Positions 1 to 44,342 of a stretch of 44,342 nucleotides of DNA are shown here, one piece after another. This stretch comes from a virus, in the IMG/VR virus record IMGVR_UViG_3300037467_000252, positions 1-44,342 of that record. One strand, written 5' to 3'. The position numbers and the translations under genes were made by a program. Under the pieces are notes generated by a model. It did no database searches and was not told where the DNA came from. It saw only the letters and a program-made list of their open reading frames with translations. Numbering within the stretch: position 1 is the stretch's first letter; every line of letters starts with the position of its first letter.

Positions 1-127
1 ACCAACGACCTCAGAATGTCTGATAGAAAAATGTGAGACGGCATCGACAAACTCCAGGCGGCCGGTCTCCCCCGTGCCCACGCGCGCCCGCGGTATCGCG
101 TAGGGGCGCCCTCGCGCGCACGGAGTG
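1..127. repeat. Left copy of an exact 127-bp terminal direct repeat (identical to 44216..44342)
   Basis: Read directly. Bases 1-127 (ACCAACGACCTCAGAATG...GCGCACGGAGTG) recur without mismatch as the last 127 bases of the window. Confidence 0.95.
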
Positions 128-148
128 GCAACCACGCGCGCCCGCGGT
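78..148 (+). repeat. 17-bp direct repeat CCACGCGCGCCCGCGGT (78-94 and 132-148)
   Basis: Two exact copies. One lies inside the 127-bp terminal repeat and one just outside it. Confidence 0.9.
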
Positions 149-229
149 GGTCTATCTCCACACCTTCCACCACCACACTGGTCTAACCCATTGATTTCAC
201 TAGGGGTGTGGGAGATCTGACATCCCAAC

Positions 230-512
230 GCGCACCACTCGCGCACCATACGCGCGCATGATGGGGCACTAGATCTGGTAGCCTAGTGGCCTAGAAAGGC
301 ACGACAGGCACAAGATGTTGTGCCGTGCGCTTGGTGTGGGGTGTATCAATCCGTTTTCGCACGCCTAGCGCACCATTGGCGCACCACAAGCGCACCACAA
401 GCGCACGCCTAGCGCACCACAAGCGCCACGCTGGCACAGCCCTTCAAGCGCACCACAAGCGCACCGGTAGCGCACCGATCGAACCGCTTCGGCACAGCCC
501 TTCAAGCGCACC
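230..512 (+). repeat. Array of at least 11 same-strand GCGCACC(A) motifs, partly in 11-bp phase
   Basis: GCGCACC starts at 230, 241, 368, 379, 390, 412, 448, 459, 470 and 506, with a variant GCGCACG at 401. The runs 368-412 and 448-470 are spaced exactly 11 bp. An AT-rich tract follows at about 575-640. Confidence 0.85.
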
Positions 513-513
513 A
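433..513 (+). repeat. 23-bp direct repeat GGCACAGCCCTTCAAGCGCACCA (433-455 and 491-513)
   Basis: Two exact copies embedded in the GCGCACC array. Confidence 0.9.
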
Positions 514-930
514 TTTCGACGGCTCACAGCCTACCCAAAACACCGCCACAAGCGCCACAAACGCACCGCCACGTGATTTTTTTTCGTTTGTTTTGACAGT
601 GGCTTAGGCCTCATTTCGAGGTCCATCAGTGATTTTTTTGGAATGCAGGGGTGGACAGCATTCCGGGATGGGATTACAACTCTGTCCATCGGCAGCGGCA
701 ACGCAGCCGGTCAGACCGAAGGAAACGCCGTGCGGGGCACCGGAGGTCGAGGTCTTTGACAATGTGCATCTAACGGCGCGCCGAAGGGCTCACCTAGAAC
801 GGGTGAGCGAGGCGGGTCGATAGGAACCAAGGGGACCGCTGTGAAGCGGGCTCGGGAGGGTTCCACACAACTCACAAGGCGCCATCAGGCGGGTGAGCTG
901 TGCCCTAACCCTTCCACCCTGGAGTTTCTC

Positions 931-1674
931 ATGAACGGTGCAATCATCTACCGCGGTCCCTCGATGCTGGACGGCGCTCCGATCGTGGTTGTGGCAACGG
1001 GCCTCGATGGCAAGTTTCGCAACTCTAAGACGGGCGCTCTCGTGCAAACCTGGATCATGCGGGACGATGTGAGCCCGGTCGAGGCGGTCAAGTCTGGCCT
1101 CGATGCGTCCATCTGCGGGGGCTGTGCTCATCGTGGGACCATCGAGGCGGGCAAGAACGTCGGCCGGTCCTGCTACGTCAAGGTTTTCCAGGCCCCGCTT
1201 GTGGTCTGGAAGACGGCGAAGGCGGGCAAATACGAGACCGTCGAGGCGGGCGAACTGGCCTCGATTGGCGAAGGCAAGCGCATCCGTCTCGGCTCCTACG
1301 GCGATCCTGCCGCGGTGCCTATGGCGGTCTGGGATGCCTTCCTGGCGAAGGCGGATGCCTTCACGGGCTACACCCATCAGTGGCGCGAGGCGGATCTGTC
1401 TCGCTACGTCATGGCCTCCTGTGACAGCGAGGCGGACTACATCGAGGCGAAGGCGAGGGGGTATCGGACCTTCCGCATCCGTCCCTCGATTGAGGCGCCC
1501 TTGAACCGGCGCGAAGTGGTGTGCCCTGCCTCGAAGGAGGCGGGCTACAAGACAACCTGCGCAAGCTGTGTCGCTTGTGGCGGTCACGGGGCGAAGGCGA
1601 AGGCGGACATTGCCATCGTCATCCACGGACAGGCGGCCCAAACGAAGGCGTATGCCGCTCGAATTGCGGCCTGA
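931..1674 (+). CDS. Hypothetical Cys-rich early protein (first gene from the left end)
   Basis: Part of ORF 841..1674. ATG 931 has GGAG 6 nt upstream. The translation is protein-like with CGGCAH and CASCVACGG cysteine clusters. I recognise no family. Confidence 0.6.
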   Translation: MNGAIIYRGPSMLDGAPIVVVATGLDGKFRNSKTGALVQTWIMRDDVSPVEAVKSGLDASICGGCAHRGTIEAGKNVGRSCYVKVFQAPLVVWKTAKAGKYETVEAGELASIGEGKRIRLGSYGDPAAVPMAVWDAFLAKADAFTGYTHQWREADLSRYVMASCDSEADYIEAKARGYRTFRIRPSIEAPLNRREVVCPASKEAGYKTTCASCVACGGHGAKAKADIAIVIHGQAAQTKAYAARIAA

Positions 1675-1676
1675 TG

Positions 1677-1692
1677 TATGCACCATCGAGGA
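1677..1692 (+). promoter_or_regulatory. Weak variant of the CTATSCACC intergenic motif (TATGCACCATCGAGGA)
   Basis: Lies between stop 1674 and ATG 1702. It shares CACCATCGAGGA with the copy at 42234. Confidence 0.3.
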
Positions 1693-1701
1693 TCATTCGA
1701 C

Positions 1702-1815
1702 ATGCTCAAAGAAACCGACACCACACCGGTGCTGATCGAGGCGGGCGAGTACTTCGCCCTCTCAGCCTCGGTCCTCGGCTCGATCCTCTTCGGAGTGATC
1801 ATGTTCATCCACTAA
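1702..1815 (+). CDS. Small hydrophobic protein (37 aa)
   Basis: ATG with GAGGA 9 nt upstream. Translation is MLKETDTTPVLIEAGEYFALSASVLGSILFGVIMFIH. It falls below the ORF-track length cut-off. Confidence 0.35.
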   Translation: MLKETDTTPVLIEAGEYFALSASVLGSILFGVIMFIH

Positions 1816-1816
1816 A

Positions 1817-1874
1817 GGGCGAAACTAGGCGGGCACCCGTCTAGTCCAGGCGTGAGGCGCCTGCTGATGAGCCC
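1817..1874 (+). ncRNA. Hammerhead ribozyme motif, type II (HH1); predicted scission after C1846
   Basis: GGGC 1817-1820. GAAA 1821-1824. Stem III 1824-1832 with 1837-1845. GUC 1844-1846. Stem I CAGGCG 1847-1852 with CGCCUG 1858-1863. CUGAUGA 1864-1870. GCCC 1871-1874 pairs with GGGC. Confidence 0.75.
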
Positions 1875-1914
1875 ATCAGTCAACTCTTGGCCCACCTACA
1901 GGCGAGACAGAGCC

Positions 1915-2109
1915 ATGGAAATCGTTCACCTTGTGCATCTGGTCGGTGAGTACAACGAGGTCATTGGCGTCTTCGCCAATACGCTCTTCGCGGTGTCCCT
2001 GCTCCATGGCGGGCACCACTACATCATGGTCCATGTCCGCCGCTGGCGCATCGCCAAGCGCAAGGGCCACCCGGTCAACAAGGCCGAGGAGATCCGCGAG
2101 CTGATCTAG
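1915..2109 (+). CDS. Hypothetical protein (64 aa)
   Basis: Internal ATG of ORF 1852..2109. The longer form would run through HH1. Confidence 0.45.
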   Translation: MEIVHLVHLVGEYNEVIGVFANTLFAVSLLHGGHHYIMVHVRRWRIAKRKGHPVNKAEEIRELI

Positions 2110-2132
2110 GCGGGCTCGCACAGCTTCCCACA

Positions 2133-2197
2133 GGGCGAAACGTCGGGCGCCGGTTCGGTGCCCTTCGTCCAGGCGTCAAGCGCCTGCTGATGAGCCC
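2133..2197 (+). ncRNA. Hammerhead ribozyme motif, type II (HH2); predicted scission after C2169
   Basis: GGGC 2133-2136. GAAA 2137-2140. Stem III 2140-2152 with 2156-2168 (2x2 internal loop). GUC 2167-2169. Stem I 2170-2175 with 2181-2186. CUGAUGA 2187-2193. GCCC 2194-2197. Confidence 0.75.
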
Positions 2198-2222
2198 ATC
2201 AGAATGTCCGAAGGAGCACAGT

Positions 2223-2321
2223 ATGCACGCTCTTGAGTTGCTGGGAGCCCTGTTCCTGGCGGTCGGTGCCACCACCGGTCTCGCCTTCGCGCTGGTCTAC
2301 TTCGCGGAGGAGTACCTGTGA
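2223..2321 (+). CDS. Small membrane protein (32 aa)
   Basis: AAGGAG lies 6 nt upstream of the ATG. Translation is MHALELLGALFLAVGATTGLAFALVYFAEEYL. Confidence 0.35.
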   Translation: MHALELLGALFLAVGATTGLAFALVYFAEEYL

Positions 2322-2488
2322 TGCCGACCTATCGCATCGAGAAGGTTCGCAGCGGCTGGGCCGTGACTGCGGACCATGGCGAGGCGTCACCAACCTTCCT
2401 CGCCAAGTACGACACCCGCAAGCAGGCCCGCACCATGGCTCGGCTCATGGCGGGCTGGCGCGGTCGAGTGGTGGAGGTGCGGGCATGA
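2321..2488 (+). CDS. Hypothetical protein (55 aa)
   Basis: TGATG overlap with the previous ORF. Translation starts MPTYRIEKVRSGWAVTADHGEASPTFLAKYDTRKQART. Confidence 0.4.
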   Translation: MPTYRIEKVRSGWAVTADHGEASPTFLAKYDTRKQARTMARLMAGWRGRVVEVRA

Positions 2489-2568
2489 TCCTCGTCATCA
2501 CCCTCGCCATCCTCGCCATGGGCTGTGTCGGCCTCCTCGTCTGTGACTGGGGGGAGGACGACCAGTGA
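2485..2568 (+). CDS. Tiny membrane protein (27 aa)
   Basis: ATGA overlap with the previous ORF. Translation is MILVITLAILAMGCVGLLVCDWGEDDQ, the tail of track ORF 2233..2568. Confidence 0.3.
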   Translation: MILVITLAILAMGCVGLLVCDWGEDDQ

Positions 2569-2789
2569 TCGACCCACAAGGCGCTCTCATCATCCTCTGG
2601 CTGGTCTTCTGCGCCGGCTGGATCGCCTACTGGGCCGGTGGTTGCCTCTGGCGCAACATCATCCGCCCCTGGCTGGAAATCTGGCGCAGCACAGAAGGCT
2701 TCGGCCGGCTCGTGCTGGTCTACCTCTCCCTCTGCATCGTGGTGCCGGTCGGGCTGGCGCTCCTGACCTTCTTCGGGCGGCACCATTGA
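2565..2789 (+). CDS. Membrane protein (74 aa, two hydrophobic segments)
   Basis: Track ORF. GTG start overlaps the previous stop (GTGA). Confidence 0.5.
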   Translation: MIDPQGALIILWLVFCAGWIAYWAGGCLWRNIIRPWLEIWRSTEGFGRLVLVYLSLCIVVPVGLALLTFFGRHH

Positions 2790-2962
2790 GGATCAAGCCT
2801 CTGTTCCAACGAGGCGACTTCGCCATCGGCCAGCGCATCCTCTTCGGTGCGCCGGTCATCAAGGGCACGGTGACCGCGGTGCGGCCGACCATGCTCTCGG
2901 TCCTGACGGAGGCGGGCGAGAACAAGCTCATCGCCTTCGTCCAGGTCCGCGCGACGCTCTAA
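2786..2962 (+). CDS. Hypothetical small protein (58 aa, possible TTG start)
   Basis: The tail of ORF 2525..2962 is protein-like (RIKPLFQRGDFAIGQRILFGAPVIKGTVTAV...). TTG 2786 overlaps stop 2787-2789. Confidence 0.3.
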   Translation: MRIKPLFQRGDFAIGQRILFGAPVIKGTVTAVRPTMLSVLTEAGENKLIAFVQVRATL

Positions 2963-2964
2963 GC

Positions 2965-3029
2965 CCGCCTGAAGAGGCCCCTGACGAGGGCCGAAACCTC
3001 CTCTGGTTGTGAGCCAGGGGCGGTCGCGG
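2965..3029 (+). ncRNA. Hammerhead ribozyme motif, type I (HH3); predicted scission after C3025
   Basis: Stem I CCGC 2965-2968 with GCGG 3026-3029. CUGAAGA 2969-2975. Stem II GGCCC 2976-2980 with GGGCC 2988-2992. GAAA 2993-2996. Stem III 2996-3006 with 3014-3024 (one U-C mismatch, one G-U pair). GUC 3023-3025. Confidence 0.7.
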
Positions 3030-3060
3030 CATGTCCGCATGTATGCAGGAGTGGAATGCT

Positions 3061-3546
3061 ATGGCCAAAGTGAAGGTCTACTGGAACGTCCGCGCCGGCC
3101 TCTGGAGCGTCATGGATGCTCGCACCCGGCGGGTTCTCGGAAGCGCGACCCAGGTGCTGATTCGGGATGCAACATTTCTCGTAAGCGAGGCTGGACGAGA
3201 GCGTGTCAAGCGCGAACGCTGCAAAAACGTGCATGCCTTCGTAATAGGCGATTTGGAGGCCGCGATCTGGCACTCAGCGCCTGAGGGTGCTGCCGCTTGT
3301 GAATGGGACTGGAAGCCTATGCACAACAATTACCTCCGCAACGTTGCAAATCAGCGGGGGATAAGGGTCACGTACAATCCTTATAGGGATCAAGGGTTTA
3401 GGGAGGTGCTGTCCGGTCGGCCTGTGGACAACTCGCCGGCTGCCTACCTCACCTGGGACTGCGCCGGATCTGAGGACTTGACGCCTAAGCCTCGGGTGAT
3501 GATGTTCGACCCAGGATGCGAACACAACGAGAACAAAGCTGCCTGA
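3061..3546 (+). CDS. Hypothetical protein (161 aa)
   Basis: Internal ATG of ORF 3031..3546 with AGGAG 9 nt upstream. Translation starts MAKVKVYWNVRAGLWSV and includes KNVHAFVIGD. G+C is lower than in the flanks. Confidence 0.6.
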   Translation: MAKVKVYWNVRAGLWSVMDARTRRVLGSATQVLIRDATFLVSEAGRERVKRERCKNVHAFVIGDLEAAIWHSAPEGAAACEWDWKPMHNNYLRNVANQRGIRVTYNPYRDQGFREVLSGRPVDNSPAAYLTWDCAGSEDLTPKPRVMMFDPGCEHNENKAA

Positions 3547-3605
3547 CGAGGCCCGCGAGGGGCCGAAACCTAGGGAGTAATTAAAATGCTCCCGATGGTC
3601 GCAGC
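3538..3605 (+). ncRNA. Hammerhead ribozyme motif, type I (HH4); predicted scission after C3600
   Basis: Stem I GCUGC 3538-3542 with GCAGC 3601-3605. CUGACGA 3543-3549, where UGA 3544-3546 is the stop of the upstream ORF. Stem II GGCCC 3550-3554 with GGGCC 3560-3564. GAAA 3565-3568. Stem III ACC 3568-3570 and GGGAG 3573-3577 with CUCCC 3589-3593 and GGU 3597-3599. GUC 3598-3600. Confidence 0.75.
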
Positions 3606-3772
3606 CAAGGTGTCACACAAAAGTCACCAATGCTGACTCCGCTGCCTCTAAAAAACCCCACGGAGGGGGCAAACGGCCGCGGTGAAAGACGCACCCGGAG
3701 AGCTGTGCGAGGTAGGGATGCAACCCGGCCCGCTTACCGTGAGCGCCACAACCACAACAAGAGATCACGCTG

Positions 3773-4054
3773 ATGAGACGGGACAAGCTGAACGGTATCA
3801 GTCTCAGAATGCCGTTCGTTGGGGAGGTGACGCTGCTCACTCTCCAGGGCGATTGGAAGGGTGACGGAGAACACCCGCGGCCGTTCCTGTGCCGATACCA
3901 AGAGCCCAACGACCCAGCCGTGCAGTACAACATCGGCTGGCTATCTATCCTTCGCGATCCGCCGGGGGGTTCGATCGCGCACAACGGACTCGTGATCAAG
4001 GCGCTGGGTTGCGCCACGGCAGTGCGAGCCGTTATCCTCGCACTGATAAGCTAA
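3773..4054 (+). CDS. Hypothetical protein (93 aa)
   Basis: Track ORF. It is more protein-like than the overlapping minus-strand ORF. I recognise no motif. Confidence 0.35.
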   Translation: MRRDKLNGISLRMPFVGEVTLLTLQGDWKGDGEHPRPFLCRYQEPNDPAVQYNIGWLSILRDPPGGSIAHNGLVIKALGCATAVRAVILALIS

Positions 4055-4068
4055 CCACCCTAGGAACG
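4051..4068 (+). promoter_or_regulatory. CTATSCACC-family motif variant (CTAACCACCCTAGGAACG)
   Basis: Resembles the copy at 8450 (CGATGCACCCTAGGAATG). It lies upstream of the MarR-type gene. Confidence 0.35.
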
Positions 4069-4087
4069 TGATGCAGAGTCGCATACC

Positions 4088-4127
4088 TCCTCGGGTGAAT
4101 TGTTAACACATCCTTTCACCCGGAGGA
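4088..4127 (+). promoter_or_regulatory. Imperfect inverted repeat around a central GTTAAC (candidate operator or translational hairpin)
   Basis: TCCTCGGGTGA 4088-4098 pairs with TCACCCGGAGGA 4116-4127, with one bulged base. The right arm contains the GGAGGA Shine-Dalgarno of ATG 4133. Confidence 0.4.
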
Positions 4128-4132
4128 CGTAA

Positions 4133-4630
4133 ATGGGTCAACTAGACGTTGACGCTCTGAACGAGCGCAGTAAATCTGGCCTTCTGGCCACCATGGCCCT
4201 TTCAGGAGCGAACAGTGTGAGTGCGGGAGAACTGAAAAAGTTAATGGACCGCACACAGCGGGCACTGAAGTTCCAGCGGGAACAAGGTGATCTACTGACC
4301 CCACAGGCTCTGCAAATTATGTTCAACATAGCGTTAGAGCCCGGTATTACGATGCAGAACTTACAAAAGCCGACCGGGCTTAATCTTTCATCGGTCTCCA
4401 GAAATCTATCCGCCCTCGGGAAGTATCATCGTCTAGGGAAGGAAGGTCTGGACTTCTGCGAAACTGTGCAGGACCCAATCGAGCGGCGGCGCATGATCGC
4501 CTTCCTCACCAAGAAGGGCAGGGACTTCCTGTCCAACTACCTCACGATTCTGACGGGCGAGCCGGTCTGTATCGAGAGCCCTACGAGCCACGAGTGGCTT
4601 GCCCGGCGGCACCGCCTAGCGAGCCGCTGA
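4133..4630 (+). CDS. MarR-family winged-helix transcriptional regulator (candidate lysogeny regulator)
   Basis: wHTH signature ITMQNLQKPTGLNLSSVSRNLSALGK followed by ETVQDPIERRRMIAFLTKKGRDFL. Confidence 0.7.
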   Translation: MGQLDVDALNERSKSGLLATMALSGANSVSAGELKKLMDRTQRALKFQREQGDLLTPQALQIMFNIALEPGITMQNLQKPTGLNLSSVSRNLSALGKYHRLGKEGLDFCETVQDPIERRRMIAFLTKKGRDFLSNYLTILTGEPVCIESPTSHEWLARRHRLASR

Positions 4631-4638
4631 TCCTAACG

Positions 4639-4667
4639 CCCCTGAGGCTCTACCTCGGGGGCTTTAG
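4639..4667 (+). terminator. Hairpin CCCCUGAGG-CUCUA-CCUCGGGGG followed by CUUU
   Basis: 9-bp stem with one U-G pair. It lies between the MarR-type gene and the convergent tRNA. The U-tract is short. Confidence 0.4.
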
Positions 4668-4680
4668 GCCGTTGTGAGGA

Positions 4681-4769
4681 TGGTGGCGGCTGCGGGAATC
4701 GAACCCGCACACTGCTCTCGCAGCGAGGCATTTTAAGTGCCTTGCGTCTACCGGTTTCGCCAAGCCGCC
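4681..4769 (-). tRNA. tRNA-Leu, anticodon UAA, type II (long variable arm), CCA encoded
   Basis: The reverse complement folds by hand. Acceptor GGCGGCT/AGCCGCC. 3-bp D stem GCG/CGC. Anticodon stem AGGCA/TGCCT with loop CTTAAAA. 17-nt variable arm with stem GCTGC/GCAGT. T arm GCGGG-TTCGATT-CCCGC. Then ACCA. Total 89 nt. Confidence 0.85.
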
Positions 4770-4776
4770 AGCGGAC

Positions 4777-4794
4777 CTATCCACCATAGGAGAG
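4777..4794 (+). promoter_or_regulatory. CTATSCACC-family motif (CTATCCACCATAGGAGAG) immediately upstream of int
   Basis: It begins 8 nt beyond the tRNA 5' end. Its AGGAGAG doubles as the int Shine-Dalgarno. Confidence 0.45.
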
Positions 4795-4800
4795 CTTACC

Positions 4801-5835
4801 ATGGCGACCCAGAGAGGATCGTCCTGGCAGGGGACGGTCTACCACAAGGATCTACCTGCCGGCCGCGCTCGTCGCAACTTCGAGACCAAGCGCGATGCCG
4901 AGGCCTGGGAGCACGAGAGCAAGGCCCGCCTCATGAGGGGTGAGCCCATCGACATGGGGGAGGGGCACAAGGCCGGGCAGGCTCGCAAGGCCGGTCAGCC
5001 CTACACCCTCCGCGAGCTGGTCGAGCACGTCGCTCACACCCGCTGGAAGAAGACGAGCGCCGGCATCCGGCAGCACCGGAACGCCGAGCTGATCGCGGCC
5101 ATCATCGGCCCCAACAAGCCCATCTCCGCGGTCACCAAGGTGGACGTGGACAAGGCCCGCGGCCAGCTCCTCCAGGAGGGCAACTCGCCGGCCACGGTGA
5201 ACCGCAAGGTGGCCGCGCTCTCCACGTGCCTGTCCGAGGCTGTCGAGAGCGGCATCATCCAGGCCAAGCCCAAGATGGCGAAGTACAAGGAGAGCGAGCA
5301 CCGCATCCGCCGGTTCACCCCGGAGGAGGAGGCCTTCGCCCTCTCGTTCTTCGAGCGCATGAGCGAGCCTGACATGGCCGACTACGTGGCCCTGTCCCTC
5401 GATACCGGCATGCGCCAGGGCGAGGTGCTCAACCTCCGCTTCCAGGACTGCGACACCGATAAGGCCACGGTATGGGGCACAGGAGCCAAGTCAGGGCGCA
5501 CGAGGAGCATTCCCCTCACCAAGCGCGCGAAGGCCGTCCTGGAGCGCCGTAGGGCAGGGAAGAGGCCTTCTGATCGCGTCTTCGAGGGCTGGGACCGGTA
5601 CGGCCTGGACCGGCACTGGACGAAGCTCCGGGAGGCCCTGCACCTGACGGACGATGCCCAGTTCGTGCCCCACGTCCTGCGTCACGAGTTCTGCTCGCGG
5701 CTCGCGGACAAGGGCCTGAACGCGGCGGTGATCCAGCAGCTCGCCGGCCACTCGACGCTCGCCATCACGCAACGGTACATTCACGTGAAGGCCGAGCATC
5801 TGGTCAGGGCCATTAGGGAGCTTGAAGCGGCATGA
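4801..5835 (+). CDS. int: Tyrosine recombinase / phage integrase
   Basis: C-terminal catalytic region HVLRHEFCSRLADKGLN...LAGHSTLAITQRYIH carries the R, H-x-x-R and Y signature. The protein has an N-terminal SAM-like core-binding region. Confidence 0.9.
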   Translation: MATQRGSSWQGTVYHKDLPAGRARRNFETKRDAEAWEHESKARLMRGEPIDMGEGHKAGQARKAGQPYTLRELVEHVAHTRWKKTSAGIRQHRNAELIAAIIGPNKPISAVTKVDVDKARGQLLQEGNSPATVNRKVAALSTCLSEAVESGIIQAKPKMAKYKESEHRIRRFTPEEEAFALSFFERMSEPDMADYVALSLDTGMRQGEVLNLRFQDCDTDKATVWGTGAKSGRTRSIPLTKRAKAVLERRRAGKRPSDRVFEGWDRYGLDRHWTKLREALHLTDDAQFVPHVLRHEFCSRLADKGLNAAVIQQLAGHSTLAITQRYIHVKAEHLVRAIRELEAA

Positions 5836-6533
5836 GTACGGTCACATTCGCGTCGCTGCTCAAGCCGTTCATGCCGGAAGTTGAGGAGGAGCTGGGAGGG
5901 GCGGGACCCGCGAGGGACTTCCTCTACGCCCAGGCCTTCAGGCAGATGATCAAGGATGGCCCCTACGTGTGGGAGATGTCGCCCGAGGAGCGCACTGCCC
6001 TGGCGGCTCAGTTCTACGAGGAGTTCGCTGCTGCGGACGAGGAAGGCCAGGAGCACATGATGATGATCGTGTGCGAGACCCTGGAGTGGATCAATCAAAC
6101 GATGGGTCCGCGGAAGCCGGCCATCATAGTGGAGGCACGCGAGAGGCCGCCTGACGACTTCGACGTGGTTGAGCTAACCACGGCTATTAGCGAGCGGAAC
6201 GAGGCCGAACGGAAGGCTCGCAGGAACGAGCTTCAGCGGGCACGCCGGAAGCGCAAGGCCGAGGCGAAGGCACGGCAGAAGCAGCTGGATGCTGGCCGGG
6301 CGAAGTGGCTGACGGCGCTTCGCTCGAAGCTGACCACCGAGGATCTCAAGGGCTGGCTCTCCGAGACGAAGCCGTATGTCGTTATGGATGCCTGTTCCTC
6401 GGCCGCCTGGGACCAGATCAAGCCGTGGTCCGCGATCACTGCGTGGGCCGAGGCCCGCAAGCGGGAAGAGGAGATTGCGGACGAGATCGTGCTCTTCCTC
6501 AACGGCCATGGCACTCGGAACTCGGACGAATAA
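5832..6533 (+). CDS. Hypothetical protein (233 aa) translationally coupled to int
   Basis: ATGA overlap with the int stop. Acidic N-terminal half and a basic coiled-coil-like middle (RKARRNELQRARRKRKAEAKARQKQ). Confidence 0.6.
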   Translation: MSTVTFASLLKPFMPEVEEELGGAGPARDFLYAQAFRQMIKDGPYVWEMSPEERTALAAQFYEEFAAADEEGQEHMMMIVCETLEWINQTMGPRKPAIIVEARERPPDDFDVVELTTAISERNEAERKARRNELQRARRKRKAEAKARQKQLDAGRAKWLTALRSKLTTEDLKGWLSETKPYVVMDACSSAAWDQIKPWSAITAWAEARKREEEIADEIVLFLNGHGTRNSDE

Positions 6534-6736
6534 AGAGACTAGTCTCATGCGCTAGGTTGTGGCGGAAACCACCGCCACAGCCACACCACAAGGTCCAAGT
6601 GTTAACCACCGGTGCATACGTTTCCCCTGCAACATCAAGGTGTTGCACGGCAAATGCAACCAACCGAGGAGACTTAAAAGCCCACCGACGCACTTTCCAT
6701 CATCGCAGAACAACCTGATCTGTCAGGTTTTGGAAG

Positions 6737-6772
6737 CCCGAGACGCTCTGTGCGCTCTCGGGTTTTCTGTTT
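6737..6772 (+). terminator. Intrinsic terminator (CCCGAGACGC-UCUGU-GCGCUCUCGGG followed by UUUUCUGUUU)
   Basis: A 7+3 bp G+C-rich stem with one bulge is followed by a T-rich tract. Confidence 0.6.
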
Positions 6773-6775
6773 CGC

Positions 6776-6804
6776 TTGACCTTTCCACCATCGCATTGTA
6801 TTCC
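6776..6804 (+). promoter_or_regulatory. Candidate host sigma70-type promoter TTGACC-N17-TATTCC
   Basis: It lies directly after the terminator and upstream of the kinase/RNAP block, which host RNAP must transcribe. The -10 element is only a partial match. Confidence 0.35.
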
Positions 6805-6888
6805 GCTCTCACGCCACGCGGTGGCGCCGCCACGCGCAATTTGGTGGCGGTGAGGGCGGCAATTTCTGCCACCGATAGGAGACGCACC

Positions 6889-7800
6889 ATGGCCCAGTTC
6901 AAGGAACCCGGTTTCAAGACCCGTCAGGCCCAGCGTGACGCTGCCCGCGGCATCAAGGCCGTCCCGTGCCTGCCCATGAAGCATGGCCTCACGAGCTGGA
7001 TGGCGCGTGAGCTGCGGGACATCGCCAAGGCCAACCCATGCCGCGAGCTGGCCTTCGGCCGAGGCATCGTGTCGAAGATCAACGACGATCCGTTCCGTCT
7101 GCCCGGCCACAAGGCCCGCATGGAGGGTCCGAAGCGGGCTCGTCCGAAGCAGCTCTGGGACAACTTCGACACCCACAAGCCGCGTGGCTGGCGCACCGTC
7201 TTCCGCGACAGCTACCGCTACACGCGCCGCCTGGAGGCCCACGGCTGGCATCCGCTCGGCTCGGGCTTCTACAGCACCGTCCTGGGCAAGCCGGGGTGCG
7301 ACAAAGTGATCAAGATCTGCCGGAACGGCGGTGACGATGCCTACCCGATGTTCGCGGCGTGGTGCGTCCAGAACCCGAGCCCGTACCTGCCCCGCATCCA
7401 CTCGTTCAAGCGCCACAACGGCTTCTACGTGGTGGTCCTGGACCGGCTGGCGAAGACCACGGCGCAGGCTCACCCGAACACCGGCTGGTCGCAGACCACG
7501 GACATGATCCAGGGCTACGCCCGCGGCCACGAGTTCAACGGCATGCGCAAGGTGTTCCTCAACTCGGTCTGGAACGAGCTGCCGGGCCTCAAGGAGGTGG
7601 TGGACCGCTTCGTGGAGGAGTTCCGCGGGCAGGCCTCCTTCGACATGCACGACGGCAACTGGATGCTGACCGAGGACGGCAAGCTGGTCATGACCGATCC
7701 GCTGGCTGGGACGAACACCGACAAGGCCAGCGAGCGCAACTCTAGCGTCAAGCGCATCCGGGGCGGCGCTCTCAGGGCCGCAGTGCGTCTTGCTGCCTGA
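6889..7800 (+). CDS. T7 gp0.7-like serine/threonine protein kinase
   Basis: Internal ATG of ORF 6559..7800 with AGGAGA upstream. LGSGFYSTV...VIKICRNGGDDAY...RHNGFYVVVLDRLAKT and ASFDMHDGNWML...VMTDP parallel my recollection of T7 gp0.7 (LGNGHFSAAY, VIKVGFKKEDSGAAY, RHAGCYTVVLDAL, ASFDMHSGNIMF, ITDP). Confidence 0.8.
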   Translation: MAQFKEPGFKTRQAQRDAARGIKAVPCLPMKHGLTSWMARELRDIAKANPCRELAFGRGIVSKINDDPFRLPGHKARMEGPKRARPKQLWDNFDTHKPRGWRTVFRDSYRYTRRLEAHGWHPLGSGFYSTVLGKPGCDKVIKICRNGGDDAYPMFAAWCVQNPSPYLPRIHSFKRHNGFYVVVLDRLAKTTAQAHPNTGWSQTTDMIQGYARGHEFNGMRKVFLNSVWNELPGLKEVVDRFVEEFRGQASFDMHDGNWMLTEDGKLVMTDPLAGTNTDKASERNSSVKRIRGGALRAAVRLAA

Positions 7801-7802
7801 AA

Positions 7803-7820
7803 CTATGCACCATAGGGAAC
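7803..7820 (+). promoter_or_regulatory. CTATSCACC-family motif (CTATGCACCATAGGGAAC), the most T7-promoter-like copy
   Basis: CACCATAGGGAAC 7808-7820 matches the T7 consensus CACTATAGGGAGA at 10 of 13 positions. Confidence 0.5.
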
Positions 7821-7827
7821 CATTTCG

Positions 7828-8400
7828 ATGATCGTAAACAGCCAAACCTTCCACACCACCCTGAAGGGCAAGCCCATCAGCTTCGAGGTCCGCTCGGTCA
7901 CGATCGACGGACAGCCCTGGCTCTCGATGTTCGACGTGTGCTTCGCCGCCGACATCTTCCTGAAGCGGGACAAGGACTACCCGACCGTGGACAGCACGGA
8001 CGTGAAGGCCAACAGCCCCGCGGGGAGCTGGCGGCTGATCAAGGGCATCCAGAAGCGCGGTCCCGGCCTGATCATGCTGCGCCGTGATGCGGTCGAGCGC
8101 ATCCTGGAGCTGTCGTTCCGCCACTACGCCGATGAGTTCAAGGCGTGGATCACGGAGACCTTCTACACCGTCCGCACCGAGTTCATGAACGACTGGCTGG
8201 CCGCTCGGGGCCTCAACTGGTCGCTCGCCAAGTGCCAGCGGTTCGGTGTCATGGCCACGTTCCGAGCCCAGAAGCTCGGCGTGAAGCTGACCCACAAGGC
8301 CACGGCTGTCGTGTCCGGTGGCAAGCTCGTGGACACTCGCCTCGTTGAGTGGCCGATTGGCTTTCTCGACCAAGCACTTAGCGAGTTCTCGGGCCAATAA
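7828..8400 (+). CDS. Bro-N-like DNA-binding domain protein
   Basis: The N-terminal FEVRSVTIDGQPWLSMFDVCFAADI resembles the Bro-N/KilA-type fold signature. The assignment is tentative. Confidence 0.5.
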   Translation: MIVNSQTFHTTLKGKPISFEVRSVTIDGQPWLSMFDVCFAADIFLKRDKDYPTVDSTDVKANSPAGSWRLIKGIQKRGPGLIMLRRDAVERILELSFRHYADEFKAWITETFYTVRTEFMNDWLAARGLNWSLAKCQRFGVMATFRAQKLGVKLTHKATAVVSGGKLVDTRLVEWPIGFLDQALSEFSGQ

Positions 8401-8418
8401 CCAGGACCACTCGGGATG
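8401..8418 (+). promoter_or_regulatory. CCAGGACCA-family motif, variant (CCAGGACCACTCGGGATG)
   Basis: It shares CCAGGACCAC with the copies at 22665 and 44031. Confidence 0.35.
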
Positions 8419-8449
8419 CTCCTAAACGATGCCCGAAGTGTGTCCTGAA

Positions 8450-8467
8450 CGATGCACCCTAGGAATG
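8450..8467 (+). promoter_or_regulatory. CTATSCACC-family motif variant (CGATGCACCCTAGGAATG)
   Basis: Intergenic, about 36 nt upstream of the RNAP ATG. Confidence 0.4.
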
Positions 8468-8502
8468 ATCCTTATCAACGACCACGCATAGACGAGGTAC
8501 TT

Positions 8503-11010
8503 ATGTTGACCATTGAAGAGGCCATGAAGCTCCCGAACTGGGAGAAGCAAGTGGAACTGGAGACTGACATGCGGTCTCTGGGCATCGAGAAGTTCCGCAA
8601 AGCTGCGGAGAAGGCCAAGGAGAAGGGTCAGGAGACCCGGATGGCTCCAGTTCGTCGGATGATGATGGACTGCCACGAGAAGATGCTGGCTGCTCTCCAC
8701 GAGTTCTACGCTGAAGTGGAGGCCAAGAAGGCTGGTCGGAAGCACAGCGCCTATCCGTACCTGAAGGGCATCGACCACGACGATCTGGTCGCCCACGTCA
8801 CGTGCAAGGTGATCCTGGACGTGGCCGTGCAGCGCAAGAGCCTGTCCCACGTCGCGGTCATGATCGCGGAGATGCTGGAGGACGAGTGCAACTTCCGCCT
8901 GTTCAAGGAGCAGCACACCGCCGGCTACCTGAAGGCCGTGTCCCGCGTGAAGGACAAGACCAACGAGCGGTACAAGCGCCGGTCGGTGAAGGCCACCGCC
9001 TCGAAGCTGGGCGTCAACCTCCTGGAGTGGCCCAAGCGGGACATGATCCTGGTCGGCTCGAAGCTGATCGAGATGTTCGTGGAGGCGACCCACTGCGCCC
9101 GTGTGGTCGATGGGATCGGCAACCGGAAGGTGGTCGAGAGCGTGCCTGAGGCCCGTGCCTGGATCGAGGAGGAGAGCCGGCGCTGTGAGCTGCTGACCCC
9201 GCAGTTCATGCCCTGCGTGATCCCCCCGAAGCCTTGGACGACCCCCTACGATGGCGGCTACTGGACCGGCCGGGCGCGCAAGCTGGTGCTCGTGAAGAGC
9301 CCGAACCGGGCCTACCTGGAGGATCTGGCCGACCGGCCCATGCCGATCGTCTACGAAGCCGTCAACGCGCTCCAGAACACCGGCTGGACGATCAACCCGA
9401 TGGTCCTGGAGGTCATGACCTACCTCTTCGAGCGGAACTCCCGCTGCGGTGTGGTTCCGCAGATCAAGCCCGAGAAGGAGCCTAACAAGCCCCTGTGGCT
9501 GGTCGAGGGGCTGAAGAAGGAGGACATGACCCCCGAGCAGCTCGAAGAGTTCATCGCCTGGAAGAGCCGGGCCACCGAGGTGATCGAAAAGAACGCCGAG
9601 CAGCTCTCCAAGAGCAAGGCCTTCAACTCGATGCTGGGCGTGGCCAAGCGGTTCAAGGACGAGCCCGCCTTCTACTACCCCTACCAGCTCGACTGGCGCG
9701 GCAGGGCCTACCCCGTGGGCCTGTACCTCCAGCCGCAGGGCAACGACGCCCAGCGTGGCCTGCTCCAGTTCGCTGACTTCGTGGCGATCGAGGACCAGGA
9801 GGCTGCGAACTGGCTGATGATCCACGGCGCAGGACTGTGGGGCAAGGACAAGGGCTCCTTCGAGGACCGCATCGAGTGGATCAAGCAGCACGAGGAGCAG
9901 ATCTTGGCCTCCGCGGCTGACCCGTATGAGAACCGCTTCTGGATGTACGAGGAGAAGGACGGCAAGATGGAAGACAACGAGAAGGCTTGGCAGGCCCTGG
10001 CGTTCTGCTTCGACTACGCTGGCTTCGTGCGTGAGGGCTTCGGATACATGAGCCGTCTGCCGATCCAGATGGACGGGACTTGCAACGGCATCCAAAATTT
10101 CTCGGCTATGCTGCTCGATGCCCGCGGCGGTGCTGCGGTCAACCTCGTCCCGGCTGACAAGCCCCAGGACATCTACTCCGAGGTCATGGAGGTGGTGAAG
10201 AAGCGGGTCGCGGAGGATGCTGCCGGTGGTGGCAAGCCCGAGCACCAGCCCCTGGCGGCTATGTGGGTCGGCAACATCGTCCGCAAGACGGTCAAGCGGC
10301 CCGTCATGACCCTGGCCTACGGCGCCAAGCGGTTCGGCTTCACCGACATGGTGATGCAGGACACGGTGCGCGTCTGGAAGAAGGAGCGTCCCGAGACGTA
10401 TCCCTTCGGCACGCAGGGGTTCCAGGCTGCGCAGTACCTGGGTGGCTGCATCTGGGAGGCTGTGCAGGAGGTCGTGGTCGCCGCTGCGGAGGCCATGCGC
10501 TGGCTCCAGGACGTAGCCCGCATCGTCTCGAAGGAGGCTCTGCCGATCTACTGGACCACGCCCACGGGCCTGCTCGTCCTCCAGCAGTACAAGCTGCGGG
10601 ACATGAAGAACATCCTGATGACGTTCCAGAAGGTCGTGATCCAGGTGAAGGTGGACAAAGGATCAGACAAGCTGGACAGCAAGAAACAGGCATCCGGCAT
10701 CGCACCGAACTGGGTCCATAGTCTGGATGCCAGCCACATGATGCTGACTATTCGTGCCGCAATGCATGCAGGGGTGCATAGTTTCTCTTTCATCCACGAC
10801 AGCTACGGCACCCACGCGGGCAACACGGCGAAGCTCGCGCGCATCCTGCGGGAGGAGTTCGTGAAGATGTACGGGGGCGAGTGCGTCCTGGAGCGGTTCC
10901 GTGCCGACCTCCAGGCCATGCTGCCCGAGGGCGTTCAGCTCCCACCGGTGCCGACCAAAGGCTCGCTGGACCTGAACCAAGTGCTTGAGAGCAAATTCTT
11001 TTTTGCCTGA
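8503..11010 (+). CDS. T7-like single-subunit DNA-directed RNA polymerase
   Basis: PIQMDGTCNGIQNFSAMLLD, FIHDSYGTH and the C-terminal FFFA match T7 RNAP motifs (DGSCSGIQHFSAML, HDSFGT, FAFA). ATG 8503 has GAGG upstream. The longer track start at 8452 would overlap the intergenic motif. Confidence 0.95.
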   Translation: MLTIEEAMKLPNWEKQVELETDMRSLGIEKFRKAAEKAKEKGQETRMAPVRRMMMDCHEKMLAALHEFYAEVEAKKAGRKHSAYPYLKGIDHDDLVAHVTCKVILDVAVQRKSLSHVAVMIAEMLEDECNFRLFKEQHTAGYLKAVSRVKDKTNERYKRRSVKATASKLGVNLLEWPKRDMILVGSKLIEMFVEATHCARVVDGIGNRKVVESVPEARAWIEEESRRCELLTPQFMPCVIPPKPWTTPYDGGYWTGRARKLVLVKSPNRAYLEDLADRPMPIVYEAVNALQNTGWTINPMVLEVMTYLFERNSRCGVVPQIKPEKEPNKPLWLVEGLKKEDMTPEQLEEFIAWKSRATEVIEKNAEQLSKSKAFNSMLGVAKRFKDEPAFYYPYQLDWRGRAYPVGLYLQPQGNDAQRGLLQFADFVAIEDQEAANWLMIHGAGLWGKDKGSFEDRIEWIKQHEEQILASAADPYENRFWMYEEKDGKMEDNEKAWQALAFCFDYAGFVREGFGYMSRLPIQMDGTCNGIQNFSAMLLDARGGAAVNLVPADKPQDIYSEVMEVVKKRVAEDAAGGGKPEHQPLAAMWVGNIVRKTVKRPVMTLAYGAKRFGFTDMVMQDTVRVWKKERPETYPFGTQGFQAAQYLGGCIWEAVQEVVVAAAEAMRWLQDVARIVSKEALPIYWTTPTGLLVLQQYKLRDMKNILMTFQKVVIQVKVDKGSDKLDSKKQASGIAPNWVHSLDASHMMLTIRAAMHAGVHSFSFIHDSYGTHAGNTAKLARILREEFVKMYGGECVLERFRADLQAMLPEGVQLPPVPTKGSLDLNQVLESKFFFA

Positions 11011-11012
11011 AC

Positions 11013-11030
11013 CTATGCACCCCCGGAACA
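11013..11030 (+). promoter_or_regulatory. CTATSCACC-family motif (CTATGCACCCCCGGAACA)
   Basis: It lies directly after the RNAP stop. Confidence 0.5.
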
Positions 11031-11041
11031 CAATCCGGGGG
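11020..11041 (+). other. 8-bp G+C hairpin CCCCCGGA-ACACAA-TCCGGGGG
   Basis: Perfect inverted repeat with no following T-tract. It overlaps the 3' half of the motif at 11013. Confidence 0.6.
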
Positions 11042-11047
11042 CAATCA

Positions 11048-11067
11048 CCAGGACCAATAGGAAATCC
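11048..11067 (+). promoter_or_regulatory. CCAGGACCA-family motif (CCAGGACCAATAGGAAATCC)
   Basis: One of five near-identical 20-mers. Confidence 0.5.
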
Positions 11068-11081
11068 AAGGGAACACCGAC

Positions 11082-11231
11082 ATGCCCAACCTCGACCAGA
11101 CCGACACCTCCGCTCTCGCCCAGGCCATCACGATCTGGCGTGCCAAACGCCGCATCAGCACCGTCCTGTACGCCCAGCTCGTGGAGCAGGGCTACGACGT
11201 GCCGGCCCTTGAGCGGTTCTACACCCGATGA
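11082..11231 (+). CDS. Hypothetical small protein (49 aa)
   Basis: Hand-translated as MPNLDQTDTSALAQAITIWRAKRRISTVLYAQLVEQGYDVPALERFYTR. AAGGGA lies upstream. Confidence 0.4.
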   Translation: MPNLDQTDTSALAQAITIWRAKRRISTVLYAQLVEQGYDVPALERFYTR

Positions 11232-11389
11232 GGTTCCAGTTCCGGCCCTACCGAAAGGGCTACATCCTCACCGCCTCTGACGGCCTGAAGATCGCCACGG
11301 TCTTCATCGTCCGGCCCCTCCTGCTGCTCCGTCTGGAGCTGCGCCGGATCTACCGCAAGGAGCTGATGGACCAGCTCAAGCGGCAATAA
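11228..11389 (+). CDS. Hypothetical small protein (53 aa)
   Basis: ATGA overlap with the previous ORF. Translation starts MRFQFRPYRKGYILTASDGLKIATVFIVRPLLLLRLELRR. Confidence 0.4.
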   Translation: MRFQFRPYRKGYILTASDGLKIATVFIVRPLLLLRLELRRIYRKELMDQLKRQ

Positions 11390-11390
11390 G

Positions 11391-11410
11391 CAGGACCAAT
11401 AGGAAACCCC
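11391..11410 (+). promoter_or_regulatory. CCAGGACCA-family motif (CAGGACCAATAGGAAACCCC)
   Basis: Conserved 20-mer whose 3' end runs into the terminator stem. Confidence 0.5.
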
Positions 11411-11436
11411 CGCGCCTCGCTGGCCGGGGGCTTTTT
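11407..11436 (+). terminator. Intrinsic terminator (CCCCCG..GCC-UCGCU-GGC.CGGGGG followed by C-UUUUU)
   Basis: 6+3 bp stem with one bulge, followed by T5. Confidence 0.65.
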
Positions 11437-11450
11437 CCGTTTCAGCCAAC

Positions 11451-11468
11451 CTATCCACTCCCGGAAAC
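11451..11468 (+). promoter_or_regulatory. CTATSCACC-family motif (CTATCCACTCCCGGAAAC)
   Basis: It ends 4 nt before the SSB ATG. Confidence 0.5.
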
Positions 11469-11472
11469 CATC

Positions 11473-12225
11473 ATGGCACAGAAAAGCAACCGCCCGAAGA
11501 TGATCGTGAAGACCAGCCCGAAGGGCGTGTTCGTCTTCCCCAAGCTCAACGAACCTGACTACGGCTCTAAGGACTACCCGGTCCCTGCGGGTCAGTACGT
11601 CACCCGCGTCCGTGTCCAGCAGAACGACCCGAAGGTCCAGGCCTTCATCAAGGACATGGAGAAGGTGCTCGATGAGGCCCGGCAGAACGCCGAGGCCAAG
11701 CTGAAGGAGATGAAGGTCCCGGCTCGCAAGAAGCTGGAAGCTGCCAATGGCGGCAACGGTCTCAAGGCCAACCCGCTCTACACCGTCATCTACGACGAGG
11801 AGACCGAGGAGCCCACGGGCGAGATCGAGTTCAAGTTCCAGATGCCGGCGACCGTCGAGATCAAGAAGGGTCCGAAGGCCGGCAAGAAGCTCACCTTCAA
11901 GCCCATCATCGCGGACGCCCGCGGCCTGCCGATCCCGGCCTCCAAGTTGCCCCCGATCTGGGGCGGCACGGTCGGCATCGTGTCCTTCGAGTACGCCGAG
12001 GGCGGCTACTTCGTGGAGGGCTCGGGCCTGTACGGCGTGAAGATGCGGCTGCTCGGCGTCCAGATCCTGGAGCTGAAGAGCGGCGGTGAGCGCAGCGCGG
12101 CCAGCCTCGGCTTCACCCAGCAGGAGGGCCTGAACGCGGACGATCTGGAGGACCGCGAGGACACCAGCAGCGACGACGACAACGAGGACAATGCCGAGAC
12201 CGACGCGCCCGAAGAGGACTTCTAA
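11473..12225 (+). CDS. gp2.5-like single-stranded DNA-binding protein
   Basis: Position matches T7 gp2.5. The acidic C-terminal tail ends in Phe (DDDNEDNAETDAPEEDF), the gp2.5 hallmark. Confidence 0.8.
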   Translation: MAQKSNRPKMIVKTSPKGVFVFPKLNEPDYGSKDYPVPAGQYVTRVRVQQNDPKVQAFIKDMEKVLDEARQNAEAKLKEMKVPARKKLEAANGGNGLKANPLYTVIYDEETEEPTGEIEFKFQMPATVEIKKGPKAGKKLTFKPIIADARGLPIPASKLPPIWGGTVGIVSFEYAEGGYFVEGSGLYGVKMRLLGVQILELKSGGERSAASLGFTQQEGLNADDLEDREDTSSDDDNEDNAETDAPEEDF

Positions 12226-12604
12226 TCAGCGGGCGCTGGTCGAGGGTTACCGGAGCGGCCTGGAGGACGCCAACGCGGCGCACCTCCGGGCGCACGGCAT
12301 CGACCCGAAGTACGAGACCATCAAGATCCCGTACACCCAGCCCGCCAAGAAGCGGACCTACACCCCGGACTTTCCCGAGCTGCCCACCGGCATCATCGTG
12401 GAGACCAAAGGCCGGTTCACCGCTGAAGACCGCCAGAAGCATCTGTGGATCAAGGAACAGTATCCGCAGCTCGACATCCGCTTCGTCTTCAGCAACTCCC
12501 GAACAAAACTCAGGAAAGGAAGCCCGACCACCTACGGAGACTGGTGCAAGAAGAACGGCTTTCTGTTCGCTGACAAGCTAATACCAGAGAGCTGGATGAA
12601 ATGA
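12191..12604 (+). CDS. T7 gp3-like endonuclease I (Holliday junction resolvase)
   Basis: YRSGLED, TYTPDF, VETKG, DIRFVFSNSRTKLRKGSPTTYGDWC and FADKLIPESW align with my recollection of T7 endonuclease I. Confidence 0.9.
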   Translation: MPRPTRPKRTSNQRALVEGYRSGLEDANAAHLRAHGIDPKYETIKIPYTQPAKKRTYTPDFPELPTGIIVETKGRFTAEDRQKHLWIKEQYPQLDIRFVFSNSRTKLRKGSPTTYGDWCKKNGFLFADKLIPESWMK

Positions 12605-13056
12605 TCTACCCCCGGCGTAAGTCTACGGACCTGATCGTGGTCCATAGCACGAGCACCCTCGGTGGTGCTGACAAGAGCATGCGGGACATCGACCGGATGC
12701 ACCGCGCTCGCGGCATGAACGGCATCGGCTTCCACTTCGTGATCGGCCTCGATGGCCAGATCGAGACAGGCCGCCCGCAAGAGACCATCGGCGCCCATGT
12801 GCCAGGACACAACCACAACTCAGTGGCCGTGGCCTACGTCGGAGGCGTCGATCACGGCGGCTTCGCTAAGGATACCCGAACCGCAGCCCAGAAGCTCGCC
12901 CTGCGCAAGCTGATCAAGACGCTGCGCGCCCTCTACCCCGAGGCCAGTGTGGTCGGAGCCCGCGATCTCCCGAACGAGACCGGCAGGCTGGACCCCTACG
13001 GCTTCAACAAGATGAGCCCCGGCTTCGATGCCGCGGCAGAATACCAGGACCAATAG
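12601..13056 (+). CDS. T7 gp3.5-like N-acetylmuramoyl-L-alanine amidase (T7 lysozyme family)
   Basis: LIVVHSTST, GIGFHFVIGLDGQIETGRP and IGAHVPGHNHNSVAVAYVGG are PGRP/amidase_2 features. Confidence 0.9.
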   Translation: MIYPRRKSTDLIVVHSTSTLGGADKSMRDIDRMHRARGMNGIGFHFVIGLDGQIETGRPQETIGAHVPGHNHNSVAVAYVGGVDHGGFAKDTRTAAQKLALRKLIKTLRALYPEASVVGARDLPNETGRLDPYGFNKMSPGFDAAAEYQDQ

Positions 13057-13063
13057 GAACCCC
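13044..13063 (+). promoter_or_regulatory. CCAGGACCA-family motif (CCAGGACCAATAGGAACCCC)
   Basis: It contains the amidase stop codon TAG 13054-13056. Confidence 0.5.
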
Positions 13064-13064
13064 A

Positions 13065-13097
13065 GGCCTCGGCACCCCGCCGGGGCCTTTCTCTTTT
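13065..13097 (+). terminator. Intrinsic terminator (GGCCUCGGC-ACCCC-GCCGGGGCC followed by UUUCUCUUUU)
   Basis: 9-bp stem with one U-G pair, followed by a T-rich tract. Confidence 0.6.
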
Positions 13098-13110
13098 CCA
13101 AGGACAGCAC

Positions 13111-13521
13111 ATGACCACGTTCACCATTGGCCAGACCGTCAAGTCCAACAAGTCCAACTTCTCCTTCGGCCTCACTGAGGGCCGGCACTACAAGGTGATC
13201 GACACCAGCAAGCTCTCGCTGCGGATCGAGAACGATCGCGGCACCGTCCGCTGGCTCCCGTTCGACTACTTCGAGCCCACCGTGGCCGAGAAGAACACGA
13301 AGCCGCCGGTCGATGCCTCGAAGCACTGGATCATCGCGGTGATCGTGGACGGCCAGCCCCAGCCGGCCCCGCACCCGCGCACCTACGACACCCAGAAGCA
13401 GGCCCACGCGGTCGCGAAGTCCATGGCCGAGAAGATCCCCGGTCAGACCTTCGTCGTCTACGAGGCCACCGGCTTCACGCACGTCCCGACCAAGGTCTCC
13501 ACGGAGGTCTACGCGCTGTGA
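13111..13521 (+). CDS. Hypothetical protein (136 aa)
   Basis: Track ORF with a protein-like translation. I recognise no motif. Confidence 0.6.
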   Translation: MTTFTIGQTVKSNKSNFSFGLTEGRHYKVIDTSKLSLRIENDRGTVRWLPFDYFEPTVAEKNTKPPVDASKHWIIAVIVDGQPQPAPHPRTYDTQKQAHAVAKSMAEKIPGQTFVVYEATGFTHVPTKVSTEVYAL

Positions 13522-13751
13522 GCAAGAGCCAGACCCAGGTGCTGTTGGAGCACCTCCTGGCCGGCAAGACCATCACCCCCATGAAGGCCATGATGGTCTA
13601 CGGCATTCACCGCCTCGCCGCCCGCATCCGGGACCTTCGCGAGGAAGGGCACAACATCGTCACCGAGCTGAAAGAGGACGAGATCGGTCGGCAATACGCC
13701 GAGTACCGCATCCAAGTCCGTGACCGCTTCGGGCGCAAGAAGAGCGCCTGA
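13518..13751 (+). CDS. Small helix-turn-helix DNA-binding protein
   Basis: ITPMKAMMVYGIHRLAARIRDLREEGHNI resembles the phage HTH family I recall as HTH_39. The GTG start overlaps the upstream stop. Confidence 0.55.
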   Translation: MSKSQTQVLLEHLLAGKTITPMKAMMVYGIHRLAARIRDLREEGHNIVTELKEDEIGRQYAEYRIQVRDRFGRKKSA

Positions 13752-15394
13752 TGGGAGACAGTGTGCTGATCAGGAAGGAGCCATGCCCTGCGTGTGGCTC
13801 CCGAGACAACTTGGCTAGGTACAGCGACGGTCACGCGCACTGCTTCTCGGTCGGCTGCGACCACTGGGAACCGTCTGACGACGCAGTGGCGTCCGTCCCC
13901 GAACAACTCAGGAGGAACCAGAAGATGGCCAGGGGCCTGATCGACGGCGAGTTCAAGGCCCTCGGCAAGCGCAAGATCACCGAGGAGACCTGCCGCAAGT
14001 TCGGCTACCGCGTGGGGGAGATGAACGACCAACCGGTCCAGATCGCCCCGTACTTCGACAAGGACCGCACCGAGGTGGGTCAGAAGATCCGCTTCCCCAA
14101 CAAGGAGTTCACCGTCACGGGCGAGCTGAAGACCGCTCAGCTCTTCGGCCAGCACCTGTGGGGCGCGAACGGCAAGATGGTCGTGATCACCGAGGGTGAG
14201 ATCGACTGCATGTCCGTGAGCCAGCTCCAGGACAACCGGTGGCCTGTCGTGTCCCTGATCAACGGGGCAGACAGCGCGGCCAAGGGCATCGCGGCCAACC
14301 TCGACTGGCTCAACAGCTTCGAGAAGGTCGTGCTGATGTTCGACATGGACGAGGCCGGCAAGAAGGCAACCGCCACCGCGGCACGCCTCCTGAAGCCGGG
14401 CAAGGCCCATGTCGCCTCGCTGCCCCTCAAGGACGCCAACGAGTGCCTCGTGAACGGCCAGGGATCGGCCGTGATCAGCGCCATCTGGAACGCCAAGCCC
14501 TACCGCCCTGACGGGCTCGTCCGCGTCTCTGACGTGCGCGAGAAGGTCCTGGTGGCTCCCACGATGGGGCTCTCCTGGTTCTCCGAGACGCTCACCAAGC
14601 TGACCTACGGGCGCCGCTTCGGGGAGATCTACGCATTCGGAGCGGGCACCGGCATCGGCAAGACGGACTGGCTCCTCCAGCAGGTTCAGCACGACGTGAA
14701 CGTGCTGGGCGAGAAGGTGGGCCTGTTCTTCCTGGAGCAGCCGCCGGACGAGACCGTGAAGCGCGTGTGCGGGAAGTTCGCCCGCCGCTGCTTCCACGTG
14801 CCGGACGATGGCTGGACCCAGGAAGAGCTGGTTGACGCCATCGACAAGCTGGAACGGGACGACCGGATCGTCCTCTACGACAGCTTCGGCGTGTCGGACT
14901 GGAACGTGATCGCGGACGGCATCCGCTTCCTGTTCCACTCGGAGGGCACCCGGATCTTCTACCTCGATCACCTGACGGCCCTGGCGGCCTCGAAGGATGA
15001 CGAGCGGAAGGAGCTGGAGAAGATCATGGCCGAGATGGCCGGGCTCGTGAAGGAGCTGGGCATCATCATCCATCTCGTCAGCCACCTCGCGACCCCGGAG
15101 GGCAAGCCCCACGAGGAAGGTGGTCGGGTCATGATCCGCCACTTCAAAGGCAGCAGAGCCATCGGCTTCTGGTGCATGTTCATGTTCGGCCTGGAGAGAG
15201 ATCAGCAGGCCGAGGACGAAGCCTGGAGGTCCATCACGACCTTCCGGGTGCTGAAGGACCGCAACACCGGGCGCAGCTCGGGCCAGTGCGTCTACTTCGG
15301 CTACGACAGCAAGACCGGGCAGCTCTACGAAACCGAGCCCCCGGCCGATACCAACACAGGATTCAAGGACGAGACCGTCAACGACGACCTGTGA
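13751..15394 (+). CDS. T7 gp4-like bifunctional primase-helicase
   Basis: Zn finger CPACGS...HCFSVGC. TOPRIM region (VVITEGEIDCMS, MFDMDEAG). DnaB-type Walker A GAGTGIGKT and YLDHL. Confidence 0.95.
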   Translation: MGDSVLIRKEPCPACGSRDNLARYSDGHAHCFSVGCDHWEPSDDAVASVPEQLRRNQKMARGLIDGEFKALGKRKITEETCRKFGYRVGEMNDQPVQIAPYFDKDRTEVGQKIRFPNKEFTVTGELKTAQLFGQHLWGANGKMVVITEGEIDCMSVSQLQDNRWPVVSLINGADSAAKGIAANLDWLNSFEKVVLMFDMDEAGKKATATAARLLKPGKAHVASLPLKDANECLVNGQGSAVISAIWNAKPYRPDGLVRVSDVREKVLVAPTMGLSWFSETLTKLTYGRRFGEIYAFGAGTGIGKTDWLLQQVQHDVNVLGEKVGLFFLEQPPDETVKRVCGKFARRCFHVPDDGWTQEELVDAIDKLERDDRIVLYDSFGVSDWNVIADGIRFLFHSEGTRIFYLDHLTALAASKDDERKELEKIMAEMAGLVKELGIIIHLVSHLATPEGKPHEEGGRVMIRHFKGSRAIGFWCMFMFGLERDQQAEDEAWRSITTFRVLKDRNTGRSSGQCVYFGYDSKTGQLYETEPPADTNTGFKDETVNDDL

Positions 15395-15418
15395 CCTGAT
15401 CTATGCAGGAGAGAGAAG

Positions 15419-15535
15419 ATGATCTGCATCGAGAAGATGCTCAAGGAGCTGATCGAGCTGCTCCAGATCCGCGGCTACACGCGGGTCGAAGCTCGAAAAC
15501 GGGCCGAGCGCATCCTTCAGCGGTGCGAAGTCTGA
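15419..15535 (+). CDS. Hypothetical small protein (38 aa)
   Basis: AGGAGAGAG lies upstream. Translation is MICIEKMLKELIELLQIRGYTRVEARKRAERILQRCEV. Confidence 0.35.
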   Translation: MICIEKMLKELIELLQIRGYTRVEARKRAERILQRCEV

Positions 15536-15540
15536 CCTGA

Positions 15541-15560
15541 CTTATCCACCCTAGAGGAGC
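15541..15560 (+). promoter_or_regulatory. CTATSCACC-family motif (CTTATCCACCCTAGAGGAGC)
   Basis: It lies directly upstream of the DNA polymerase gene. Confidence 0.45.
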
Positions 15561-15565
15561 ATTGC

Positions 15566-17746
15566 ATGACCACTTACGTGGCAGACATCGAGAGCGATGG
15601 TCTGCTCGACACGATCACGAAGATCCACTGCCTCGTCCTCCGCGATGCCGACACCAACGAGGTGCTGGACTTCTCGGATGTGAAGTACGGCCGCGGGTCG
15701 ATCGAGAAGGGCGTGCGGCTCCTCATGGCCGCCGACTGCGTGATCTTCCACAACGGGATCAAGTTCGATCTCCCCGCGATCCAGAAGCTCTACCCGTGGT
15801 TCGAGCCGCGCTGGATCGTGACCGTGGACGACGTGCGCAACGGCAAGGGCGCACGGGACACCCTGACCTACAGCCGCCTGATCTGGCCGGACATCGCGGC
15901 CGGTGACGAGAAGCGGGTGAGGGTCGGGCAGATGCCCGGCAAGCTCATCGGCTCTCACGGCCTGGAGGCATGGGGCTACCGCCTCAAGCTGAACAAGGGT
16001 GACTACGCGAAGAAGAGGGAGGAGCAGGCCCGAGAGTTGGGCATGACCGATCCCAAGGACATCTTCGAGTTCACCTGGGGTGAGTGGAACCAGGAGATGC
16101 ACGACTACTGCATCCTGGACACCGAGGTCACCCTGGAGCTGTGGAAGCTCATCCAGCGCAAGTCCTACGCCCCGATGGCGATCTGGCTGGAGCATCGCTT
16201 CGCCTACATCCTGGCGATGCAGGAGAGGTACGGCTTCGGCTTCGACAAGGCCGCAGCGATCGACCTCTACACCAAGCTCGTGGCTCGCCGCATCGAGCTG
16301 AAGGACGAGCTGGCCAAGGTCTTCCCTGGCCGATGGGAGCCCGTGGAGACGCGGGCCTTCAAGCGGTCCTGCAAGCGGTGGATCGCAGCCGCAGACGGAG
16401 CCCAGGTCCGCATCAACAAGCGGGCAGGGGTCTACGAGAGCGGCTTCTACAGCGAGGAGCAGGAGGGCGCCGAGTTCACCCGCATCGAGTGGGTCGAGTT
16501 CAATCCCTCATCCCGTCAGCACATCGCCAGACGCCTTCAGGAGAAGGGCTGGCACCCCATCGAGTTCACCGACAGCGGCCAGCCCAAGATCTCTGAGACG
16601 ATCCTGGAGGCCCTGATCTACCCGGAAGCCACGGTCCTCGCGGAGCACTTCCTGGTCGAGAAGCGCATCGGTCAGCTCGCGGAAGGAGATCAAGCATGGC
16701 TCAGATTGGAGGTGAACGGTGTCATCCATGGTTCGGTCAATACTAACGGGGCAGTCACAGGCCGCTGCACCCACTCCAACCCCAACATCGCCCAGTGTCC
16801 TAAGGTCGGTTCTCCTTACGGTGCTGAATGTCGTTCACTCTTTCGGGCTCGGCTTGGCCGTCTCGTCGGAGCAGACCTTGCTGGTCTTGAACTCCGTTGC
16901 CTCGCTCATTTCATGGCGAAGTATGACGATGGCGAGTACGGTCGCATCCTGCTTGAGGGCGACGTACACTGGGCTAATGTCATCGCGCTTGGTCTCACTG
17001 ATCAGGTTCGTGATGACACACAGCTCATCCACAAGCTCTTCCGCAACGCGGCCAAGACGTTCATCTACGCCTTCTTGTACGGGGCCGGAGACCTGAAGAT
17101 CGGTAACACGGTCTACGAGCTGGTCATCATCAACGCCCGCAAGGCCGGATACGATGGCTGGGCTGATCTCCAGGAGCAGTTCTTCGGGACGCGCTCACCG
17201 GAGGGACCGACCGAGGCCGAGCTGACCAAGGCCGGCAAGAAGCTCAAGCAGACCTTCATGCGCAAAACCCCCGCGCTGAAGAAGCTCAAAGAGGCCGTGA
17301 CCCTGGCTGCTGAAGGGTTCTCCCCGAAGAAGCCCAAGGGCTGCACCCCCGAGACGCCACGGAAGAAGGGACCAGACGGTAGAGACTGGTTCTTCGACAA
17401 GGCCAACGTGGGGATCATCAAGGGCCTGGACGGGCGTCTCCTGTCCATCCGATCGGCTCACGCCGCTCTCAACACCCTGCTTCAGTCGGCGGGTGCCCTC
17501 ATCGCCAAGCTGGCAACGGTCTTGGCTTACGACGAACTATGCACCCGTGGATACGTCTTCGCTCGGGACTGGGCCTTGGTGGCTCACGTCCACGACGAGA
17601 TGCAGGTCGATGTAAGAAAGGAAATCGCAGATGAAGTCGGTGAAGTCCTCGTTGAAGCAATGCGCGAAGCCGGTCGTGTATTCGGTTTCCGCATCCCCGT
17701 TGATGGAGAGTTCAAGGCCGGCGCGAACTGGTGTGAAACTCACTGA
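15566..17746 (+). CDS. T7 gp5-like family A DNA polymerase with 3'-5' exonuclease domain
   Basis: Exo I DIESDGL. Pol motifs DLAGLELRCLAH, AKTFIYAFLYGAG and VAHVHDE. Confidence 0.95.
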   Translation: MTTYVADIESDGLLDTITKIHCLVLRDADTNEVLDFSDVKYGRGSIEKGVRLLMAADCVIFHNGIKFDLPAIQKLYPWFEPRWIVTVDDVRNGKGARDTLTYSRLIWPDIAAGDEKRVRVGQMPGKLIGSHGLEAWGYRLKLNKGDYAKKREEQARELGMTDPKDIFEFTWGEWNQEMHDYCILDTEVTLELWKLIQRKSYAPMAIWLEHRFAYILAMQERYGFGFDKAAAIDLYTKLVARRIELKDELAKVFPGRWEPVETRAFKRSCKRWIAAADGAQVRINKRAGVYESGFYSEEQEGAEFTRIEWVEFNPSSRQHIARRLQEKGWHPIEFTDSGQPKISETILEALIYPEATVLAEHFLVEKRIGQLAEGDQAWLRLEVNGVIHGSVNTNGAVTGRCTHSNPNIAQCPKVGSPYGAECRSLFRARLGRLVGADLAGLELRCLAHFMAKYDDGEYGRILLEGDVHWANVIALGLTDQVRDDTQLIHKLFRNAAKTFIYAFLYGAGDLKIGNTVYELVIINARKAGYDGWADLQEQFFGTRSPEGPTEAELTKAGKKLKQTFMRKTPALKKLKEAVTLAAEGFSPKKPKGCTPETPRKKGPDGRDWFFDKANVGIIKGLDGRLLSIRSAHAALNTLLQSAGALIAKLATVLAYDELCTRGYVFARDWALVAHVHDEMQVDVRKEIADEVGEVLVEAMREAGRVFGFRIPVDGEFKAGANWCETH

Positions 17747-17948
17747 TGTTCTGTACCACGCCTGGAAGGCACCGTTCAGGACCAAGAGTGACTACGCCCG
17801 GTACGCGGCAGATCACGTGGCCATGGCCGCCTCTGATGGGTTCATCACGACCCGTCACGCGACCGGCCTGTATGGCAACACCTGGATGATCACAGCCCGT
17901 GGTCTCCGGTACATGGAGCAGATGGGCTATGACACAGCAGAAGGTTGA
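17733..17948 (+). CDS. Hypothetical protein (about 71 aa, GTG start assumed)
   Basis: Tail of ORF 17631..17948. The start is chosen to minimise overlap with the DNAP gene. Confidence 0.35.
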   Translation: MKLTDVLYHAWKAPFRTKSDYARYAADHVAMAASDGFITTRHATGLYGNTWMITARGLRYMEQMGYDTAEG

Positions 17949-18582
17949 GTACATCGACCACATGGGGGACGACCTCCGTGTGATTAACGCCGCTCGGGTG
18001 TCGTTCGACAAGGAGAGCGAGTGGGAGGTTCCAGGTGCGCTGAAGTACGACGACGAGCGTCTACTTCGCTACCTCGCCAACCATAAGCACTGGACCCCGT
18101 TCAGTCACAACCAGATCACCCTGCGTGAGACCGTGAGCATCCCGATTGCTCGCCAGCGGTTCAAGCACAAGATCGGCTTCACGGAGAACGAGATCTCCCG
18201 CCGTTACGTGGACGACAAGCCGCTGTTCTTCTCCCCCGTGTGGAGGAAGCGGCATGTGAAGGCCAAGCAAGGCTCGGCAGAGGCGTTCGATGAGATGGGT
18301 CAAGCCATGCTCAACGACGCCTACGCCGAGCACTTGGAGCGGTCTGAAGGGCTCTACAACCTGTTCCTGTCGAACGGTGTGTGCCCCGAACAGGCGCGAA
18401 TGCTCCTGCCGCAGTCCATGATGACCTCGTACTACATCACAGGCTCACTCGCCGCCTTCGCCCGAGCCTACGGCCTGCGCCACGACGCGCATGCCCAGAA
18501 GGAAATCCAGGACCTCGCCGCGGACTGGGACCGGATCATCCGGCCTCTCTTCCCCGAGTCCTGGTCTGCTCTCGTGGACTAA
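17929..18582 (+). CDS. thyX: ThyX-like FAD-dependent thymidylate synthase (divergent signature)
   Basis: GDDLRVINAARVSF, HWTPFSH, ...EISRRY, LPQSMMTSYYITGSLAAFARAYGLR and HAQKEIQDLA parallel ThyX blocks. The RHR-X7-S motif reads KHK-X8-S here. Confidence 0.7.
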   Translation: MTQQKVEYIDHMGDDLRVINAARVSFDKESEWEVPGALKYDDERLLRYLANHKHWTPFSHNQITLRETVSIPIARQRFKHKIGFTENEISRRYVDDKPLFFSPVWRKRHVKAKQGSAEAFDEMGQAMLNDAYAEHLERSEGLYNLFLSNGVCPEQARMLLPQSMMTSYYITGSLAAFARAYGLRHDAHAQKEIQDLAADWDRIIRPLFPESWSALVD

Positions 18583-18583
18583 G

Positions 18584-18600
18584 GTATGCACCCATGCACA
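18584..18600 (+). promoter_or_regulatory. CTATSCACC-family motif (GTATGCACCCATGCACA)
   Basis: Near-identical to the copy at 39330 (CTATCCACCCATGCACAGG). Confidence 0.45.
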
Positions 18601-18788
18601 TGATCATCACCGTCTGTGCCGGCATCTTGTCGGCACATCCTGGCTGCGTGCTCGATGAAGTGAAGCTGTTGAAGGAGGTCACTCCCCAGCAGTGCCTCAT
18701 CAGCGGCCAGCAGTACCTCGCGAAGAAGCAGCCCTTCTACAACGAGCAGGGCTTCAACATCTACGCCTATGGGTGCCGCCGTGGCTGA
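18594..18788 (+). CDS. Hypothetical small Cys-containing protein (64 aa)
   Basis: Tail of ORF 18381..18788, starting MHMIITVCAGILSAHPGC. The start may instead be ATG 18600, because the motif at 18584 overlaps it. Confidence 0.35.
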   Translation: MHMIITVCAGILSAHPGCVLDEVKLLKEVTPQQCLISGQQYLAKKQPFYNEQGFNIYAYGCRRG

Positions 18789-19017
18789 ATACATCGTCTA
18801 CGGCCGCCCAGGCTGTCCGTGGTGCGACAAGGCCAAGGAGCTGCTGGGCGTGACCCGGCAGGACTTCACCTACGTGGACCTGTCGCAGAACCCGGAGAAG
18901 CGCGCCGAGCTGATCGCAGCCGGCCACCGCACCGTCCCCCAGGTCTACCACGGGGACAAGCTGGTCGGTGGCTTCGAGCAGCTCTCGGACTACCTGGAGG
19001 ATCGCACCGTTGGGTAA
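18769..19017 (+). CDS. Glutaredoxin / NrdH-like redoxin
   Basis: CPWC active site in IVYGRPGCPWCDKAKELL, with TVPQVY and GGFEQL. GTG 18781 is an alternative start. Confidence 0.85.
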   Translation: MGAAVAEYIVYGRPGCPWCDKAKELLGVTRQDFTYVDLSQNPEKRAELIAAGHRTVPQVYHGDKLVGGFEQLSDYLEDRTVG

Positions 19018-19744
19018 GCGAGTCCTCCTGATCGACGCAGACGTGATCGCGTACAACGCGGCCACGGCCTGCCTGAAGGAGCTGGAATACGAGCCCGGAT
19101 ACTGGACGTGGCACGCCTCCTTCGAGGAGGTGCTGGAGACCTTCGACAGCCAGATCAGCACCATCCAGCGGACCCTGAAGGGCGAGCCCGTGCTGTGCCT
19201 GACGGACAGCGAGGGCAACTTCCGGCGCGGTGTGCTGCCCACCTACAAGGGCAAGCGGGGCAAGAAGCCCCTCGTGCTCAAGGCCCTCAAGGAGTTCCTG
19301 ATCGAGAAGCGCGGTGCCTACTTCAGGCCCGGCCTCGAAGGGGATGACTGCATGGGCATCCTCGCCACCCGGAGCAATCCGAAGGGCGAGGACCGGATCA
19401 TCGTGTCCATCGACAAGGACATGATGCAGATCCCTGCCGGCTACGTTCGCTGGCCCGACACGGCAATCACCAGGACCACTAGCGAACAAGCAGACCTCTT
19501 CCACCTTCGGCAGACCCTCACCGGGGACGTGACCGATGGGTACGGAGGCTGCCCCGGCATTGGTCCTGTGAAGGCCGACAAGCTCCTCGCCAAGGACCCG
19601 AGCTGGGCAACCGTCCTGGCCGCCTTCGAGGATGCTGGGCTGACCGAGGCTGACGCCCTGGTCCAGGCCCGCGTGGCCCGCATCCTCCGAGCATCCGACT
19701 ACGACTTCCAGAAGAAGGAGCCCATCCTGTGGTCCCCGACGTGA
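19010..19744 (+). CDS. 5'-3' exonuclease (FEN/PIN-like, T7 gp6 functional analogue)
   Basis: LIDADVIAY, GLEGDDCMG, VSIDKDMMQ and H3TH-like TGDVTDGYGGCPGIGPVKADKLL. TTG 19010 has GGAGGA 8 nt upstream. The track ORF starts at GTG 18968. Confidence 0.75.
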   Translation: MGKRVLLIDADVIAYNAATACLKELEYEPGYWTWHASFEEVLETFDSQISTIQRTLKGEPVLCLTDSEGNFRRGVLPTYKGKRGKKPLVLKALKEFLIEKRGAYFRPGLEGDDCMGILATRSNPKGEDRIIVSIDKDMMQIPAGYVRWPDTAITRTTSEQADLFHLRQTLTGDVTDGYGGCPGIGPVKADKLLAKDPSWATVLAAFEDAGLTEADALVQARVARILRASDYDFQKKEPILWSPT

Positions 19745-20142
19745 AGACCTGTGTCACCTGTCGTCACGACAGCCTGGAGAAGATCCCAGAGCGGTGCATG
19801 CGCTGCACAGACTGGCAGCTCTGGGAGCCCCGCCTCTGCCCGAAGTGCCTCGCCCCGCACTCCGAGGGTGAGTACTGCCTGCCTCCCACGGCCCCTGTAG
19901 CGGTCGCTGACGAGGCTGGCCCCGTAGTCTCTGACGGTGGCTCCACGAGCTACTACGAGATCCCGGAAGGTGCCACTGAGCTGAACGACCTCATCGAGCA
20001 CAAGAAGATGAGCTTCGCCCTCGGGAACATCTTCAAGGCCTGCTACCGCCTCGGTGAGAAGTCTGGGACGGATGCCGCCTACGACGTGAGGAAGATGATC
20101 TTCTTCGCGAACCGCATCTTGCGACAACTGGAGAAGGCATGA
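19741..20142 (+). CDS. Cys-rich N-terminus plus DUF3310-like phage protein
   Basis: GGSTSYYEIPEGATELNDLIEHKKMSFALGNIFKACYRLGEK resembles the family I recall as DUF3310/SaV-like. GTG 19741 overlaps the upstream stop. The track start is 19729. Confidence 0.55.
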   Translation: MKTCVTCRHDSLEKIPERCMRCTDWQLWEPRLCPKCLAPHSEGEYCLPPTAPVAVADEAGPVVSDGGSTSYYEIPEGATELNDLIEHKKMSFALGNIFKACYRLGEKSGTDAAYDVRKMIFFANRILRQLEKA

Positions 20143-20657
20143 GCGCCGACATCATCCACGTAGACTTCCAGACCCGGCAGGTTGTCGGGAAGGAAGAGAG
20201 CAAGCGCCAGGAGAAGGAGGAGACTATCCTCCAGCTCCTGACCGACCAGCGGGAAAGCCCCGAGCTGGTGCAGGAGTTCTGCGACACCTTCGAGCCCCCG
20301 ATGGACCCTGAGTTCTGGCGCGGCCTGATCCGTGAGGAGGCCAAGGAGGTCAAGGAGGCTGCGGCTCACCTCCTGAAGGAGCTGTCCGATCTGGAGTACG
20401 TGACGGTGGGCCACATGCTCGCCAAGGGCGATCCGGCCGCGGCCCTGGCTGTGGTCAAGACTGTGATGGACGACGAGATCATCCTCGACCTCCTCGACGC
20501 CTTCCCACCGGAGGTCGAGCGAGCCGCCATGCTGCGCGTCCACTACAGCAACATGAGCAAGGCCATGCCCGATGGCTCGGTGAAGCGCCGAGAGGACGGC
20601 AAGGTCTTGAAGGGACCGAACTACAAGCCGGCCGAGCTGCAAGATCTGCTTGCCTGA
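20139..20657 (+). CDS. MazG-like nucleotide pyrophosphohydrolase (tentative)
   Basis: EEAKEVKEAAAHLLKELSDLEYV and YSNMSKAMPDGSVKRREDGKVLKGPNYKPAEL resemble all-alpha NTP-PPase phage proteins. Confidence 0.5.
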   Translation: MSADIIHVDFQTRQVVGKEESKRQEKEETILQLLTDQRESPELVQEFCDTFEPPMDPEFWRGLIREEAKEVKEAAAHLLKELSDLEYVTVGHMLAKGDPAAALAVVKTVMDDEIILDLLDAFPPEVERAAMLRVHYSNMSKAMPDGSVKRREDGKVLKGPNYKPAELQDLLA

Positions 20658-20659
20658 AC

Positions 20660-20677
20660 CTATCCACCCCTGCACAG
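20660..20677 (+). promoter_or_regulatory. CTATSCACC-family motif, late-type (CTATCCACCCCTGCACAG)
   Basis: One of five copies of CTATCCACCC(C/A)(T/C)GCA. Confidence 0.55.
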
Positions 20678-20689
20678 AAAGCACCGACC

Positions 20690-20899
20690 ATGTTCTTCAA
20701 ACTCAAGACCGTCTCCTCGATCCTCTCGTCCTTCACCAAGACCCTGGCCGAGCTGGAGACCGCCGCGGAGCAGCGTGCTGCTGCCGCTGCCGAGCGCCTC
20801 GAAGCCGCTGCTGTGGCCACCAAGGAAGCCGCTGAGCACTCCAAGGAGGCCGAAGCCGCCAAGGCTGTGGCTGAGAAGATCCGCGCCCTCATCGGCTAA
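20690..20899 (+). CDS. Hypothetical Ala/Glu-rich coiled-coil protein (69 aa)
   Basis: Track ORF flanked on both sides by the conserved motif. Confidence 0.5.
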   Translation: MFFKLKTVSSILSSFTKTLAELETAAEQRAAAAAERLEAAAVATKEAAEHSKEAEAAKAVAEKIRALIG

Positions 20900-20900
20900 T

Positions 20901-20919
20901 CTATCCACCCCTGCATAAG
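20901..20919 (+). promoter_or_regulatory. CTATSCACC-family motif, late-type (CTATCCACCCCTGCATAAG)
   Basis: It lies directly upstream of the RNR gene. Confidence 0.55.
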
Positions 20920-20931
20920 AAGAGAGAAACA

Positions 20932-22611
20932 ATGGGCTGGCGTTCCAATCGCAACCCTCAGTTCCGCACCCAGTTCGCGGAACAAATCTTCAATCAGAAG
21001 TACGCCCATGAGGGGTGCGAGACTTGGGCCGACCTTGCCCGCACACTCGTCACCCAGGTGTGCTCAGAGCACATGTACAAGAGCGAAGTCGAGGAACTGA
21101 TCGGCTTCGTCACGGACATGAAGTTCATCCCCGGCGGGAGGTATCTCTACTACGCTGGACGGCCTAACCCCTTCTTTAATAATTGCTATCTCCTCAAGGC
21201 CGAGGAAGACAGTCGCGAGGACTGGGCGAACCTGTCCTGGAAGTCTGAGAGCTGTCTCATGACCGGTGGCGGCATCGGTGCCGACTACTCGGTCTACCGG
21301 CCGGCTGGCTCGCTGATCAAGCGCACCGGAGGGACGGCCTCAGGCCCGATCCCGAAGATGCTCATGATCAACGAGATCGGCCGCAGGGTGATGCAGGGTG
21401 GCTCGCGCCGCTCGGCCATCTACGCCTCCCTCGACCACAGCCACCCGGATGCCAAAGACTTCCTGGTCGCCAAGGACTGGCACAACATGCCGGTCGGCAA
21501 TACAGGCCTGACGCTCTGGGACATCAAACAACAGGACTTCAATTTTCCTGCGCCGCTGGACATGACCAATGTGTCCCTTAACTACGACGACAAGTGGCTC
21601 GACCACTACCGCCGTACTGGGGACTATGGCGACATCTTCCACATGAACGTGGCGCAGGCCCTGCGTACCGCGGAGCCGGGCTTCTCGTTCAACTTCGGTG
21701 AGCACGCGGGCGAGACGCTCCGCAACGCCTGCACCGAGGTCACGAGCCGGGACGACAGTGATGTCTGCAACCTGGGCTCGGTGAACATGAGCCGCATCGA
21801 GACCATCCAGGAGTTCGACCATGTGGTCGAGCTGGGCACCAAGTTCCTGCTGTGCGGGACCCTGAAGGCCCAGCTTCCCTACCAGAAGATCTACGAGACG
21901 CGGGAGAAGAACCGCCGCCTCGGGTTGGGCTTGATGGGTGTCCACGAGTGGCTCATCCAGCGTGGATCTCGGTACGAGGTCACGGACGAGCTACGCAAGT
22001 GGCTCAACGTCTACGCGCAGACCAGTGAGTACACCGGCCTCGACTTCGCGGAGGAGCTGGAGATCTCGGACCCGGTGGCGTTCCGCGCCATCGCACCGAC
22101 CGGGACCATCGGCATCCTGGCTGGCACCACCACCGGCATCGAGCCCCTGTTCGCGGTCGCCTACAAGCGCCGCTGGCTGAAGGGCGACAAGGAGTGGAAC
22201 TACCAGTACGTCGTTGACGGTGCTGCGCAAGAACTCATCGACCGCTACGGGGCTGACCCGGAGACGATCGAAAGTGCCATCGACCTCGCCGCAGACTTCG
22301 AGCGGCGGATCAAGTTCCAGGCCGATGTCCAAGACTTTGTGGACATGGCAATCTCGTCCACGATCAACCTCCCCGCATGGGGAACGGAGCTGAACAATGA
22401 GGGCACTGTGGCAGGCTTTGCGGGCACTCTTGCTCGCTATGCACACCGTCTCCGTGGCTTCACTTGCTACCCGGATGGCGCAAGAGGAGGTCAGCCGCTC
22501 ACGTCGGTCCCGTACCGGGAAGCGGTAGAGAACCTCGGCAAGACCTTCGCGGAGGCTGCCTGGACCGACATCTGCGAGGTGTCCGGTAAGGGCGGTTCCT
22601 GCGGAATTTAG
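20932..22611 (+). CDS. nrdJ: Class II (cobalamin-dependent type) ribonucleotide reductase, short phage form
   Basis: PGGRYLYYAG, NPFFNNCYLL, GGGIGADYS, catalytic-loop DVCNLGSVNMSRI, APTGTIGILAGTTTGIEP and a C-terminal Cys pair CEVSGKGGSCGI. A single 559-aa chain with no separate small subunit. Confidence 0.85.
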   Translation: MGWRSNRNPQFRTQFAEQIFNQKYAHEGCETWADLARTLVTQVCSEHMYKSEVEELIGFVTDMKFIPGGRYLYYAGRPNPFFNNCYLLKAEEDSREDWANLSWKSESCLMTGGGIGADYSVYRPAGSLIKRTGGTASGPIPKMLMINEIGRRVMQGGSRRSAIYASLDHSHPDAKDFLVAKDWHNMPVGNTGLTLWDIKQQDFNFPAPLDMTNVSLNYDDKWLDHYRRTGDYGDIFHMNVAQALRTAEPGFSFNFGEHAGETLRNACTEVTSRDDSDVCNLGSVNMSRIETIQEFDHVVELGTKFLLCGTLKAQLPYQKIYETREKNRRLGLGLMGVHEWLIQRGSRYEVTDELRKWLNVYAQTSEYTGLDFAEELEISDPVAFRAIAPTGTIGILAGTTTGIEPLFAVAYKRRWLKGDKEWNYQYVVDGAAQELIDRYGADPETIESAIDLAADFERRIKFQADVQDFVDMAISSTINLPAWGTELNNEGTVAGFAGTLARYAHRLRGFTCYPDGARGGQPLTSVPYREAVENLGKTFAEAAWTDICEVSGKGGSCGI

Positions 22612-22629
22612 GACACCCGAAAGCTGAAT

Positions 22630-22659
22630 GGTTGGAAGGGGTTAGCACCCTTTCCAGCC
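22630..22659 (+). other. 12-bp hairpin GGUUGGAAGGGG-UUAGCA-CCCUUUCCAGCC after the RNR gene
   Basis: The stem includes two G-U pairs and no T-tract follows. It may be a phage-RNAP pause, terminator or processing element. Confidence 0.5.
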
Positions 22660-22664
22660 AATCA

Positions 22665-22686
22665 CCAGGACCACTAGGAAACCCCC
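22665..22686 (+). promoter_or_regulatory. CCAGGACCA-family motif (CCAGGACCACTAGGAAACCCCC)
   Basis: It heads the block from 22688 through portal, scaffold, lysis and capsid genes, which ends at terminator 28216. Confidence 0.5.
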
Positions 22687-22687
22687 G

Positions 22688-22876
22688 ATGAAAAAACCAA
22701 TCATCGAAGAACAGCTCCTACAGTACCTCTCAGAGATGTTCCCTGATCAGGTTCCTAACATCAACGATCACGATCGTGAGGTGTGGGCACAGGTTGGGGT
22801 TCAGCGGGTCATCCGACACCTGAAGGGGATCTACGAGGAGCAGAACGAAAACATTCTGACCCGAGAGGTACTCTGA
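22688..22876 (+). CDS. Hypothetical protein (62 aa)
   Basis: Track ORF with a clean, lower-G+C, protein-like translation. Confidence 0.5.
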   Translation: MKKPIIEEQLLQYLSEMFPDQVPNINDHDREVWAQVGVQRVIRHLKGIYEEQNENILTREVL

Positions 22877-22879
22877 CCC

Positions 22880-23095
22880 ATGTGCTTTGGCGGTAGCTCG
22901 CACAACGACCCTACTCCCCCGCCTCCAGCTCCGCCCCCGGCACAGCCCACGGCAGCGGTAGCTCAGACGGCCCCCAAGACCGACAGCTCGCAGAACGACA
23001 GCCTCAACGCCGCTCGCGTTGGACGCGCTGCTCTGCGGATCGACCCGACCCAGCCCACCACGACCGGTGGCAGCGGCCTGAACATCCCAACCTAA
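22880..23095 (+). CDS. gp6.7/gp7.3-like small virion protein (tentative)
   Basis: It starts MCF like T7 gp6.7 as I recall it and ends GGSGLNIPT, reminiscent of the T7 gp7.3 C-terminus GGGINI. It lies just upstream of the portal gene. Confidence 0.4.
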   Translation: MCFGGSSHNDPTPPPPAPPPAQPTAAVAQTAPKTDSSQNDSLNAARVGRAALRIDPTQPTTTGGSGLNIPT

Positions 23096-23099
23096 TCGG

Positions 23100-24698
23100 A
23101 TGAGCCAGACCGCCGCGGGGCGGTACGCGAACCTCGTCTCGCAACGATACGTCTTCCTGGAGCGCGCAAGAGATTGCGCCAGGGTGACGATCCCCACGAT
23201 CATGCCACCGGCTGGTCATGGCCCGACGACCAAGTACCCGACCCCCTTCCAGTCGATGGGCGCGCGGGGCCTGAACAATCTGGCCTCCAAGCTCGTCCTG
23301 GCCCTCCTGCCTCCCAACTCCCCCTTCTTCCGCCTCGTCATCGACGACTTCGCGCTGGAGAAGATCACCGGCCAGCCCGGCATGCGGGGTGAGGTAGACA
23401 AGGCCCTCAACAAGATCGAACGCGCGGTGCAGACCGCGGTCGAAGCGAACGCCGTGCGGACCACCGCATTCGAGGCGTTCAAGCAACTGATCAACAGCGG
23501 CAACGTGCTCTGCTACCTGCCTCCCGAAGGTGGCATGCGAGCCTTCCGCCTGGACAGCTACGTCGTCCACCGTGACCCTTCCGGCAACGTCCTGGAGATC
23601 GTCACCGAGGAGGACATCAGCCCGTCCGTGCTCCCGAACGTCATCCGCAAGGTCATCAGGGCTCGCAAGCTCGCGGGCAACGATGGCGACAAGGATGGAG
23701 ACGAGAGCACCGAGAAGACCATCAAGCTCTACACCTGGGTTCGCCGCACCGACAAGCACTGGGCGGTTCACCAGGAGGTGGAGGGGGAAGTGATCCCCAA
23801 GTCCAAGGGCACCTATCCGCTCGACAAGAGCCCGTGGATGCCCCTGCGCTGGACCAAGATCGACGGTGAGGACTACGGACGTGGACTGGTCGAGGAATAC
23901 CTCGGGGACCTCAGGTCTCTCGAAGGACTCTCCCAGGCCATCGTGGAGGGCAGCGCAGCCGCTGCCAAGATGCTCTTCCTGGTGAAGCCCAACGGCAACA
24001 CCCGTATCGACACGATCTCCAAGGCCCCGTCAGGAGCCGTTCGCGCCGGAAATGCCGAGGACGTGACGGTGCTCCAGCTCAACAAGCACGCCGACTTCTC
24101 GGTGGCCCAGCAGACCATGCAGCAGATCGAGGAGCGCCTGTCCCAGGCCTTCATGCTCGCCCAGTCCGCGACCCGCCAAGCGGAGCGTGTGACGGCCGAG
24201 GAGATCCGCCTCATGGCTGGCGAGCTGGAGGACAGCCTCGGCGGCGTCTACAGCCTCATGAGCCAGGAGTTCCAGCTCCCGCTCGTGAACCGCCTGATGC
24301 ACCAGATGGAGCGTCAGGGGAAACTCCCCGCTCTCCCGCCGGGCATGATCAAGCCGGCCATCACCACGGGCCTCGAAGCCCTCGGGCGTGGCAACGACAT
24401 GACCAAGCTCCAGCGCCTCCTTCAGAACCTGGAACCCCTTGGCCCCGAACAGATCGCACAGCGGCTGAACGTGGGCGAGTACATCAAGCGGGTTGGCACG
24501 GCTGACGGTATCGAGATGGACGGCCTCATCTACTCGGATGATCAGGTCCAGCAGAACCAGCAGCAGGCCCAGATGATGGAGATGGTCAAGCAGCTCGGTC
24601 CTCAGGCTCTCAATCAGGCCGGTGGGATCACCCAGTCCCTCATCGACCAGCATACGAAGCTCAATGGCCAAGCAGCCCCGCAAGCCGGCAACGGCTGA
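23100..24698 (+). CDS. Portal (head-to-tail connector) protein, T7 gp8-like
   Basis: Size, position and the conserved N-terminal region RYVFLERARDCARVTIPTIMPP...FQSMGARGLNNLASKL. Confidence 0.95.
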   Translation: MSQTAAGRYANLVSQRYVFLERARDCARVTIPTIMPPAGHGPTTKYPTPFQSMGARGLNNLASKLVLALLPPNSPFFRLVIDDFALEKITGQPGMRGEVDKALNKIERAVQTAVEANAVRTTAFEAFKQLINSGNVLCYLPPEGGMRAFRLDSYVVHRDPSGNVLEIVTEEDISPSVLPNVIRKVIRARKLAGNDGDKDGDESTEKTIKLYTWVRRTDKHWAVHQEVEGEVIPKSKGTYPLDKSPWMPLRWTKIDGEDYGRGLVEEYLGDLRSLEGLSQAIVEGSAAAAKMLFLVKPNGNTRIDTISKAPSGAVRAGNAEDVTVLQLNKHADFSVAQQTMQQIEERLSQAFMLAQSATRQAERVTAEEIRLMAGELEDSLGGVYSLMSQEFQLPLVNRLMHQMERQGKLPALPPGMIKPAITTGLEALGRGNDMTKLQRLLQNLEPLGPEQIAQRLNVGEYIKRVGTADGIEMDGLIYSDDQVQQNQQQAQMMEMVKQLGPQALNQAGGITQSLIDQHTKLNGQAAPQAGNG

Positions 24699-24713
24699 CC
24701 AAACCTCTGCACC

Positions 24714-24741
24714 GGTGGAGACCTCTTCGGGGGTCTCTACC
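24714..24741 (+). other. 12-bp hairpin with UUCG tetraloop after the portal gene
   Basis: GGUGGAGACCUC-UUCG-GGGGUCUCUACC, with two wobble pairs and no T-tract. Confidence 0.55.
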
Positions 24742-24809
24742 ACACCCTCAACCCGCAAGCCCCGCAAGGTCGAGAAGACCGATGACGGGCTGACAATCGA
24801 GCACTTCTG

Positions 24810-25682
24810 ATGTCCGACAGCACCTCACTGAACACGGGCGCTTCGCTCGACACCTCCGTGACCCCGGCTCCCGAGGGCCACGATGCCGCAATGGCGGCCA
24901 AGTTCGATGCCGCCCAGGTCGCCCCTGGCGCTGAAGGCTCGGCTGCTCCCCAGCGTCCCGACCACATCCCGGAGAAGTTCTGGAAGGACGGTCAGGTCGA
25001 TGTCGAGGGGCTCGCCAAGAGCTACCGCGAGCTGGAGAAGAAGCAGTCCGGCGCGAAGACCGAAGACACCCCGGCTGACGCCACCAAGACCGAGACGCCA
25101 CCGCCCCCGGCTACGCCCGCGGACGTGACGCCCGAGCATGCCCAGACGGCAACCCCCGATGCAACTCGGGAAGCCCTCAAGAGCACTGGCCTCGACTACG
25201 ATGCCATCTCAGCGCGCTTCCAAGCGAACGGCAAGCTCGCGGATGAAGACCGTGCGGCCCTGAAGGGCATCGGTCTGACCGACTCGGTGATCGACAGCTA
25301 CATCGCCGGCCAGCAGGCCCAGGCCAACCAGTTCGTCGCCACGGTGACGGAGCCGGTCGGCGGCCCGCAGGAGTACGCCAAGATCCAGACCTGGGCCGCG
25401 GCGAACATGACCCCGGCCGAGAAGGTCGCCTTCAACAACATCATGAACGGCTCGGATGTCGAGGCCGCGAAGTTCGCTATCGCCGGCCTGAAGTCCAAGT
25501 ACGACGCGGCCGTGGGCGTGGAGCCCCAGCTCGTCAACAGCGGCAACACCGCGCCCTCGCTCGGCCCCGTCTACCGGGACAACAGCGAGCTGATGAAGGA
25601 CATGCAGGACCCCCGCTACAAGACCAGCGAGGCGTTCCGGCGTGACGTTCGTGAGCGGCTGGCCCGCTCCAACATCCTGTGA
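24810..25682 (+). CDS. Scaffolding protein (gp9-like)
   Basis: It lies between the portal and capsid genes. Acidic, Ala/Pro/Thr-rich, low-complexity N-terminal half. Confidence 0.7.
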   Translation: MSDSTSLNTGASLDTSVTPAPEGHDAAMAAKFDAAQVAPGAEGSAAPQRPDHIPEKFWKDGQVDVEGLAKSYRELEKKQSGAKTEDTPADATKTETPPPPATPADVTPEHAQTATPDATREALKSTGLDYDAISARFQANGKLADEDRAALKGIGLTDSVIDSYIAGQQAQANQFVATVTEPVGGPQEYAKIQTWAAANMTPAEKVAFNNIMNGSDVEAAKFAIAGLKSKYDAAVGVEPQLVNSGNTAPSLGPVYRDNSELMKDMQDPRYKTSEAFRRDVRERLARSNIL

Positions 25683-25912
25683 ACCTCGTCCACAACTGGG
25701 AGGCCGTCCTCAAGCACGCCTGGAGCATCCGATTGGATCTCCTGAACATCGTGCTGACGGCGGCGCTCTCGGTCGTCCCGATCCTCACCGGCACCACCAT
25801 CATCCCTCCGCTCACCCTGGCGATCATCTCGCTCGTGCTGACCGTGGCCTCGATGGGGGTCCGGCTCATCAAGCAAGAGAAGGTCTCAGGAACCAATGAG
25901 CCGCCTGCGTAA
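25679..25912 (+). CDS. Holin candidate (two transmembrane segments)
   Basis: GTG start overlaps the scaffold stop. Transmembrane segments LLNIVLTAALSVVPILTG and LTLAIISLVLTVASMGV. It lies immediately upstream of, and overlaps, the endolysin gene. Confidence 0.55.
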   Translation: MNLVHNWEAVLKHAWSIRLDLLNIVLTAALSVVPILTGTTIIPPLTLAIISLVLTVASMGVRLIKQEKVSGTNEPPA

Positions 25913-26351
25913 GAGCGGCTACGCAGCGGCCCTCGCGGTCTCCCTCATCGGAGGCTTCGAGGGCCTGCGCACAGTCGCATACCGTGATGCGGTGGGCGTC
26001 CCTACGATCTGCTACGGCGAGACCAAGGGCGTCCACATGGGCGACACCACCACTAAGGCCTTGTGTGACGCCAAGTTCGTCTCTCGGCTGGATGAGTTCG
26101 CCACCAAGGTCGAGGGCTGCATCAAGCGGCCCATGTCCGACAAGACCGAGGTGGCCTTCACCTCGCTCGCCTACAACATCGGCCCGGCCGGCTTCTGCAA
26201 CTCCTCCGTTGTGCGAGAGTACAACAAGGGGAACTACAAGCTGGCCTGCAACAAGATGGAAGCCTTCAACAAGGCCGGGGGCCGTGTGCTCTTGGGTCTT
26301 GTGCGACGCCGCTCCGCTGAGAGCGCGCTATGCCTGGAGGGCATCGAATGA
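25896..26351 (+). CDS. SAR endolysin, GH24 (T4/P21-type) lysozyme
   Basis: Gly/Ala-rich N-terminal anchor SGYAAALAVSLIGG. Catalytic E-x8-D-x5-T in FEGLRTVAYRDAVGVPT. Confidence 0.85.
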   Translation: MSRLRKSGYAAALAVSLIGGFEGLRTVAYRDAVGVPTICYGETKGVHMGDTTTKALCDAKFVSRLDEFATKVEGCIKRPMSDKTEVAFTSLAYNIGPAGFCNSSVVREYNKGNYKLACNKMEAFNKAGGRVLLGLVRRRSAESALCLEGIE

Positions 26352-26413
26352 CCCGTCTCTACACACTGGTCGTCCTGACCGTGGCCATCATCAAGAAGGC
26401 CCTCGGTCGATGA
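26348..26413 (+). CDS. 21-aa hydrophobic mini-ORF between the endolysin and i-spanin genes
   Basis: ATGA overlaps at both ends. Translation is MTRLYTLVVLTVAIIKKALGR. Confidence 0.25.
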   Translation: MTRLYTLVVLTVAIIKKALGR

Positions 26414-26748
26414 TCCGCATCTACGCCATCGCCGGCCTCGTGCTCACCCTCATCCTGGGTGGGCTCGGGTCCTGCGCCTACACCGAGAAGCTCAAGGTCG
26501 CGCAGCAGGAGCTTCAGTCGGAGAACGCGACCCTGAAGGCCAACCAAGAGGCCCTCAAGCAGAAGATCGAGGCTGATCAGAAGATCCAGGCCTCAGACGC
26601 CGCTCGCGCTGCGGCAGACACCAAGCGCATCACCACCTTCAAGGAGAAGAGCCGTGCCACGATTAAGGGTACTCGGGACCCTGGTCATGTTGCTCTTGAC
26701 GCAGACGCTACTCAGCGCGTGCGTGACATCTTCGCAGCCGGCCATTAG
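26410..26748 (+). CDS. i-spanin (Rz-like)
   Basis: Internal ATG of ORF 25984..26748. N-terminal transmembrane segment IYAIAGLVLTLILGGLG followed by a coiled-coil region. Confidence 0.6.
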   Translation: MIRIYAIAGLVLTLILGGLGSCAYTEKLKVAQQELQSENATLKANQEALKQKIEADQKIQASDAARAAADTKRITTFKEKSRATIKGTRDPGHVALDADATQRVRDIFAAGH

Positions 26749-26965
26749 CCTCGTCACTGCACCTGACATCCCCGCGGATGTGAAGGCCTGCTTCGACAAG
26801 CTGGTGCCTGCTCCGAAGCAGACCACCATGACCACCAAGCAAGTCCTCGTGCTTATCGCCAAGCTCCGCAAGAGCGAGCTGGAGAAGGCCAACTGTGGCC
26901 ACCGAGTGATCTCGATGTGGCAGGACTATCAGGCTTCCTATGCAGGAGCCACCGAAGGGAGGTGA
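26654..26965 (+). CDS. o-spanin (Rz1-like lipoprotein), overlapped architecture
   Basis: Signal peptide with lipobox LLSAC. It starts inside the 3' end of the i-spanin gene in another frame. Confidence 0.6.
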   Translation: MPRLRVLGTLVMLLLTQTLLSACVTSSQPAISLVTAPDIPADVKACFDKLVPAPKQTTMTTKQVLVLIAKLRKSELEKANCGHRVISMWQDYQASYAGATEGR

Positions 26966-27012
26966 TCCAGATCTCGGCTCTGGGTCCGATCCCCAGATGT
27001 CGTTAGGACTAC

Positions 27013-27040
27013 GGGGTGCTCTAAAGTAACTGAGCACCCC
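27013..27040 (+). other. 9-bp perfect hairpin GGGGUGCUC-N10-GAGCACCCC in the capsid leader
   Basis: Read directly. It lies in a 257-nt non-coding, lower-G+C spacer. Confidence 0.6.
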
Positions 27041-27186
27041 ACTCTCGTGAAATGAGGAACTGGTCACACCTGCGCCAACAGTATGCGCGGTGACCCCAAG
27101 ACTTACCCCGACACAACACTGCAAATGCTTGGCCCCACCGAGGTGGGACAACCCTGTGTGAGCTGTGAGCAGTCGAAGGAAGAGTC

Positions 27187-27219
27187 ATGAACTTCCCTCA
27201 GAACACTCACGAGACTTAA
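27187..27219 (+). promoter_or_regulatory. 10-codon upstream mini-ORF (MNFPQNTHET) ending one codon before the capsid ATG
   Basis: GAAGGAAGAG lies just upstream of ATG 27187. Stop TAA 27217-27219 is followed by CAA and then the capsid ATG 27223, in the same frame. Confidence 0.35.
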
Positions 27220-27222
27220 CAA

Positions 27223-28179
27223 ATGGCAGACAATACCGTCGTCCGCGTTGGCCAGATCAATCAGACTGGCGACGTTCAGGCGCTGTTCCTCAAGGTCTTC
27301 GCTGGCGAAGTCCTTACCGCCTTCCACGCGAAGAACCTCGCTCTCGGCCGGACCCAGGTCCGCACGATCTCCAACGGCAAGTCGGCGCAGTTCCCGCGCA
27401 CCGGCCTCGTCTCGGCCCGCTACCACGTCCCCGGCACCGAGATCACTGGCGATCAGGCCAATCAGGCCGAGGTCGTGATCCCGATCGACGACCTCCTGAT
27501 CTCGGACGTGTCGATCGCGAACATCGACGAGGCGATGAACCACTACGACATCCGTTCGATCTACTCGAACGAGATGGGCGAGGCCCTGGCCCGAGCCATG
27601 GACCTCCACATCCTCCAGACCGCCGTCCTCGCGGCTCGCGGCAGCAATGTCGTGAACGGTCTGCCGGGTGGCTCGCAGATCACCCTCGCCGCCGCTGGTG
27701 ACGAGCTGGATGGCGTCAAGTTCGCCGCCACGCTCTTCAAGGCCGCCCAGATCCTGGACGAGAAGAACGTCCCGGAGGAGGGCCGTACCTTCTGGCTCCG
27801 TCCGGCCCAGTACTACGCGCTCGCGCAGAACACCACGACCATCAACCAGTTCTGGGGTGGCCGCGGTTCGTATGCCGAGGGCTCGGTGCTCAAGGTCGCC
27901 GGCTTCGAGCTGATCAAGACCAACAACCTGCCCTCCACGGTCGTCGCGAACGGCACCGTCGAGGCTGGCACGGGCGACCGCTACGCGGGCGACTTCTCCA
28001 ACACCGTTGGTCTGGCGCTGCACTCCAGCGCGGTCGGCACCGTGAAGCTGCTCGATCTGGGCATGGAGTCCGAGTACTCCGTCCGCCGTCAGTCCACCCT
28101 GATGGTCGGCAAGTACGCCTGCGGCCACGGCATCCTCCGTCCCGAGGCTGCGGTCGAGGTGGTGAAGGCTGCCGCGTAA
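27223..28179 (+). CDS. Major capsid protein (T7 gp10-like, HK97 fold family)
   Basis: Size, position after the scaffold gene and a typical T7-group capsid N-terminus (GDVQALFLKVFAGEVLTAF...GKSAQFP). Confidence 0.95.
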   Translation: MADNTVVRVGQINQTGDVQALFLKVFAGEVLTAFHAKNLALGRTQVRTISNGKSAQFPRTGLVSARYHVPGTEITGDQANQAEVVIPIDDLLISDVSIANIDEAMNHYDIRSIYSNEMGEALARAMDLHILQTAVLAARGSNVVNGLPGGSQITLAAAGDELDGVKFAATLFKAAQILDEKNVPEEGRTFWLRPAQYYALAQNTTTINQFWGGRGSYAEGSVLKVAGFELIKTNNLPSTVVANGTVEAGTGDRYAGDFSNTVGLALHSSAVGTVKLLDLGMESEYSVRRQSTLMVGKYACGHGILRPEAAVEVVKAAA

Positions 28180-28185
28180 GCGGAC

Positions 28186-28204
28186 CTATCCACCCCCGCA
28201 CAAC
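28186..28204 (+). promoter_or_regulatory. CTATSCACC-family motif, late-type (CTATCCACCCCCGCACAAC)
   Basis: It lies between the capsid stop and the strong terminator. Confidence 0.5.
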
Positions 28205-28215
28205 TAACCACCCTG

Positions 28216-28251
28216 GCCGGGAGTCCCTCACGGGGCTCTCGGCTTTTTTTT
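28216..28251 (+). terminator. Strong intrinsic terminator after the capsid gene (T7 T-phi analogue by position)
   Basis: 12-bp stem GCCGGGAGUCCC-UCAC-GGGGCUCUCGGC with two wobble pairs, followed by T8. Confidence 0.8.
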
Positions 28252-28261
28252 CGGAGCCATC

Positions 28262-28843
28262 ATGGACCTCATTCCGACCACTGAGCTGATGGCCGTCAAC
28301 ACCATGCTGCGAGCCATCGGGGAGAGCCCGGTCAACTCGCTCGACAACACCGGCATGGTGGATGCGGTCCTGGCGCAACAGACCCTGGAGACGGTTTCCC
28401 GTCACGTCCAGGAACGCGGCTGGTATTGGAACACCAAGGAGAACCTTCTCCTGGTTCGCTCCTATCCCGACAAGACCATCATCCTCCCCGACAACACCCT
28501 CAGGGTGGACACCGTAGGGGACGACAACCGGACACATCCCGTCATCCAGCGGGGCAACCGGCTCTACAACAAGAAGACCAACAGCTTCGTCTTCGATAAG
28601 GACCTGCGCGTCGATCTGGTCGAGTTCCTGGCCTTCGAGGATCTGCCTCAGGCTGCGCGGACGTACATCACCCTCTCCTCAGTTCGGAAGTTCCAGGAGG
28701 ACCGCGTGGGCTCTGAAGCCCTCGCCAAGATGCAGCAGCAGGACGAAGCGGTCGCCTGGAACGAGCTGATCAGCGCGGAGGCCGAGACGATGGACGCCTC
28801 GATCTTCCAGAGCTGGGGCGTGGCACGAGTTCTGGACCGGTAA
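28262..28843 (+). CDS. Tail tubular protein A (gp11-like)
   Basis: MAVNTMLRAIGESPVNSLD...SRHVQERGWYWN matches the gp11 N-terminal signature. Confidence 0.9.
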   Translation: MDLIPTTELMAVNTMLRAIGESPVNSLDNTGMVDAVLAQQTLETVSRHVQERGWYWNTKENLLLVRSYPDKTIILPDNTLRVDTVGDDNRTHPVIQRGNRLYNKKTNSFVFDKDLRVDLVEFLAFEDLPQAARTYITLSSVRKFQEDRVGSEALAKMQQQDEAVAWNELISAEAETMDASIFQSWGVARVLDR

Positions 28844-28844
28844 G

Positions 28845-31268
28845 ATGGCTCTGATCTCCAGCGCCATCCCGAACCTCGTCAACGGCGTCAGCCAGCAGCC
28901 CTACACGCTGCGGCTCGCCTCGCAGGCCCAGGAGCAGATCAACGGCCTGTCCAGCGTGGCTGAGGGGCTCAAGAAGCGACCTCCCACGCGCCACGTCGCG
29001 AAGCTGTCTGACAGCCCCATGGCCACCGGCTTCAGCCACGTCATCAACCGTGACCCGACCGAGCAGTACGTGCTCACGATCACCGGGGACGGTGGCATCC
29101 AGATCCACGATCTCGCCGGCAATCCGCGTCAGGTGAACACCCCGAACGGTGTGGACTACCTGAAATGCGATGACCCGGAGACCGAGCTGAAGGCCGTGAC
29201 GATCGCGGACTACACCTTCATCGTGAACAAGACGGTGACGGTGAAGAGCGATCCCACGAGCAAGAAGCCTCGCAACGGCTACTCGGCCCTCATCTGGATC
29301 AAGCAGGGTGCCTACAACACCGGCTACTCCGTCCAGGTGGATGGCGTCACCGGCCTCATGCAGACCGACTGGTCGGGCGATAACGCAGCTCTCCAGCAGG
29401 CCGCTCAGCAGCACGTCCAAACGTCCTACATCGCCCAGCAGATCCACGACAACTGGGTTGCCAACGGTGGACAGAACAACGGCACGACCTGCACGCAGTT
29501 CGGTTCGAACCTGTACTTCCACAACGCGACGCGGGACTTCCCTGTCGCGATCTTCGATGCCCTCGGCAACCAGTCGATTGGACTCGTGTCCGGTCAGGTC
29601 CAGCGTTTCGAGGATCTGCCCGCACAGGGCGTGGGCGGCATGGTGGTGGAGATCACAGGCACCGACCAGAACAACTTCGACAACTACTGGGTCGAGTTCC
29701 AGGTCGATCCGGCCAACCCGCACGGCGGCGTCTGGGTCGAGACCACGGCTCCCGAGCAGCTCACCGCCTTGGACAACTCCACGATGCCACACATCCTGGT
29801 GCGTGACGCGGACGGAACCTTCTCCTTCGAGCAGGCCGTCTTCGATACCCGAGAGGTGGGAGACGATGCCAGCGCGCCCATGCCCAGCTTCGTTGACTCG
29901 AAGATCAACAACATCGTGTTCTACCGCAACCGCCTAGGCTTCCTGGCGGACGAGAACATCGTGTTCTCCAGGGCTGGGAAGTTCTTCAACTTCTGGCGCA
30001 ACACCGCCATGCAGACCCTGGACACGGACCCCATCGACGTGGCCGTGACCACGAACCAAGTCTCGATCCTTCGGGCCGCGGTGCCGTTCAACCAGACGCT
30101 GATGCTGCTGTCCGACCAGACGCAGTTCCAGCTCGCCAAGACGGACCTCCTGACGCCCAAGACCATGGGCATCGACGTGACCACGAGCTTCGCCTGTGAC
30201 ACCACAGCGAACCCCGTGAACGCCGGCAACAACGTCTACTTCGCCCAGAGCAGGGGAGGGTACTCCGGTCTCCGCGAGTACTACGTGGACCCGGTGACGG
30301 CCATCCAAGATGCCACGGACGTGACGGCTCACTGCCCCACGTATGTCCCTGGCAACATCAGGAAGATGGCCAGCTCGACCAACGAGAACACCATCGTGTG
30401 CCTCTCGGACAAGGTGCGGGACGCGATCTACGTCTACCGCTACTACTGGGCCGGCAACACGAAGGCTCAGTCGTCCTGGTCGAAGTGGGTGCTGCCAGCG
30501 GGCTCCACAGTGCTCGATGTGGGCTTCATCAACTCGACCCTGATCCTCCTGATCAGCCGGCCGGATGGCCTGTACCTGGAGAGCATGTACCTCGCCTCGG
30601 GCGTGGTGGACGTGCAGGCCAGCTATCAGGTCTACCTCGATCGGCGTCTCGATCAGACCCAGGTCGCGGTGCTGTCCTACGGCACCATGCAGGACGGCAG
30701 TGATCTACCGGTGACCTACGTGGAGCTGCCGATGATCGAGCAGCCCGGCGAGGAGTATGTCTTCGTCGCCTGGGCCGGTGACGCCACCTACAAGCAAGGT
30801 GCTGTGATCCCCTACACCAGGACCACTGGGGAAGATGGGCGCTACAGCTACCAGCTCCGGGGCAACGTCACGAGCTTCTTCGTCGGCGTGAAGTACGCCT
30901 TCGCCTACACCTTCAGCCCCTTCATCATGCGTGAGAGCGCCCCTGGTGGGCAGGGCCAGGAGGCTGTGACCGAGGGCCGGCTCCAGATCCGTCACTGCCG
31001 CGTGAGCTACAGCCAGACCGGCTACTTCGAGGCTCACGTCACGCCCGCGGCAGGCAACACCTACGTCTACCCGTTCACCGGCCGAGTGCTCGGCGTGAAC
31101 ACGAACGTCCTCGGACAGGTGGCGCTCGACACGAGCCAATTCGAGTTCCCCGTGGCCTCGAAGAACGACCTCGTGACCATCACCCTGTTCAACGACACGC
31201 ACCTCCCGTGCGCCTTCCTCGGCGCCGAATGGGAGGGCTTCTACACCATCCGATCCCGGAGAATGTGA
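28845..31268 (+). CDS. Tail tubular protein B (gp12-like)
   Basis: NLVNGVSQQPYTLRLASQAQEQINGLSSVAEGLKKRPPT is the gp12 signature. 807 aa. Confidence 0.9.
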   Translation: MALISSAIPNLVNGVSQQPYTLRLASQAQEQINGLSSVAEGLKKRPPTRHVAKLSDSPMATGFSHVINRDPTEQYVLTITGDGGIQIHDLAGNPRQVNTPNGVDYLKCDDPETELKAVTIADYTFIVNKTVTVKSDPTSKKPRNGYSALIWIKQGAYNTGYSVQVDGVTGLMQTDWSGDNAALQQAAQQHVQTSYIAQQIHDNWVANGGQNNGTTCTQFGSNLYFHNATRDFPVAIFDALGNQSIGLVSGQVQRFEDLPAQGVGGMVVEITGTDQNNFDNYWVEFQVDPANPHGGVWVETTAPEQLTALDNSTMPHILVRDADGTFSFEQAVFDTREVGDDASAPMPSFVDSKINNIVFYRNRLGFLADENIVFSRAGKFFNFWRNTAMQTLDTDPIDVAVTTNQVSILRAAVPFNQTLMLLSDQTQFQLAKTDLLTPKTMGIDVTTSFACDTTANPVNAGNNVYFAQSRGGYSGLREYYVDPVTAIQDATDVTAHCPTYVPGNIRKMASSTNENTIVCLSDKVRDAIYVYRYYWAGNTKAQSSWSKWVLPAGSTVLDVGFINSTLILLISRPDGLYLESMYLASGVVDVQASYQVYLDRRLDQTQVAVLSYGTMQDGSDLPVTYVELPMIEQPGEEYVFVAWAGDATYKQGAVIPYTRTTGEDGRYSYQLRGNVTSFFVGVKYAFAYTFSPFIMRESAPGGQGQEAVTEGRLQIRHCRVSYSQTGYFEAHVTPAAGNTYVYPFTGRVLGVNTNVLGQVALDTSQFEFPVASKNDLVTITLFNDTHLPCAFLGAEWEGFYTIRSRRM

Positions 31269-31741
31269 TGATCCCCTACCGACCCGCCCGCGTCGAGGAC
31301 GTGGAGTTCATGGCTCTCAACCTCCGACCGGAGGATGAGGCCGAACTGCGTGCTGCCTCTGGCAAGGAACCCTTCGAGGCTCTTCTGGAGAGCTGGTGCG
31401 CCACGCCTGACTGTCAGGTCGGGCTCGGTCGGGACAACCATCCGCTCTGTATCGGGGGCTGTGTCCCATTCGAGGGGAGGGGAGTCATCTGGCTCCTCGC
31501 CACCGAAGCCATCCTGAAGGAGCGCGTGAACTTTCTCCGCTCCTCCAGGTGGTGGGTGGACAAGCTCCAGGCTGAGTTCCCGCTCCTGACCAACGCCGTA
31601 GACGAGCGCAACACGGTCCACATCGAGTGGCTGAAGTGGCTCGGCTTCACCTTCATCCAGCGCCACCCCGAGTACGGGGTCGAGCGCAGACCCTTCCTTG
31701 AGTTCGTGAGGATAGACCCTTGTGTGACCCCATCAGCCTGA
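31268..31741 (+). CDS. gp13-position internal virion protein A-like protein
   Basis: ATG overlaps the gp12 stop (TGATG). Translation starts MIPYRPARVEDVEFMALNLRPEDEAEL and includes HIEWLKWLGFTF. The family assignment is tentative. Confidence 0.45.
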   Translation: MIPYRPARVEDVEFMALNLRPEDEAELRAASGKEPFEALLESWCATPDCQVGLGRDNHPLCIGGCVPFEGRGVIWLLATEAILKERVNFLRSSRWWVDKLQAEFPLLTNAVDERNTVHIEWLKWLGFTFIQRHPEYGVERRPFLEFVRIDPCVTPSA

Positions 31742-32262
31742 TCGGGCTGGCGGTCTCTGCCGGCTCGTCCATGGTGGGCTTCGCTCAGCAGCAGGAGCAG
31801 GCCGACCAGCAGAACCGTCTCTACGAGCAGAACAAGATCAACGCCATCGCCGCCTTTCAGCAGAAGCAGGTAGACAGCAATACCCGCGAGATGCAGGAGA
31901 TGAACTCCGCTGCTGAACAGAACATGGACACCACCCTGAAGGCCCAGAAGGCTCTCGCCACGAACATGGTCGCGGCTGGAGAGAGTGGTGCCTACGGTAA
32001 CTCTACCGAAGCCCTGATGCAGGACATCAACGGCGCCTCGGATCGCTCCATCAGCAACGTCAACTCCAACCTCGACTGGACCCTGAACCAGATCGAGAAC
32101 CAGAAGAAGGGCTTCAGCTACGAGGCTCTCGACCGGATCAACTCGGTCAAGCGCGCCGTCCAGCCGTCCTTCGCGGGCGCCATGCTCGGCATTGCCGGCG
32201 CAGCGGTGAAGGCCGCCACCCCCGCACGCAGCGGCATCAACAGCCTCGGGCTCAACGAGTAA
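31720..32262 (+). CDS. Internal virion protein B (gp14-like)
   Basis: The TTG start gives an MC... N-terminus as in T7 gp14. Hydrophobic N-terminus and a Gln-rich helical body. Confidence 0.65.
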   Translation: MCDPISLIGLAVSAGSSMVGFAQQQEQADQQNRLYEQNKINAIAAFQQKQVDSNTREMQEMNSAAEQNMDTTLKAQKALATNMVAAGESGAYGNSTEALMQDINGASDRSISNVNSNLDWTLNQIENQKKGFSYEALDRINSVKRAVQPSFAGAMLGIAGAAVKAATPARSGINSLGLNE

Positions 32263-32271
32263 GGAACCAAC

Positions 32272-34788
32272 ATGCCCAACATGGTCGGTCTGGGTCCGGT
32301 CCAGGACCCCCTAGACGAAACCGGCAAACAGGAGCTGCGGGGCTCGATGCCCCTCAAGGATGGCTCCGAAACCATTCAGCCGGTCGCCCTACGCCCGGTC
32401 GCCACTCCGGTGGACAAGTACGCGCGCCCGGCCCCGCCGCCCATCAACAGCAACTACGACAGCCTCATCCAGGGGCTGTCGCAGCTCAACAGCGCGCTGA
32501 CAGGCTACAAGAACGCCACCGCGAGCCAGACCAAGAAGCCGGACAAGGACGCCGTGATCAACGCGATCAACGGTAAGACCCCGGAAGAAATCCACGAGAT
32601 GGTGAACCAGCCGGAGAAGTACCCGGTGTTCGCCAGCCAGTTGAACCAGCAGTTCGCTGGTGAGAAGCTGGCTCGTATCCAAGCGGACAACCAGTTCCAG
32701 AAGTTTCAGCAGTGGTGGACCGTCAACGGCAACGCCAACATGGACCCGACTGCTGAGTGGGATAAGATGGTCCAGCGGGACATCGCGACGTTCGGGCCGA
32801 ACAAGGGCTTCTCGTCTGCCTACTTCGATCAGTCTCAGAGCTACCGCAACCAAATCGCTGGCGGCTACCTGAATACACTGAAGCAGCAGACCGATTACCA
32901 GCAGGCTGCCGAGACCCAAGGTGGCTTCGCTGCCCTGGTCCGAAAGCAAGTCAACGACAACGCGGACCCGAACCAGACGGTTGAGCAGGCCGCCACCTAC
33001 TTCCAGCTCAACAAGAACATCTCCCGGCTCCCCTACTCGGAACAGGTGAAGCAGATCAAGGGCGCCTTCCAGCCCCTGATGAACGACATGGACCAGCGCC
33101 CCGAGCTGGCCGGTCAGTACGCCACGCAGATGCTCGCCATCCTCCAGACGCCCCGCAAGGGCGAGGATGGGGTTCCACGCCGCCTGATCGACGCCCCCAA
33201 CGGGCTCGGTGAGGTCTACCAGGGCATCGCGGCCGACATCGAGAAGAAGCGGGACGAGATCTACAAGAACACCACGACCAGTGATCTGGCCCACATGGAG
33301 TTCTTGGCCAAGCACGATCCGGCCTCGCTGACCGAGAAGCAGATCGACGACTACAACGAGAGCCGTCACAACTTCATCCCGGCCGGAACGATCACGGCCC
33401 TGAAGAAGGCCCGCTACGAGGCCCTCCAGGCGCAGGCCGATAAGCAGGCCGTCAACACCGCCCAGCAGATGTCGGAGAACGATAAGACCGACATCCTCTC
33501 GCGGAACGTCCAGACCATCCAGGACGGCAAGATGTTCGTCCCCAAGGTCGAGCAGATCAAGCAGCCGAACTACTTCCTGAAGGGCGATCACACCGCCCTG
33601 TCTCCCTACTCCCCGGAGCAGCAGAAGCAGGATGCGGTCGAGCAGATCGGCAAGTCCCTGGACTTCCAGCAGAGCCAGCTCGTGAACACGGGCAAGCTCA
33701 CCAAGGAGCAGGCCCAGGTCTGGCGCAACCAGACGGAGCTGGAGACCTTCTCCCGCGCCGGCATCTACCCGAAGGAGTGGAAGGACGAGGCTGACGCTGG
33801 CCTGAACCAGCTCACCACGAACGCCCAGATGGCCTCGAAGGAGATGCCTGAAGGGACCATGCAGGCCTACCAGCGGTGGAAGCAGATCAACGCCGGGGCT
33901 CCCAACCTCGTCGGTCAGATCTACGACAGCCGCGCTCGGACGATCTTCGAGGCCGCGGACAGTATGCCCGGCAGCGATCGGGACAAGCTCTCAGCGGCGG
34001 CCATGTACTATGCCAACCGCTCCGATGAGAAGGATGCCCTGGCCCGCAAGAAGGTGGTCGAGGAGGTCGAGCGGCAGACCGGTGTGACCGGGATGGCCCC
34101 GCAGTGGCTCCGTCGCGCCTTCGGTTCGGACGTGCCCGAGAACGTCGGGCAGATCACCAACGTCGTCCAGCAGCAGGCCGCGTACCTGATGCAGGCCTAC
34201 CACATCGACGCCAAGACGGCGATTGCCAAGGCCACCGAGAATGCCGCCAAGCATTTCACTGTGGTCAACGGCTACGGCATCGACACGAACGATCAGCGCA
34301 TCCCGCAGAACTTCAAGACAATCGCGGAGAACTACATCCGCAACGTGGTGGAAGCTGCGGGTGGTCCGAAGGCTGTCGGGGTGGACGACTACCGCGACAT
34401 CACCCTCCAGCCGTTCACCGATGGCAGCTTCGTCCTCTTCAACAAGAAGACCCTGACCACCCTACCCAACTCCGTGACCATCGCGGACGCGAATGGGAAC
34501 AACTTCGACGGGCGCATCCTGCGTCCCGAGATGCTGGCAGGGCTGGCTGACCAGGAGCGTCAGAAGACCATCCTGCGGGCCACACGGGCTCAGAACGAGG
34601 CCCAGGAGACCCGTCAGAAGATCGACGCGATCCAGAAGCCCATCGAGAACGAGGTCAAGGCCAATCAGGCCAAGGCCGCTGAGCAGGCTGGGCAAGTCTT
34701 CAACGCCGTGAAGGCGGCGACCCACAACCCGTTCAAGCCTGCAATCATCAACCGAAACTCGCGCCGTGGCGCCGAGATCCAGCAATGA
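32272..34788 (+). CDS. Internal virion protein C (gp15-like)
   Basis: 838 aa, largely helical, between the gp14-like and gp16-like genes. Confidence 0.7.
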   Translation: MPNMVGLGPVQDPLDETGKQELRGSMPLKDGSETIQPVALRPVATPVDKYARPAPPPINSNYDSLIQGLSQLNSALTGYKNATASQTKKPDKDAVINAINGKTPEEIHEMVNQPEKYPVFASQLNQQFAGEKLARIQADNQFQKFQQWWTVNGNANMDPTAEWDKMVQRDIATFGPNKGFSSAYFDQSQSYRNQIAGGYLNTLKQQTDYQQAAETQGGFAALVRKQVNDNADPNQTVEQAATYFQLNKNISRLPYSEQVKQIKGAFQPLMNDMDQRPELAGQYATQMLAILQTPRKGEDGVPRRLIDAPNGLGEVYQGIAADIEKKRDEIYKNTTTSDLAHMEFLAKHDPASLTEKQIDDYNESRHNFIPAGTITALKKARYEALQAQADKQAVNTAQQMSENDKTDILSRNVQTIQDGKMFVPKVEQIKQPNYFLKGDHTALSPYSPEQQKQDAVEQIGKSLDFQQSQLVNTGKLTKEQAQVWRNQTELETFSRAGIYPKEWKDEADAGLNQLTTNAQMASKEMPEGTMQAYQRWKQINAGAPNLVGQIYDSRARTIFEAADSMPGSDRDKLSAAAMYYANRSDEKDALARKKVVEEVERQTGVTGMAPQWLRRAFGSDVPENVGQITNVVQQQAAYLMQAYHIDAKTAIAKATENAAKHFTVVNGYGIDTNDQRIPQNFKTIAENYIRNVVEAAGGPKAVGVDDYRDITLQPFTDGSFVLFNKKTLTTLPNSVTIADANGNNFDGRILRPEMLAGLADQERQKTILRATRAQNEAQETRQKIDAIQKPIENEVKANQAKAAEQAGQVFNAVKAATHNPFKPAIINRNSRRGAEIQQ

Positions 34789-34795
34789 GGTAACT

Positions 34796-37700
34796 ATGGC
34801 AGACGAGCCGGTACAGCTCCCTGAGATTTCCGTAGAAGTTCCCAAGCCCGCACCGGCCGCTCCTGGCGTTCCCTCGATGGTGGGGGCTCCGGCCCCCATC
34901 ACCACCCCGCCTGCGGCATCTGAAGCCCCTGCTCCTGAGACCCCTGCGCCGGCTCCCCAGCCCCAGCCTGAGGTCCAGGGACCGGCCCCGGAGATGCCCG
35001 CACCGGTCGTCTCTCCCGTCCGGCCCGCCTACAGGGACACGAACCCGGCCGGTGCTCCTCCGGTGCCCGGTGCGGCCAAGAGCGCGGTCGATGAGATCCC
35101 CGCTCCCGAGGTCCACCTCGTCCAGAAGCTGCCCCCGCTGCCGGTGTCCAACCAGCCGTGGGAACCCGAGCTGGCCCGTGCGGCCACGTCTGCGGGCGTG
35201 CCGGTGGACACGATGCTCCGCATGGCGCACCACGAGAGCGGCTTCAACGCCAACGCCAAGAACCCGAACAGCTCGGCCTCGGGCATCTTCCAGTTCACGG
35301 ACGATACCTGGAGGAGCGTGGCTGCGCGCTATCCGCAGCTCGGGCTGACCAACAAGAACGATCCCTTCCAACAGGCTCGCGCTGCGCCCTACTACATGCG
35401 CGAGATCAACGAGAACCTGCACCGCGTCCTCGGCCGTGATCCCACGCCCACCGAGAGCTACATCGGCTGGTTCCTCGGGCCGGAAGGGGCCGCGGTGGCG
35501 CTGTCACATGATCACAGCACGCCGATCGAGCGAGCTGTCCGTAGCGCGGCCATCGCGTCGAACCCGAACGTCTTCAACAAGGTCCACACCGTGGGCGACC
35601 TGTACCACTGGGCAGGCCAGTTCATGGGTGAGCCTGACGCCGGCCCGAAGCCGGTGATCGACCTCGCGCCCTACATGGAGCTGGGTCCGAACAGCAACAA
35701 TCCGCAGGCCCTGTCCGGCATGCGCTTCGAGCTGAAGAGCCCCCTGGCTCAGATGTTCAACGACATGCCCCCGGAGCTGAAGGGTCAGGTCAAGATCCAC
35801 TCCGGGTTCCGCACCGAGGAGAGCCAAGCCAAGCTCTGGCAGGAGGCCCTGGCCCAGTACGGCTCGGAGGCCGAAGCTCGGAAGCACGTGGCGCCTCCGG
35901 GGCACTCCAACCACAACCACGGGCTCGCCGCGGACCTTTCCTACAAGTCCGATGCGGCCAAGAAGTGGATTCACGACAACGCCGCCAAGTACGGCCTGGG
36001 CTTCCCCGTGGCCGGCGAGGACTGGCACATCGAGCCCATCAGCGCCCGACAGGCGGGTGCCATCCGCATGGGCATGCAGCCCCGGCCTGACGGCATGGCG
36101 TCCTACAAGGTGCCCTACACGCCGCAGATGGAGCTGGATCAGAAGCTCGCGCAGGAGAAGGAGAAGTTCAGCATCCTCCAGGCGATGAAGGCCGCGTACC
36201 AGAACGACAGCGCGATCTCCAACGTCCTGAAGACGAACACCCAGAACGTCTACGACCCGAACTTCCGGGTGACGCCGGACATGCTCAAGGGCGACACGAT
36301 CAAGGGTCTGCCCGACCACATGGTCAACTACATCGCTCGGGCGGACAGCCAGCAGGACTTCGACTACCGCCTGCGTCAGGCTCAGAAGGACAACTACCGC
36401 GACCAGCGCCTCGCTGCGACCCCGTGGGGTGGCGCGATCCGCGCAGCGGTGGCCCTCGGTGATCCCGCGGGTATCGCGCTCTCTACCCTGGCCCCGGTGG
36501 GGTTCGCGGCGAAGGGTGCGCAGCTCGGCCGCCTGGGCAGGCTCGGTGTGGCAGCAGCAGACGGCCTCACCGGCACGACTGCGGCGCAGATCCCGGACTT
36601 CATGAGCAAGCCCGGCTACGAGAACGAGCAGGCCCTCTGGACGACCCTCCTCGGGACGGCCGGCTACGTCGGTCTGCACCAGCTCGGGTCATGGCTGAAG
36701 GGTCCGGCCGAGGTCCCGATGCGGGAAGCCCTGGACCTGATGAACAACAAGCGGGCCGAGCTGGAGAGCAGCACGTCTCTGTCCGGTGCCGGTGCCGCCT
36801 CGACCCCTGGCTACCGGGCTCCGATCCGGGATGACATCGAGGGTGTGGAGCACCTGGAGACCCCTCAGACCGCGCTCGGTGGCCTGCGCTTCGACGCCTC
36901 TGCGAAGCTCAAGAACAGCGAGAACAAGCTCGTGGCCGCTGTCGGTGACGGGCTCCTTCAGGACCCCGTGGGGAACAAGGACAAGAGCATCGCCGTGACC
37001 ATGCCGGCCGAGTACATCGCTCGGAAGGCTCGGGAGGACGCTGAGAACGCCTGGGGCCGCATCCGGGACGCGGCTGGTGCCGAGTACCAGCAGCGCCATG
37101 GCATCACGGCTCTCCAGTGGAAGTTCGGTGGACAGGAGGCTTTCTATCGGGAGGTCGGTGATGCAGCTCGCATCCGTGATCCGCTGAAGCGCGCTGAGCT
37201 GGACCCCTCGGTCCTGAAGGCCGTCGATGGCTGGCAGCGCGTCCGCAAGTACTGGTACGACATGGCCCAGAACCCCGGTCAGATCCGTGGCGAGAAGCTC
37301 CCGGCATTACCCGGTTCGCTCGACTGGATAGACGACCAGTTCTACGTGCCGCGCTACCCGAACCAGAGTCGGGCTGTCGCCCTGATCGCGGAGTTCGGTG
37401 ACCAGCTCGGTCCCAAGCTGCTGGCCCCGGCCATGCACGGCTTGAATCCTGACTGGGACCGCGAGTTCGCGAACAAGATGGGCGAGTGGTACTACACCAC
37501 CTTCGCTAAGGCCCGCTTTGGGTATGACGAGAAGGTCTCGCAAATCCTCGCTGGTGTGGACAAGGACGCTCTCCAGAAGTCCCTGGTCGAGCACGGGTTC
37601 TCCATCGAGGAGGTCAACAAAGCTCTCTACCAGATCGAGCAGGATGCTAAGAACGCCGGCGAGAAGAACTTGATCGCTCGGCAGAAGCGCCGTCAGCTCA

Positions 37701-39328
37701 TGGACGAGAACTACACGGTGCGCCTCACAGGCAAGAACGGCACGCGAGACGTGTCGGTCAACGAGCTGTGGGAGAACAACATGGATGCCATCGTGTCGTC
37801 CTACAGCCACCAGATGGGCGGTGTGGTCGGCATGGCGAACCTCCGTATCGCCAACCCTCTGTTCAAGGAGGGCATGGACGAGAGCGAGCGGTTCATCGTC
37901 AACGGCATCCACAGCGATGAGGACCGGGCCGAGCTGATCCGCAAGATCAAGGCCTACGAGATGCAGAGCCCCCGCATGGAGGACGGTGGACGGAAGCTCG
38001 ATGGGGAACTGAAGACCCTCAACTGGGCGATGGATGCCATCCTCGGTCGGCCTTCAGAGGTTGACCGGTCGGAGTTGGGGCAGGTGCTTCGCACCCTTCG
38101 CCACTACAACTTCATCCGCCTCGCGGCCCAGATGGGCTGGGCGTCTATCTCGGAGTTCGGCACTCTCCTCGGGGAGGTCGGGCTGCGTCACATGTTCACC
38201 TCGATGCCTTCCCTGAAGGCCATCCTGAAGGACGTGTGGCTGGGCAAGATGGACGACGAGGAGCTGCTCCACTGGGAGCGGACCTTCTCGGCCGGTATGG
38301 ACTACGTTCGCACCCGTGGTCGAACCTGGACTGCGGACGAGCGTGCCACCGGCAGCACATTGAGCGCCCGCTCGCGCCGCCTGAACACGGCGGAACGGTG
38401 GGCTCAGAAGGGCGCGGACATCGTGAACAACATCTCCCTCGGGCCGCTCACGGCGTTCCAGGAGCGGTGGGCCTTGAAGGCTGCCCTGTCCAAGTTCGTC
38501 GCGGCCGGTGAGAGGGGCGAGAAGCTCAACGAGGGACGCATGCGGCTCCTCGGGATCAGCCCCGAGATGCAGCAGAAGATCCTCGCTGAGATCCGCAAGC
38601 ACAAGGACGCCTACGTCATCGGGGAGAGGGGCACCAAGATCAAGACCTTGGGCCTCGATCAGTGGGAACCCCAGACCCGCGCGACCTTCGAGTACGCGCT
38701 GGACACCTGGGTTCGCCGGATGATCCAGAAGAACGACCTGGGGCAGATGAATGCCTTCATCGGTAGCCCGATGGGTAAGATCCTGTTCCAGTTCAGAAAC
38801 TTCACGCTGGGCTCCTGGAGCAAGCACACGCTGGCCCTGGCGCACCATCACGACCTGGACATGCTCTACGGCTTCGCGGCCTCGATGCTGGCCGGCGCGA
38901 TGGCGTTCGCGGCACAGCGTGGGCTCAACGATGCCCTGCTGCCCGACCACGAGCGGCAGAAGGCCTTCGAGAAGAACTTCACCTACGGCCGTCTCGCGGC
39001 GGCTGGGTTCCAGCGATCGGGCGCTTCGTCGCTCATCCCCGGTGCCTTCGACTTCGGTCTACAGGCCTTCGGTAGCGATCCCTGGTTCGACACCCGTGCC
39101 ACTCAGCAGCCCACGCAGGGCTGGGGAGCCAACCCGACCACCGGCTTGATCGACGCAGCCTTCTCCCAGGCTCGCCAGATCTCGAAGGGCGTCAGAGGGG
39201 ATGACCCCTACACCTCCCAGGACTTCCGCAAGCTCTGGGGGCTGACACCCATCTACTCGCTCCCGGTGTTCCACCAGATCCTCGATGCCGGTTCTGGAGC
39301 ACTCCCAGAGCCTACACACACGCACTGA
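34796..39328 (+). CDS. Internal virion protein D (gp16-like) with lytic transglycosylase and M15-type peptidase motifs
   Basis: SLT motif HESGFNANAKNPNSSASGIFQF. LAS/M15 zinc motif GHSNHNHGLAADL with GEDWHIEP. ATG 34796 has GAGG upstream. The track start is 34766. Confidence 0.85.
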   Translation: MADEPVQLPEISVEVPKPAPAAPGVPSMVGAPAPITTPPAASEAPAPETPAPAPQPQPEVQGPAPEMPAPVVSPVRPAYRDTNPAGAPPVPGAAKSAVDEIPAPEVHLVQKLPPLPVSNQPWEPELARAATSAGVPVDTMLRMAHHESGFNANAKNPNSSASGIFQFTDDTWRSVAARYPQLGLTNKNDPFQQARAAPYYMREINENLHRVLGRDPTPTESYIGWFLGPEGAAVALSHDHSTPIERAVRSAAIASNPNVFNKVHTVGDLYHWAGQFMGEPDAGPKPVIDLAPYMELGPNSNNPQALSGMRFELKSPLAQMFNDMPPELKGQVKIHSGFRTEESQAKLWQEALAQYGSEAEARKHVAPPGHSNHNHGLAADLSYKSDAAKKWIHDNAAKYGLGFPVAGEDWHIEPISARQAGAIRMGMQPRPDGMASYKVPYTPQMELDQKLAQEKEKFSILQAMKAAYQNDSAISNVLKTNTQNVYDPNFRVTPDMLKGDTIKGLPDHMVNYIARADSQQDFDYRLRQAQKDNYRDQRLAATPWGGAIRAAVALGDPAGIALSTLAPVGFAAKGAQLGRLGRLGVAAADGLTGTTAAQIPDFMSKPGYENEQALWTTLLGTAGYVGLHQLGSWLKGPAEVPMREALDLMNNKRAELESSTSLSGAGAASTPGYRAPIRDDIEGVEHLETPQTALGGLRFDASAKLKNSENKLVAAVGDGLLQDPVGNKDKSIAVTMPAEYIARKAREDAENAWGRIRDAAGAEYQQRHGITALQWKFGGQEAFYREVGDAARIRDPLKRAELDPSVLKAVDGWQRVRKYWYDMAQNPGQIRGEKLPALPGSLDWIDDQFYVPRYPNQSRAVALIAEFGDQLGPKLLAPAMHGLNPDWDREFANKMGEWYYTTFAKARFGYDEKVSQILAGVDKDALQKSLVEHGFSIEEVNKALYQIEQDAKNAGEKNLIARQKRRQLMDENYTVRLTGKNGTRDVSVNELWENNMDAIVSSYSHQMGGVVGMANLRIANPLFKEGMDESERFIVNGIHSDEDRAELIRKIKAYEMQSPRMEDGGRKLDGELKTLNWAMDAILGRPSEVDRSELGQVLRTLRHYNFIRLAAQMGWASISEFGTLLGEVGLRHMFTSMPSLKAILKDVWLGKMDDEELLHWERTFSAGMDYVRTRGRTWTADERATGSTLSARSRRLNTAERWAQKGADIVNNISLGPLTAFQERWALKAALSKFVAAGERGEKLNEGRMRLLGISPEMQQKILAEIRKHKDAYVIGERGTKIKTLGLDQWEPQTRATFEYALDTWVRRMIQKNDLGQMNAFIGSPMGKILFQFRNFTLGSWSKHTLALAHHHDLDMLYGFAASMLAGAMAFAAQRGLNDALLPDHERQKAFEKNFTYGRLAAAGFQRSGASSLIPGAFDFGLQAFGSDPWFDTRATQQPTQGWGANPTTGLIDAAFSQARQISKGVRGDDPYTSQDFRKLWGLTPIYSLPVFHQILDAGSGALPEPTHTH

Positions 39329-39329
39329 T

Positions 39330-39348
39330 CTATCCACCCATGCACAGG
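39330..39348 (+). promoter_or_regulatory. CTATSCACC-family motif, late-type (CTATCCACCCATGCACAGG)
   Basis: It is followed by hairpin GGAGGGG-N11-CCCCUCC (39347-39371) and then the fibre gene. Confidence 0.55.
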
Positions 39349-39384
39349 AGGGGGCTCGCGTAGTCCCCTCCTAGAAGGATCACA

Positions 39385-40911
39385 ATGGCCAACAGCTACG
39401 TGCAGTACACGGGCAACGGCGTAGACTACGCTGTTCCCTTCCAGTACTTGTCCAAGACCCACATCAGCGTGAAGGTCGATGGCACTGCCGTCCCCTTTAC
39501 CTGGACCTCACCCAACATGGTGCAGCTCACCTCCGACCCCGGTACGGGGCTCGTGGAGATCCGGCGCACCACCCCGAACAACACCCGTGTGGTGGACTTC
39601 ACCGATGGCTCGGTGCTGGCCGCCAACGACCTCGACCAGAGCGCCCTTCAGTTCCTGTTCCTGTCTCAGGAAGCCCAGGACGTGGCCAACCTCGCGATCC
39701 AGCCGTCCGGTGACGGGCAGTGGGATGTGGGTGGCCGGCGCGTGGAGAACGCCGCCGATCCGGTCGATGACCAGGATCTGGTGACCAAGAAGTGGGCGCA
39801 GACCGCGATGACCTCCCAGGTCGCGCAGGCCACCGCCCAGGCCCAGGCTGCTGCCGGCTCCGCATCCGCGGCTGCTGGTTCGGCTACGGCTGCGGCTGCC
39901 TCGCAGAGCGCCGCTGCGGGCTCACAGGCGGCTGCGAAGACCTCCGAGACCAATGCGGCCAGCTCAGCTTCCGCTGCCGCTGGCAGTGCCACTACGGCCA
40001 CGCAACAGGCCACCGCTGCTGGCACCTCTGCAACCAACGCCCACACCTCTGAGGTGAACGCGGCTGCGTCCGCTACGGCTGCTGCCGGTTCCGCTACGTC
40101 GGCCTCCGGGAGTGCCAGCGCGGCCTCAACGTCCCTCAGTCAGGCCATCTCCGCGGCCCAGGCTGCTGGCACCAGCGCCACGAACGCGCACACCAGCGAG
40201 GTGAATGCGGCGGCCTCTGCGGCTGCTGCGGCCCAGAGCGCCGAGCAGGCTGCGCAGGGCGGCTACACCAAGTCCGAGACGGACACGCTGCTGGCGGCCA
40301 AGGCCGACAAGAGCGACACCTACACCAAGGAGCAGGTGGACGCGGCGCTGCTCCCGAAGGCCGACACGGCGACCGTGAATGCGTCGCTGAGCGACAAGCT
40401 CTCGATGTCGGCGGGTGGCACCGTCAACGGTCGCGTGATGTTCACTGATACGGAGATCGGCGCGACCGGCATGCAGGACCTCCAGGGGTCCGGTATGGGC
40501 TCCATCACGGTCGCCTCGAAGGGAACCGTGCAGCAGTCCGTAGCTGCCTTCGAGTTCTTCAACCAGGGGCGCGGCTCGGCCTACCTCGGGCTCGACTGGG
40601 ACTTCACCCTGAAGTTCGGCGGAGGTGCCTACGGCGATCAGGTCTACCGTCTGTTCCACCAGGGTAACCTGAACCCGCTCCAGGGCGTGCGTCTCGCCAT
40701 CGCGGGCGACAAGCAGGCCGCCCAGCTCTGGCAGGATGCGGGTTCGCCAGGGAGTGGCATTGGCAACATCGTCGAGGACTTCCCCGGCTCGGTTGTGACC
40801 GGCCTCGGTGGCACCAACAACGGCGGGAGCTACCTCTGGGCGGCTCGATTCCGATACCTCCAGGTCCAGGACCAGAATGGAAACTGGGTCACTGTGAGCT
40901 ACGTAGGCTAA
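39385..40911 (+). CDS. Tail fibre protein (T7 gp17 N-terminal domain family)
   Basis: N-terminus MANSYVQYTGNGVDYAVPFQYLSKTHISVKVDG...VDFTDGSVLAANDLDQS. Ala/Ser-rich shaft and a divergent C-terminal domain. Confidence 0.85.
   Translation: MANSYVQYTGNGVDYAVPFQYLSKTHISVKVDGTAVPFTWTSPNMVQLTSDPGTGLVEIRRTTPNNTRVVDFTDGSVLAANDLDQSALQFLFLSQEAQDVANLAIQPSGDGQWDVGGRRVENAADPVDDQDLVTKKWAQTAMTSQVAQATAQAQAAAGSASAAAGSATAAAASQSAAAGSQAAAKTSETNAASSASAAAGSATTATQQATAAGTSATNAHTSEVNAAASATAAAGSATSASGSASAASTSLSQAISAAQAAGTSATNAHTSEVNAAASAAAAAQSAEQAAQGGYTKSETDTLLAAKADKSDTYTKEQVDAALLPKADTATVNASLSDKLSMSAGGTVNGRVMFTDTEIGATGMQDLQGSGMGSITVASKGTVQQSVAAFEFFNQGRGSAYLGLDWDFTLKFGGGAYGDQVYRLFHQGNLNPLQGVRLAIAGDKQAAQLWQDAGSPGSGIGNIVEDFPGSVVTGLGGTNNGGSYLWAARFRYLQVQDQNGNWVTVSYVG
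40015..40221 (+). repeat. Two 20-aa identical protein repeats (AAGTSATNAHTSEVNAAASA) encoded by diverged DNA
   Basis: Copies at 40015-40074 and 40162-40221 differ at 14 of 60 nt. All differences are synonymous, including two TCT/AGC serine switches. Confidence 0.85.
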
Positions 40912-40914
40912 GAC

Positions 40915-41487
40915 ATGGCACAGACCTACAAATCCCATGGCTCTTGGAGCCGCTATACTCCGAGTCCTCTTCCGCTTGAGAAGCCGGTCGGTACTATGTA
41001 CTGCAAGCGGGACACGGACGGGGTGGATTGGTACGACTACGCACACACAGCCACCAATTTCACGGATGGTAGCGCGAAGCTGACTCTCATGCCTGGGCCG
41101 AACGGGCTCCAGGTTATGGCAGCGAATGTCGATCCGTCCTTCCTGTTCCCACAGGGCTGCACGGTCCTGGAGGTGATCGGGTGGGACACCACCTCGACCC
41201 CTTCGGCGCTGTTCCAGGGCAAGATCGTTGATCTGACCACGGACGCCTTCACGGACCCGCCCGCGCCCCCGGCGATCACGCAGAAGGCCGACATCTGGCG
41301 GCGCTGCACGGATGACGAAGCCCAGACGCTGACGAACCTCCTCAACGCCCAGCCCGTCCGTCAGCGCCAGCTCTACAACGACTGCAACTTCCTCAACCAC
41401 TCTGACCCGATGTACCAGACGCTCTACTCGGCCGTGGTGCAGGCTCTGGGACAGACCCGCGCGGACGCGATCCTCGCGCCGTCCTAA
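40915..41487 (+). CDS. Hypothetical protein downstream of the fibre gene (190 aa)
   Basis: Track ORF with a protein-like translation. Its position suggests a fibre accessory or adaptor role, but I recognise no motif. Confidence 0.55.
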   Translation: MAQTYKSHGSWSRYTPSPLPLEKPVGTMYCKRDTDGVDWYDYAHTATNFTDGSAKLTLMPGPNGLQVMAANVDPSFLFPQGCTVLEVIGWDTTSTPSALFQGKIVDLTTDAFTDPPAPPAITQKADIWRRCTDDEAQTLTNLLNAQPVRQRQLYNDCNFLNHSDPMYQTLYSAVVQALGQTRADAILAPS

Positions 41488-41488
41488 T

Positions 41489-41507
41489 CATTCCACCCCT
41501 GCATAGG
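41489..41507 (+). promoter_or_regulatory. CTATSCACC-family motif, late-type variant (CATTCCACCCCTGCATAGG)
   Basis: It is followed by hairpin CCCCGC-UUCG-GCGGGG at 41509-41524. Confidence 0.5.
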
Positions 41508-41540
41508 TCCCCGCTTCGGCGGGGGCCACCGGAGTTCCCC

Positions 41541-41933
41541 ATGATCCCCTGGTCCACCATTCAGGAGTGGGGCACGCGCCTCACTGTCCTGACCGGCATC
41601 GCCACGCCCGTCTACGGTGGCCTTGCCTACCTGAAGCTGACCCCCGTCACCGAGAGCTACGTGACCTCGAAGATCGAGGAGGTGCGGAAGGACATCGGTG
41701 CTGCCCGCGTAGACACTCTCGACACCAAGAGGGTTGTTCTCGGGCTGGCGCGCAGTGATCTCGTCCGTGAGCAACAGGCTCTCGAAGGTGCTCTCAAGAC
41801 GGAGACCAATGCCGTCACTCTCGACAGCTTCAATCGCCGTATCGAGACCATCAAGACACAGATCGAAAGCATCGACCGTAAGACCCAGAAGCTCGACGAC
41901 AAGATCGAGACCATGAAAGGACCCAATGAGTAA
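41541..41933 (+). CDS. Membrane-anchored coiled-coil protein at the T7 gp17.5 position
   Basis: N-terminal hydrophobic segment LTVLTGIATPVYGGLAYL followed by a long coiled-coil region. Confidence 0.55.
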   Translation: MIPWSTIQEWGTRLTVLTGIATPVYGGLAYLKLTPVTESYVTSKIEEVRKDIGAARVDTLDTKRVVLGLARSDLVREQQALEGALKTETNAVTLDSFNRRIETIKTQIESIDRKTQKLDDKIETMKGPNE

Positions 41934-42198
41934 ACGCGCATCGAAGGAGCTTCTATCTCGGCTCCACTCTGCACTCGCCAACGAGATGAAGACGATCCTG
42001 GAGGAGGGCGTGAAGGAGATCGACAAGTCCGGTGAACTGGTCACTGTCACTCCTGGAGCCGCCTACCTCAACGTCGTTCGCCAGTTCCTGAAGGATAACG
42101 GCATCGACAACCCGAGCGTTGGTGACGAGCTGAACCAGGCCCCGAAGTTTCAGGGTCTGCCGTTCACCGACACCGACGAGTACGGCATCCCGCAATAA
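41926..42198 (+). CDS. terS: Terminase small subunit (gp18-like)
   Basis: 90 aa, directly upstream of terL. NVVRQFLKDNGI resembles the gp18 family. Confidence 0.65.
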   Translation: MSKRASKELLSRLHSALANEMKTILEEGVKEIDKSGELVTVTPGAAYLNVVRQFLKDNGIDNPSVGDELNQAPKFQGLPFTDTDEYGIPQ

Positions 42199-42210
42199 GA
42201 AGCCCACCAG

Positions 42211-42262
42211 CGGCCGAGAACCCGTGTCTGGACCATTCCACCATCGAGGACCTTCTCGGCCG
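42211..42262 (+). repeat. Perfect 10-bp inverted repeat CGGCCGAGAA / TTCTCGGCCG with a 32-nt spacer
   Basis: Arms at 42211-42220 and 42253-42262. The spacer holds the motif at 42234. Confidence 0.8.
42234..42251 (+). promoter_or_regulatory. CTATSCACC-family motif variant (CATTCCACCATCGAGGAC)
   Basis: It shares CACCATCGAGGA with the copy at 1677 and lies upstream of terL. Confidence 0.35.
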
Positions 42263-42292
42263 TCCTGGGGCTCCTAATCGAATCCTAGGGCC

Positions 42293-43948
42293 ATGCAGAA
42301 CGATCCCCTCAAGGCAGACTTCCGTAACTTCCTCTACCTCGTCTGGCAGCACCTGAACCTGCCCGATCCAACCCCCACCCAGTACGAGCTGGCCCAGTAC
42401 CTTCAGCACGGCCCCAAGCGAGCGATGATCCAGGCCTTCCGTGGCGTGGGTAAGAGCTACGTCACCTCGGCCTTCGTCTGCTGGTTGCTCTACTGCGACC
42501 CCAAGATCAACGTCATGGTCGTGTCCGCCTCCAAGGACCGATCAGACAACTTCACGATCTTCACCAAGCGGTTGATCGAGGAGATGCCGCTGCTGTCCTT
42601 CCTGAAGCCCAAGGCTGGGCAGCGGGACAGCATGATCGCCTTCGACGTAGGCCCGGCTGGCATCTCGCACTCACCCTCGGTGAAATCGGTCGGCATCACC
42701 GGCCAGCTCACCGGCTCCCGCGCTGACGTGATCATCGCGGACGACATCGAGAGCCTGAACAACTCCCTGACCCAGGTCATGCGCGACCAGCTCGCGGAGC
42801 GGATCAAGGAGTTCGACGCGGTGCTCAAGCCGCTCCAGACCTCCCGCATCATCTACCTGGGCACGCCCCAGTCGGAGATGTCCCTCTACAACCAGCTCCC
42901 CGAGCGCGGCTACGTGATCCGCGTGTGGCCCGCTCGCGTGCCCGAGAAGCCCGAGAAGTACATGGGCCGGCTCGCCCCGAGCATCTACGCGATGATCGAG
43001 AAGGGCGTCCCTGTGGGCACGCCTACGGACCCCGCTCGCTTCCCCGAGCACGAGCTGCAAGAGCGCGCTCTGTCCTACGGCCGCTCGGGCTTCGCCCTCC
43101 AGTTCATGCTGGACACCAGCCTGTCCGACCAGGACCGGTATCCCCTCAAGCTGTCCGACCTGATCGTGATGAACCTGGACCCCAAGCTGGGACCAGCGAA
43201 GCTCGCGTGGTGCAACGAGCCCGACAAGATGCACCAGCAGCTCCACTCCGTGGGACTGGCTGGCGACCGCTACTACCGTCCCCTGTTCATCTCCCCTGAG
43301 ATGACCGAGTACACCGGCTGCGTCATGGCCATCGACCCCAGCGGCCGAGGCAAGGACGAGACGGGCTACGCCATCGTCAAGATCCTCCACGGCAACCTCT
43401 TCCTGGTCGATGCCGGTGGCTTCGCTGATGGCTACGGGGAGAACACCCTCAAGGCCCTGGCCGTCCTCGCCAAGCAGTACGGGGTGAACACCATCCGCGT
43501 GGAGCCCAACTTCGGTGACGGCATGTTCGCCCAGCTCCTCCGACCTGTGGTCTCCAAGATCCACCCGGTCGAGGTGGTCGATGACGAGCGCAGCACGGGC
43601 CAGAAGGAGATGCGTATCGCGGACGTTCTGGAGCCCTTGATGAACCAGCACCGCCTCGTGGTGGACGCCAAGCTCATCGAGAAGGACTACAAGAGCGGTG
43701 AACCCGCCAACCAGCTCTTCTACCAGATGACCCGCCTCACCCGAGACCGGGGCTCGCTGAAGCACGACGACCGATTGGACGCCGTAGCCCAGGCCTGCGC
43801 CTACTGGATCGACAGCCTGTCCCGTGACACCGACCGGGCGCATGAAGAGCACCTGGAGCGGCTGCGTGACCAGGAGCTGGAGAAGTTCATGAGGAGCGTC
43901 CTCGGGGACTCTCACGTGGACGATCAGGACCGCTGGATGCGGGTCTGA
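42293..43948 (+). CDS. terL: Terminase large subunit (gp19-like)
   Basis: Walker A-like FRGVGKSYV, Walker B VIIADDIES, and a C-terminal RNase H-like nuclease region (MAIDPSGRGKDETGY). Confidence 0.95.
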   Translation: MQNDPLKADFRNFLYLVWQHLNLPDPTPTQYELAQYLQHGPKRAMIQAFRGVGKSYVTSAFVCWLLYCDPKINVMVVSASKDRSDNFTIFTKRLIEEMPLLSFLKPKAGQRDSMIAFDVGPAGISHSPSVKSVGITGQLTGSRADVIIADDIESLNNSLTQVMRDQLAERIKEFDAVLKPLQTSRIIYLGTPQSEMSLYNQLPERGYVIRVWPARVPEKPEKYMGRLAPSIYAMIEKGVPVGTPTDPARFPEHELQERALSYGRSGFALQFMLDTSLSDQDRYPLKLSDLIVMNLDPKLGPAKLAWCNEPDKMHQQLHSVGLAGDRYYRPLFISPEMTEYTGCVMAIDPSGRGKDETGYAIVKILHGNLFLVDAGGFADGYGENTLKALAVLAKQYGVNTIRVEPNFGDGMFAQLLRPVVSKIHPVEVVDDERSTGQKEMRIADVLEPLMNQHRLVVDAKLIEKDYKSGEPANQLFYQMTRLTRDRGSLKHDDRLDAVAQACAYWIDSLSRDTDRAHEEHLERLRDQELEKFMRSVLGDSHVDDQDRWMRV

Positions 43949-43977
43949 CACCGCCACACGCGGAGACTTCTTCGGAT

Positions 43978-44018
43978 CGGTGGTTTCCCTGTACTCTCAT
44001 AGGGTTACCACCGATTTT
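43978..44018 (+). terminator. Terminator-like hairpin after terL (CGGUGGU-UU-CCCU loop AGGG-UU-ACCACCG followed by AUUUU)
   Basis: 7+4 bp stem with a symmetric UU/UU internal loop, followed by ATTTT. Confidence 0.55.
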
Positions 44019-44027
44019 GGCCAATTC

Positions 44028-44046
44028 GAAGGACCACTAGGAACGG
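44028..44046 (+). promoter_or_regulatory. CCAGGACCA-family motif (GAAGGACCACTAGGAACGG) pointing toward the right terminus
   Basis: No gene lies downstream. Its position is comparable to the T7 right-end promoter phiOR. Confidence 0.4.
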
Positions 44047-44215
44047 TTCCCAAAACAGCTCCTATAAAGGAGTGCTTGTCGCGGCCCTGCCGGGGCACTG
44101 ACAGCGACCCAGCCGGCGAGCCGCCTTGGGTCAGTCGAGCTGCGCTCTCCCTCCCCAAGGCCTCTATAGGAGCACTGGACGAGGGCGTGAGGGTGGATCA
44201 GGGGCATCAGCCCCC

Positions 44216-44342
44216 ACCAACGACCTCAGAATGTCTGATAGAAAAATGTGAGACGGCATCGACAAACTCCAGGCGGCCGGTCTCCCCCGTGCCCACGCGC
44301 GCCCGCGGTATCGCGTAGGGGCGCCCTCGCGCGCACGGAGTG
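44216..44342. repeat. Right copy of the exact 127-bp terminal direct repeat
   Basis: Identical to 1..127. The match starts at A44216 and runs to the window end. Confidence 0.95.

Follow-up and report, generated by a model that had tools for sequence, protein, structure and literature searches.

Two spacers between early genes of a T7-like phage very probably encode functional type II hammerhead ribozymes, to judge from their sequence and its conservation, and these would be carried in the early, rightward polycistronic RNA of the phage. Their most likely role is self-processing of that early polycistronic mRNA into single-gene messages. The window, by which we mean the whole stretch of 44,342 nucleotides that was analysed, comes from a complete T7-like temperate phage. 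The parts of the two elements, and the small genes that surround them, are as follows.

1702..1815, plus strand: upstream small ORF, 37 aa from ATG 1702 or 45 aa from ATG 1678
1816-1879, plus strand: hammerhead copy 1 including its tail, from the sequence
1816..1874, plus strand: hammerhead copy 1 from A(-1) through stem II, from the sequence, the descriptor and the R1 and R2 models
1816, plus strand: A(-1) of copy 1
1817-1820, plus strand: 3' strand of stem II, GGGC
1821-1823, plus strand: G12 A13 A14, in GAAA 1821-1824
1824-1845, plus strand: stem III hairpin, 1824-1832 with 1837-1845, 9 bp including G1829-U1840, loop GCAC
1846, plus strand: C17, predicted cut 3' of C1846
1847-1863, plus strand: stem I hairpin, 1847-1852 with 1858-1863, loop UGAGG
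1864-1870, plus strand: C3-A9, CUGAUGA
1871-1874, plus strand: 5' strand of stem II, GCCC
1875-1879, plus strand: 3' tail AUCAG
1864..1879, plus strand: alternative tail hairpin of copy 1, CUGAUG 1864-1869 with CAUCAG 1874-1879, loop AGCC
1915..2109, plus strand: 64-aa ORF between the two putative ribozymes, its TAG stop ending at 2109
2132-2202, plus strand: hammerhead copy 2 including its tail, from the sequence
2132..2197, plus strand: hammerhead copy 2 from A(-1) through stem II, from the sequence, the descriptor, sub-threshold Rfam and the R1 and R2 models
2132, plus strand: A(-1) of copy 2
2133-2136, plus strand: GGGC
2137-2139, plus strand: GAA, in GAAA 2137-2140
2140-2168, plus strand: stem III hairpin, 2140-2152 with 2156-2168, 3 + 8 bp around a 2x2 internal loop
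2169, plus strand: C17, predicted cut 3' of C2169
2170-2186, plus strand: stem I hairpin, 2170-2175 with 2181-2186, loop UCAAG
2187-2193, plus strand: CUGAUGA
2194-2197, plus strand: GCCC
2198-2202, plus strand: 3' tail AUCAG
2187..2202, plus strand: alternative tail hairpin of copy 2, CUGAUG 2187-2192 with CAUCAG 2197-2202
2223..2321, plus strand: 32-aa ORF downstream of copy 2, from the ORF list, its ATG aligned in the relative phage contig L031

An earlier note on this DNA had placed a hammerhead motif at each locus, and its coordinates all prove exact against the sequence. Every position of the hammerhead core, namely C3 U4 G5 A6 N7 G8 A9, G12 A13 A14, the A15.1-U16.1 pair, an H17 other than G and the G10.1-C11.1 pair, is present in both copies (CUGAUGA-G ... 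C-GAA-A ... U-C), with an optimal GUC triplet. The segments run GGGC-GAAA-(hairpin III)-UC-(hairpin I)-CUGAUGA-GCCC, which is the type II topology, ending in stem II with stems I and III capped. The claim of a full core in the stem-II-open permutation is therefore borne out by the sequence, and also by a strict type II descriptor (CUGANGA, GAAA, U-H, 4 bp or more in stem I, 3 bp or more in stems II and III). On the plus strand of the window the descriptor makes exactly two matches, copies 1 and 2. When the whole window is shuffled 300 times with its dinucleotides preserved, it makes no match on either strand, and on this ground we reject a chance motif. As the note had said, the stem III sequences of the two copies are unrelated yet both pair, over 9 bp in copy 1 and 3 + 8 bp in copy 2, and loop I differs (UGAGG and UCAAG) with the core kept. 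Three things had been missed: a conserved A directly 5' of GGGC (1816 and 2132), a conserved tail, AUCAG, lying 3' of stem II, and the ability of this tail to pair with the catalytic core. With both covariance models and filters off, no further copy scores above 12 bits in the window.

A skeleton search returns hundreds of relatives in viral and bacterial contigs. Stems I and III form in every one of the 49 distinct matches from viral contigs, and their sequences are unrelated. In pair counts over the relatives 98.7% of cells are paired, compared with 26-42% in slid controls, and the covariation is 0.640 against 0.141 for shuffled data, with none of 500 shuffles as high. An independent set has 100% of cells paired in four helices, against 27-48% when slid. 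Scoring of covariation in stems I and III had been proposed in the earlier note, and both covary (26-48% paired in slid controls). Stem I is paired in 100% of cells, with 5-6 of its 6 pairs changed on both sides, and stem III in 96-100%, with 3-4 of 5 pairs changed on both sides. The four base pairs of stem II, which had been regarded as the weak point, turn out to be the conserved length family-wide; they form in 77 of 79 instances in one set and in 98 of 100 in the other, through 7-9 sequence combinations. Three covarying helices surround the core, as in a hammerhead, the covariation of stems I, II and III being seen over some 180 distinct relatives. A plain DNA repeat is rejected, since the conservation follows the pairing rules of RNA, G-U pairs included.

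Across the approximately 180 instances the invariant bases are exactly the 13 positions of the catalytic core plus the cleavage triplet GUC. N7 is the sole core position to vary (U, C or A), and it is the one that the hammerhead consensus leaves free. Three further features are conserved that no search pattern had required: A(-1) (76/79 and 99/100 instances), U as the first base of loop I (98/100), and a stem I hairpin of 17-18 nt (99/100). A purine (A or G) comes directly 3' of stem II in 40 of 49.

It could be argued that the loci are look-alikes that do not cleave and are instead, for example, bound by a protein, targeted by an RNase, or used as a terminator or operator. The Rfam scores are sub-threshold, which is consistent with this, and the strong stem I hairpin could be a generic stabiliser. 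But the restriction of invariance to the 13 core positions and GUC, with N7 alone free, speaks against it, as do the strand specificity of the element and the covariation of RNA type with G-U pairs. There is also no T-run 3' of the element, and the terminator scan is empty there. We therefore consider a look-alike very improbable. An intrinsic terminator in particular is rejected: neither copy is followed by a T-run, and the scan of positions 1-5000 finds nothing above chance, with neither locus terminator-like. A scan for sigma-70 promoters over the same 1-5000 likewise gives nothing above chance.

At the gathering threshold, Rfam finds only a tRNA in the whole window. In a permissive Rfam search of 1700-2300 copy 2 aligns from end to end with positions 1-66 of the Hammerhead_II model, RF02276, at 15.8 bits and E = 2.4, against a gathering score of 37; copy 1 is unreported at E <= 10, so that neither copy reaches the 37-bit gathering threshold. 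The remaining matches of this search (sR34, mir-57 and a minus-strand Guanidine-III at 12.9 bits) were rejected as noise. The earlier note had held that sub-threshold covariance-model scores would count against the motif. Formally such scores are what RF02276 gives, yet the model also underscores clear members of the family, awarding just 27-36 bits to those in contig L018 and recovering none of the L018 and L031 copies at the gathering threshold. The consensus of RF02276 calls for loop I to be larger and for the 3' tail to be different, and for this reason its low score says little; it reflects the Rfam model, not the motif. With covariance model R1 the two copies score 69.5 and 62.2 bits. 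Model R2 was trained only on members whose stems I and II both differ from those of the window, and it gives 63.2 bits for copy 1 (E = 4.8e-14) and 57.7 bits for copy 2 (E = 1.2e-12), the next best match on the window having 12 bits. A large subclass of type II hammerheads that is free of the pseudoknot escapes the Rfam threshold, and is consequently missed by phage annotation pipelines.

Many phyla are represented among the genome bins with the motif, which also turns up in unrelated viral contigs; roughly half of the matches in bins score only 20-27 bits with R1 and were left out of the member count. Other contigs carry clusters of 4-7 copies on a single strand; on the lower-GC contigs the crude GC3-based gene caller performs poorly. 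In the window, a 36-nt block is common to copies 1 and 2 with 94% identity while stem III differs, which indicates one origin followed by duplication, not two independent chance events. Similarly, in each of the contigs L017, L040 and L030 stem I is identical in both copies. The identity of the copies in these contigs and in the window, the wide distribution, and the variation of the flanked genes across phages (also PMC3088659) would all be expected of a selfish or mobile cassette, or of a product of duplication and gene conversion at gene boundaries, kept for its own propagation and minor in expression. We think this improbable, and the comparison with contig L031 provides a reason. Its flanking proteins are 62-90% identical to those of the window, and despite a divergence to 62-77% identity at the ribozyme sites it retains both ribozymes at the same, orthologous gene boundaries. 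The core and stem I are identical between the two phages, and stem III has been rewritten, with a 10-nt indel, and still pairs. Thus the catalytic bases are all kept and the changes are compensatory. Both downstream ATGs, equivalent to 1915 and 2223, are also conserved. In addition, the exactness with which the element is spaced from the stop codon and Shine-Dalgarno sequence argues for integration into gene expression. Among viral contigs the lineage-specific pattern occurs only in L002 and L031, so there are few close orthologs, and a DNA similarity search with 1500-2600 finds no match among 50,697 phage records. The pairing and covariation in relatives, the scores of the independently trained R2 and the preservation of both elements in L031 are in accord with the proposal that this is a selected RNA structure. 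Every test that was run supports the view that the motif is a type II hammerhead whose RNA structure is under selection.

Both elements lie in sense-strand spacers between a stop codon (TAA ending at 1815, TAG ending at 2109) and the next ATG (1915, 2223), as the earlier note had it. The upstream ORF stops at TAA 1813-1815, one base short of A(-1) of copy 1, and L031 has a protein 62% identical to it in the syntenic position. The 64-aa ORF is 73% identical there, with its ATG conserved. Downstream of copy 2 the Shine-Dalgarno sequence GAAGGAG lies 7 nt, and the ATG of the 32-aa ORF 20 nt, 3' of the tail. PHROGs assigns no families to the small flanking ORFs. The same layout recurs in the family. 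The upstream stop ends between -3 and +1 from A(-1) in 68 of 93 cases, and in 36 of 93 the first G of stem II is also part of a UAG stop; the Shine-Dalgarno sequence and the start lie around 11 and 24 nt 3' of the tail. At copy 2 the upstream stop is 23 nt away. Of the flanking predicted genes, 80% are on the same strand as the ribozyme. The transcription unit is assumed from gene orientation and from the annotated layout of LUZ100.

Each ribozyme would fold as a three-way junction, with the 4-bp stem II formed by the outermost segments and stems III and I as hairpins, and the active shape would be held by the classical contact in which the U opening loop I meets the A directly 5' of stem II. 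Self-cleavage after C1846 or C2169 should leave a 2',3'-cyclic phosphate and a 5'-OH, splitting the transcript at gene boundaries, and if both cut then the 64-aa ORF would become its own, monocistronic mRNA. The upstream fragment would retain its stop codon and have at its end the stem III hairpin plus an overhang of 1 nt. The first nucleotide of the downstream fragment would open the stem I hairpin, directly abutted by a second hairpin made from core C3-G8 and the tail, after which would come an A-rich leader and then the ribosome-binding site. The tail hairpin would serve mainly to lock the cut state and to shield the new 5' end, and the cassette as a whole may insulate neighbouring cistrons in stability and translation. 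Cleavage in vivo, the transcribing polymerase and the role of the tail are what we infer here. Clustered hammerheads flanking prophage genes do cleave in vitro and in vivo, and processing of long phage transcripts has been proposed for them; other type II hammerheads of prophages are active too (PMC3088659). Hammerheads have been known from bacteria and phages since 2011, and their role there is still only "suggested" (PMC6765202).

The tail, N'UCAG, pairs with C3-G8 of the core, and the resulting hairpin is mutually exclusive with both the catalytic core and stem II. The pairs N7:N' are U:A in 60 instances, C:G in 37, U:G in 2 and U:U in 1 (Fisher p = 3e-25), and in the L031 ortholog of copy 2 a change of N7 from U to C occurs together with a change in the tail from A to G. 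Calculated with ViennaRNA, the tail hairpin of copy 1 has -28.8 kcal/mol and the active fold -29.2 kcal/mol; for copy 2 the values are -33.9 and -34.3 kcal/mol. In the nearest-neighbour model the inactive tail conformer is therefore within 0.4 kcal/mol of the active fold. The minimum free energy structure of copy 2 (-38.2 kcal/mol) is a different inactive one, in which GGGCGAA is paired with UUCGUCC. Hence a sizeable fraction of the molecules may be inactive or slow.

These properties raise the possibility that, the ribozymes being real, the tail helix is a regulatory OFF switch, not a lock on the product. The terminating ribosome would unwind stem II and the tail hairpin would capture the core, making cleavage dependent on translation of the upstream ORF, or delayed as by a timer. 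The near-equal energies of the two conformers before cleavage are consistent with this, as is the covariation, which places the tail under selection; furthermore a local hairpin of 6 bp would be expected to form more quickly than a 4-bp stem that closes a junction. The position of the stop codons relative to A(-1), and the overlap of UAG with stem II, would put the ribosome in the right place. But genome compaction alone also explains the adjacency of the stops, and at copy 2 the 23-nt distance is beyond the reach of a terminating ribosome. Moreover, only about one in four of the first, tail-blind sample has the tail, whereas juxtaposition to a stop is general, so that the two are not obligatorily linked. 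We regard the OFF switch as possible but the less likely reading, and continue to favour the product lock.

The existence of a tail-core helix that excludes the active fold, as predicted from the sequences, appears to have gone unremarked. Our literature search found no natural helix that sequesters the core, only engineered cis-blocking designs, and strings bearing the tail are absent from those supplementary files of Perreault et al. that were searched, probably not including the large alignment. We tentatively raise a broader proposal, that the tail helix creates a naturally bistable hammerhead in a widespread phage-encoded subclass, the core being reversibly sequestered by five extra nucleotides and cleavage controlled by the passage of ribosomes along the upstream gene, or else timed to follow transcription. 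If so, this would be a natural switch on a self-cleaving ribozyme that requires neither protein nor ligand, and phage hammerheads would be regulatory, beyond mere processing. The tail-core helix could explain how phages make cleavage irreversible or conditional. Aside from the tail, the phage offers a clean case, with two putative ribozymes bracketing one 64-aa early gene, an ortholog that confirms selection, and a cassette that keeps a constant spacing to the stop codon upstream and the ribosome-binding site downstream.

Hammerheads of type II that flank prophage genes have been on record since 2011 (Perreault et al. 2011, PMC3088659), and the elements in the window are a variant of these. 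They share with RF02276 and the published examples the core and the circular permutation, in which stem II is open and stems I and III are capped. Also in common are the phage or prophage habitat, often near integrases, the occurrence of multiple copies flanking single genes or short gene blocks, and the proposed role in processing long phage transcripts. In the majority of published type II examples, though not in all, loop I forms a pseudoknot of 4 bp or more with the part of the 3' tail that directly follows stem II (PMC3088659). In contrast, loop I in the window has 5 nt (UGAGG, UCAAG) and lacks pseudoknot complementarity; by direct reading the tails AUCAGUCAAC and AUCAGAAUGU contain no complement to loop I of 4 nt or more, and a loop I-tail pseudoknot is rejected for both copies. 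Here the tail pairs with the catalytic core and not with loop I, the subclass retains the U / 3'-A loop-loop signature instead, and its members score below the gathering threshold of RF02276.

A reverse-Hoogsteen contact between L1-U and L2-3'A is seen in hammerhead crystal structures from Schistosoma and sTRSV (Dufour et al., PMC2632901). The first U of loop I and A(-1), 98-99% conserved, correspond to the positions of the U/3'A contact in the sTRSV, CChMVd and Schistosoma hammerheads, and the purine commonly found first after stem II (40/49) resembles the R...A opposition of Dufour et al. The contact between loops 1 and 2 is thus present as a sequence signature. Those hammerheads are of type I or III, come from viroids, satellites and repeats, and are associated with rolling-circle replication. 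Unlike theirs, loop 2 of the window elements is open (type II) and its residues are the flanks of the element, so the contact is one that we infer from sequence.

The nearest named phage group is that of Rhizobium phage RHEph01, with an RNAP that is 48% identical and the same tRNA-integrase-RNAP layout. Its spacer between gp04 and gp05 (L092, about 2075-2140) contains a candidate type II hammerhead, recognised by eye from a 12-bit partial match. Thus even a cultured phage may carry an unannotated hammerhead in an early intergenic spacer, as the window phage does. The candidate differs in having a 3-bp stem II, a U inserted after A9, no core-pairing tail, and a longer loop I in which GGCA is complementary to UGCC of the tail, forming the classical pseudoknot. 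A search of RHEph01, RHEph21 and LUZ100 with R1 reveals no member of the window subclass, only this divergent RHEph01 site.

In the early region of T7 the host protein RNase III cuts long intercistronic hairpins to give individual mRNAs. The window elements are likewise intercistronic in the early operon of a T7-like phage and would generate mRNAs with hairpin ends. Here, however, the RNA would cut itself without host RNases, leaving 5'-OH and 2',3'-cyclic phosphate termini, so that the cassette would be the ribozyme equivalent of the T7 sites in outcome, while standing outside that class.

In the synthetic insulator RiboJ, as described in PMC8794103 (citing Lou 2012 and Clifton 2018), the sTRSV hammerhead is followed by a 23-nt hairpin. 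The shared plan is a hammerhead, then immediately a hairpin, upstream of a ribosome-binding site, leaving after the cut an mRNA with a defined, structured 5' end independent of upstream context. RiboJ is engineered and derived from type III, and its extra hairpin is a separate sequence, whereas the second hairpin in the phage is made from its own core plus five extra nucleotides and so competes with the active fold. Given the likeness to RiboJ, the natural cassettes could serve as compact insulator parts.

Direct reading of the window confirms, base for base, the sequences at 1817-1874 and 2133-2197 that an earlier note had interpreted as two type II hammerhead ribozymes, and the analysis supports that interpretation. 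The copies lie among short open reading frames (ORFs), none of which matched a known family.

Hammerhead motifs and flanking ORFs
Stop at 1815, + strand: 37/45-aa ORF, upstream of copy 1
1817-1874, + strand: hammerhead copy 1, GGGC-GAAA-(hairpin)-GUC-(CAGGCG-5 nt-CGCCUG)-CUGAUGA-GCCC
1915-2109, + strand: 64-aa ORF, between copies 1 and 2
2133-2197, + strand: hammerhead copy 2, GGGC-GAAA-(hairpin)-GUC-(CAGGCG-5 nt-CGCCUG)-CUGAUGA-GCCC
2223-2321, + strand: 32-aa ORF, downstream of copy 2

A strict type II descriptor (CUGANGA, GAAA, U16.1, H17 not G, stem I of at least 4 bp, stems II and III of at least 3 bp) matches these two copies and nothing else across the 44,342-nt window, and found no match on either strand of 300 dinucleotide-preserving shuffles. 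Stem I, the core and stem II, plus another five bases, fall in a 36-nt block that is 94% identical between the copies, which are therefore related by duplication. Judged by sequence, both are of a known kind, phage type II hammerheads that are predicted to cleave.

We scanned IMG/VR with the skeleton GGGCGAAA-N10-40-GTC-N13-30-CTGATGAGCCC, leaving both hairpins unspecified, and obtained 50 loci. Stem I (6-8 bp) and stem III are formed in all 49 distinct instances (the two window copies included), from unrelated sequences. Within 37 aligned sequences the hammerhead structure is paired in 98.7% of cells, compared with 26-42% with slid partners, and changes on both sides are found at nine pairs. 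The covariation score is 0.640 against 0.141 shuffled, with none of 500 shuffles as high. A covariance model made from this alignment (R1), window copies included, found 83 copies on the 50 loci, 30 of which depart from the skeleton. Among those off the skeleton stem II covaries (GGGC/GCCC, GGAC/GUCC, GGCC/GGCC, GAUC/GAUC, GGUC/GACC, GUCC/GGAC and AGCC/GGCU). In the R1 sample stem II is paired in 77 of 79 instances, and the free core position N7 is U, C or A.

At gathering thresholds Rfam finds only tRNA in the window. In a permissive search of 1700-2300 the Hammerhead_II model RF02276 aligns copy 2 end to end at 15.8 bits (E = 2.4; gathering score 37), and copy 1 is absent from the matches. 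Since a sub-threshold score had been named as a possible refutation, independent evidence was sought. R1 contained the window copies, and a second model (R2) was therefore built from 54 sequences that another search pattern had picked up and that all differ from the window in both stem I and stem II. R2 scores copy 1 at 63.2 bits (E 4.8e-14) and copy 2 at 57.7 bits (E 1.2e-12), and its next best match in the window reaches 12.1 bits. On L018, a contig with seven copies, RF02276 gives 27-36 bits for four and leaves the other three unlisted at E ≤ 1; at the gathering threshold it finds no copy in L018 or in the related phage contig L031. What lowers the Rfam score is the RF02276 consensus, with its larger loop I and different tail, and not the window motifs, which belong to a variant that lacks the pseudoknot, bears a tail and is under-scored by Rfam.

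The 42.5-kb contig L031, which comes from an IMG genome project, encodes proteins 45-90% identical to those of the window, in conserved order, and has two hammerheads, placed at the gene boundaries where the window has its copies. Compared pairwise, the core and stem I are identical and loop I is different; stem III is rewritten and still pairs, its length in copy 1 differing by 10 nt. A further contig (L037), with a terminase 62% identical to that of the window, has a hammerhead copy about 3 kb downstream on the terminase strand. Dense same-strand clusters occur in L018 (7 copies in 5.4 kb) and L028 (7), and with four copies each in L007, L090 (a Salinarimonas MAG) and L079 (a Lysobacterales MAG).

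Every long ORF of the window is on the + strand, and the genes are those of a T7-like phage.

Other features of the window
4681-4769, - strand: tRNA-Leu(UAA) with long variable arm, just ahead of the integrase
4801-5835, + strand: tyrosine integrase (Pfam)
8452-11010, + strand: single-subunit RNA polymerase (Pfam)
Elsewhere, + strand: T7-type primase-helicase, family A DNA polymerase, portal, scaffold and terminase (Pfam)
1677-1694, 2777-2794, 4778-4795, 7804-7821 and 15543-15560, + strand: recurring motif TATGCACCATnGnGnAWC

By RNA polymerase, the named phages closest to the window are RHEph01, RHEph21 and TRX32-1, which are temperate T7-like phages of Rhizobium (47.5-48.1% identity), and Pseudomonas phage LUZ100 (46.5%). 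All share with the window a tRNA-integrase-polymerase layout. The LUZ100 annotation places host-specific promoters left of the integrase, and with this layout both window motifs therefore lie in the early region.

An opposite-strand tRNA directly upstream of the integrase is also seen in LUZ100, RHEph01, RHEph21 and L031, and this region of the window probably carries attP. At the left genome end, upstream of the first gene, 224-566 is an array of direct repeats with a period of about 11 bp, in which GCGCACCACAA and its variants occur in up to 11 copies. Their spacing by a helical turn points to an array bound by protein, such as iterons, operators or a packaging/end feature. The recurring motif occurs five times on the + strand, where 0.78 would be expected by chance on both strands together. 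Its copies at 1677, 4778, 7804 and 15543 lie 23-25 nt upstream of the starts at 1702, 4801 (integrase), 7828 and 15566 (DNA polymerase). It terminates in a Shine-Dalgarno sequence, resembles the ...TATAGGGAGA end of T7 promoters, and may serve as the promoter of the phage polymerase or as a conserved leader. In L031 conservation of the copy at 1677 is 100%; a transcript starting from this copy would run through both ribozymes. RHEph21 has a match to the Rfam abiF RNA (RF03085) at 23001-23036, beside its tRNA-Asn region, which at 38 bits (gathering 37) is possibly spurious.

Type II hammerheads are common in bacteria, often close to integrases and prophages, and are frequently clustered, flanking single genes; clustered examples are active in vitro and in vivo (Perreault et al., PMC3088659). 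In their consensus loop I and the 3' tail form a pseudoknot, whereas the subclass in the window has a 5-nt loop I without complementarity to the tail. The classical form is seen in RHEph01 (NC_047738.1), where an unannotated type II hammerhead at about 2075-2140, in the gp04-gp05 spacer, reads GCC-GAAA-stem III-GUC-stem I-CUGACGA-U-GGC, and a longer loop I contains GGCA complementary to the tail UGCC. RHEph01 is a cultured phage, and hammerhead function could be tested there. Three features of the subclass are conserved although imposed by no search pattern: an A directly 5' of stem II (76 of 79 instances; 99 of 100 among the matches listed), a loop I that opens with U (98 of 100 among the matches listed) and a stem I hairpin of 17-18 nt (99 of 100 likewise). 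In the Schistosoma and sTRSV crystal structures the 5' U of loop 1 forms a reverse Hoogsteen pair with the 3' A of loop 2 (Dufour et al., PMC2632901). In the type II permutation that A corresponds to the base directly before GGGC, and we therefore infer that in this subclass the classical contact between the loops is made with loop 2 open.

Both window copies are followed directly by AUCAG, which, joined by the final C of stem II, can pair with C3-G8 of the core, giving a 6-bp hairpin CUGAUG/CAUCAG with loop AGCC. This helix excludes the catalytic core and stem II, so that they cannot coexist. The tail occurs in about one quarter of the first sample, which was drawn blind to it; there N7 = U faces A (13) or G (1) at the partner position N', and N7 = C faces G in seven of seven. 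A scan requiring the skeleton and UCAG, but placing no constraint on N7, on N' or on the central bases of stem II, gave at least 119 loci. Among the matches listed, 100 distinct well-folded instances, spanning about 90 contigs and stem I sequences, have N7:N' as U:A in 60, C:G in 37, U:G in 2 and U:U in 1 (Fisher p = 3e-25). Alignment A4 gives UA 32, CG 21 and UG 1, and in copy 2 of L031 N7 U to C occurs together with tail A to G. In a literature search we found no earlier description of such a helix in a natural hammerhead, which is absence of evidence only; it appears to be new to the literature.

A same-strand open frame spans hammerhead sites in 16% of cases, compared with 46% of random positions, and of the predicted genes that flank a ribozyme 80% run in its direction. 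Among the tail-bearing matches listed, the upstream stop ends between -3 and +1 of the conserved A in 68 of 93, and in 36 of 93 it is a UAG whose first two bases are U(-2) and A(-1) and whose G is the one that opens stem II, so that stop codon and ribozyme share bases. The sequence downstream of the tail is A-rich, with a Shine-Dalgarno sequence at a median of 11 nt and a start at 24.5 nt (same matches). Copy 1 of the window begins one base after the upstream stop, and its L031 counterpart has the overlapping UAG. For copy 2 the distances are 23 nt from the preceding stop and 20 nt to the following ATG.

By nearest-neighbor energies, which ignore tertiary contacts, the active and tail conformers differ by at most 0.4 kcal/mol (copy 1, -29.2 and -28.8; copy 2, -34.3 and -33.9 kcal/mol). 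For the tail we favor a role as a product lock and 5'-end shield. The rival reading is a translation-gated or timing switch, made plausible by the isoenergetic design and the overlap with the stop codon. The predicted 3' product would fold, starting at nucleotide one, into a pair of adjoining hairpins (-16.2 kcal/mol), and the predicted 5' product would have at its end the hairpin of stem III and an overhang of 1 nt. The minimum energy structure of copy 2 is a third, inactive conformer (-38.2 against -34.3 kcal/mol active) that pairs GGGCGAA with UUCGUCC (2133-2139 with 2164-2170), burying the stem II 3' strand, G12-A14 and the cleavage site; its conservation in L031 is only partial, so it may be incidental.

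Processing of long phage transcripts was the role proposed by Perreault et al. (PMC3088659), and a 2019 review (PMC6765202) still describes the role of bacterial and phage hammerheads as only 'suggested'. Other contigs have 4-7 copies on a single strand, 250-1700 nt apart, and some phages evidently punctuate whole operons with this subclass. For the window the evidence best supports a reading in which the early polycistronic RNA processes itself at gene boundaries, through predicted cleavage that would yield mRNAs with a stem III hairpin at their 3' ends and 5' ends carrying a 5'-OH and one or two hairpins. In T7, RNase III sites lie between the early genes, and the window element would be similar in effect. 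It would likewise be similar in effect to RiboJ, an engineered insulator in which a hammerhead is followed by a hairpin (PMC8794103).

Follow-up and report, generated by a model that had tools for sequence, protein, structure and literature searches.

A temperate T7-like phage with four hammerhead ribozyme motifs bounding its early cistrons

Genome context

The window, by which we mean the whole stretch of 44,342 nucleotides of viral DNA analysed here, contains genes with PHROG matches to RNA polymerase, primase/helicase, DNA polymerase, tail fibre and large terminase subunit. The RNA polymerase gene (8452-11010; phrog_414, E 2.7e-254) is closest to those of the Rhizobium phages RHEph01, RHEph21 and TRX32-1 and that of LUZ100, at 46-48% identity. 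A lysogeny module (4133-5835) lies downstream of the array of hammerheads described below. It is composed of a winged-helix regulator that is weakly MarR-like (4133-4630, + strand; phrog_9665, with a weak match to Pfam MarR_2), a tRNA-Leu on the - strand (4684-4769, 58.2 bits) and a tyrosine integrase (4801-5835, + strand; phrog_1), the integrase being 1.2 kb downstream of the array. The same layout of regulator, tRNA-Leu (-) and integrase is found in LUZ100. The genome shows the features of the temperate group of T7-like phages (Autographiviridae), and judged by its gene content the phage is a temperate T7-like podovirus.

The first phage-type promoter-like site, CCAGGACCAnTAGGAA, is at 8401-8416 (+ strand), just upstream of the RNA polymerase gene. 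Strong matches to the promoter motif (0-1 mismatch) occur on the + strand at 8401, 11048, 11390, 13044, 19470, 22665 and 30817, with a further 2-mismatch match at 44028; the total is 12 matches, compared to 0.94 expected. The array precedes every such site, with no phage-type promoter upstream of it, and neither phage promoters nor terminator-like sites (+ strand) are found inside it. No sigma-70-like promoter was found upstream of the array on the + strand, and for this reason a single polycistronic RNA is an assumption.

Every called gene in the region of the array is on the + strand. Between the first and second hammerheads (HH1 and HH2) there is a 64-codon ORF (1915-2109; GC3 0.85), which was called independently and matches nothing in Pfam or PHROGs. 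Over residues 1-51 its identity to the counterpart in L006 is 82%, L006 being a relative in which most of the proteins in and around the array are 41-82% identical. This is followed by a block of overlapping small ORFs (2223-2962, + strand; GC3 0.80-0.92), several of them hydrophobic. The independent gene caller found those at 2223-2321 (32 aa), 2321-2488 (55 aa), 2565-2789 (74 aa) and 2786-2962 (58 aa, with a TTG start), and missed the one at 2485-2568 (27 aa), which is doubtful. L006 has relatives of the 55-aa and 58-aa ORFs and, weakly (E 0.009), of the 32-aa ORF, with identities of 41-64%, and nothing in that genome significantly matches the 74-aa and 27-aa ORFs. Scans of the 55-aa, 74-aa and 58-aa ORFs against Pfam and PHROGs, and of 2223-2321 against Pfam only, gave no family matches. 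The last gene is a 161-codon ORF (3061-3546) of the mycobacteriophage L5 gp82 family (Pfam PF25735, E 1.7e-24; phrog_586), which is 70% identical in L006.

Detection of the hammerhead motifs

Both strands of the window were scanned in full with a structural descriptor, which found exactly four hammerhead motifs. All are on the + strand and within 1.8 kb, the types being II, II, I and I in order from HH1 to HH4. The pattern specified CUGANGA, GAAA and UH together with three helices, allowed for all three topologies, and demanded standard pairs at 1.1-2.1, 10.1-11.1 and 15.1-16.1, adjacent to the core. When the core was examined position by position (C3 U4 G5 A6 N7 G8 A9, G12 A13 A14, A15.1-U16.1, H17 not G), all four sites matched, each consisting of CUGA(U/A/C)GA, GAAA and GUC with zero deviations and with canonical core-adjacent pairs. 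The three helices are present in each, with stem hairpins that fold at -8.6 to -17.9 kcal/mol and open stems of 4-5 bp. Dinucleotide shuffles of the window gave 0.24-0.36 loose descriptor matches per window, and matches at least as strong as the weakest real site were seen 3 times in 200 shuffles (0.015 per window).

Covariance models were built for type II (R1) and type I (R2) solely from unrelated metagenomic or viral hammerheads. R1 gave 53.6 bits for HH1 (E 3.5e-16) and 53.2 bits for HH2 (E likewise about 1e-16), the next best score in the window being 11.6 bits, and R2 gave 53.2 bits for HH3 (E 2.6e-15) and 47.9 bits for HH4 (E 1.5e-13), the next best being 14.7 bits. The four sites are genuine hammerhead motifs. 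None of them is reported by Rfam 15 at gathering scores, and at E up to 10 the single trace is HH2, matched to Hammerhead_II (RF02276) at 2133-2201 with 15.8 bits, where the gathering score is 37. The gathering score is an operational threshold and not a defining property of a hammerhead ribozyme; since it is not reached here, annotation that relies on Rfam will miss the subfamily of HH1-HH4.

For all four sites the active fold is either the minimum-free-energy fold or no more than 3 kcal/mol above it. It is the minimum for HH1, as a three-way junction, and for HH4, while for HH2 and HH3 a predicted non-catalytic fold is more stable by 2.7 and 2.9 kcal/mol, respectively. A tertiary contact between stem I and stem II, either loop-loop or pseudoknot, is needed for fast cleavage at physiological Mg2+, and inspection revealed no convincing pseudoknot that would join loop I to the sequences flanking stem II. 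Loop I consistently has the sequence U-N-N-N-G, and stem II is preceded by an A.

Structure of the four ribozymes

HH1 (1817-1874, + strand) and HH2 (2133-2197, + strand) are the type II hammerheads, and are predicted to be cut after C17 at 1846 and 2169. The 5' part of HH1 contains strand a of stem II (GGGC, 1817-1820), GAAA (1821-1824) and the stem III hairpin (1824-1845), and the 3' part contains the stem I hairpin (1847-1863), CUGAUGA (1864-1870) and strand b of stem II (GCCC, 1871-1874). The 3' part of HH2 follows the same order (stem I hairpin 2170-2186, CUGAUGA 2187-2193, GCCC 2194-2197), and the two 3' halves are 94% identical over a 36-nt stretch (repeat family D20).

HH3 (2965-3029, + strand) and HH4 (3538-3605, + strand) are of type I, with predicted cuts after C17 at 3025 and 3600. 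In HH3, stem I is formed by CCGC (2965-2968) with GCGG (3026-3029), enclosing the core CUGAAGA (2969-2975), stem II (2976-2992, with the loop CUGACGA), GAAA (2993-2996) and stem III (2996-3024). In HH4, stem I is formed by GCUGC (3538-3542) with GCAGC (3601-3605), enclosing the core CUGACGA (3543-3549), stem II (3550-3564), GAAA (3565-3568) and stem III (3568-3599), which carries the internal-loop motif CCUAG...CGAUGG. The UGA stop codon of the 161-codon ORF (3544-3546) sits within the CUGACGA core of HH4. Among the open stems, those of only 4 bp are stem II of HH1 and HH2 and stem I of HH3.

The type II sites have an additional feature. At HH1, CUGAUG (1864-1869) can pair with CAUCAG (1874-1879) to form an alternative hairpin (1864-1879, + strand), which sequesters the 5' half of the core, and at HH2 the tail AUCAG (2198-2202) makes the same hairpin possible. 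The sequence N'UCAG directly follows stem II in 15 of 103 distinct type II hammerheads, and in these the core position N7 and N' are U:A in 8 and C:G in 7, with no case that is non-complementary. The fold predicted for the product downstream of HH1 begins with the stem I hairpin, followed by the alternative one. The alternative helix could also keep the type II copies inactive.

A preliminary description of this DNA had proposed four sense-strand, intergenic hammerheads within 1.8 kb, with cuts after 1846, 2169, 3025 and 3600 that would delimit three units. The number and strand of the sites are borne out by both the descriptor scan and the covariance models, the scan gives the same cut positions, and the sites have the orientation of all the genes called around them. 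The word intergenic holds for three of the sites, but at HH4 the final codons of the 161-codon ORF lie within the ribozyme. Two of the units contain what was proposed, namely ORF 1915-2109 in 1847-2169 and ORF 3061-3546 in 3026-3600. For 2170-3025 five mini-ORFs had been listed, of which independent calling recovers four but not the fifth (27 aa, 2485-2568).

Conservation and distribution

L006 retains all four sites. In these orthologs stem III has been fully rewritten and yet is paired; the counterpart of HH1 has a different stem III, and that of HH3 is unrelated in sequence. HH1-HH3 are conserved in L006 as well as HH4 is. In the type I alignment (A3), 96.4% of cells are paired and both sides have changed in 9 of 14 pairs; none of 500 shuffles reached the observed score. 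The type II alignment (A6, 96 distinct sequences) is 97.9% paired, with both sides changed in 12 of 15 pairs, these values being biased towards structure by the fitting of the alignment to the model. Stems II and III were both present in 30 of 30 metagenomic matches to a pattern that specified neither.

A Shine-Dalgarno sequence and start codon are found within 45 nt on the 3' side of 67-74% of phage-context type I and II hammerheads (236 examined), against a background of 11%. Viral contigs commonly carry arrays of hammerheads on one strand, many of them mixed in type, with up to 18 or more hammerheads in 10 kb. In T7-like prophages their occurrence is sporadic, about 3 of 57 RNA polymerase loci having a hammerhead within 10 kb, and LUZ100 and Pasto have none, though the module is present. 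The hammerheads are therefore not essential to the T7-like temperate type.

Type I hammerheads of the class of HH4 also occur in L006, RHEph01, TRX32-1, L103 and L155. In these phages, as in the window, the site precedes the integrase, which is accompanied by a MarR-family regulator in those where such a gene was recognised, and the stem III motif CCUAG...CGAYGG is common to them. RHEph21 has only a decayed hammerhead copy. The cultured Paadamvirus phages RHEph01 (JX483873) and TRX32-1 (MW023914) belong to the same temperate T7-like lineage as the window phage, with RNA polymerases that are about 48% identical. Each has a single type I hammerhead upstream of the MarR/integrase module (2572-2638 and 40327-40391, respectively), whereas the window has four. 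These hammerheads are unannotated in both records, and we found no mention of them in the searchable literature.

Relation to known systems

Clusters of hammerheads in prophages, flanking single genes or short gene blocks, were described by Perreault et al. 2011 (PLoS Comput Biol, PMC3088659), in a study that includes a figure marking each clustered hammerhead as type I, II or III. The authors proposed that the ribozymes cut long phage transcripts down to mRNAs the length of a gene or an operon. Cleavage was demonstrated in vitro with three arrays and, in the case of an Agrobacterium array in the context tail-ardA-marR-integrase, in E. coli as well. A 2019 review repeats the transcript-processing idea and calls the function open. 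Of the claims made in the preliminary description, that of canonical hammerheads at cistron boundaries in a T7-like early region is supported by the sequence evidence; the stems also covary, and the positions are conserved in L006. Its claim to novelty fails, because clustered phage hammerheads and their proposed role in transcript processing were already published in 2011 (PMC3088659), and mixed-type arrays are frequent in viral contigs. Like the clustered prophage hammerheads of Perreault et al., the sites are on the same strand, at ORF boundaries and near an integrase in a phage genome, and the HH1-HH4 array is a new example of a known arrangement. We found no explicit link between hammerhead arrays and T7-like phages in the searchable literature.

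The triple array of Agrobacterium tumefaciens C58 resembles that of the window: it occupies one strand over about 2 kb, follows tail genes and lies next to an integrase and a marR-type regulator. It differs in enclosing ardA, where the window has genes for the 64-aa protein, small membrane-like proteins and the L5-gp82-family protein, and the published prophage arrays have two or three ribozymes rather than four. The order in L037 is tail fibre, hammerheads, MarR and integrase, and the T7-like Agrobacterium phage Pasto has an ArdA gene in its early region. By analogy, this suggests that the C58 element may be a T7-like prophage.

In T7, RNase III sites lie between the cistrons of the early region that is transcribed by the host enzyme (Dunn and Studier). 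The hammerheads resemble these sites in their position between cistrons and in the discrete mRNAs with a protective 3' hairpin that would be expected to result. In T7, however, a host protein cuts a long imperfect hairpin to leave a 5'-phosphate and a 3'-OH, whereas the cut in the window would be catalysed by RNA and is expected to leave a 5'-OH and a 2',3'-cyclic phosphate. The comparison is a functional analogy only, both the chemistry and the agent being unrelated.

In Desulfovibrio vulgaris, hammerheads of type II that lie close to phage-like genes self-cleave in vivo (Olzog et al. 2021, cyPhyRNA-seq, PMC8782182). They share their type and their phage-like gene context with HH1 and HH2, but are three copies at separate loci, whereas the window has an array at cistron boundaries. 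The synthetic RiboJ-type insulators, reportedly the work of Lou et al. in 2012, combine a hammerhead with a downstream hairpin before the ribosome-binding site. In a similar way, the window elements would have their upstream context cleaved off and would leave a structured 5' end a few tens of nt before a Shine-Dalgarno sequence, with an extra hairpin in the case of HH1 and HH2. Unlike RiboJ they are natural, belong to another hammerhead type and form the downstream hairpin from the ribozyme's own core.

Proposed function

The reading that we favor, with a probability of roughly 0.6, is that HH1-HH4 are active, cis-acting hammerheads within an early transcript made by the host RNA polymerase, that they split the early RNA, and that the likely benefit is insulation. 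The sequences establish the motifs themselves and how they covary, are conserved and are placed; we infer that transcription crosses the array, that cleavage occurs in vivo and that it affects the stability of the products. Segmentation of a polycistronic early RNA by ribozymes is plausible. The host polymerase would make a + strand early transcript through the array, in which each ribozyme would fold co-transcriptionally and cut on the 3' side of its GUC triplet, that is after 1846, 2169, 3025 and 3600. The products would be, in order, an upstream piece, a 323-nt mRNA (1847-2169) for the 64-aa protein, an 856-nt mRNA (2170-3025) for small, mostly hydrophobic proteins, a 575-nt mRNA (3026-3600) for the L5-gp82-family protein, and a downstream piece leading into the regulator and integrase module. 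In products upstream of a cut, the 3' end would be a stable hairpin, stem III, bearing a 2',3'-cyclic phosphate. Those downstream would begin with a 5'-OH and, at the type II sites, with tandem hairpins, these being stem I and then the alternative CUGAUG/CAUCAG helix. Insulation would thus mean that every cistron has defined and structured ends, with its stability and translation independent of its neighbours.

The 5'-OH product of the glmS ribozyme is degraded by RNase J. The effect of a 5'-OH on decay may depend on the host, and hence the change in stability may be in either direction. The window also has a kinase gene; the PHROG family that it matches carries the annotation of the T7 gp0.7-type kinase, a regulator of RNase III and RNase E, and therefore host RNases may also matter here.

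Alternative explanations

It is unlikely, in our estimate, that the array serves principally in the lysogeny decision. The HH4-class ribozyme would then uncouple the early lytic genes from a module of small ORF, MarR-like regulator and integrase, either by ending early transcripts before the module or by giving the module an mRNA with a 5'-OH and a different lifetime, the other three ribozymes being later and dispensable additions. This fits with the position of the HH4-class site, which is the last hammerhead before the integrase in the window, L006, RHEph01, TRX32-1, L103 and L155, while the count of other hammerheads differs among these relatives. LUZ100 transcribes its MarR and integrase genes together as a separate unit (PMC10134795) but, like Pasto, has the module without a hammerhead, and the copy in RHEph21 has decayed. 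Bacterial hammerheads are often near integrase genes (Perreault et al., PMC3088659); however, some other phages have 8-18 hammerheads arrayed along runs of ordinary genes with no integrase nearby. The equal conservation of HH1-HH3 and HH4 in L006 also argues against this role.

Still less probable is that the hammerheads are mainly boundaries of exchangeable cassettes, or self-propagating passengers, with cleavage incidental or neutral. Their conserved sequences would provide the homology for recombination or duplication of modules, each a ribozyme with a small gene, in a variable early region. The 36-nt stretch that HH1 and HH2 share at 94% identity is consistent with this, as are arrays that have many copies with identical stems I and II, such as those of L025 and L028. 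The enclosed genes vary between phages, as they do in the arrays of Perreault et al. (PMC3088659), and close T7-like relatives vary between II-II-I-I, III-III-III-I, II-II and a single type I. However, the cores are intact in nearly every copy and the stems turn over with compensatory changes, which argues for selection on the folded ribozyme rather than on DNA homology, and both the strand and the position relative to ribosome-binding sites are strongly non-random.

We regard it as very improbable that the RNAs excised between ribozymes are ligated into circles or spliced, whether through reversal of the hammerhead reaction or through a host ligase of the RtcB type that joins 5'-OH and 2',3'-cyclic phosphate ends. 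HH1 and HH2 are both of type II, share stem II (GGGC/GCCC) and have nearly identical 3' halves; the ends of 1847-2169 can therefore come together as a full hammerhead again, in the manner of viroid-like RNAs, and L006 has the matching arrangement of HH1 and HH2 too. On this basis the 323-nt segment would be a circular mRNA for the 64-aa protein, which is just as improbable; if true, it would be a circular mRNA encoded by a DNA phage, with a geometry like that of viroids. Such re-association would be opposed by the alternative 5' hairpin, and the other two segments of the window are flanked by ribozymes of unlike type or stem I, so that neither can restore a hammerhead from its ends. Adjacent ribozymes have incompatible stems II in some other arrays, such as that of L016, and circular or spliced products were sought in the arrays of Perreault et al. 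and none were found (PMC3088659).

That HH1-HH4 are inactive relics or chance matches, with any processing being done by host RNases, hardly deserves credence: the Rfam gathering scores are not reached, inspection identified no tertiary contact and RHEph21 shows that decay occurs, but all four cores are perfect, equally strong matches arise at only 0.015 per shuffled window, independent covariance models give E values of about 1e-13 to 1e-16, and L006 keeps all four sites with compensatory changes.

Identification of the hammerheads

The region 1500-4000 was read, and a descriptor was written that is made up of CUGANGA, GAAA, UH and three helices, in the three circular permutations, with hairpin energies calculated by ViennaRNA. 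Run on both strands of the whole 44,342 nt, the descriptor finds exactly four hammerheads, all on the + strand. In 5' to 3' order, there are two of type II, HH1 (1817-1874, predicted cut after 1846) and HH2 (2133-2197, cut after 2169), followed by two of type I, HH3 (2965-3029, cut after 3025) and HH4 (3538-3605, cut after 3600). These sites are identical to those in the preliminary description, which had located all of them correctly. All four are canonical at every core position and core-adjacent pair. Dinucleotide shuffles of the window give a chance level of 0.24-0.36 loose descriptor matches per window, and in 200 such shuffles only 3 matches equalled the weakest real hammerhead.

Rfam 15 reports no hammerhead in the whole window at gathering scores, and none at E up to 10. 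When 1750-3700 is scanned, HH2 alone surfaces, as Hammerhead_II with 15.8 bits against a gathering score of 37, and neither Rfam scan (whole window or 1750-3700) matches twister, pistol, hatchet or HDV-like ribozymes. Because there were no hits above gathering score, we built our own covariance models. The type II model (R1), seeded with ten 50-nt type II hammerheads from metagenome and viral contigs unrelated to the window, gives HH1 a score of 53.6 bits and HH2 one of 53.2 bits (E about 1e-16), with the rest of the window at 11.6 bits or less. For the type I model (R2), a MAFFT alignment of 36 seeds was poor at the 3' end, and the model was rebuilt using the 24 cleanly aligned sequences, all from viral contigs unrelated to the window; with it HH3 reaches 53.2 bits and HH4 47.9 bits, the next site in the window being at 14.7 bits. 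The silence of Rfam is a failure of its models for this subfamily and not of the motifs, and amounts to a blind spot in which the subfamily is missed at gathering scores.

Covariation and conservation

A type II DNA pattern that specified no more than GAAAC, stem I and CUGANGAG and left stems II and III free gave 30 matches in 28 metagenomic loci. All 30 have a 4-bp stem II, formed by six different sequence pairs (GGGC, GGAC, GGUC, AGGC, GAGC and GAUC), and all 30 have a stem III hairpin. In an alignment of 96 distinct type II sequences, 97.9% of cells are paired and 12 of the 15 pairs change on both sides, the alignment being model-fitted and so favouring the structure. The type I seed alignment has standard pairs in 96.4% of cells, with changes on both sides in 9 of 14 pairs, and its observed pairing score was reached by no shuffle.

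The closest relative of the window is IMGVR_UViG_2606217776_000005 (L001 and L006 among the numbered loci that were examined). Its proteins in and around the array are mostly 41-82% identical to those of the window, rising to 83% for the regulator and 90% for the integrase, and two of the smallest or most hydrophobic ORFs of the window have no significant match in it. It retains all four ribozymes, with positions and types unchanged and cores intact, and with wholly different stem III sequences. In BLASTN searches against cultured phages, the array within 1-8000 is unmatched, the only distant DNA matches being to the gene for a 277-aa protein (841-1674), and the 3' half of the type II hammerheads likewise has no match.

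Two further features of the motifs may be mentioned. Three weakly similar 26-nt stretches (1727-1752, 2096-2121 and 2898-2923; 73-85% identical, core GCUGAUCNAGGCGGGC) sit 12-65 nt upstream of HH1, HH2 and HH3, and the UAGGCGGGC part recurs in stem III of HH1; past duplication of modules consisting of a gene and a ribozyme may have left them. The stem II loop of HH3 (2981-2987) reads CUGACGA and so repeats the core heptamer. HH3 of L006 has this loop too, as do unrelated type I hammerheads in L044 and L135, and similar loops (CUGACCA, GUGACA) are common. Its recurrence points to a tertiary contact that is conserved, or else to an alternative register.

Predicted folds and an alternative helix

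For HH1 and HH4 the minimum-free-energy fold is the active fold, and for HH2 and HH3 the active fold lies 2.7-2.9 kcal/mol from the minimum. Cleavage would leave every upstream product ending in a stem III hairpin and a cyclic phosphate. The downstream product of a type II ribozyme would begin with a 5'-OH and the stem I hairpin, followed directly by a second hairpin, CUGAUG/CAUCAG, formed between core and tail.

This second hairpin has 6 bp, CUGANG/CN'UCAG, and occurs on the + strand at 1864-1879 (HH1) and 2187-2202 (HH2), as well as in L001, L005, L009, L010, L011, L015, L019, L111 and L135. N'UCAG directly follows stem II in 15 of 103 distinct type II hammerheads, and in these 15 the pair between N' and core position N7 is U:A in 8 and C:G in 7, with no mismatch; TCAG stands at the corresponding positions in 1.9% of background windows. 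One of these cases is a switch of the pair from U:A to C:G between the orthologous HH2s of the window and L006. Judged from these sequences, the second helix, in which the core CUGAUG pairs with the tail CAUCAG, is real. It sequesters the catalytic core and is incompatible with core formation, and in our reading it traps the RNA after cleavage and caps its 5' end, or possibly represents an off state. A pseudoknot between loop I and the tail was also looked for in the type II copies and no convincing one was seen, loop I not covarying with the tail, which pairs with the core instead.

Gene context and the phage

The ORFs around the array are on the + strand, with Shine-Dalgarno sequences, high GC3 and, for most, homologues in L006. 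The 277-aa ORF is followed by ORFs of 37 aa (1702-1815) and 64 aa (1915-2109), four small ORFs (2223-2321, 2321-2488, 2565-2789 and 2786-2962), one of 161 aa matching Pfam Phage_L5_gp82 (3061-3546, E 1.7e-24) and one at 3773-4054. Then come a winged-helix, weakly MarR-like regulator (4133-4630) and an integrase (4801-5835), with a complete tRNA-Leu (anticodon UAA, long variable arm) lying antisense between them (4684-4769, - strand). An independent gene caller, run on an identical Logan contig, confirms this set, with the exception of a 27-aa ORF (2485-2568, + strand) that we regard as doubtful; of the five mini-ORFs originally described in 2170-3025, four were called independently. The description of the ribozymes as intergenic holds strictly for HH1, HH2 and HH3. 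HH4 overlaps the end of the 161-codon ORF, the last codons and UGA stop of which double as a strand of stem I and as a portion of the ribozyme core.

No terminator-like site was found on the + strand inside the array, and a sigma-70 promoter scan of 1-8500 gave nothing on the + strand. In the region as a whole there are 7 terminator-like sites against 5.3 expected, no excess over chance. There is a terminator-like hairpin with a T-run on the - strand at 3655-3670, 50 nt downstream of HH4, which is not conserved in L006.

A primase/helicase, DNA polymerase, tail fibre and large terminase subunit are encoded on one strand together with the RNA polymerase (phrog_414, E 2.7e-254). Its nearest counterparts, at 46-48% identity, are the RNA polymerases of three Rhizobium phages (RHEph01, RHEph21 and TRX32-1) and of Pseudomonas phage LUZ100. 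The order regulator, antisense tRNA-Leu, integrase, polymerase is the layout of LUZ100, and the antisense tRNA-Leu between regulator and integrase is found in both LUZ100 and TRX32-1. PMC10134795 discusses this layout as the module for lysogeny in temperate T7-like phages, and the LUZ100 authors suggested that the antisense tRNA is left over from integration into a tRNA gene. A promoter-like motif, CCAGGACCAnTAGGAA, occurs at 8401, 11048, 11390, 13044, 19470, 22665, 30817 and 44028. There is no good copy in 1-8400, which places the array within the part that the host RNA polymerase would transcribe.

HH4-class hammerheads in T7-like relatives

Stem III of HH4 (3569-3599) has at its base the motif 5'-CCUA-N...N'-GAYGG-3', a 2 x 3 internal loop with UA opposite GAY. 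The motif is present in 14 of 255 hammerheads, of types I and II, from 13 loci, and the inner helix covaries freely. Its carriers include HH1 and HH4 of L006, as well as L103, L041, L155, L170 and L016. They also include two cultured Paadamvirus phages, RHEph01 (JX483873, L157; 2572-2638, 47.0 bits with R2) and TRX32-1 (MW023914, L219; 40327-40391, 45.7 bits), each of which has one unannotated type I hammerhead upstream of its MarR/integrase genes. Cleavage is predicted after 2633 in RHEph01 and after 40387 in TRX32-1. RHEph21 (MW980070, L218) has only a decayed copy at 562-607, with CUGAUGA, stem II and GAAAC present and stem III absent. LUZ100 and Pasto, checked as candidate experimental systems, have no hammerhead; descriptor matches in the Pasto integrase gene and at 17872-17993 of RHEph01 have long weak stems and were treated as false positives.

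Other T7-like relatives vary in arrangement. In L103, whose large terminase subunit is 59.5% identical, the terminase gene and the integrase are separated by III-III-III-I; L041 carries a single type I hammerhead; L037 has the order tail fibre, II, II, MarR, integrase; and in a Chelatococcus prophage a pair consisting of one type I and one type II hammerhead lies 2.4-3 kb upstream of the polymerase gene. Searching GTDB species genomes for the exact type II pattern gave 0 matches. An RNA polymerase profile scan found 57 T7-like loci, about three of them with a convincing hammerhead within 10 kb; part of the reason for this low count is that some integrated prophages may have their early region and their polymerase gene at opposite ends.

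The HH4-class copies, those type I hammerheads that share the stem III motif, all have CCUA...GAYGG, with the surrounding stems changing in a compensatory way. The conserved ribozyme is therefore the last one before the lysogeny module, and this is the basis of the main rival explanation, that the ribozymes would mainly serve the lysogeny decision. In RHEph01 and TRX32-1, which are cultured, inducible Rhizobium phages, core-dead mutants and end-specific RNA sequencing are feasible.

Proposed role of the arrays

Among 236 type I and II hammerheads in the loci examined, 67-74% have a Shine-Dalgarno sequence and start codon no more than 45 nt downstream, compared to 10.8% of random windows, and the start codon lies at a median distance of 24-31 nt. 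The type I/III pattern matched more than 119 viral contigs, and same-strand arrays are numerous in the 156 loci scanned. Some are of one type, such as the 9 type II hammerheads of L016, the 8 type II of L025 and the 8 type I of L101, and others are mixed (L051 and L075, for example I-I-I-III-I-I-II-I). One 46-kb contig (IMGVR_UViG_3300036780_000230, L112 and L145) has 14, and L135 (IMGVR_UViG_3300020577_004875) packs 18-20 hammerheads of types I, II and III into 10.3 kb, for the most part separated by a single ORF. Same-strand arrays at a density of roughly one ribozyme for every gene, and reaching 18 or more in 10 kb, are common in viral contigs.

The Rfam blind spot, the frequency of arrays and the placement before ribosome-binding sites together favour a general cistron-insulating role. 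One ribozyme ahead of each cistron would give the transcripts defined, structured ends. We infer that the array is transcribed throughout, that it cleaves in vivo and that cleavage affects RNA stability. In function, such an array would resemble the RNase III processing of T7 early RNA and the engineered RiboJ insulators.

Perreault et al. 2011 (PMC3088659) described hundreds of bacterial hammerheads, many in prophages or near integrases, among them the first type II hammerheads known from nature. Arrays from Clostridium scindens, Azorhizobium caulinodans and Agrobacterium tumefaciens cleaved in vitro, the Agrobacterium array (in a context of tail, ardA, marR and integrase genes) also cleaved in E. 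coli, and spliced or circular products were not detected. The large viral-contig arrays (8-9, 14 and 18-20 ribozymes) exceed the two- and three-ribozyme arrays tested in that work. Olzog et al. 2021 (PMC8782182) showed that three type II hammerheads near phage-like genes cleave in vivo. The suggestion that the four ribozymes segment the early RNA is reasonable and agrees with the standing hypothesis of the field. It is not new: processing by hammerheads was already proposed in 2011 and was repeated, with a call for more work, in the review by Weinberg, Weinberg and Hammann 2019. That the processing is host-independent, as the preliminary description added, we regard as unsupported.

Since 2011 it has been an open question what the hundreds of hammerheads in bacteria and phages do, and neither the array nor the wider survey overturns current thinking. 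Our literature search found no paper tying hammerheads to Autographiviridae or T7-like phages, and the window contributes an array of four ribozymes, clean and conserved, from the early part of a temperate T7-like phage genome. The analysis also yields, as useful by-products, the cultured relatives with HH4-class ribozymes, the covarying type II helix, the stem III motif, the size and frequency of arrays, and the Rfam gap.

Other repeats and a kinase-like gene

Besides the T7-type promoter-like CCAGGACCAnTAGGAA, another and different motif, CTATCCACCCCTGCA, is repeated, with 10 matches against 0.59 expected, at 11013, 17537, 18584, 20660, 20901, 28186, 39330 and 41489 on the + strand and at 644 and 10767 on the - strand. 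Most copies lie between middle and late genes, and candidates for what the motif represents are another class of promoter, a site of processing and a leader element. A tandem array of about ten 11-nt units (consensus near GCGCACCACAA) lies at 354-502, before the first early gene; iterons, operator sites and the repeat arrays known from near the ends of T7-type genomes are possible identities. An exact 127-nt direct repeat at 1-127 and 44216-44342 is either a circular-assembly overlap or all or part of a terminal repeat, so that coordinate 1 is arbitrary and the unique genome length is 44,215 nt. Finally, the C-terminal part (residues 225-392) of a 413-aa ORF (6559-7800) matches, with E 1.3e-21, a PHROG family whose annotation is protein kinase of the T7 gp0.7 type, a regulator of RNase III and RNase E. 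Given this match, the phage may still act on host RNases.

Follow-up and report, generated by a model that had tools for sequence, protein, structure and literature searches.

The window, that is, the whole 44,342-nt stretch of DNA that was analysed, comes from a T7-like temperate phage with a single-subunit RNA polymerase, an integrase and a tRNA-Leu gene, an identity based on the RNA polymerase, the integrase and phage protein families. Four predicted hammerhead ribozymes are found on its plus strand between positions 1817 and 3605, where they separate four gene blocks. The two considered here, HH3 (2965-3029) and HH4 (3538-3605), lie in the early rightward region, and a promoter scan of positions 1-5000 found no sigma-70-like promoter. 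As the earlier note had proposed, they bracket a single plus-strand gene of 161 codons plus stop (3061..3546). The TGA at 3544-3546 closes an open reading frame that extends over 3031..3546, within which the start codon preceded by a Shine-Dalgarno sequence (AGGAG, 3047..3051) is the ATG at 3061; this start codon lies 35 nt from the HH3 cleavage site. The encoded protein belongs to Pfam PF25735 (Phage_L5_gp82) and to phrog_586, families without assigned function in Pfam and PHROGs, and a search for a relative in the PDB gave none. The gene is 70% identical to the syntenic gene of a related locus, L121. Searching viral contigs with the protein yielded one close relative and three distant ones, the latter without hammerheads, and the same search in GTDB species genomes gave no match.

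Hammerheads were sought on both strands of the window with a descriptor requiring the core, a stem I of at least 4 bp and stems II and III of at least 3 bp each. Exactly four motifs were returned, all on the plus strand and within 1.8 kb. Two hundred first-order Markov shuffles of the window, scanned with the same descriptor, yielded 0.005 type I motifs per window and no type II motif. The other two motifs are type II hammerheads located upstream of HH3 and HH4, at about 1817-1874 and 2133-2197, and each of the four begins within about 25 nt of a stop codon. All coordinates that had been assigned to HH3 and HH4 agree with the sequence base for base.

In HH3 the hammerhead core is complete and the three helices follow the type I order, stems I, II and III having 4, 5 and at least 3 bp in the descriptor scan. 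It starts 2 nt downstream of the TAA stop codon of the upstream open reading frame (2960..2962), a spacing that is the same in L111 and L149. The 5' strand of stem I, CCGC (2965..2968), pairs with GCGG (3026..3029) and is followed by core residues C3 to A9, CUGAAGA (2969..2975). The stem II hairpin (2976..2992) is made of GGCCC (2976-2980) and GGGCC (2988-2992), and the GAAA motif (2993-2996) supplies core residues G12, A13 and A14 (2993..2995) together with A15.1, which opens the stem III hairpin (2996..3024, ending with U16.1). The strands of stem III (2996-3006 and 3014-3024) enclose the loop UUGUGAG and contain a U2999/C3021 mismatch and a U3002-G3018 wobble; read from the sequence they form 3 bp, the mismatch and then 7 bp, and RNAfold extends the latter to 9 pairs by pairing U with G and U with A inside the loop, of which 3 nt remain. 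Every invariant core element is present (CUGAAGA, GAA, the A2996-U3024 pair and C3025). Hammerhead geometry puts cleavage after the nucleotide at position 17, so that HH3 is predicted to be cut after C3025, generating a 3' product that begins with a 5'-OH at G3026 (3025..3026). The 4-bp stem I, to which attention had been drawn as being short, is no defect, since this is the commonest length in the class (84 of 144 motifs).

HH3 also contains a second CUGACGA, which forms loop II (2981-2987). We considered it as an alternative core and rejected it, in agreement with the earlier note, because GGGCC-GAAA directly adjoins it and leaves no room for a stem II hairpin. The apparent decoy is conserved as loop II, and a 4-bp pseudoknot can form between this loop and the 3' tail, GACG (2983-2986) being complementary to UGUC (3032..3035) with one G-U pair. 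Beyond stem I, its 5' strand is repeated as CCGC at 3035..3038, and pairing of this copy with GCGG 3026-3029 produces a hairpin at the extreme 5' end of the 3' cleavage product. The minimum-energy fold of HH3 consists of two mini-hairpins (-33.8 kcal/mol), the hammerhead fold (-28.5 kcal/mol) lying 5.3 kcal/mol higher, and nearest-neighbour folding gives pair probabilities of about 0.03 for stems I and II. Since the hammerhead is not the minimum-energy fold in these calculations, HH3 may depend on the pseudoknot or may be slow. Rapid cleavage at physiological Mg2+ requires a tertiary contact, either between loops or as a pseudoknot, that aligns stems I and II.

HH4 likewise comprises, in type I order, a complete core and three helices (5, 5 and at least 3 bp for stems I, II and III in the descriptor scan). 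Its stem I is formed by GCUGC (3538..3542), which lies within the last sense codons of the bracketed gene, and GCAGC (3601..3605). The core CUGACGA (3543..3549) includes the UGA that, as had been pointed out, is the stop codon of that gene (3544-3546). The stem II hairpin (3550..3564) pairs GGCCC (3550-3554) with GGGCC (3560-3564) around the loop GCGAG and is followed by G12, A13 and A14 (3565..3567) in a GAAA motif (3565-3568). Stem III (3568..3599) consists of ACC/GGU, an internal loop of UA (3571-3572) opposite GAU (3594-3596), and GGGAGUA/UGCUCCC closed by the loop AUUAAAA; the corresponding motif, CCUAGGG...CCCGAUGG, recurs in about 22 of 26 viral loci. All invariant positions are again present (CUGACGA, GAA, A3568-U3599 and C3600), and the same geometry predicts cleavage after C3600 with a 3' product starting at G3601 (3600..3601). 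The minimum-energy fold of HH4 is exactly the hammerhead fold (z = -3.3). A tertiary contact or pseudoknot was sought in the tail and none was found, the best helix amounting to 2 bp of Watson-Crick pairs, or 3 bp with G-U. A possible GCUGC repeat of the stem I 5' strand occurs 35 nt past stem I (3641..3645); it is weaker than the repeat of HH3, although L111 also has a downstream GCUGC despite a different intervening sequence, and the fold of 3601-3660 has a z of -2.4. As no downstream plus-strand gene with a ribosome-binding site was found near HH4, its role may differ from that of HH3 and could be, for example, 3' end formation.

The covariance-model scan of 2900-3700 that had been suggested as a check gave a divided answer, custom viral models matching both motifs and the Rfam hammerhead families matching neither. 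At the gathering threshold, Rfam retrieved a tRNA as the sole match in the whole window and no hammerhead family; at E ≤ 10 on 2900-3700 no hammerhead family was returned for HH3 or HH4, and on 1750-2250 the type II pair was matched below threshold only (15.8 bits vs a gathering score of 37). A model built from 11 unrelated viral sequences (R1) gave 38.2 bits for HH3 and 34.0 bits for HH4. A second model (R2), for which 150 independent type I hammerheads of phages were used and the window and its relatives were left out, scored the two at 49.5 bits (E = 1e-11) and 40.9 bits (E = 3e-9), respectively. The third-best R2 match in the window (16.6 bits, 18618-18707, minus strand) was dismissed as a hammerhead: it has CUGAUGAG but lacks GAAA or a stem II. 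A significant score with a curated Rfam model was obtained for neither copy. The invariant core, the three helices and the compensatory changes in relatives support the assignment of both loci to type I, as first proposed from their layout.

Comparison with relatives indicated that the pairing of the stems is conserved, as the earlier note required. L111/L121 is syntenic with the window (76-78% nucleotide identity), the layout of the hammerhead array is repeated in L111 and L149, and an HH3-like element is also present in L149 and in Caulobacter phage S2B. Because a MAFFT alignment of the four HH3 orthologs misaligned stem III, these were folded individually. In all four the stem III sequence differs and the fold is the same, with a core-proximal helix of 3-4 bp, a single mismatched or unpaired position and a 9-bp outer stem. 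The four orthologs do not differ in stems I and II of HH3, whose compensatory support therefore comes at class level only. L111, L149 and phage S2B all retain loop II, and the candidate pseudoknot is kept among orthologs through G-C or G-U pairs; the tail strand, UGUC in the window, is CGUC in L149 and S2B, which makes the pairing with GACG entirely Watson-Crick. In the HH4 ortholog, stem II is GCCC/GGGC, one pair having been lost on both sides, and distal stem III is altered yet still paired. All 13 core positions are intact in HH3, in HH4 and in every ortholog, the stems diverging with compensation. The exact HH3 pattern was found in one metagenomic contig and gave no match in GTDB genomes.

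A comparison set of 144 distinct type I motifs from viral contigs allowed us to describe the class to which the two copies belong, in which stem I is open and short (4-5 bp) and stem II is rich in G+C. Across the class, 99.5% of cells are paired and 12 of 14 pairs change on both sides, a covariation score and a paired-cell percentage that were reached by none of 500 shuffles. Because the family statistics were computed on related contigs, their significance is overstated; read with this limit, the helix between loop II and the tail averages 3.38 bp across the family (2.70 ± 0.07 after permutation), and 57 of 137 members, vs 27.8 ± 3.9 expected, repeat the 5' strand of stem I further downstream, mostly 3-13 nt away. 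In 37% of motifs, vs 19% of control CTGA sites, the core UGA closes an open reading frame of 60 codons or more, the control rate reflecting the chance occurrence of frames of this length in GC-rich DNA. In 40% of motifs a stop codon precedes the core by 7-11 nt and in 41% by 3-12 nt, compared with 4% of controls for the latter interval; taken together, a stop codon is found in the core or at most 12 nt from it in 78% of 137 motifs and in 23% of controls. Start codons preceded by a Shine-Dalgarno sequence follow the cleavage site at a median of 38 nt in the family, close to the 35 nt of HH3. These positions show that the predicted ribozymes of this class occupy an exact place, after one stop codon and ahead of the following ribosome-binding site. 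Hammerhead arrays are common in viral contigs, and adjacent members have cross-compatible stem I strands in 72% of 61 pairs vs 20% at random, or in 6 of 23 pairs vs 7.6% when their stems differ.

Taken from the sequence evidence, HH3 and HH4 are probably functional self-cleaving type I hammerheads that cut the early transcript into single-gene mRNAs. On a polycistronic early RNA, each ribozyme would fold when the 3' strand of its stem I emerges, HH3 being aided by the pseudoknot between loop II and the tail, and would cleave itself after C3025 or C3600. Together with the two upstream type II hammerheads, whose predicted cuts follow C1846 and C2169, HH3 and HH4 would thereby divide the transcript into single-gene mRNAs, among them a 575-nt gp82-like mRNA extending from 3026 to 3600. 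Owing to the type I topology, the upstream mRNA would keep the entire ribozyme as a structured 3' end, with a 2',3'-cyclic phosphate located 54 nt beyond the stop codon; the mRNA that follows would begin with a 5'-OH and a leader of just 35 nt. After cleavage, the weak 4-bp stem I of HH3 could be replaced by the hairpin between GCGG 3026-3029 and CCGC 3035-3038, an exchange that would free the product, prevent its re-ligation and cap the new 5' end. Since the stop codon is in or beside the core, a terminating ribosome would cover stem I and the core and would have to leave before the ribozyme folds or refolds. Overall, such a system would be a host-independent counterpart of the processing of T7 early mRNA by RNase III.

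Instead of constitutive punctuation, cleavage might provide a translation-linked regulatory switch, through which the relative stability and translation of adjacent early genes are tuned. Given a stop codon at or next to the core, the time of hammerhead folding could be determined by ribosomes translating the upstream gene, and the CCGC / GCGG / CCGC toggle could set the cleaved fraction. The frequency of stop codons in the core or within 12 nt of it (78% vs 23%), the enrichment of competing strands across the family and the greater stability of a non-hammerhead fold for HH3 are all consistent with this proposal. Yet simple genome compaction also predicts tight spacing, CUGA includes a stop codon by necessity, the alternative folds give no sign of being populated and the order of co-transcriptional folding favours the active fold first, so that we regard such a switch as unlikely. 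The motifs might also be modular or selfish boundary elements, conserved over 60-75 nt and spreading from phage to phage or acting as recombination joints, with cleavage being incidental. This would account for the HH3-like element of S2B, which is about 80% identical to that of the window over 75 nt amid unrelated flanking genes, for the almost identical motifs of stem I and the downstream leader, CUGCAAUGGAG among them, that are shared within arrays, and for the absence of hammerheads from gp82-like genes elsewhere. It is made improbable by the strong covariation, which keeps a catalytically competent fold and therefore points to selection on the RNA and not on the DNA alone, and by the exact placement next to stop codons and ribosome-binding sites, which suggests a role in expression.

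Two further explanations concern the fate of the RNA and the activity of the motifs. The 575-nt RNA (3026-3600) would carry a 5'-OH and a 2',3'-cyclic phosphate, and either the ligation activity of the hammerhead or an RtcB-type ligase of the host might close it into a circular mRNA or regulatory RNA; matched stem I strands would then be functional, in that the 5'-OH end made by HH3 docks on the HH4 strand. RtcB-type ligases suit ends of this chemistry, the 5' end GCGGC can pair with GCUGC of HH4 over 5 bp with one G-U, and the cross-compatibility of neighbouring stem I strands in arrays (72% vs 20%) agrees with such a docking. If this were true, phage hammerhead arrays would be factories of circular single-gene mRNAs, and stop-codon overlap and the strand toggle would govern cutting versus joining. 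We hold it to be very improbable: duplication of a cassette predicts shared stems, product release rather than ligation is to be expected of a stem I of 4-5 bp that competes with a hairpin, and Perreault et al., working on prophage arrays, sought spliced or circular products and found none (PMC3088659). It is scarcely credible, finally, that one or both motifs are inactive look-alikes, arising as chance matches or decayed copies. Rfam does not match them, HH3 has another minimum-energy fold, HH4 lacks a recognizable tertiary contact and some inactive hammerhead-like RNAs are listed by Perreault et al. (PMC3088659); against this stand the chance expectation of 0.005 per window, the E values of 1e-11 and 3e-9 with an independent model, and 13 of 13 core positions kept in the copies and their orthologs with compensated stems. 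Processing of the early transcript by active ribozymes remains our preferred explanation.

The biological role of bacterial and phage hammerheads has been described as largely elusive (PMC6765202). In the present case, four predicted self-cleaving ribozymes in the early region of a T7-like temperate phage are missed wholly by standard Rfam annotation, and exact RNA ends are predicted at 3025/3026 and 3600/3601. The regularities of the 144-motif set constrain models of function, through the proximity of a stop codon in about 78% of motifs and a spacing of about 38 nt from cut to start. Further constraints of this kind are the pairing of loop II with the 3' tail and the second stem I strand, positioned to fold the new 5' end.

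In T7, the polycistronic early mRNA is cut between genes by RNase III, leaving 3'-OH and 5'-phosphate ends. HH3 and HH4 resemble these sites as functional analogues, not as homologues, since the predicted cuts are intergenic and would leave the upstream mRNA with a structured 3' end. They differ from them in that cleavage would be carried out by the RNA itself, with no host enzyme, and in the predicted ends (2',3'-cyclic phosphate and 5'-OH). The core and three-way junction are identical to those of Rfam families RF00163 (Hammerhead_1), RF02276 (Hammerhead_II) and RF00008 (Hammerhead_3), and the permutation is type I, as in RF00163; the sequences themselves are unmatched by these families at E ≤ 10. 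In the crystal structure reported by Zhan et al. (2024, Nat Commun), helix II is replaced by a pseudoknot and helix I carries an additional helix IV (PMC11300833). The candidate stabilizer of HH3 is similar in being a pseudoknot in place of loop-loop contacts, but HH3 retains a normal stem II hairpin, the loop of which would pair with the single-stranded 3' tail (PMC11300833).

Perreault et al. (2011, PLoS Comput Biol) described the closest parallel, clustered hammerheads on either side of prophage genes; sets from Agrobacterium tumefaciens, Azorhizobium caulinodans and Clostridium scindens were tested and found to cleave in vitro, the A. tumefaciens set also in E. coli (PMC3088659). The acceptance consensus given there is the same invariant core as used here, and about 40% of the hammerheads described have a stem I / stem II pseudoknot as tertiary contact (PMC3088659). 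HH3 and HH4 share with these arrays the presence of mixed-type hammerheads on one strand of phage DNA, flanking single genes or short blocks of varying identity, as well as alphaproteobacterial hosts and a proposed role in processing long phage transcripts to gene-length mRNAs. They differ from the arrays of that account in belonging to a temperate T7-like phage with a single-subunit RNA polymerase and in their overlap with stop codons, the term 'stop codon' being absent from the text of Perreault et al. as available (PMC3088659). The post-cleavage hairpin toggle and the UA/GAU loop of stem III may be further differences. Gene-by-gene punctuation by hammerheads is therefore already described in prophages, and HH3 and HH4 are new examples of it rather than a new type of element.

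Reading of positions 2800-3760 reproduced every coordinate that the earlier note had proposed for the type I hammerheads HH3 and HH4, both on the plus strand. HH3, as read from the sequence, has a stem I of CCGC (2965-2968) and GCGG (3026-3029), a core of CUGAAGA (2969-2975) and GAA (2993-2995), and a stem II with loop II (GGCCC, loop CUGACGA, GGGCC; 2976-2992); its stem III hairpin (A2996-U3024) contains a single U/C mismatch and a single G-U pair, and is followed by C3025 and GCGG. The corresponding parts of HH4 are GCUGC (3538-3542) and GCAGC (3601-3605) in stem I, CUGACGA (3543-3549) and GAA (3565-3567) in the core, GGCCC, loop GCGAG and GGGCC (3550-3564) in stem II, and, ahead of C3600 and GCAGC, a stem III hairpin (A3568-U3599) that is interrupted by the internal loop UA/GAU. 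The gene between them (3061-3546, plus strand) has the 161 codons ascribed to it, its ATG at 3061 standing behind the Shine-Dalgarno sequence AGGAG (3047-3051), and its stop does lie within the HH4 core, where TGA 3544-3546 closes the ORF 3031..3546. The upstream ORF ends at TAA 2960-2962, 2 nt ahead of HH3.

A descriptor requiring the full core, a stem I of at least 4 bp and stems II and III of at least 3 bp, in all three circular permutations, found exactly four hammerheads in the window, all on the plus strand: HH3, HH4 and two of type II (HH1, ~1817-1874; HH2, ~2133-2197). The expectation per window from 200 Markov-1 shuffles was 0.005 for type I, 0 for type II and 0.01 for type III. A looser pattern (core, stem II, GAAA), scanned on both strands, matched the HH3 and HH4 sites only. 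Rfam 15 at gathering thresholds reported a tRNA alone in the window, and a covariance scan of 2900-3700 with Rfam at E<=10 listed no hammerhead family. HH2 reached only 15.8 bits with Hammerhead_II (gathering score 37), and a Hammerhead_3 match at 1839-1913, overlapping the HH1 core, 18.3 bits (gathering score 48.5). Since scores were absent or below gathering, all four hammerheads would escape Rfam-based annotation.

Unlike Rfam, two covariance models made here matched both loci. R1, built from 11 equal-length type I motifs of unrelated viral contigs only and run unfiltered on the entire window, gave 38.2 bits (E = 2e-9) for HH3 and 34.0 bits (E = 4e-8) for HH4, the next-best match reaching 13.7 bits; elsewhere it found 155 matches in 97 other loci. 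In the alignment of the best 150 of these 155 matches (A3), standard pairs filled 99.5% of cells and 12 of the 14 pairs varied on both sides (363 cells). Neither the covariation score nor the percentage of paired cells was reached by any of 500 shuffles, and the signal was lost when the 3' partners were slid by one to three columns. R2, the model built from A3, gave 49.5 bits (E = 1.4e-11) for HH3, 40.9 bits (E = 3.3e-9) for HH4 and 16.6 bits for the next match, which was ruled out as a hammerhead on inspection. A CUGAUGA at 3770-3776 (plus strand), overlapping the ATG of the ORF 3773-4054, received no support from the descriptor and 8 bits from R1, and is probably a chance match.

A blastn search of 1700-3800 against 50,697 phage records gave one match only, in Caulobacter phage S2B, a member of the Autographiviridae with an integrase. 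The 75 nt matched cover HH3 with ~80% identity (window 2964-3038, L001 2549-2625), sit between two hypothetical genes and form a type I hammerhead by the descriptor. Scanning viral contigs for CTGANGA-GGCCC-loop-GGGCC-GAAAC yielded at least 119 loci with 144 distinct type I motifs (descriptor), frequently as same-strand arrays of 2-7. One of these loci, L111 (L121 is the same contig), shows synteny with the window over 810-5835 (76-78% nucleotide identity) and has all four hammerheads at the same places; on metagenome contig L149 are HH3, the type II pair and the beginning of the bracketed gene. No relatives were found in the GTDB species genomes searched.

Stem pairing is kept in these relatives. 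Stem I, core, stem II and loop II of HH3 are common to the window, L111, L149 and S2B, and stem III, which differs in sequence throughout, re-folds alike in all four, with 3-4 bp beside the core and an outer stem of 9 bp, separated by a single position that is unpaired or mismatched. N7, the sole free core position, is A, C, C and U across the four copies. In L111, HH4 stem II has one pair fewer on both strands (GCCC/GGGC) and the distal stem III GGGAG/CUCCC of the window becomes GGGCGC/GCGCCC, yet both stems pair. The genes flanking the HH3-like element of S2B show no similarity to those of the window; further upstream, the proteins of the gene at 841-1674 and of S2B gp064c share 60-70% identity. 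Hammerhead cassettes may be mobile, or may serve as joints at which gene modules recombine.

For HH4 the minimum-energy fold coincides fully with that of the hammerhead (-30.3 kcal/mol, z = -3.3). For HH3 it does not (-33.8 kcal/mol, the hammerhead fold having -28.5): two nearly identical units in tandem, CCUGAAGAGG and CCUGACGAGG (2967-2992, plus strand), each form a 4-bp mini-hairpin, and this fold is predicted to be 5.3 kcal/mol more stable by an energy model that leaves out the pseudoknot and core tertiary structure. By this prediction HH3 may be slower, or reliant on the pseudoknot. The tandem duplication is kept in L111, L149 and S2B.

The CUGACGA in HH3 loop II, which had been set aside as a decoy, is not a functional core, since what comes after it cannot form a stem II. 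All four orthologs nevertheless keep this loop, and CUGAC-type loops II recur on other stem II sequences in other loci. Within the HH3 loop, GACG (2983-2986) can pair with UGUC (3032-3035), 2 nt past stem I; L149 and S2B have CGUC instead, so that a pair switches between G-C and G-U. Loop II and the first 14 tail nt were compared in 137 members: the longest Watson-Crick helix that they can form (GUGAC/GUCAC, UUGGCUU/AAGCCAA and CACGC/GCGUG are examples) averaged 3.38 bp, against 2.70 ± 0.07 bp with partners permuted. This predicted loop II/tail pairing corresponds to the stem I/stem II pseudoknot of Perreault et al. (PMC3088659), who detected it in ~40% of hammerheads and showed that fast cleavage requires it. 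HH4 has no loop II complement in its tail.

The 5' strand of stem I often recurs in the tail, as in GCGG-aaguca-CCGC, GCGGG-aagcgu-CCCGC and, for HH3, GCGG-CAUGU-CCGC (3026-3038). An exact 4-nt complement 3-40 nt away was present in 57 of 137 members (27.8 ± 3.9 when permuted) and, for stems other than GCGG, in 21 of 94 (11.5 ± 2.8), most copies lying 3-13 nt away. The hairpin with this copy is mutually exclusive with both stem I and the pseudoknot; forming once the RNA has been cut, it would free the product and cap the product's 5' end. Evidence is weaker for HH4, where a GCUGC copy 35 nt downstream (3641-3645) is kept in L111 despite a different spacer. Many cassettes (L012, L074, L107 and others) have in their type I 3' tails a common leader motif, CUGCAAUGGAG(A), which holds a Shine-Dalgarno sequence just ahead of the start codon that follows. 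A single phage thus uses the entire intergenic cassette, from stop codon through hammerhead and 5' hairpin to ribosome-binding site, more than once.

In HH4, stem III is interrupted 3 bp from the core by an internal loop that lacks complementarity, 5'-CC UA GGG ... CCC GAU GG-3' (3569-3575 with 3591-3598). Among viral hammerheads picked by the 5' half alone (CGAAACCUAGGG), ~22 of 26 have CCC-(GAU/AAU/GAC/AAC)-GG on the 3' side, with differing stems I, II and distal stem III; the loop type also occurs in L111, L125, L127, L133, L137, L138, L144, L148 and others. From these comparisons it looks like a conserved non-Watson-Crick motif. HH1 and HH2 (1817-1879 and 2133-2202 with their tails; predicted cuts after C1846 and C2169) have the core and stem II strand CUGAUGA-GCCC, then AUCAG, so a CUGAU/AUCAG hairpin sequestering the core is possible. 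The type II relatives in L111, L149 and L144 have core CUGACGA and tail GUCAG; N7 thus covaries with the tail (U-A in three copies, C-G in three), which suggests that the hairpin is a real alternative structure, possibly post-cleavage.

Gene placement at 137 motifs was compared with that at CTGA sites taken from the same strands as controls. The core UGA closes an ORF of at least 60 codons at 37% of motifs and 19% of controls, the end of such an ORF precedes the core by 3-12 nt (7-11 nt in the actual cases) at 41% and 4%, and its stop is absent within 60 nt at 9% and 60%. Because stops cluster at or just before the core, the arrangement inferred for HH4, a terminating ribosome over the core, is typical of the class; the S2B copy likewise has its stop codon in the core. 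The cleavage site lies a median of 38 nt (interquartile range 28.5-49) from the first Shine-Dalgarno-preceded start of an ORF of at least 50 codons, and 35 nt from the start codon in HH3; HH4 has no such start within 300 nt.

The window is a T7-like phage. The closest relatives of its single-subunit RNA polymerase gene (8452-11010) are from Rhizobium and other alphaproteobacterial Autographiviridae (66-71% nucleotide identity). A complete tRNA-Leu(UAA) (4681-4769, minus strand) lies directly upstream of a tyrosine integrase (4801-5835, plus strand), nearly all long ORFs being on the plus strand; the attachment site of a temperate T7-like phage probably lies in this region. The hammerheads divide the early region into four blocks: gene(s) ending at 1815, a gene at 1916-2109, genes at 2224-2962 and the gene at 3061-3546. 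The protein of the last belongs to Pfam Phage_L5_gp82 and phrog_586, both of unknown function, and has no PDB relative. A terminator-like hairpin on the minus strand (3645-3670; GCCCCCUCCGUGGGG, then a U-run), 40 nt downstream of HH4, suggests convergent transcription ending beside the last hammerhead. For 3610-4130, tblastx against L111 gave an ambiguous coding strand.

These analyses established the sequence, fold, covariation and placement of HH3 and HH4. Self-cleavage would be co-transcriptional, after C3025 and C3600, and would give a 575-nt monocistronic mRNA whose 3' end, structured by the retained HH4, bears a 2',3'-cyclic phosphate; the downstream RNA would have a 5'-OH end, refolded into a hairpin, and terminating ribosomes would mask the core transiently. 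HH4 may chiefly define a 3' end, since no translated plus-strand gene is close by and a terminator-like hairpin occupies the opposite strand at 3670-3655. The functional analogue of the proposed cleavage is the RNase III processing of T7 early mRNA.

We considered the possibility that the excised RNA is circularised. Stem I is cross-compatible in 72% of adjacent hammerhead pairs versus 20% at random, and the HH3 3' product GCGGC pairs with GCUGC of HH4; yet much of this compatibility is explained by common descent. The stops in and before the cores also have to be read with a regulatory switch coupled to translation in mind, and the reuse of cassettes with modular or selfish boundary elements. 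The remaining alternative, that HH3 and HH4 are inactive look-alikes, is to be weighed with the HH3 fold on one side and the covariation on the other.

Prophage genes flanked by multiple hammerheads of all three types were described by Perreault et al. 2011 (PMC3088659); in that work, ~2-kb transcripts of A. tumefaciens, A. caulinodans and C. scindens were shown to cleave, processing into gene-length mRNAs was the proposed role, and circular or spliced products were not found. A 2019 review (PMC6765202) held the role of bacterial self-cleaving ribozymes to be still largely elusive. Given the 2011 precedent, HH3 and HH4 are further examples of a kind already described in prophages; compared with open-access papers, the regularities of pseudoknot, downstream copy and gene placement may go beyond published work. 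The unrelated genes flanking the element in the window and S2B, together with the distant homologues of the bracketed gene elsewhere, which have no hammerheads, fit the published remark that the identities of hammerhead-flanked genes vary.
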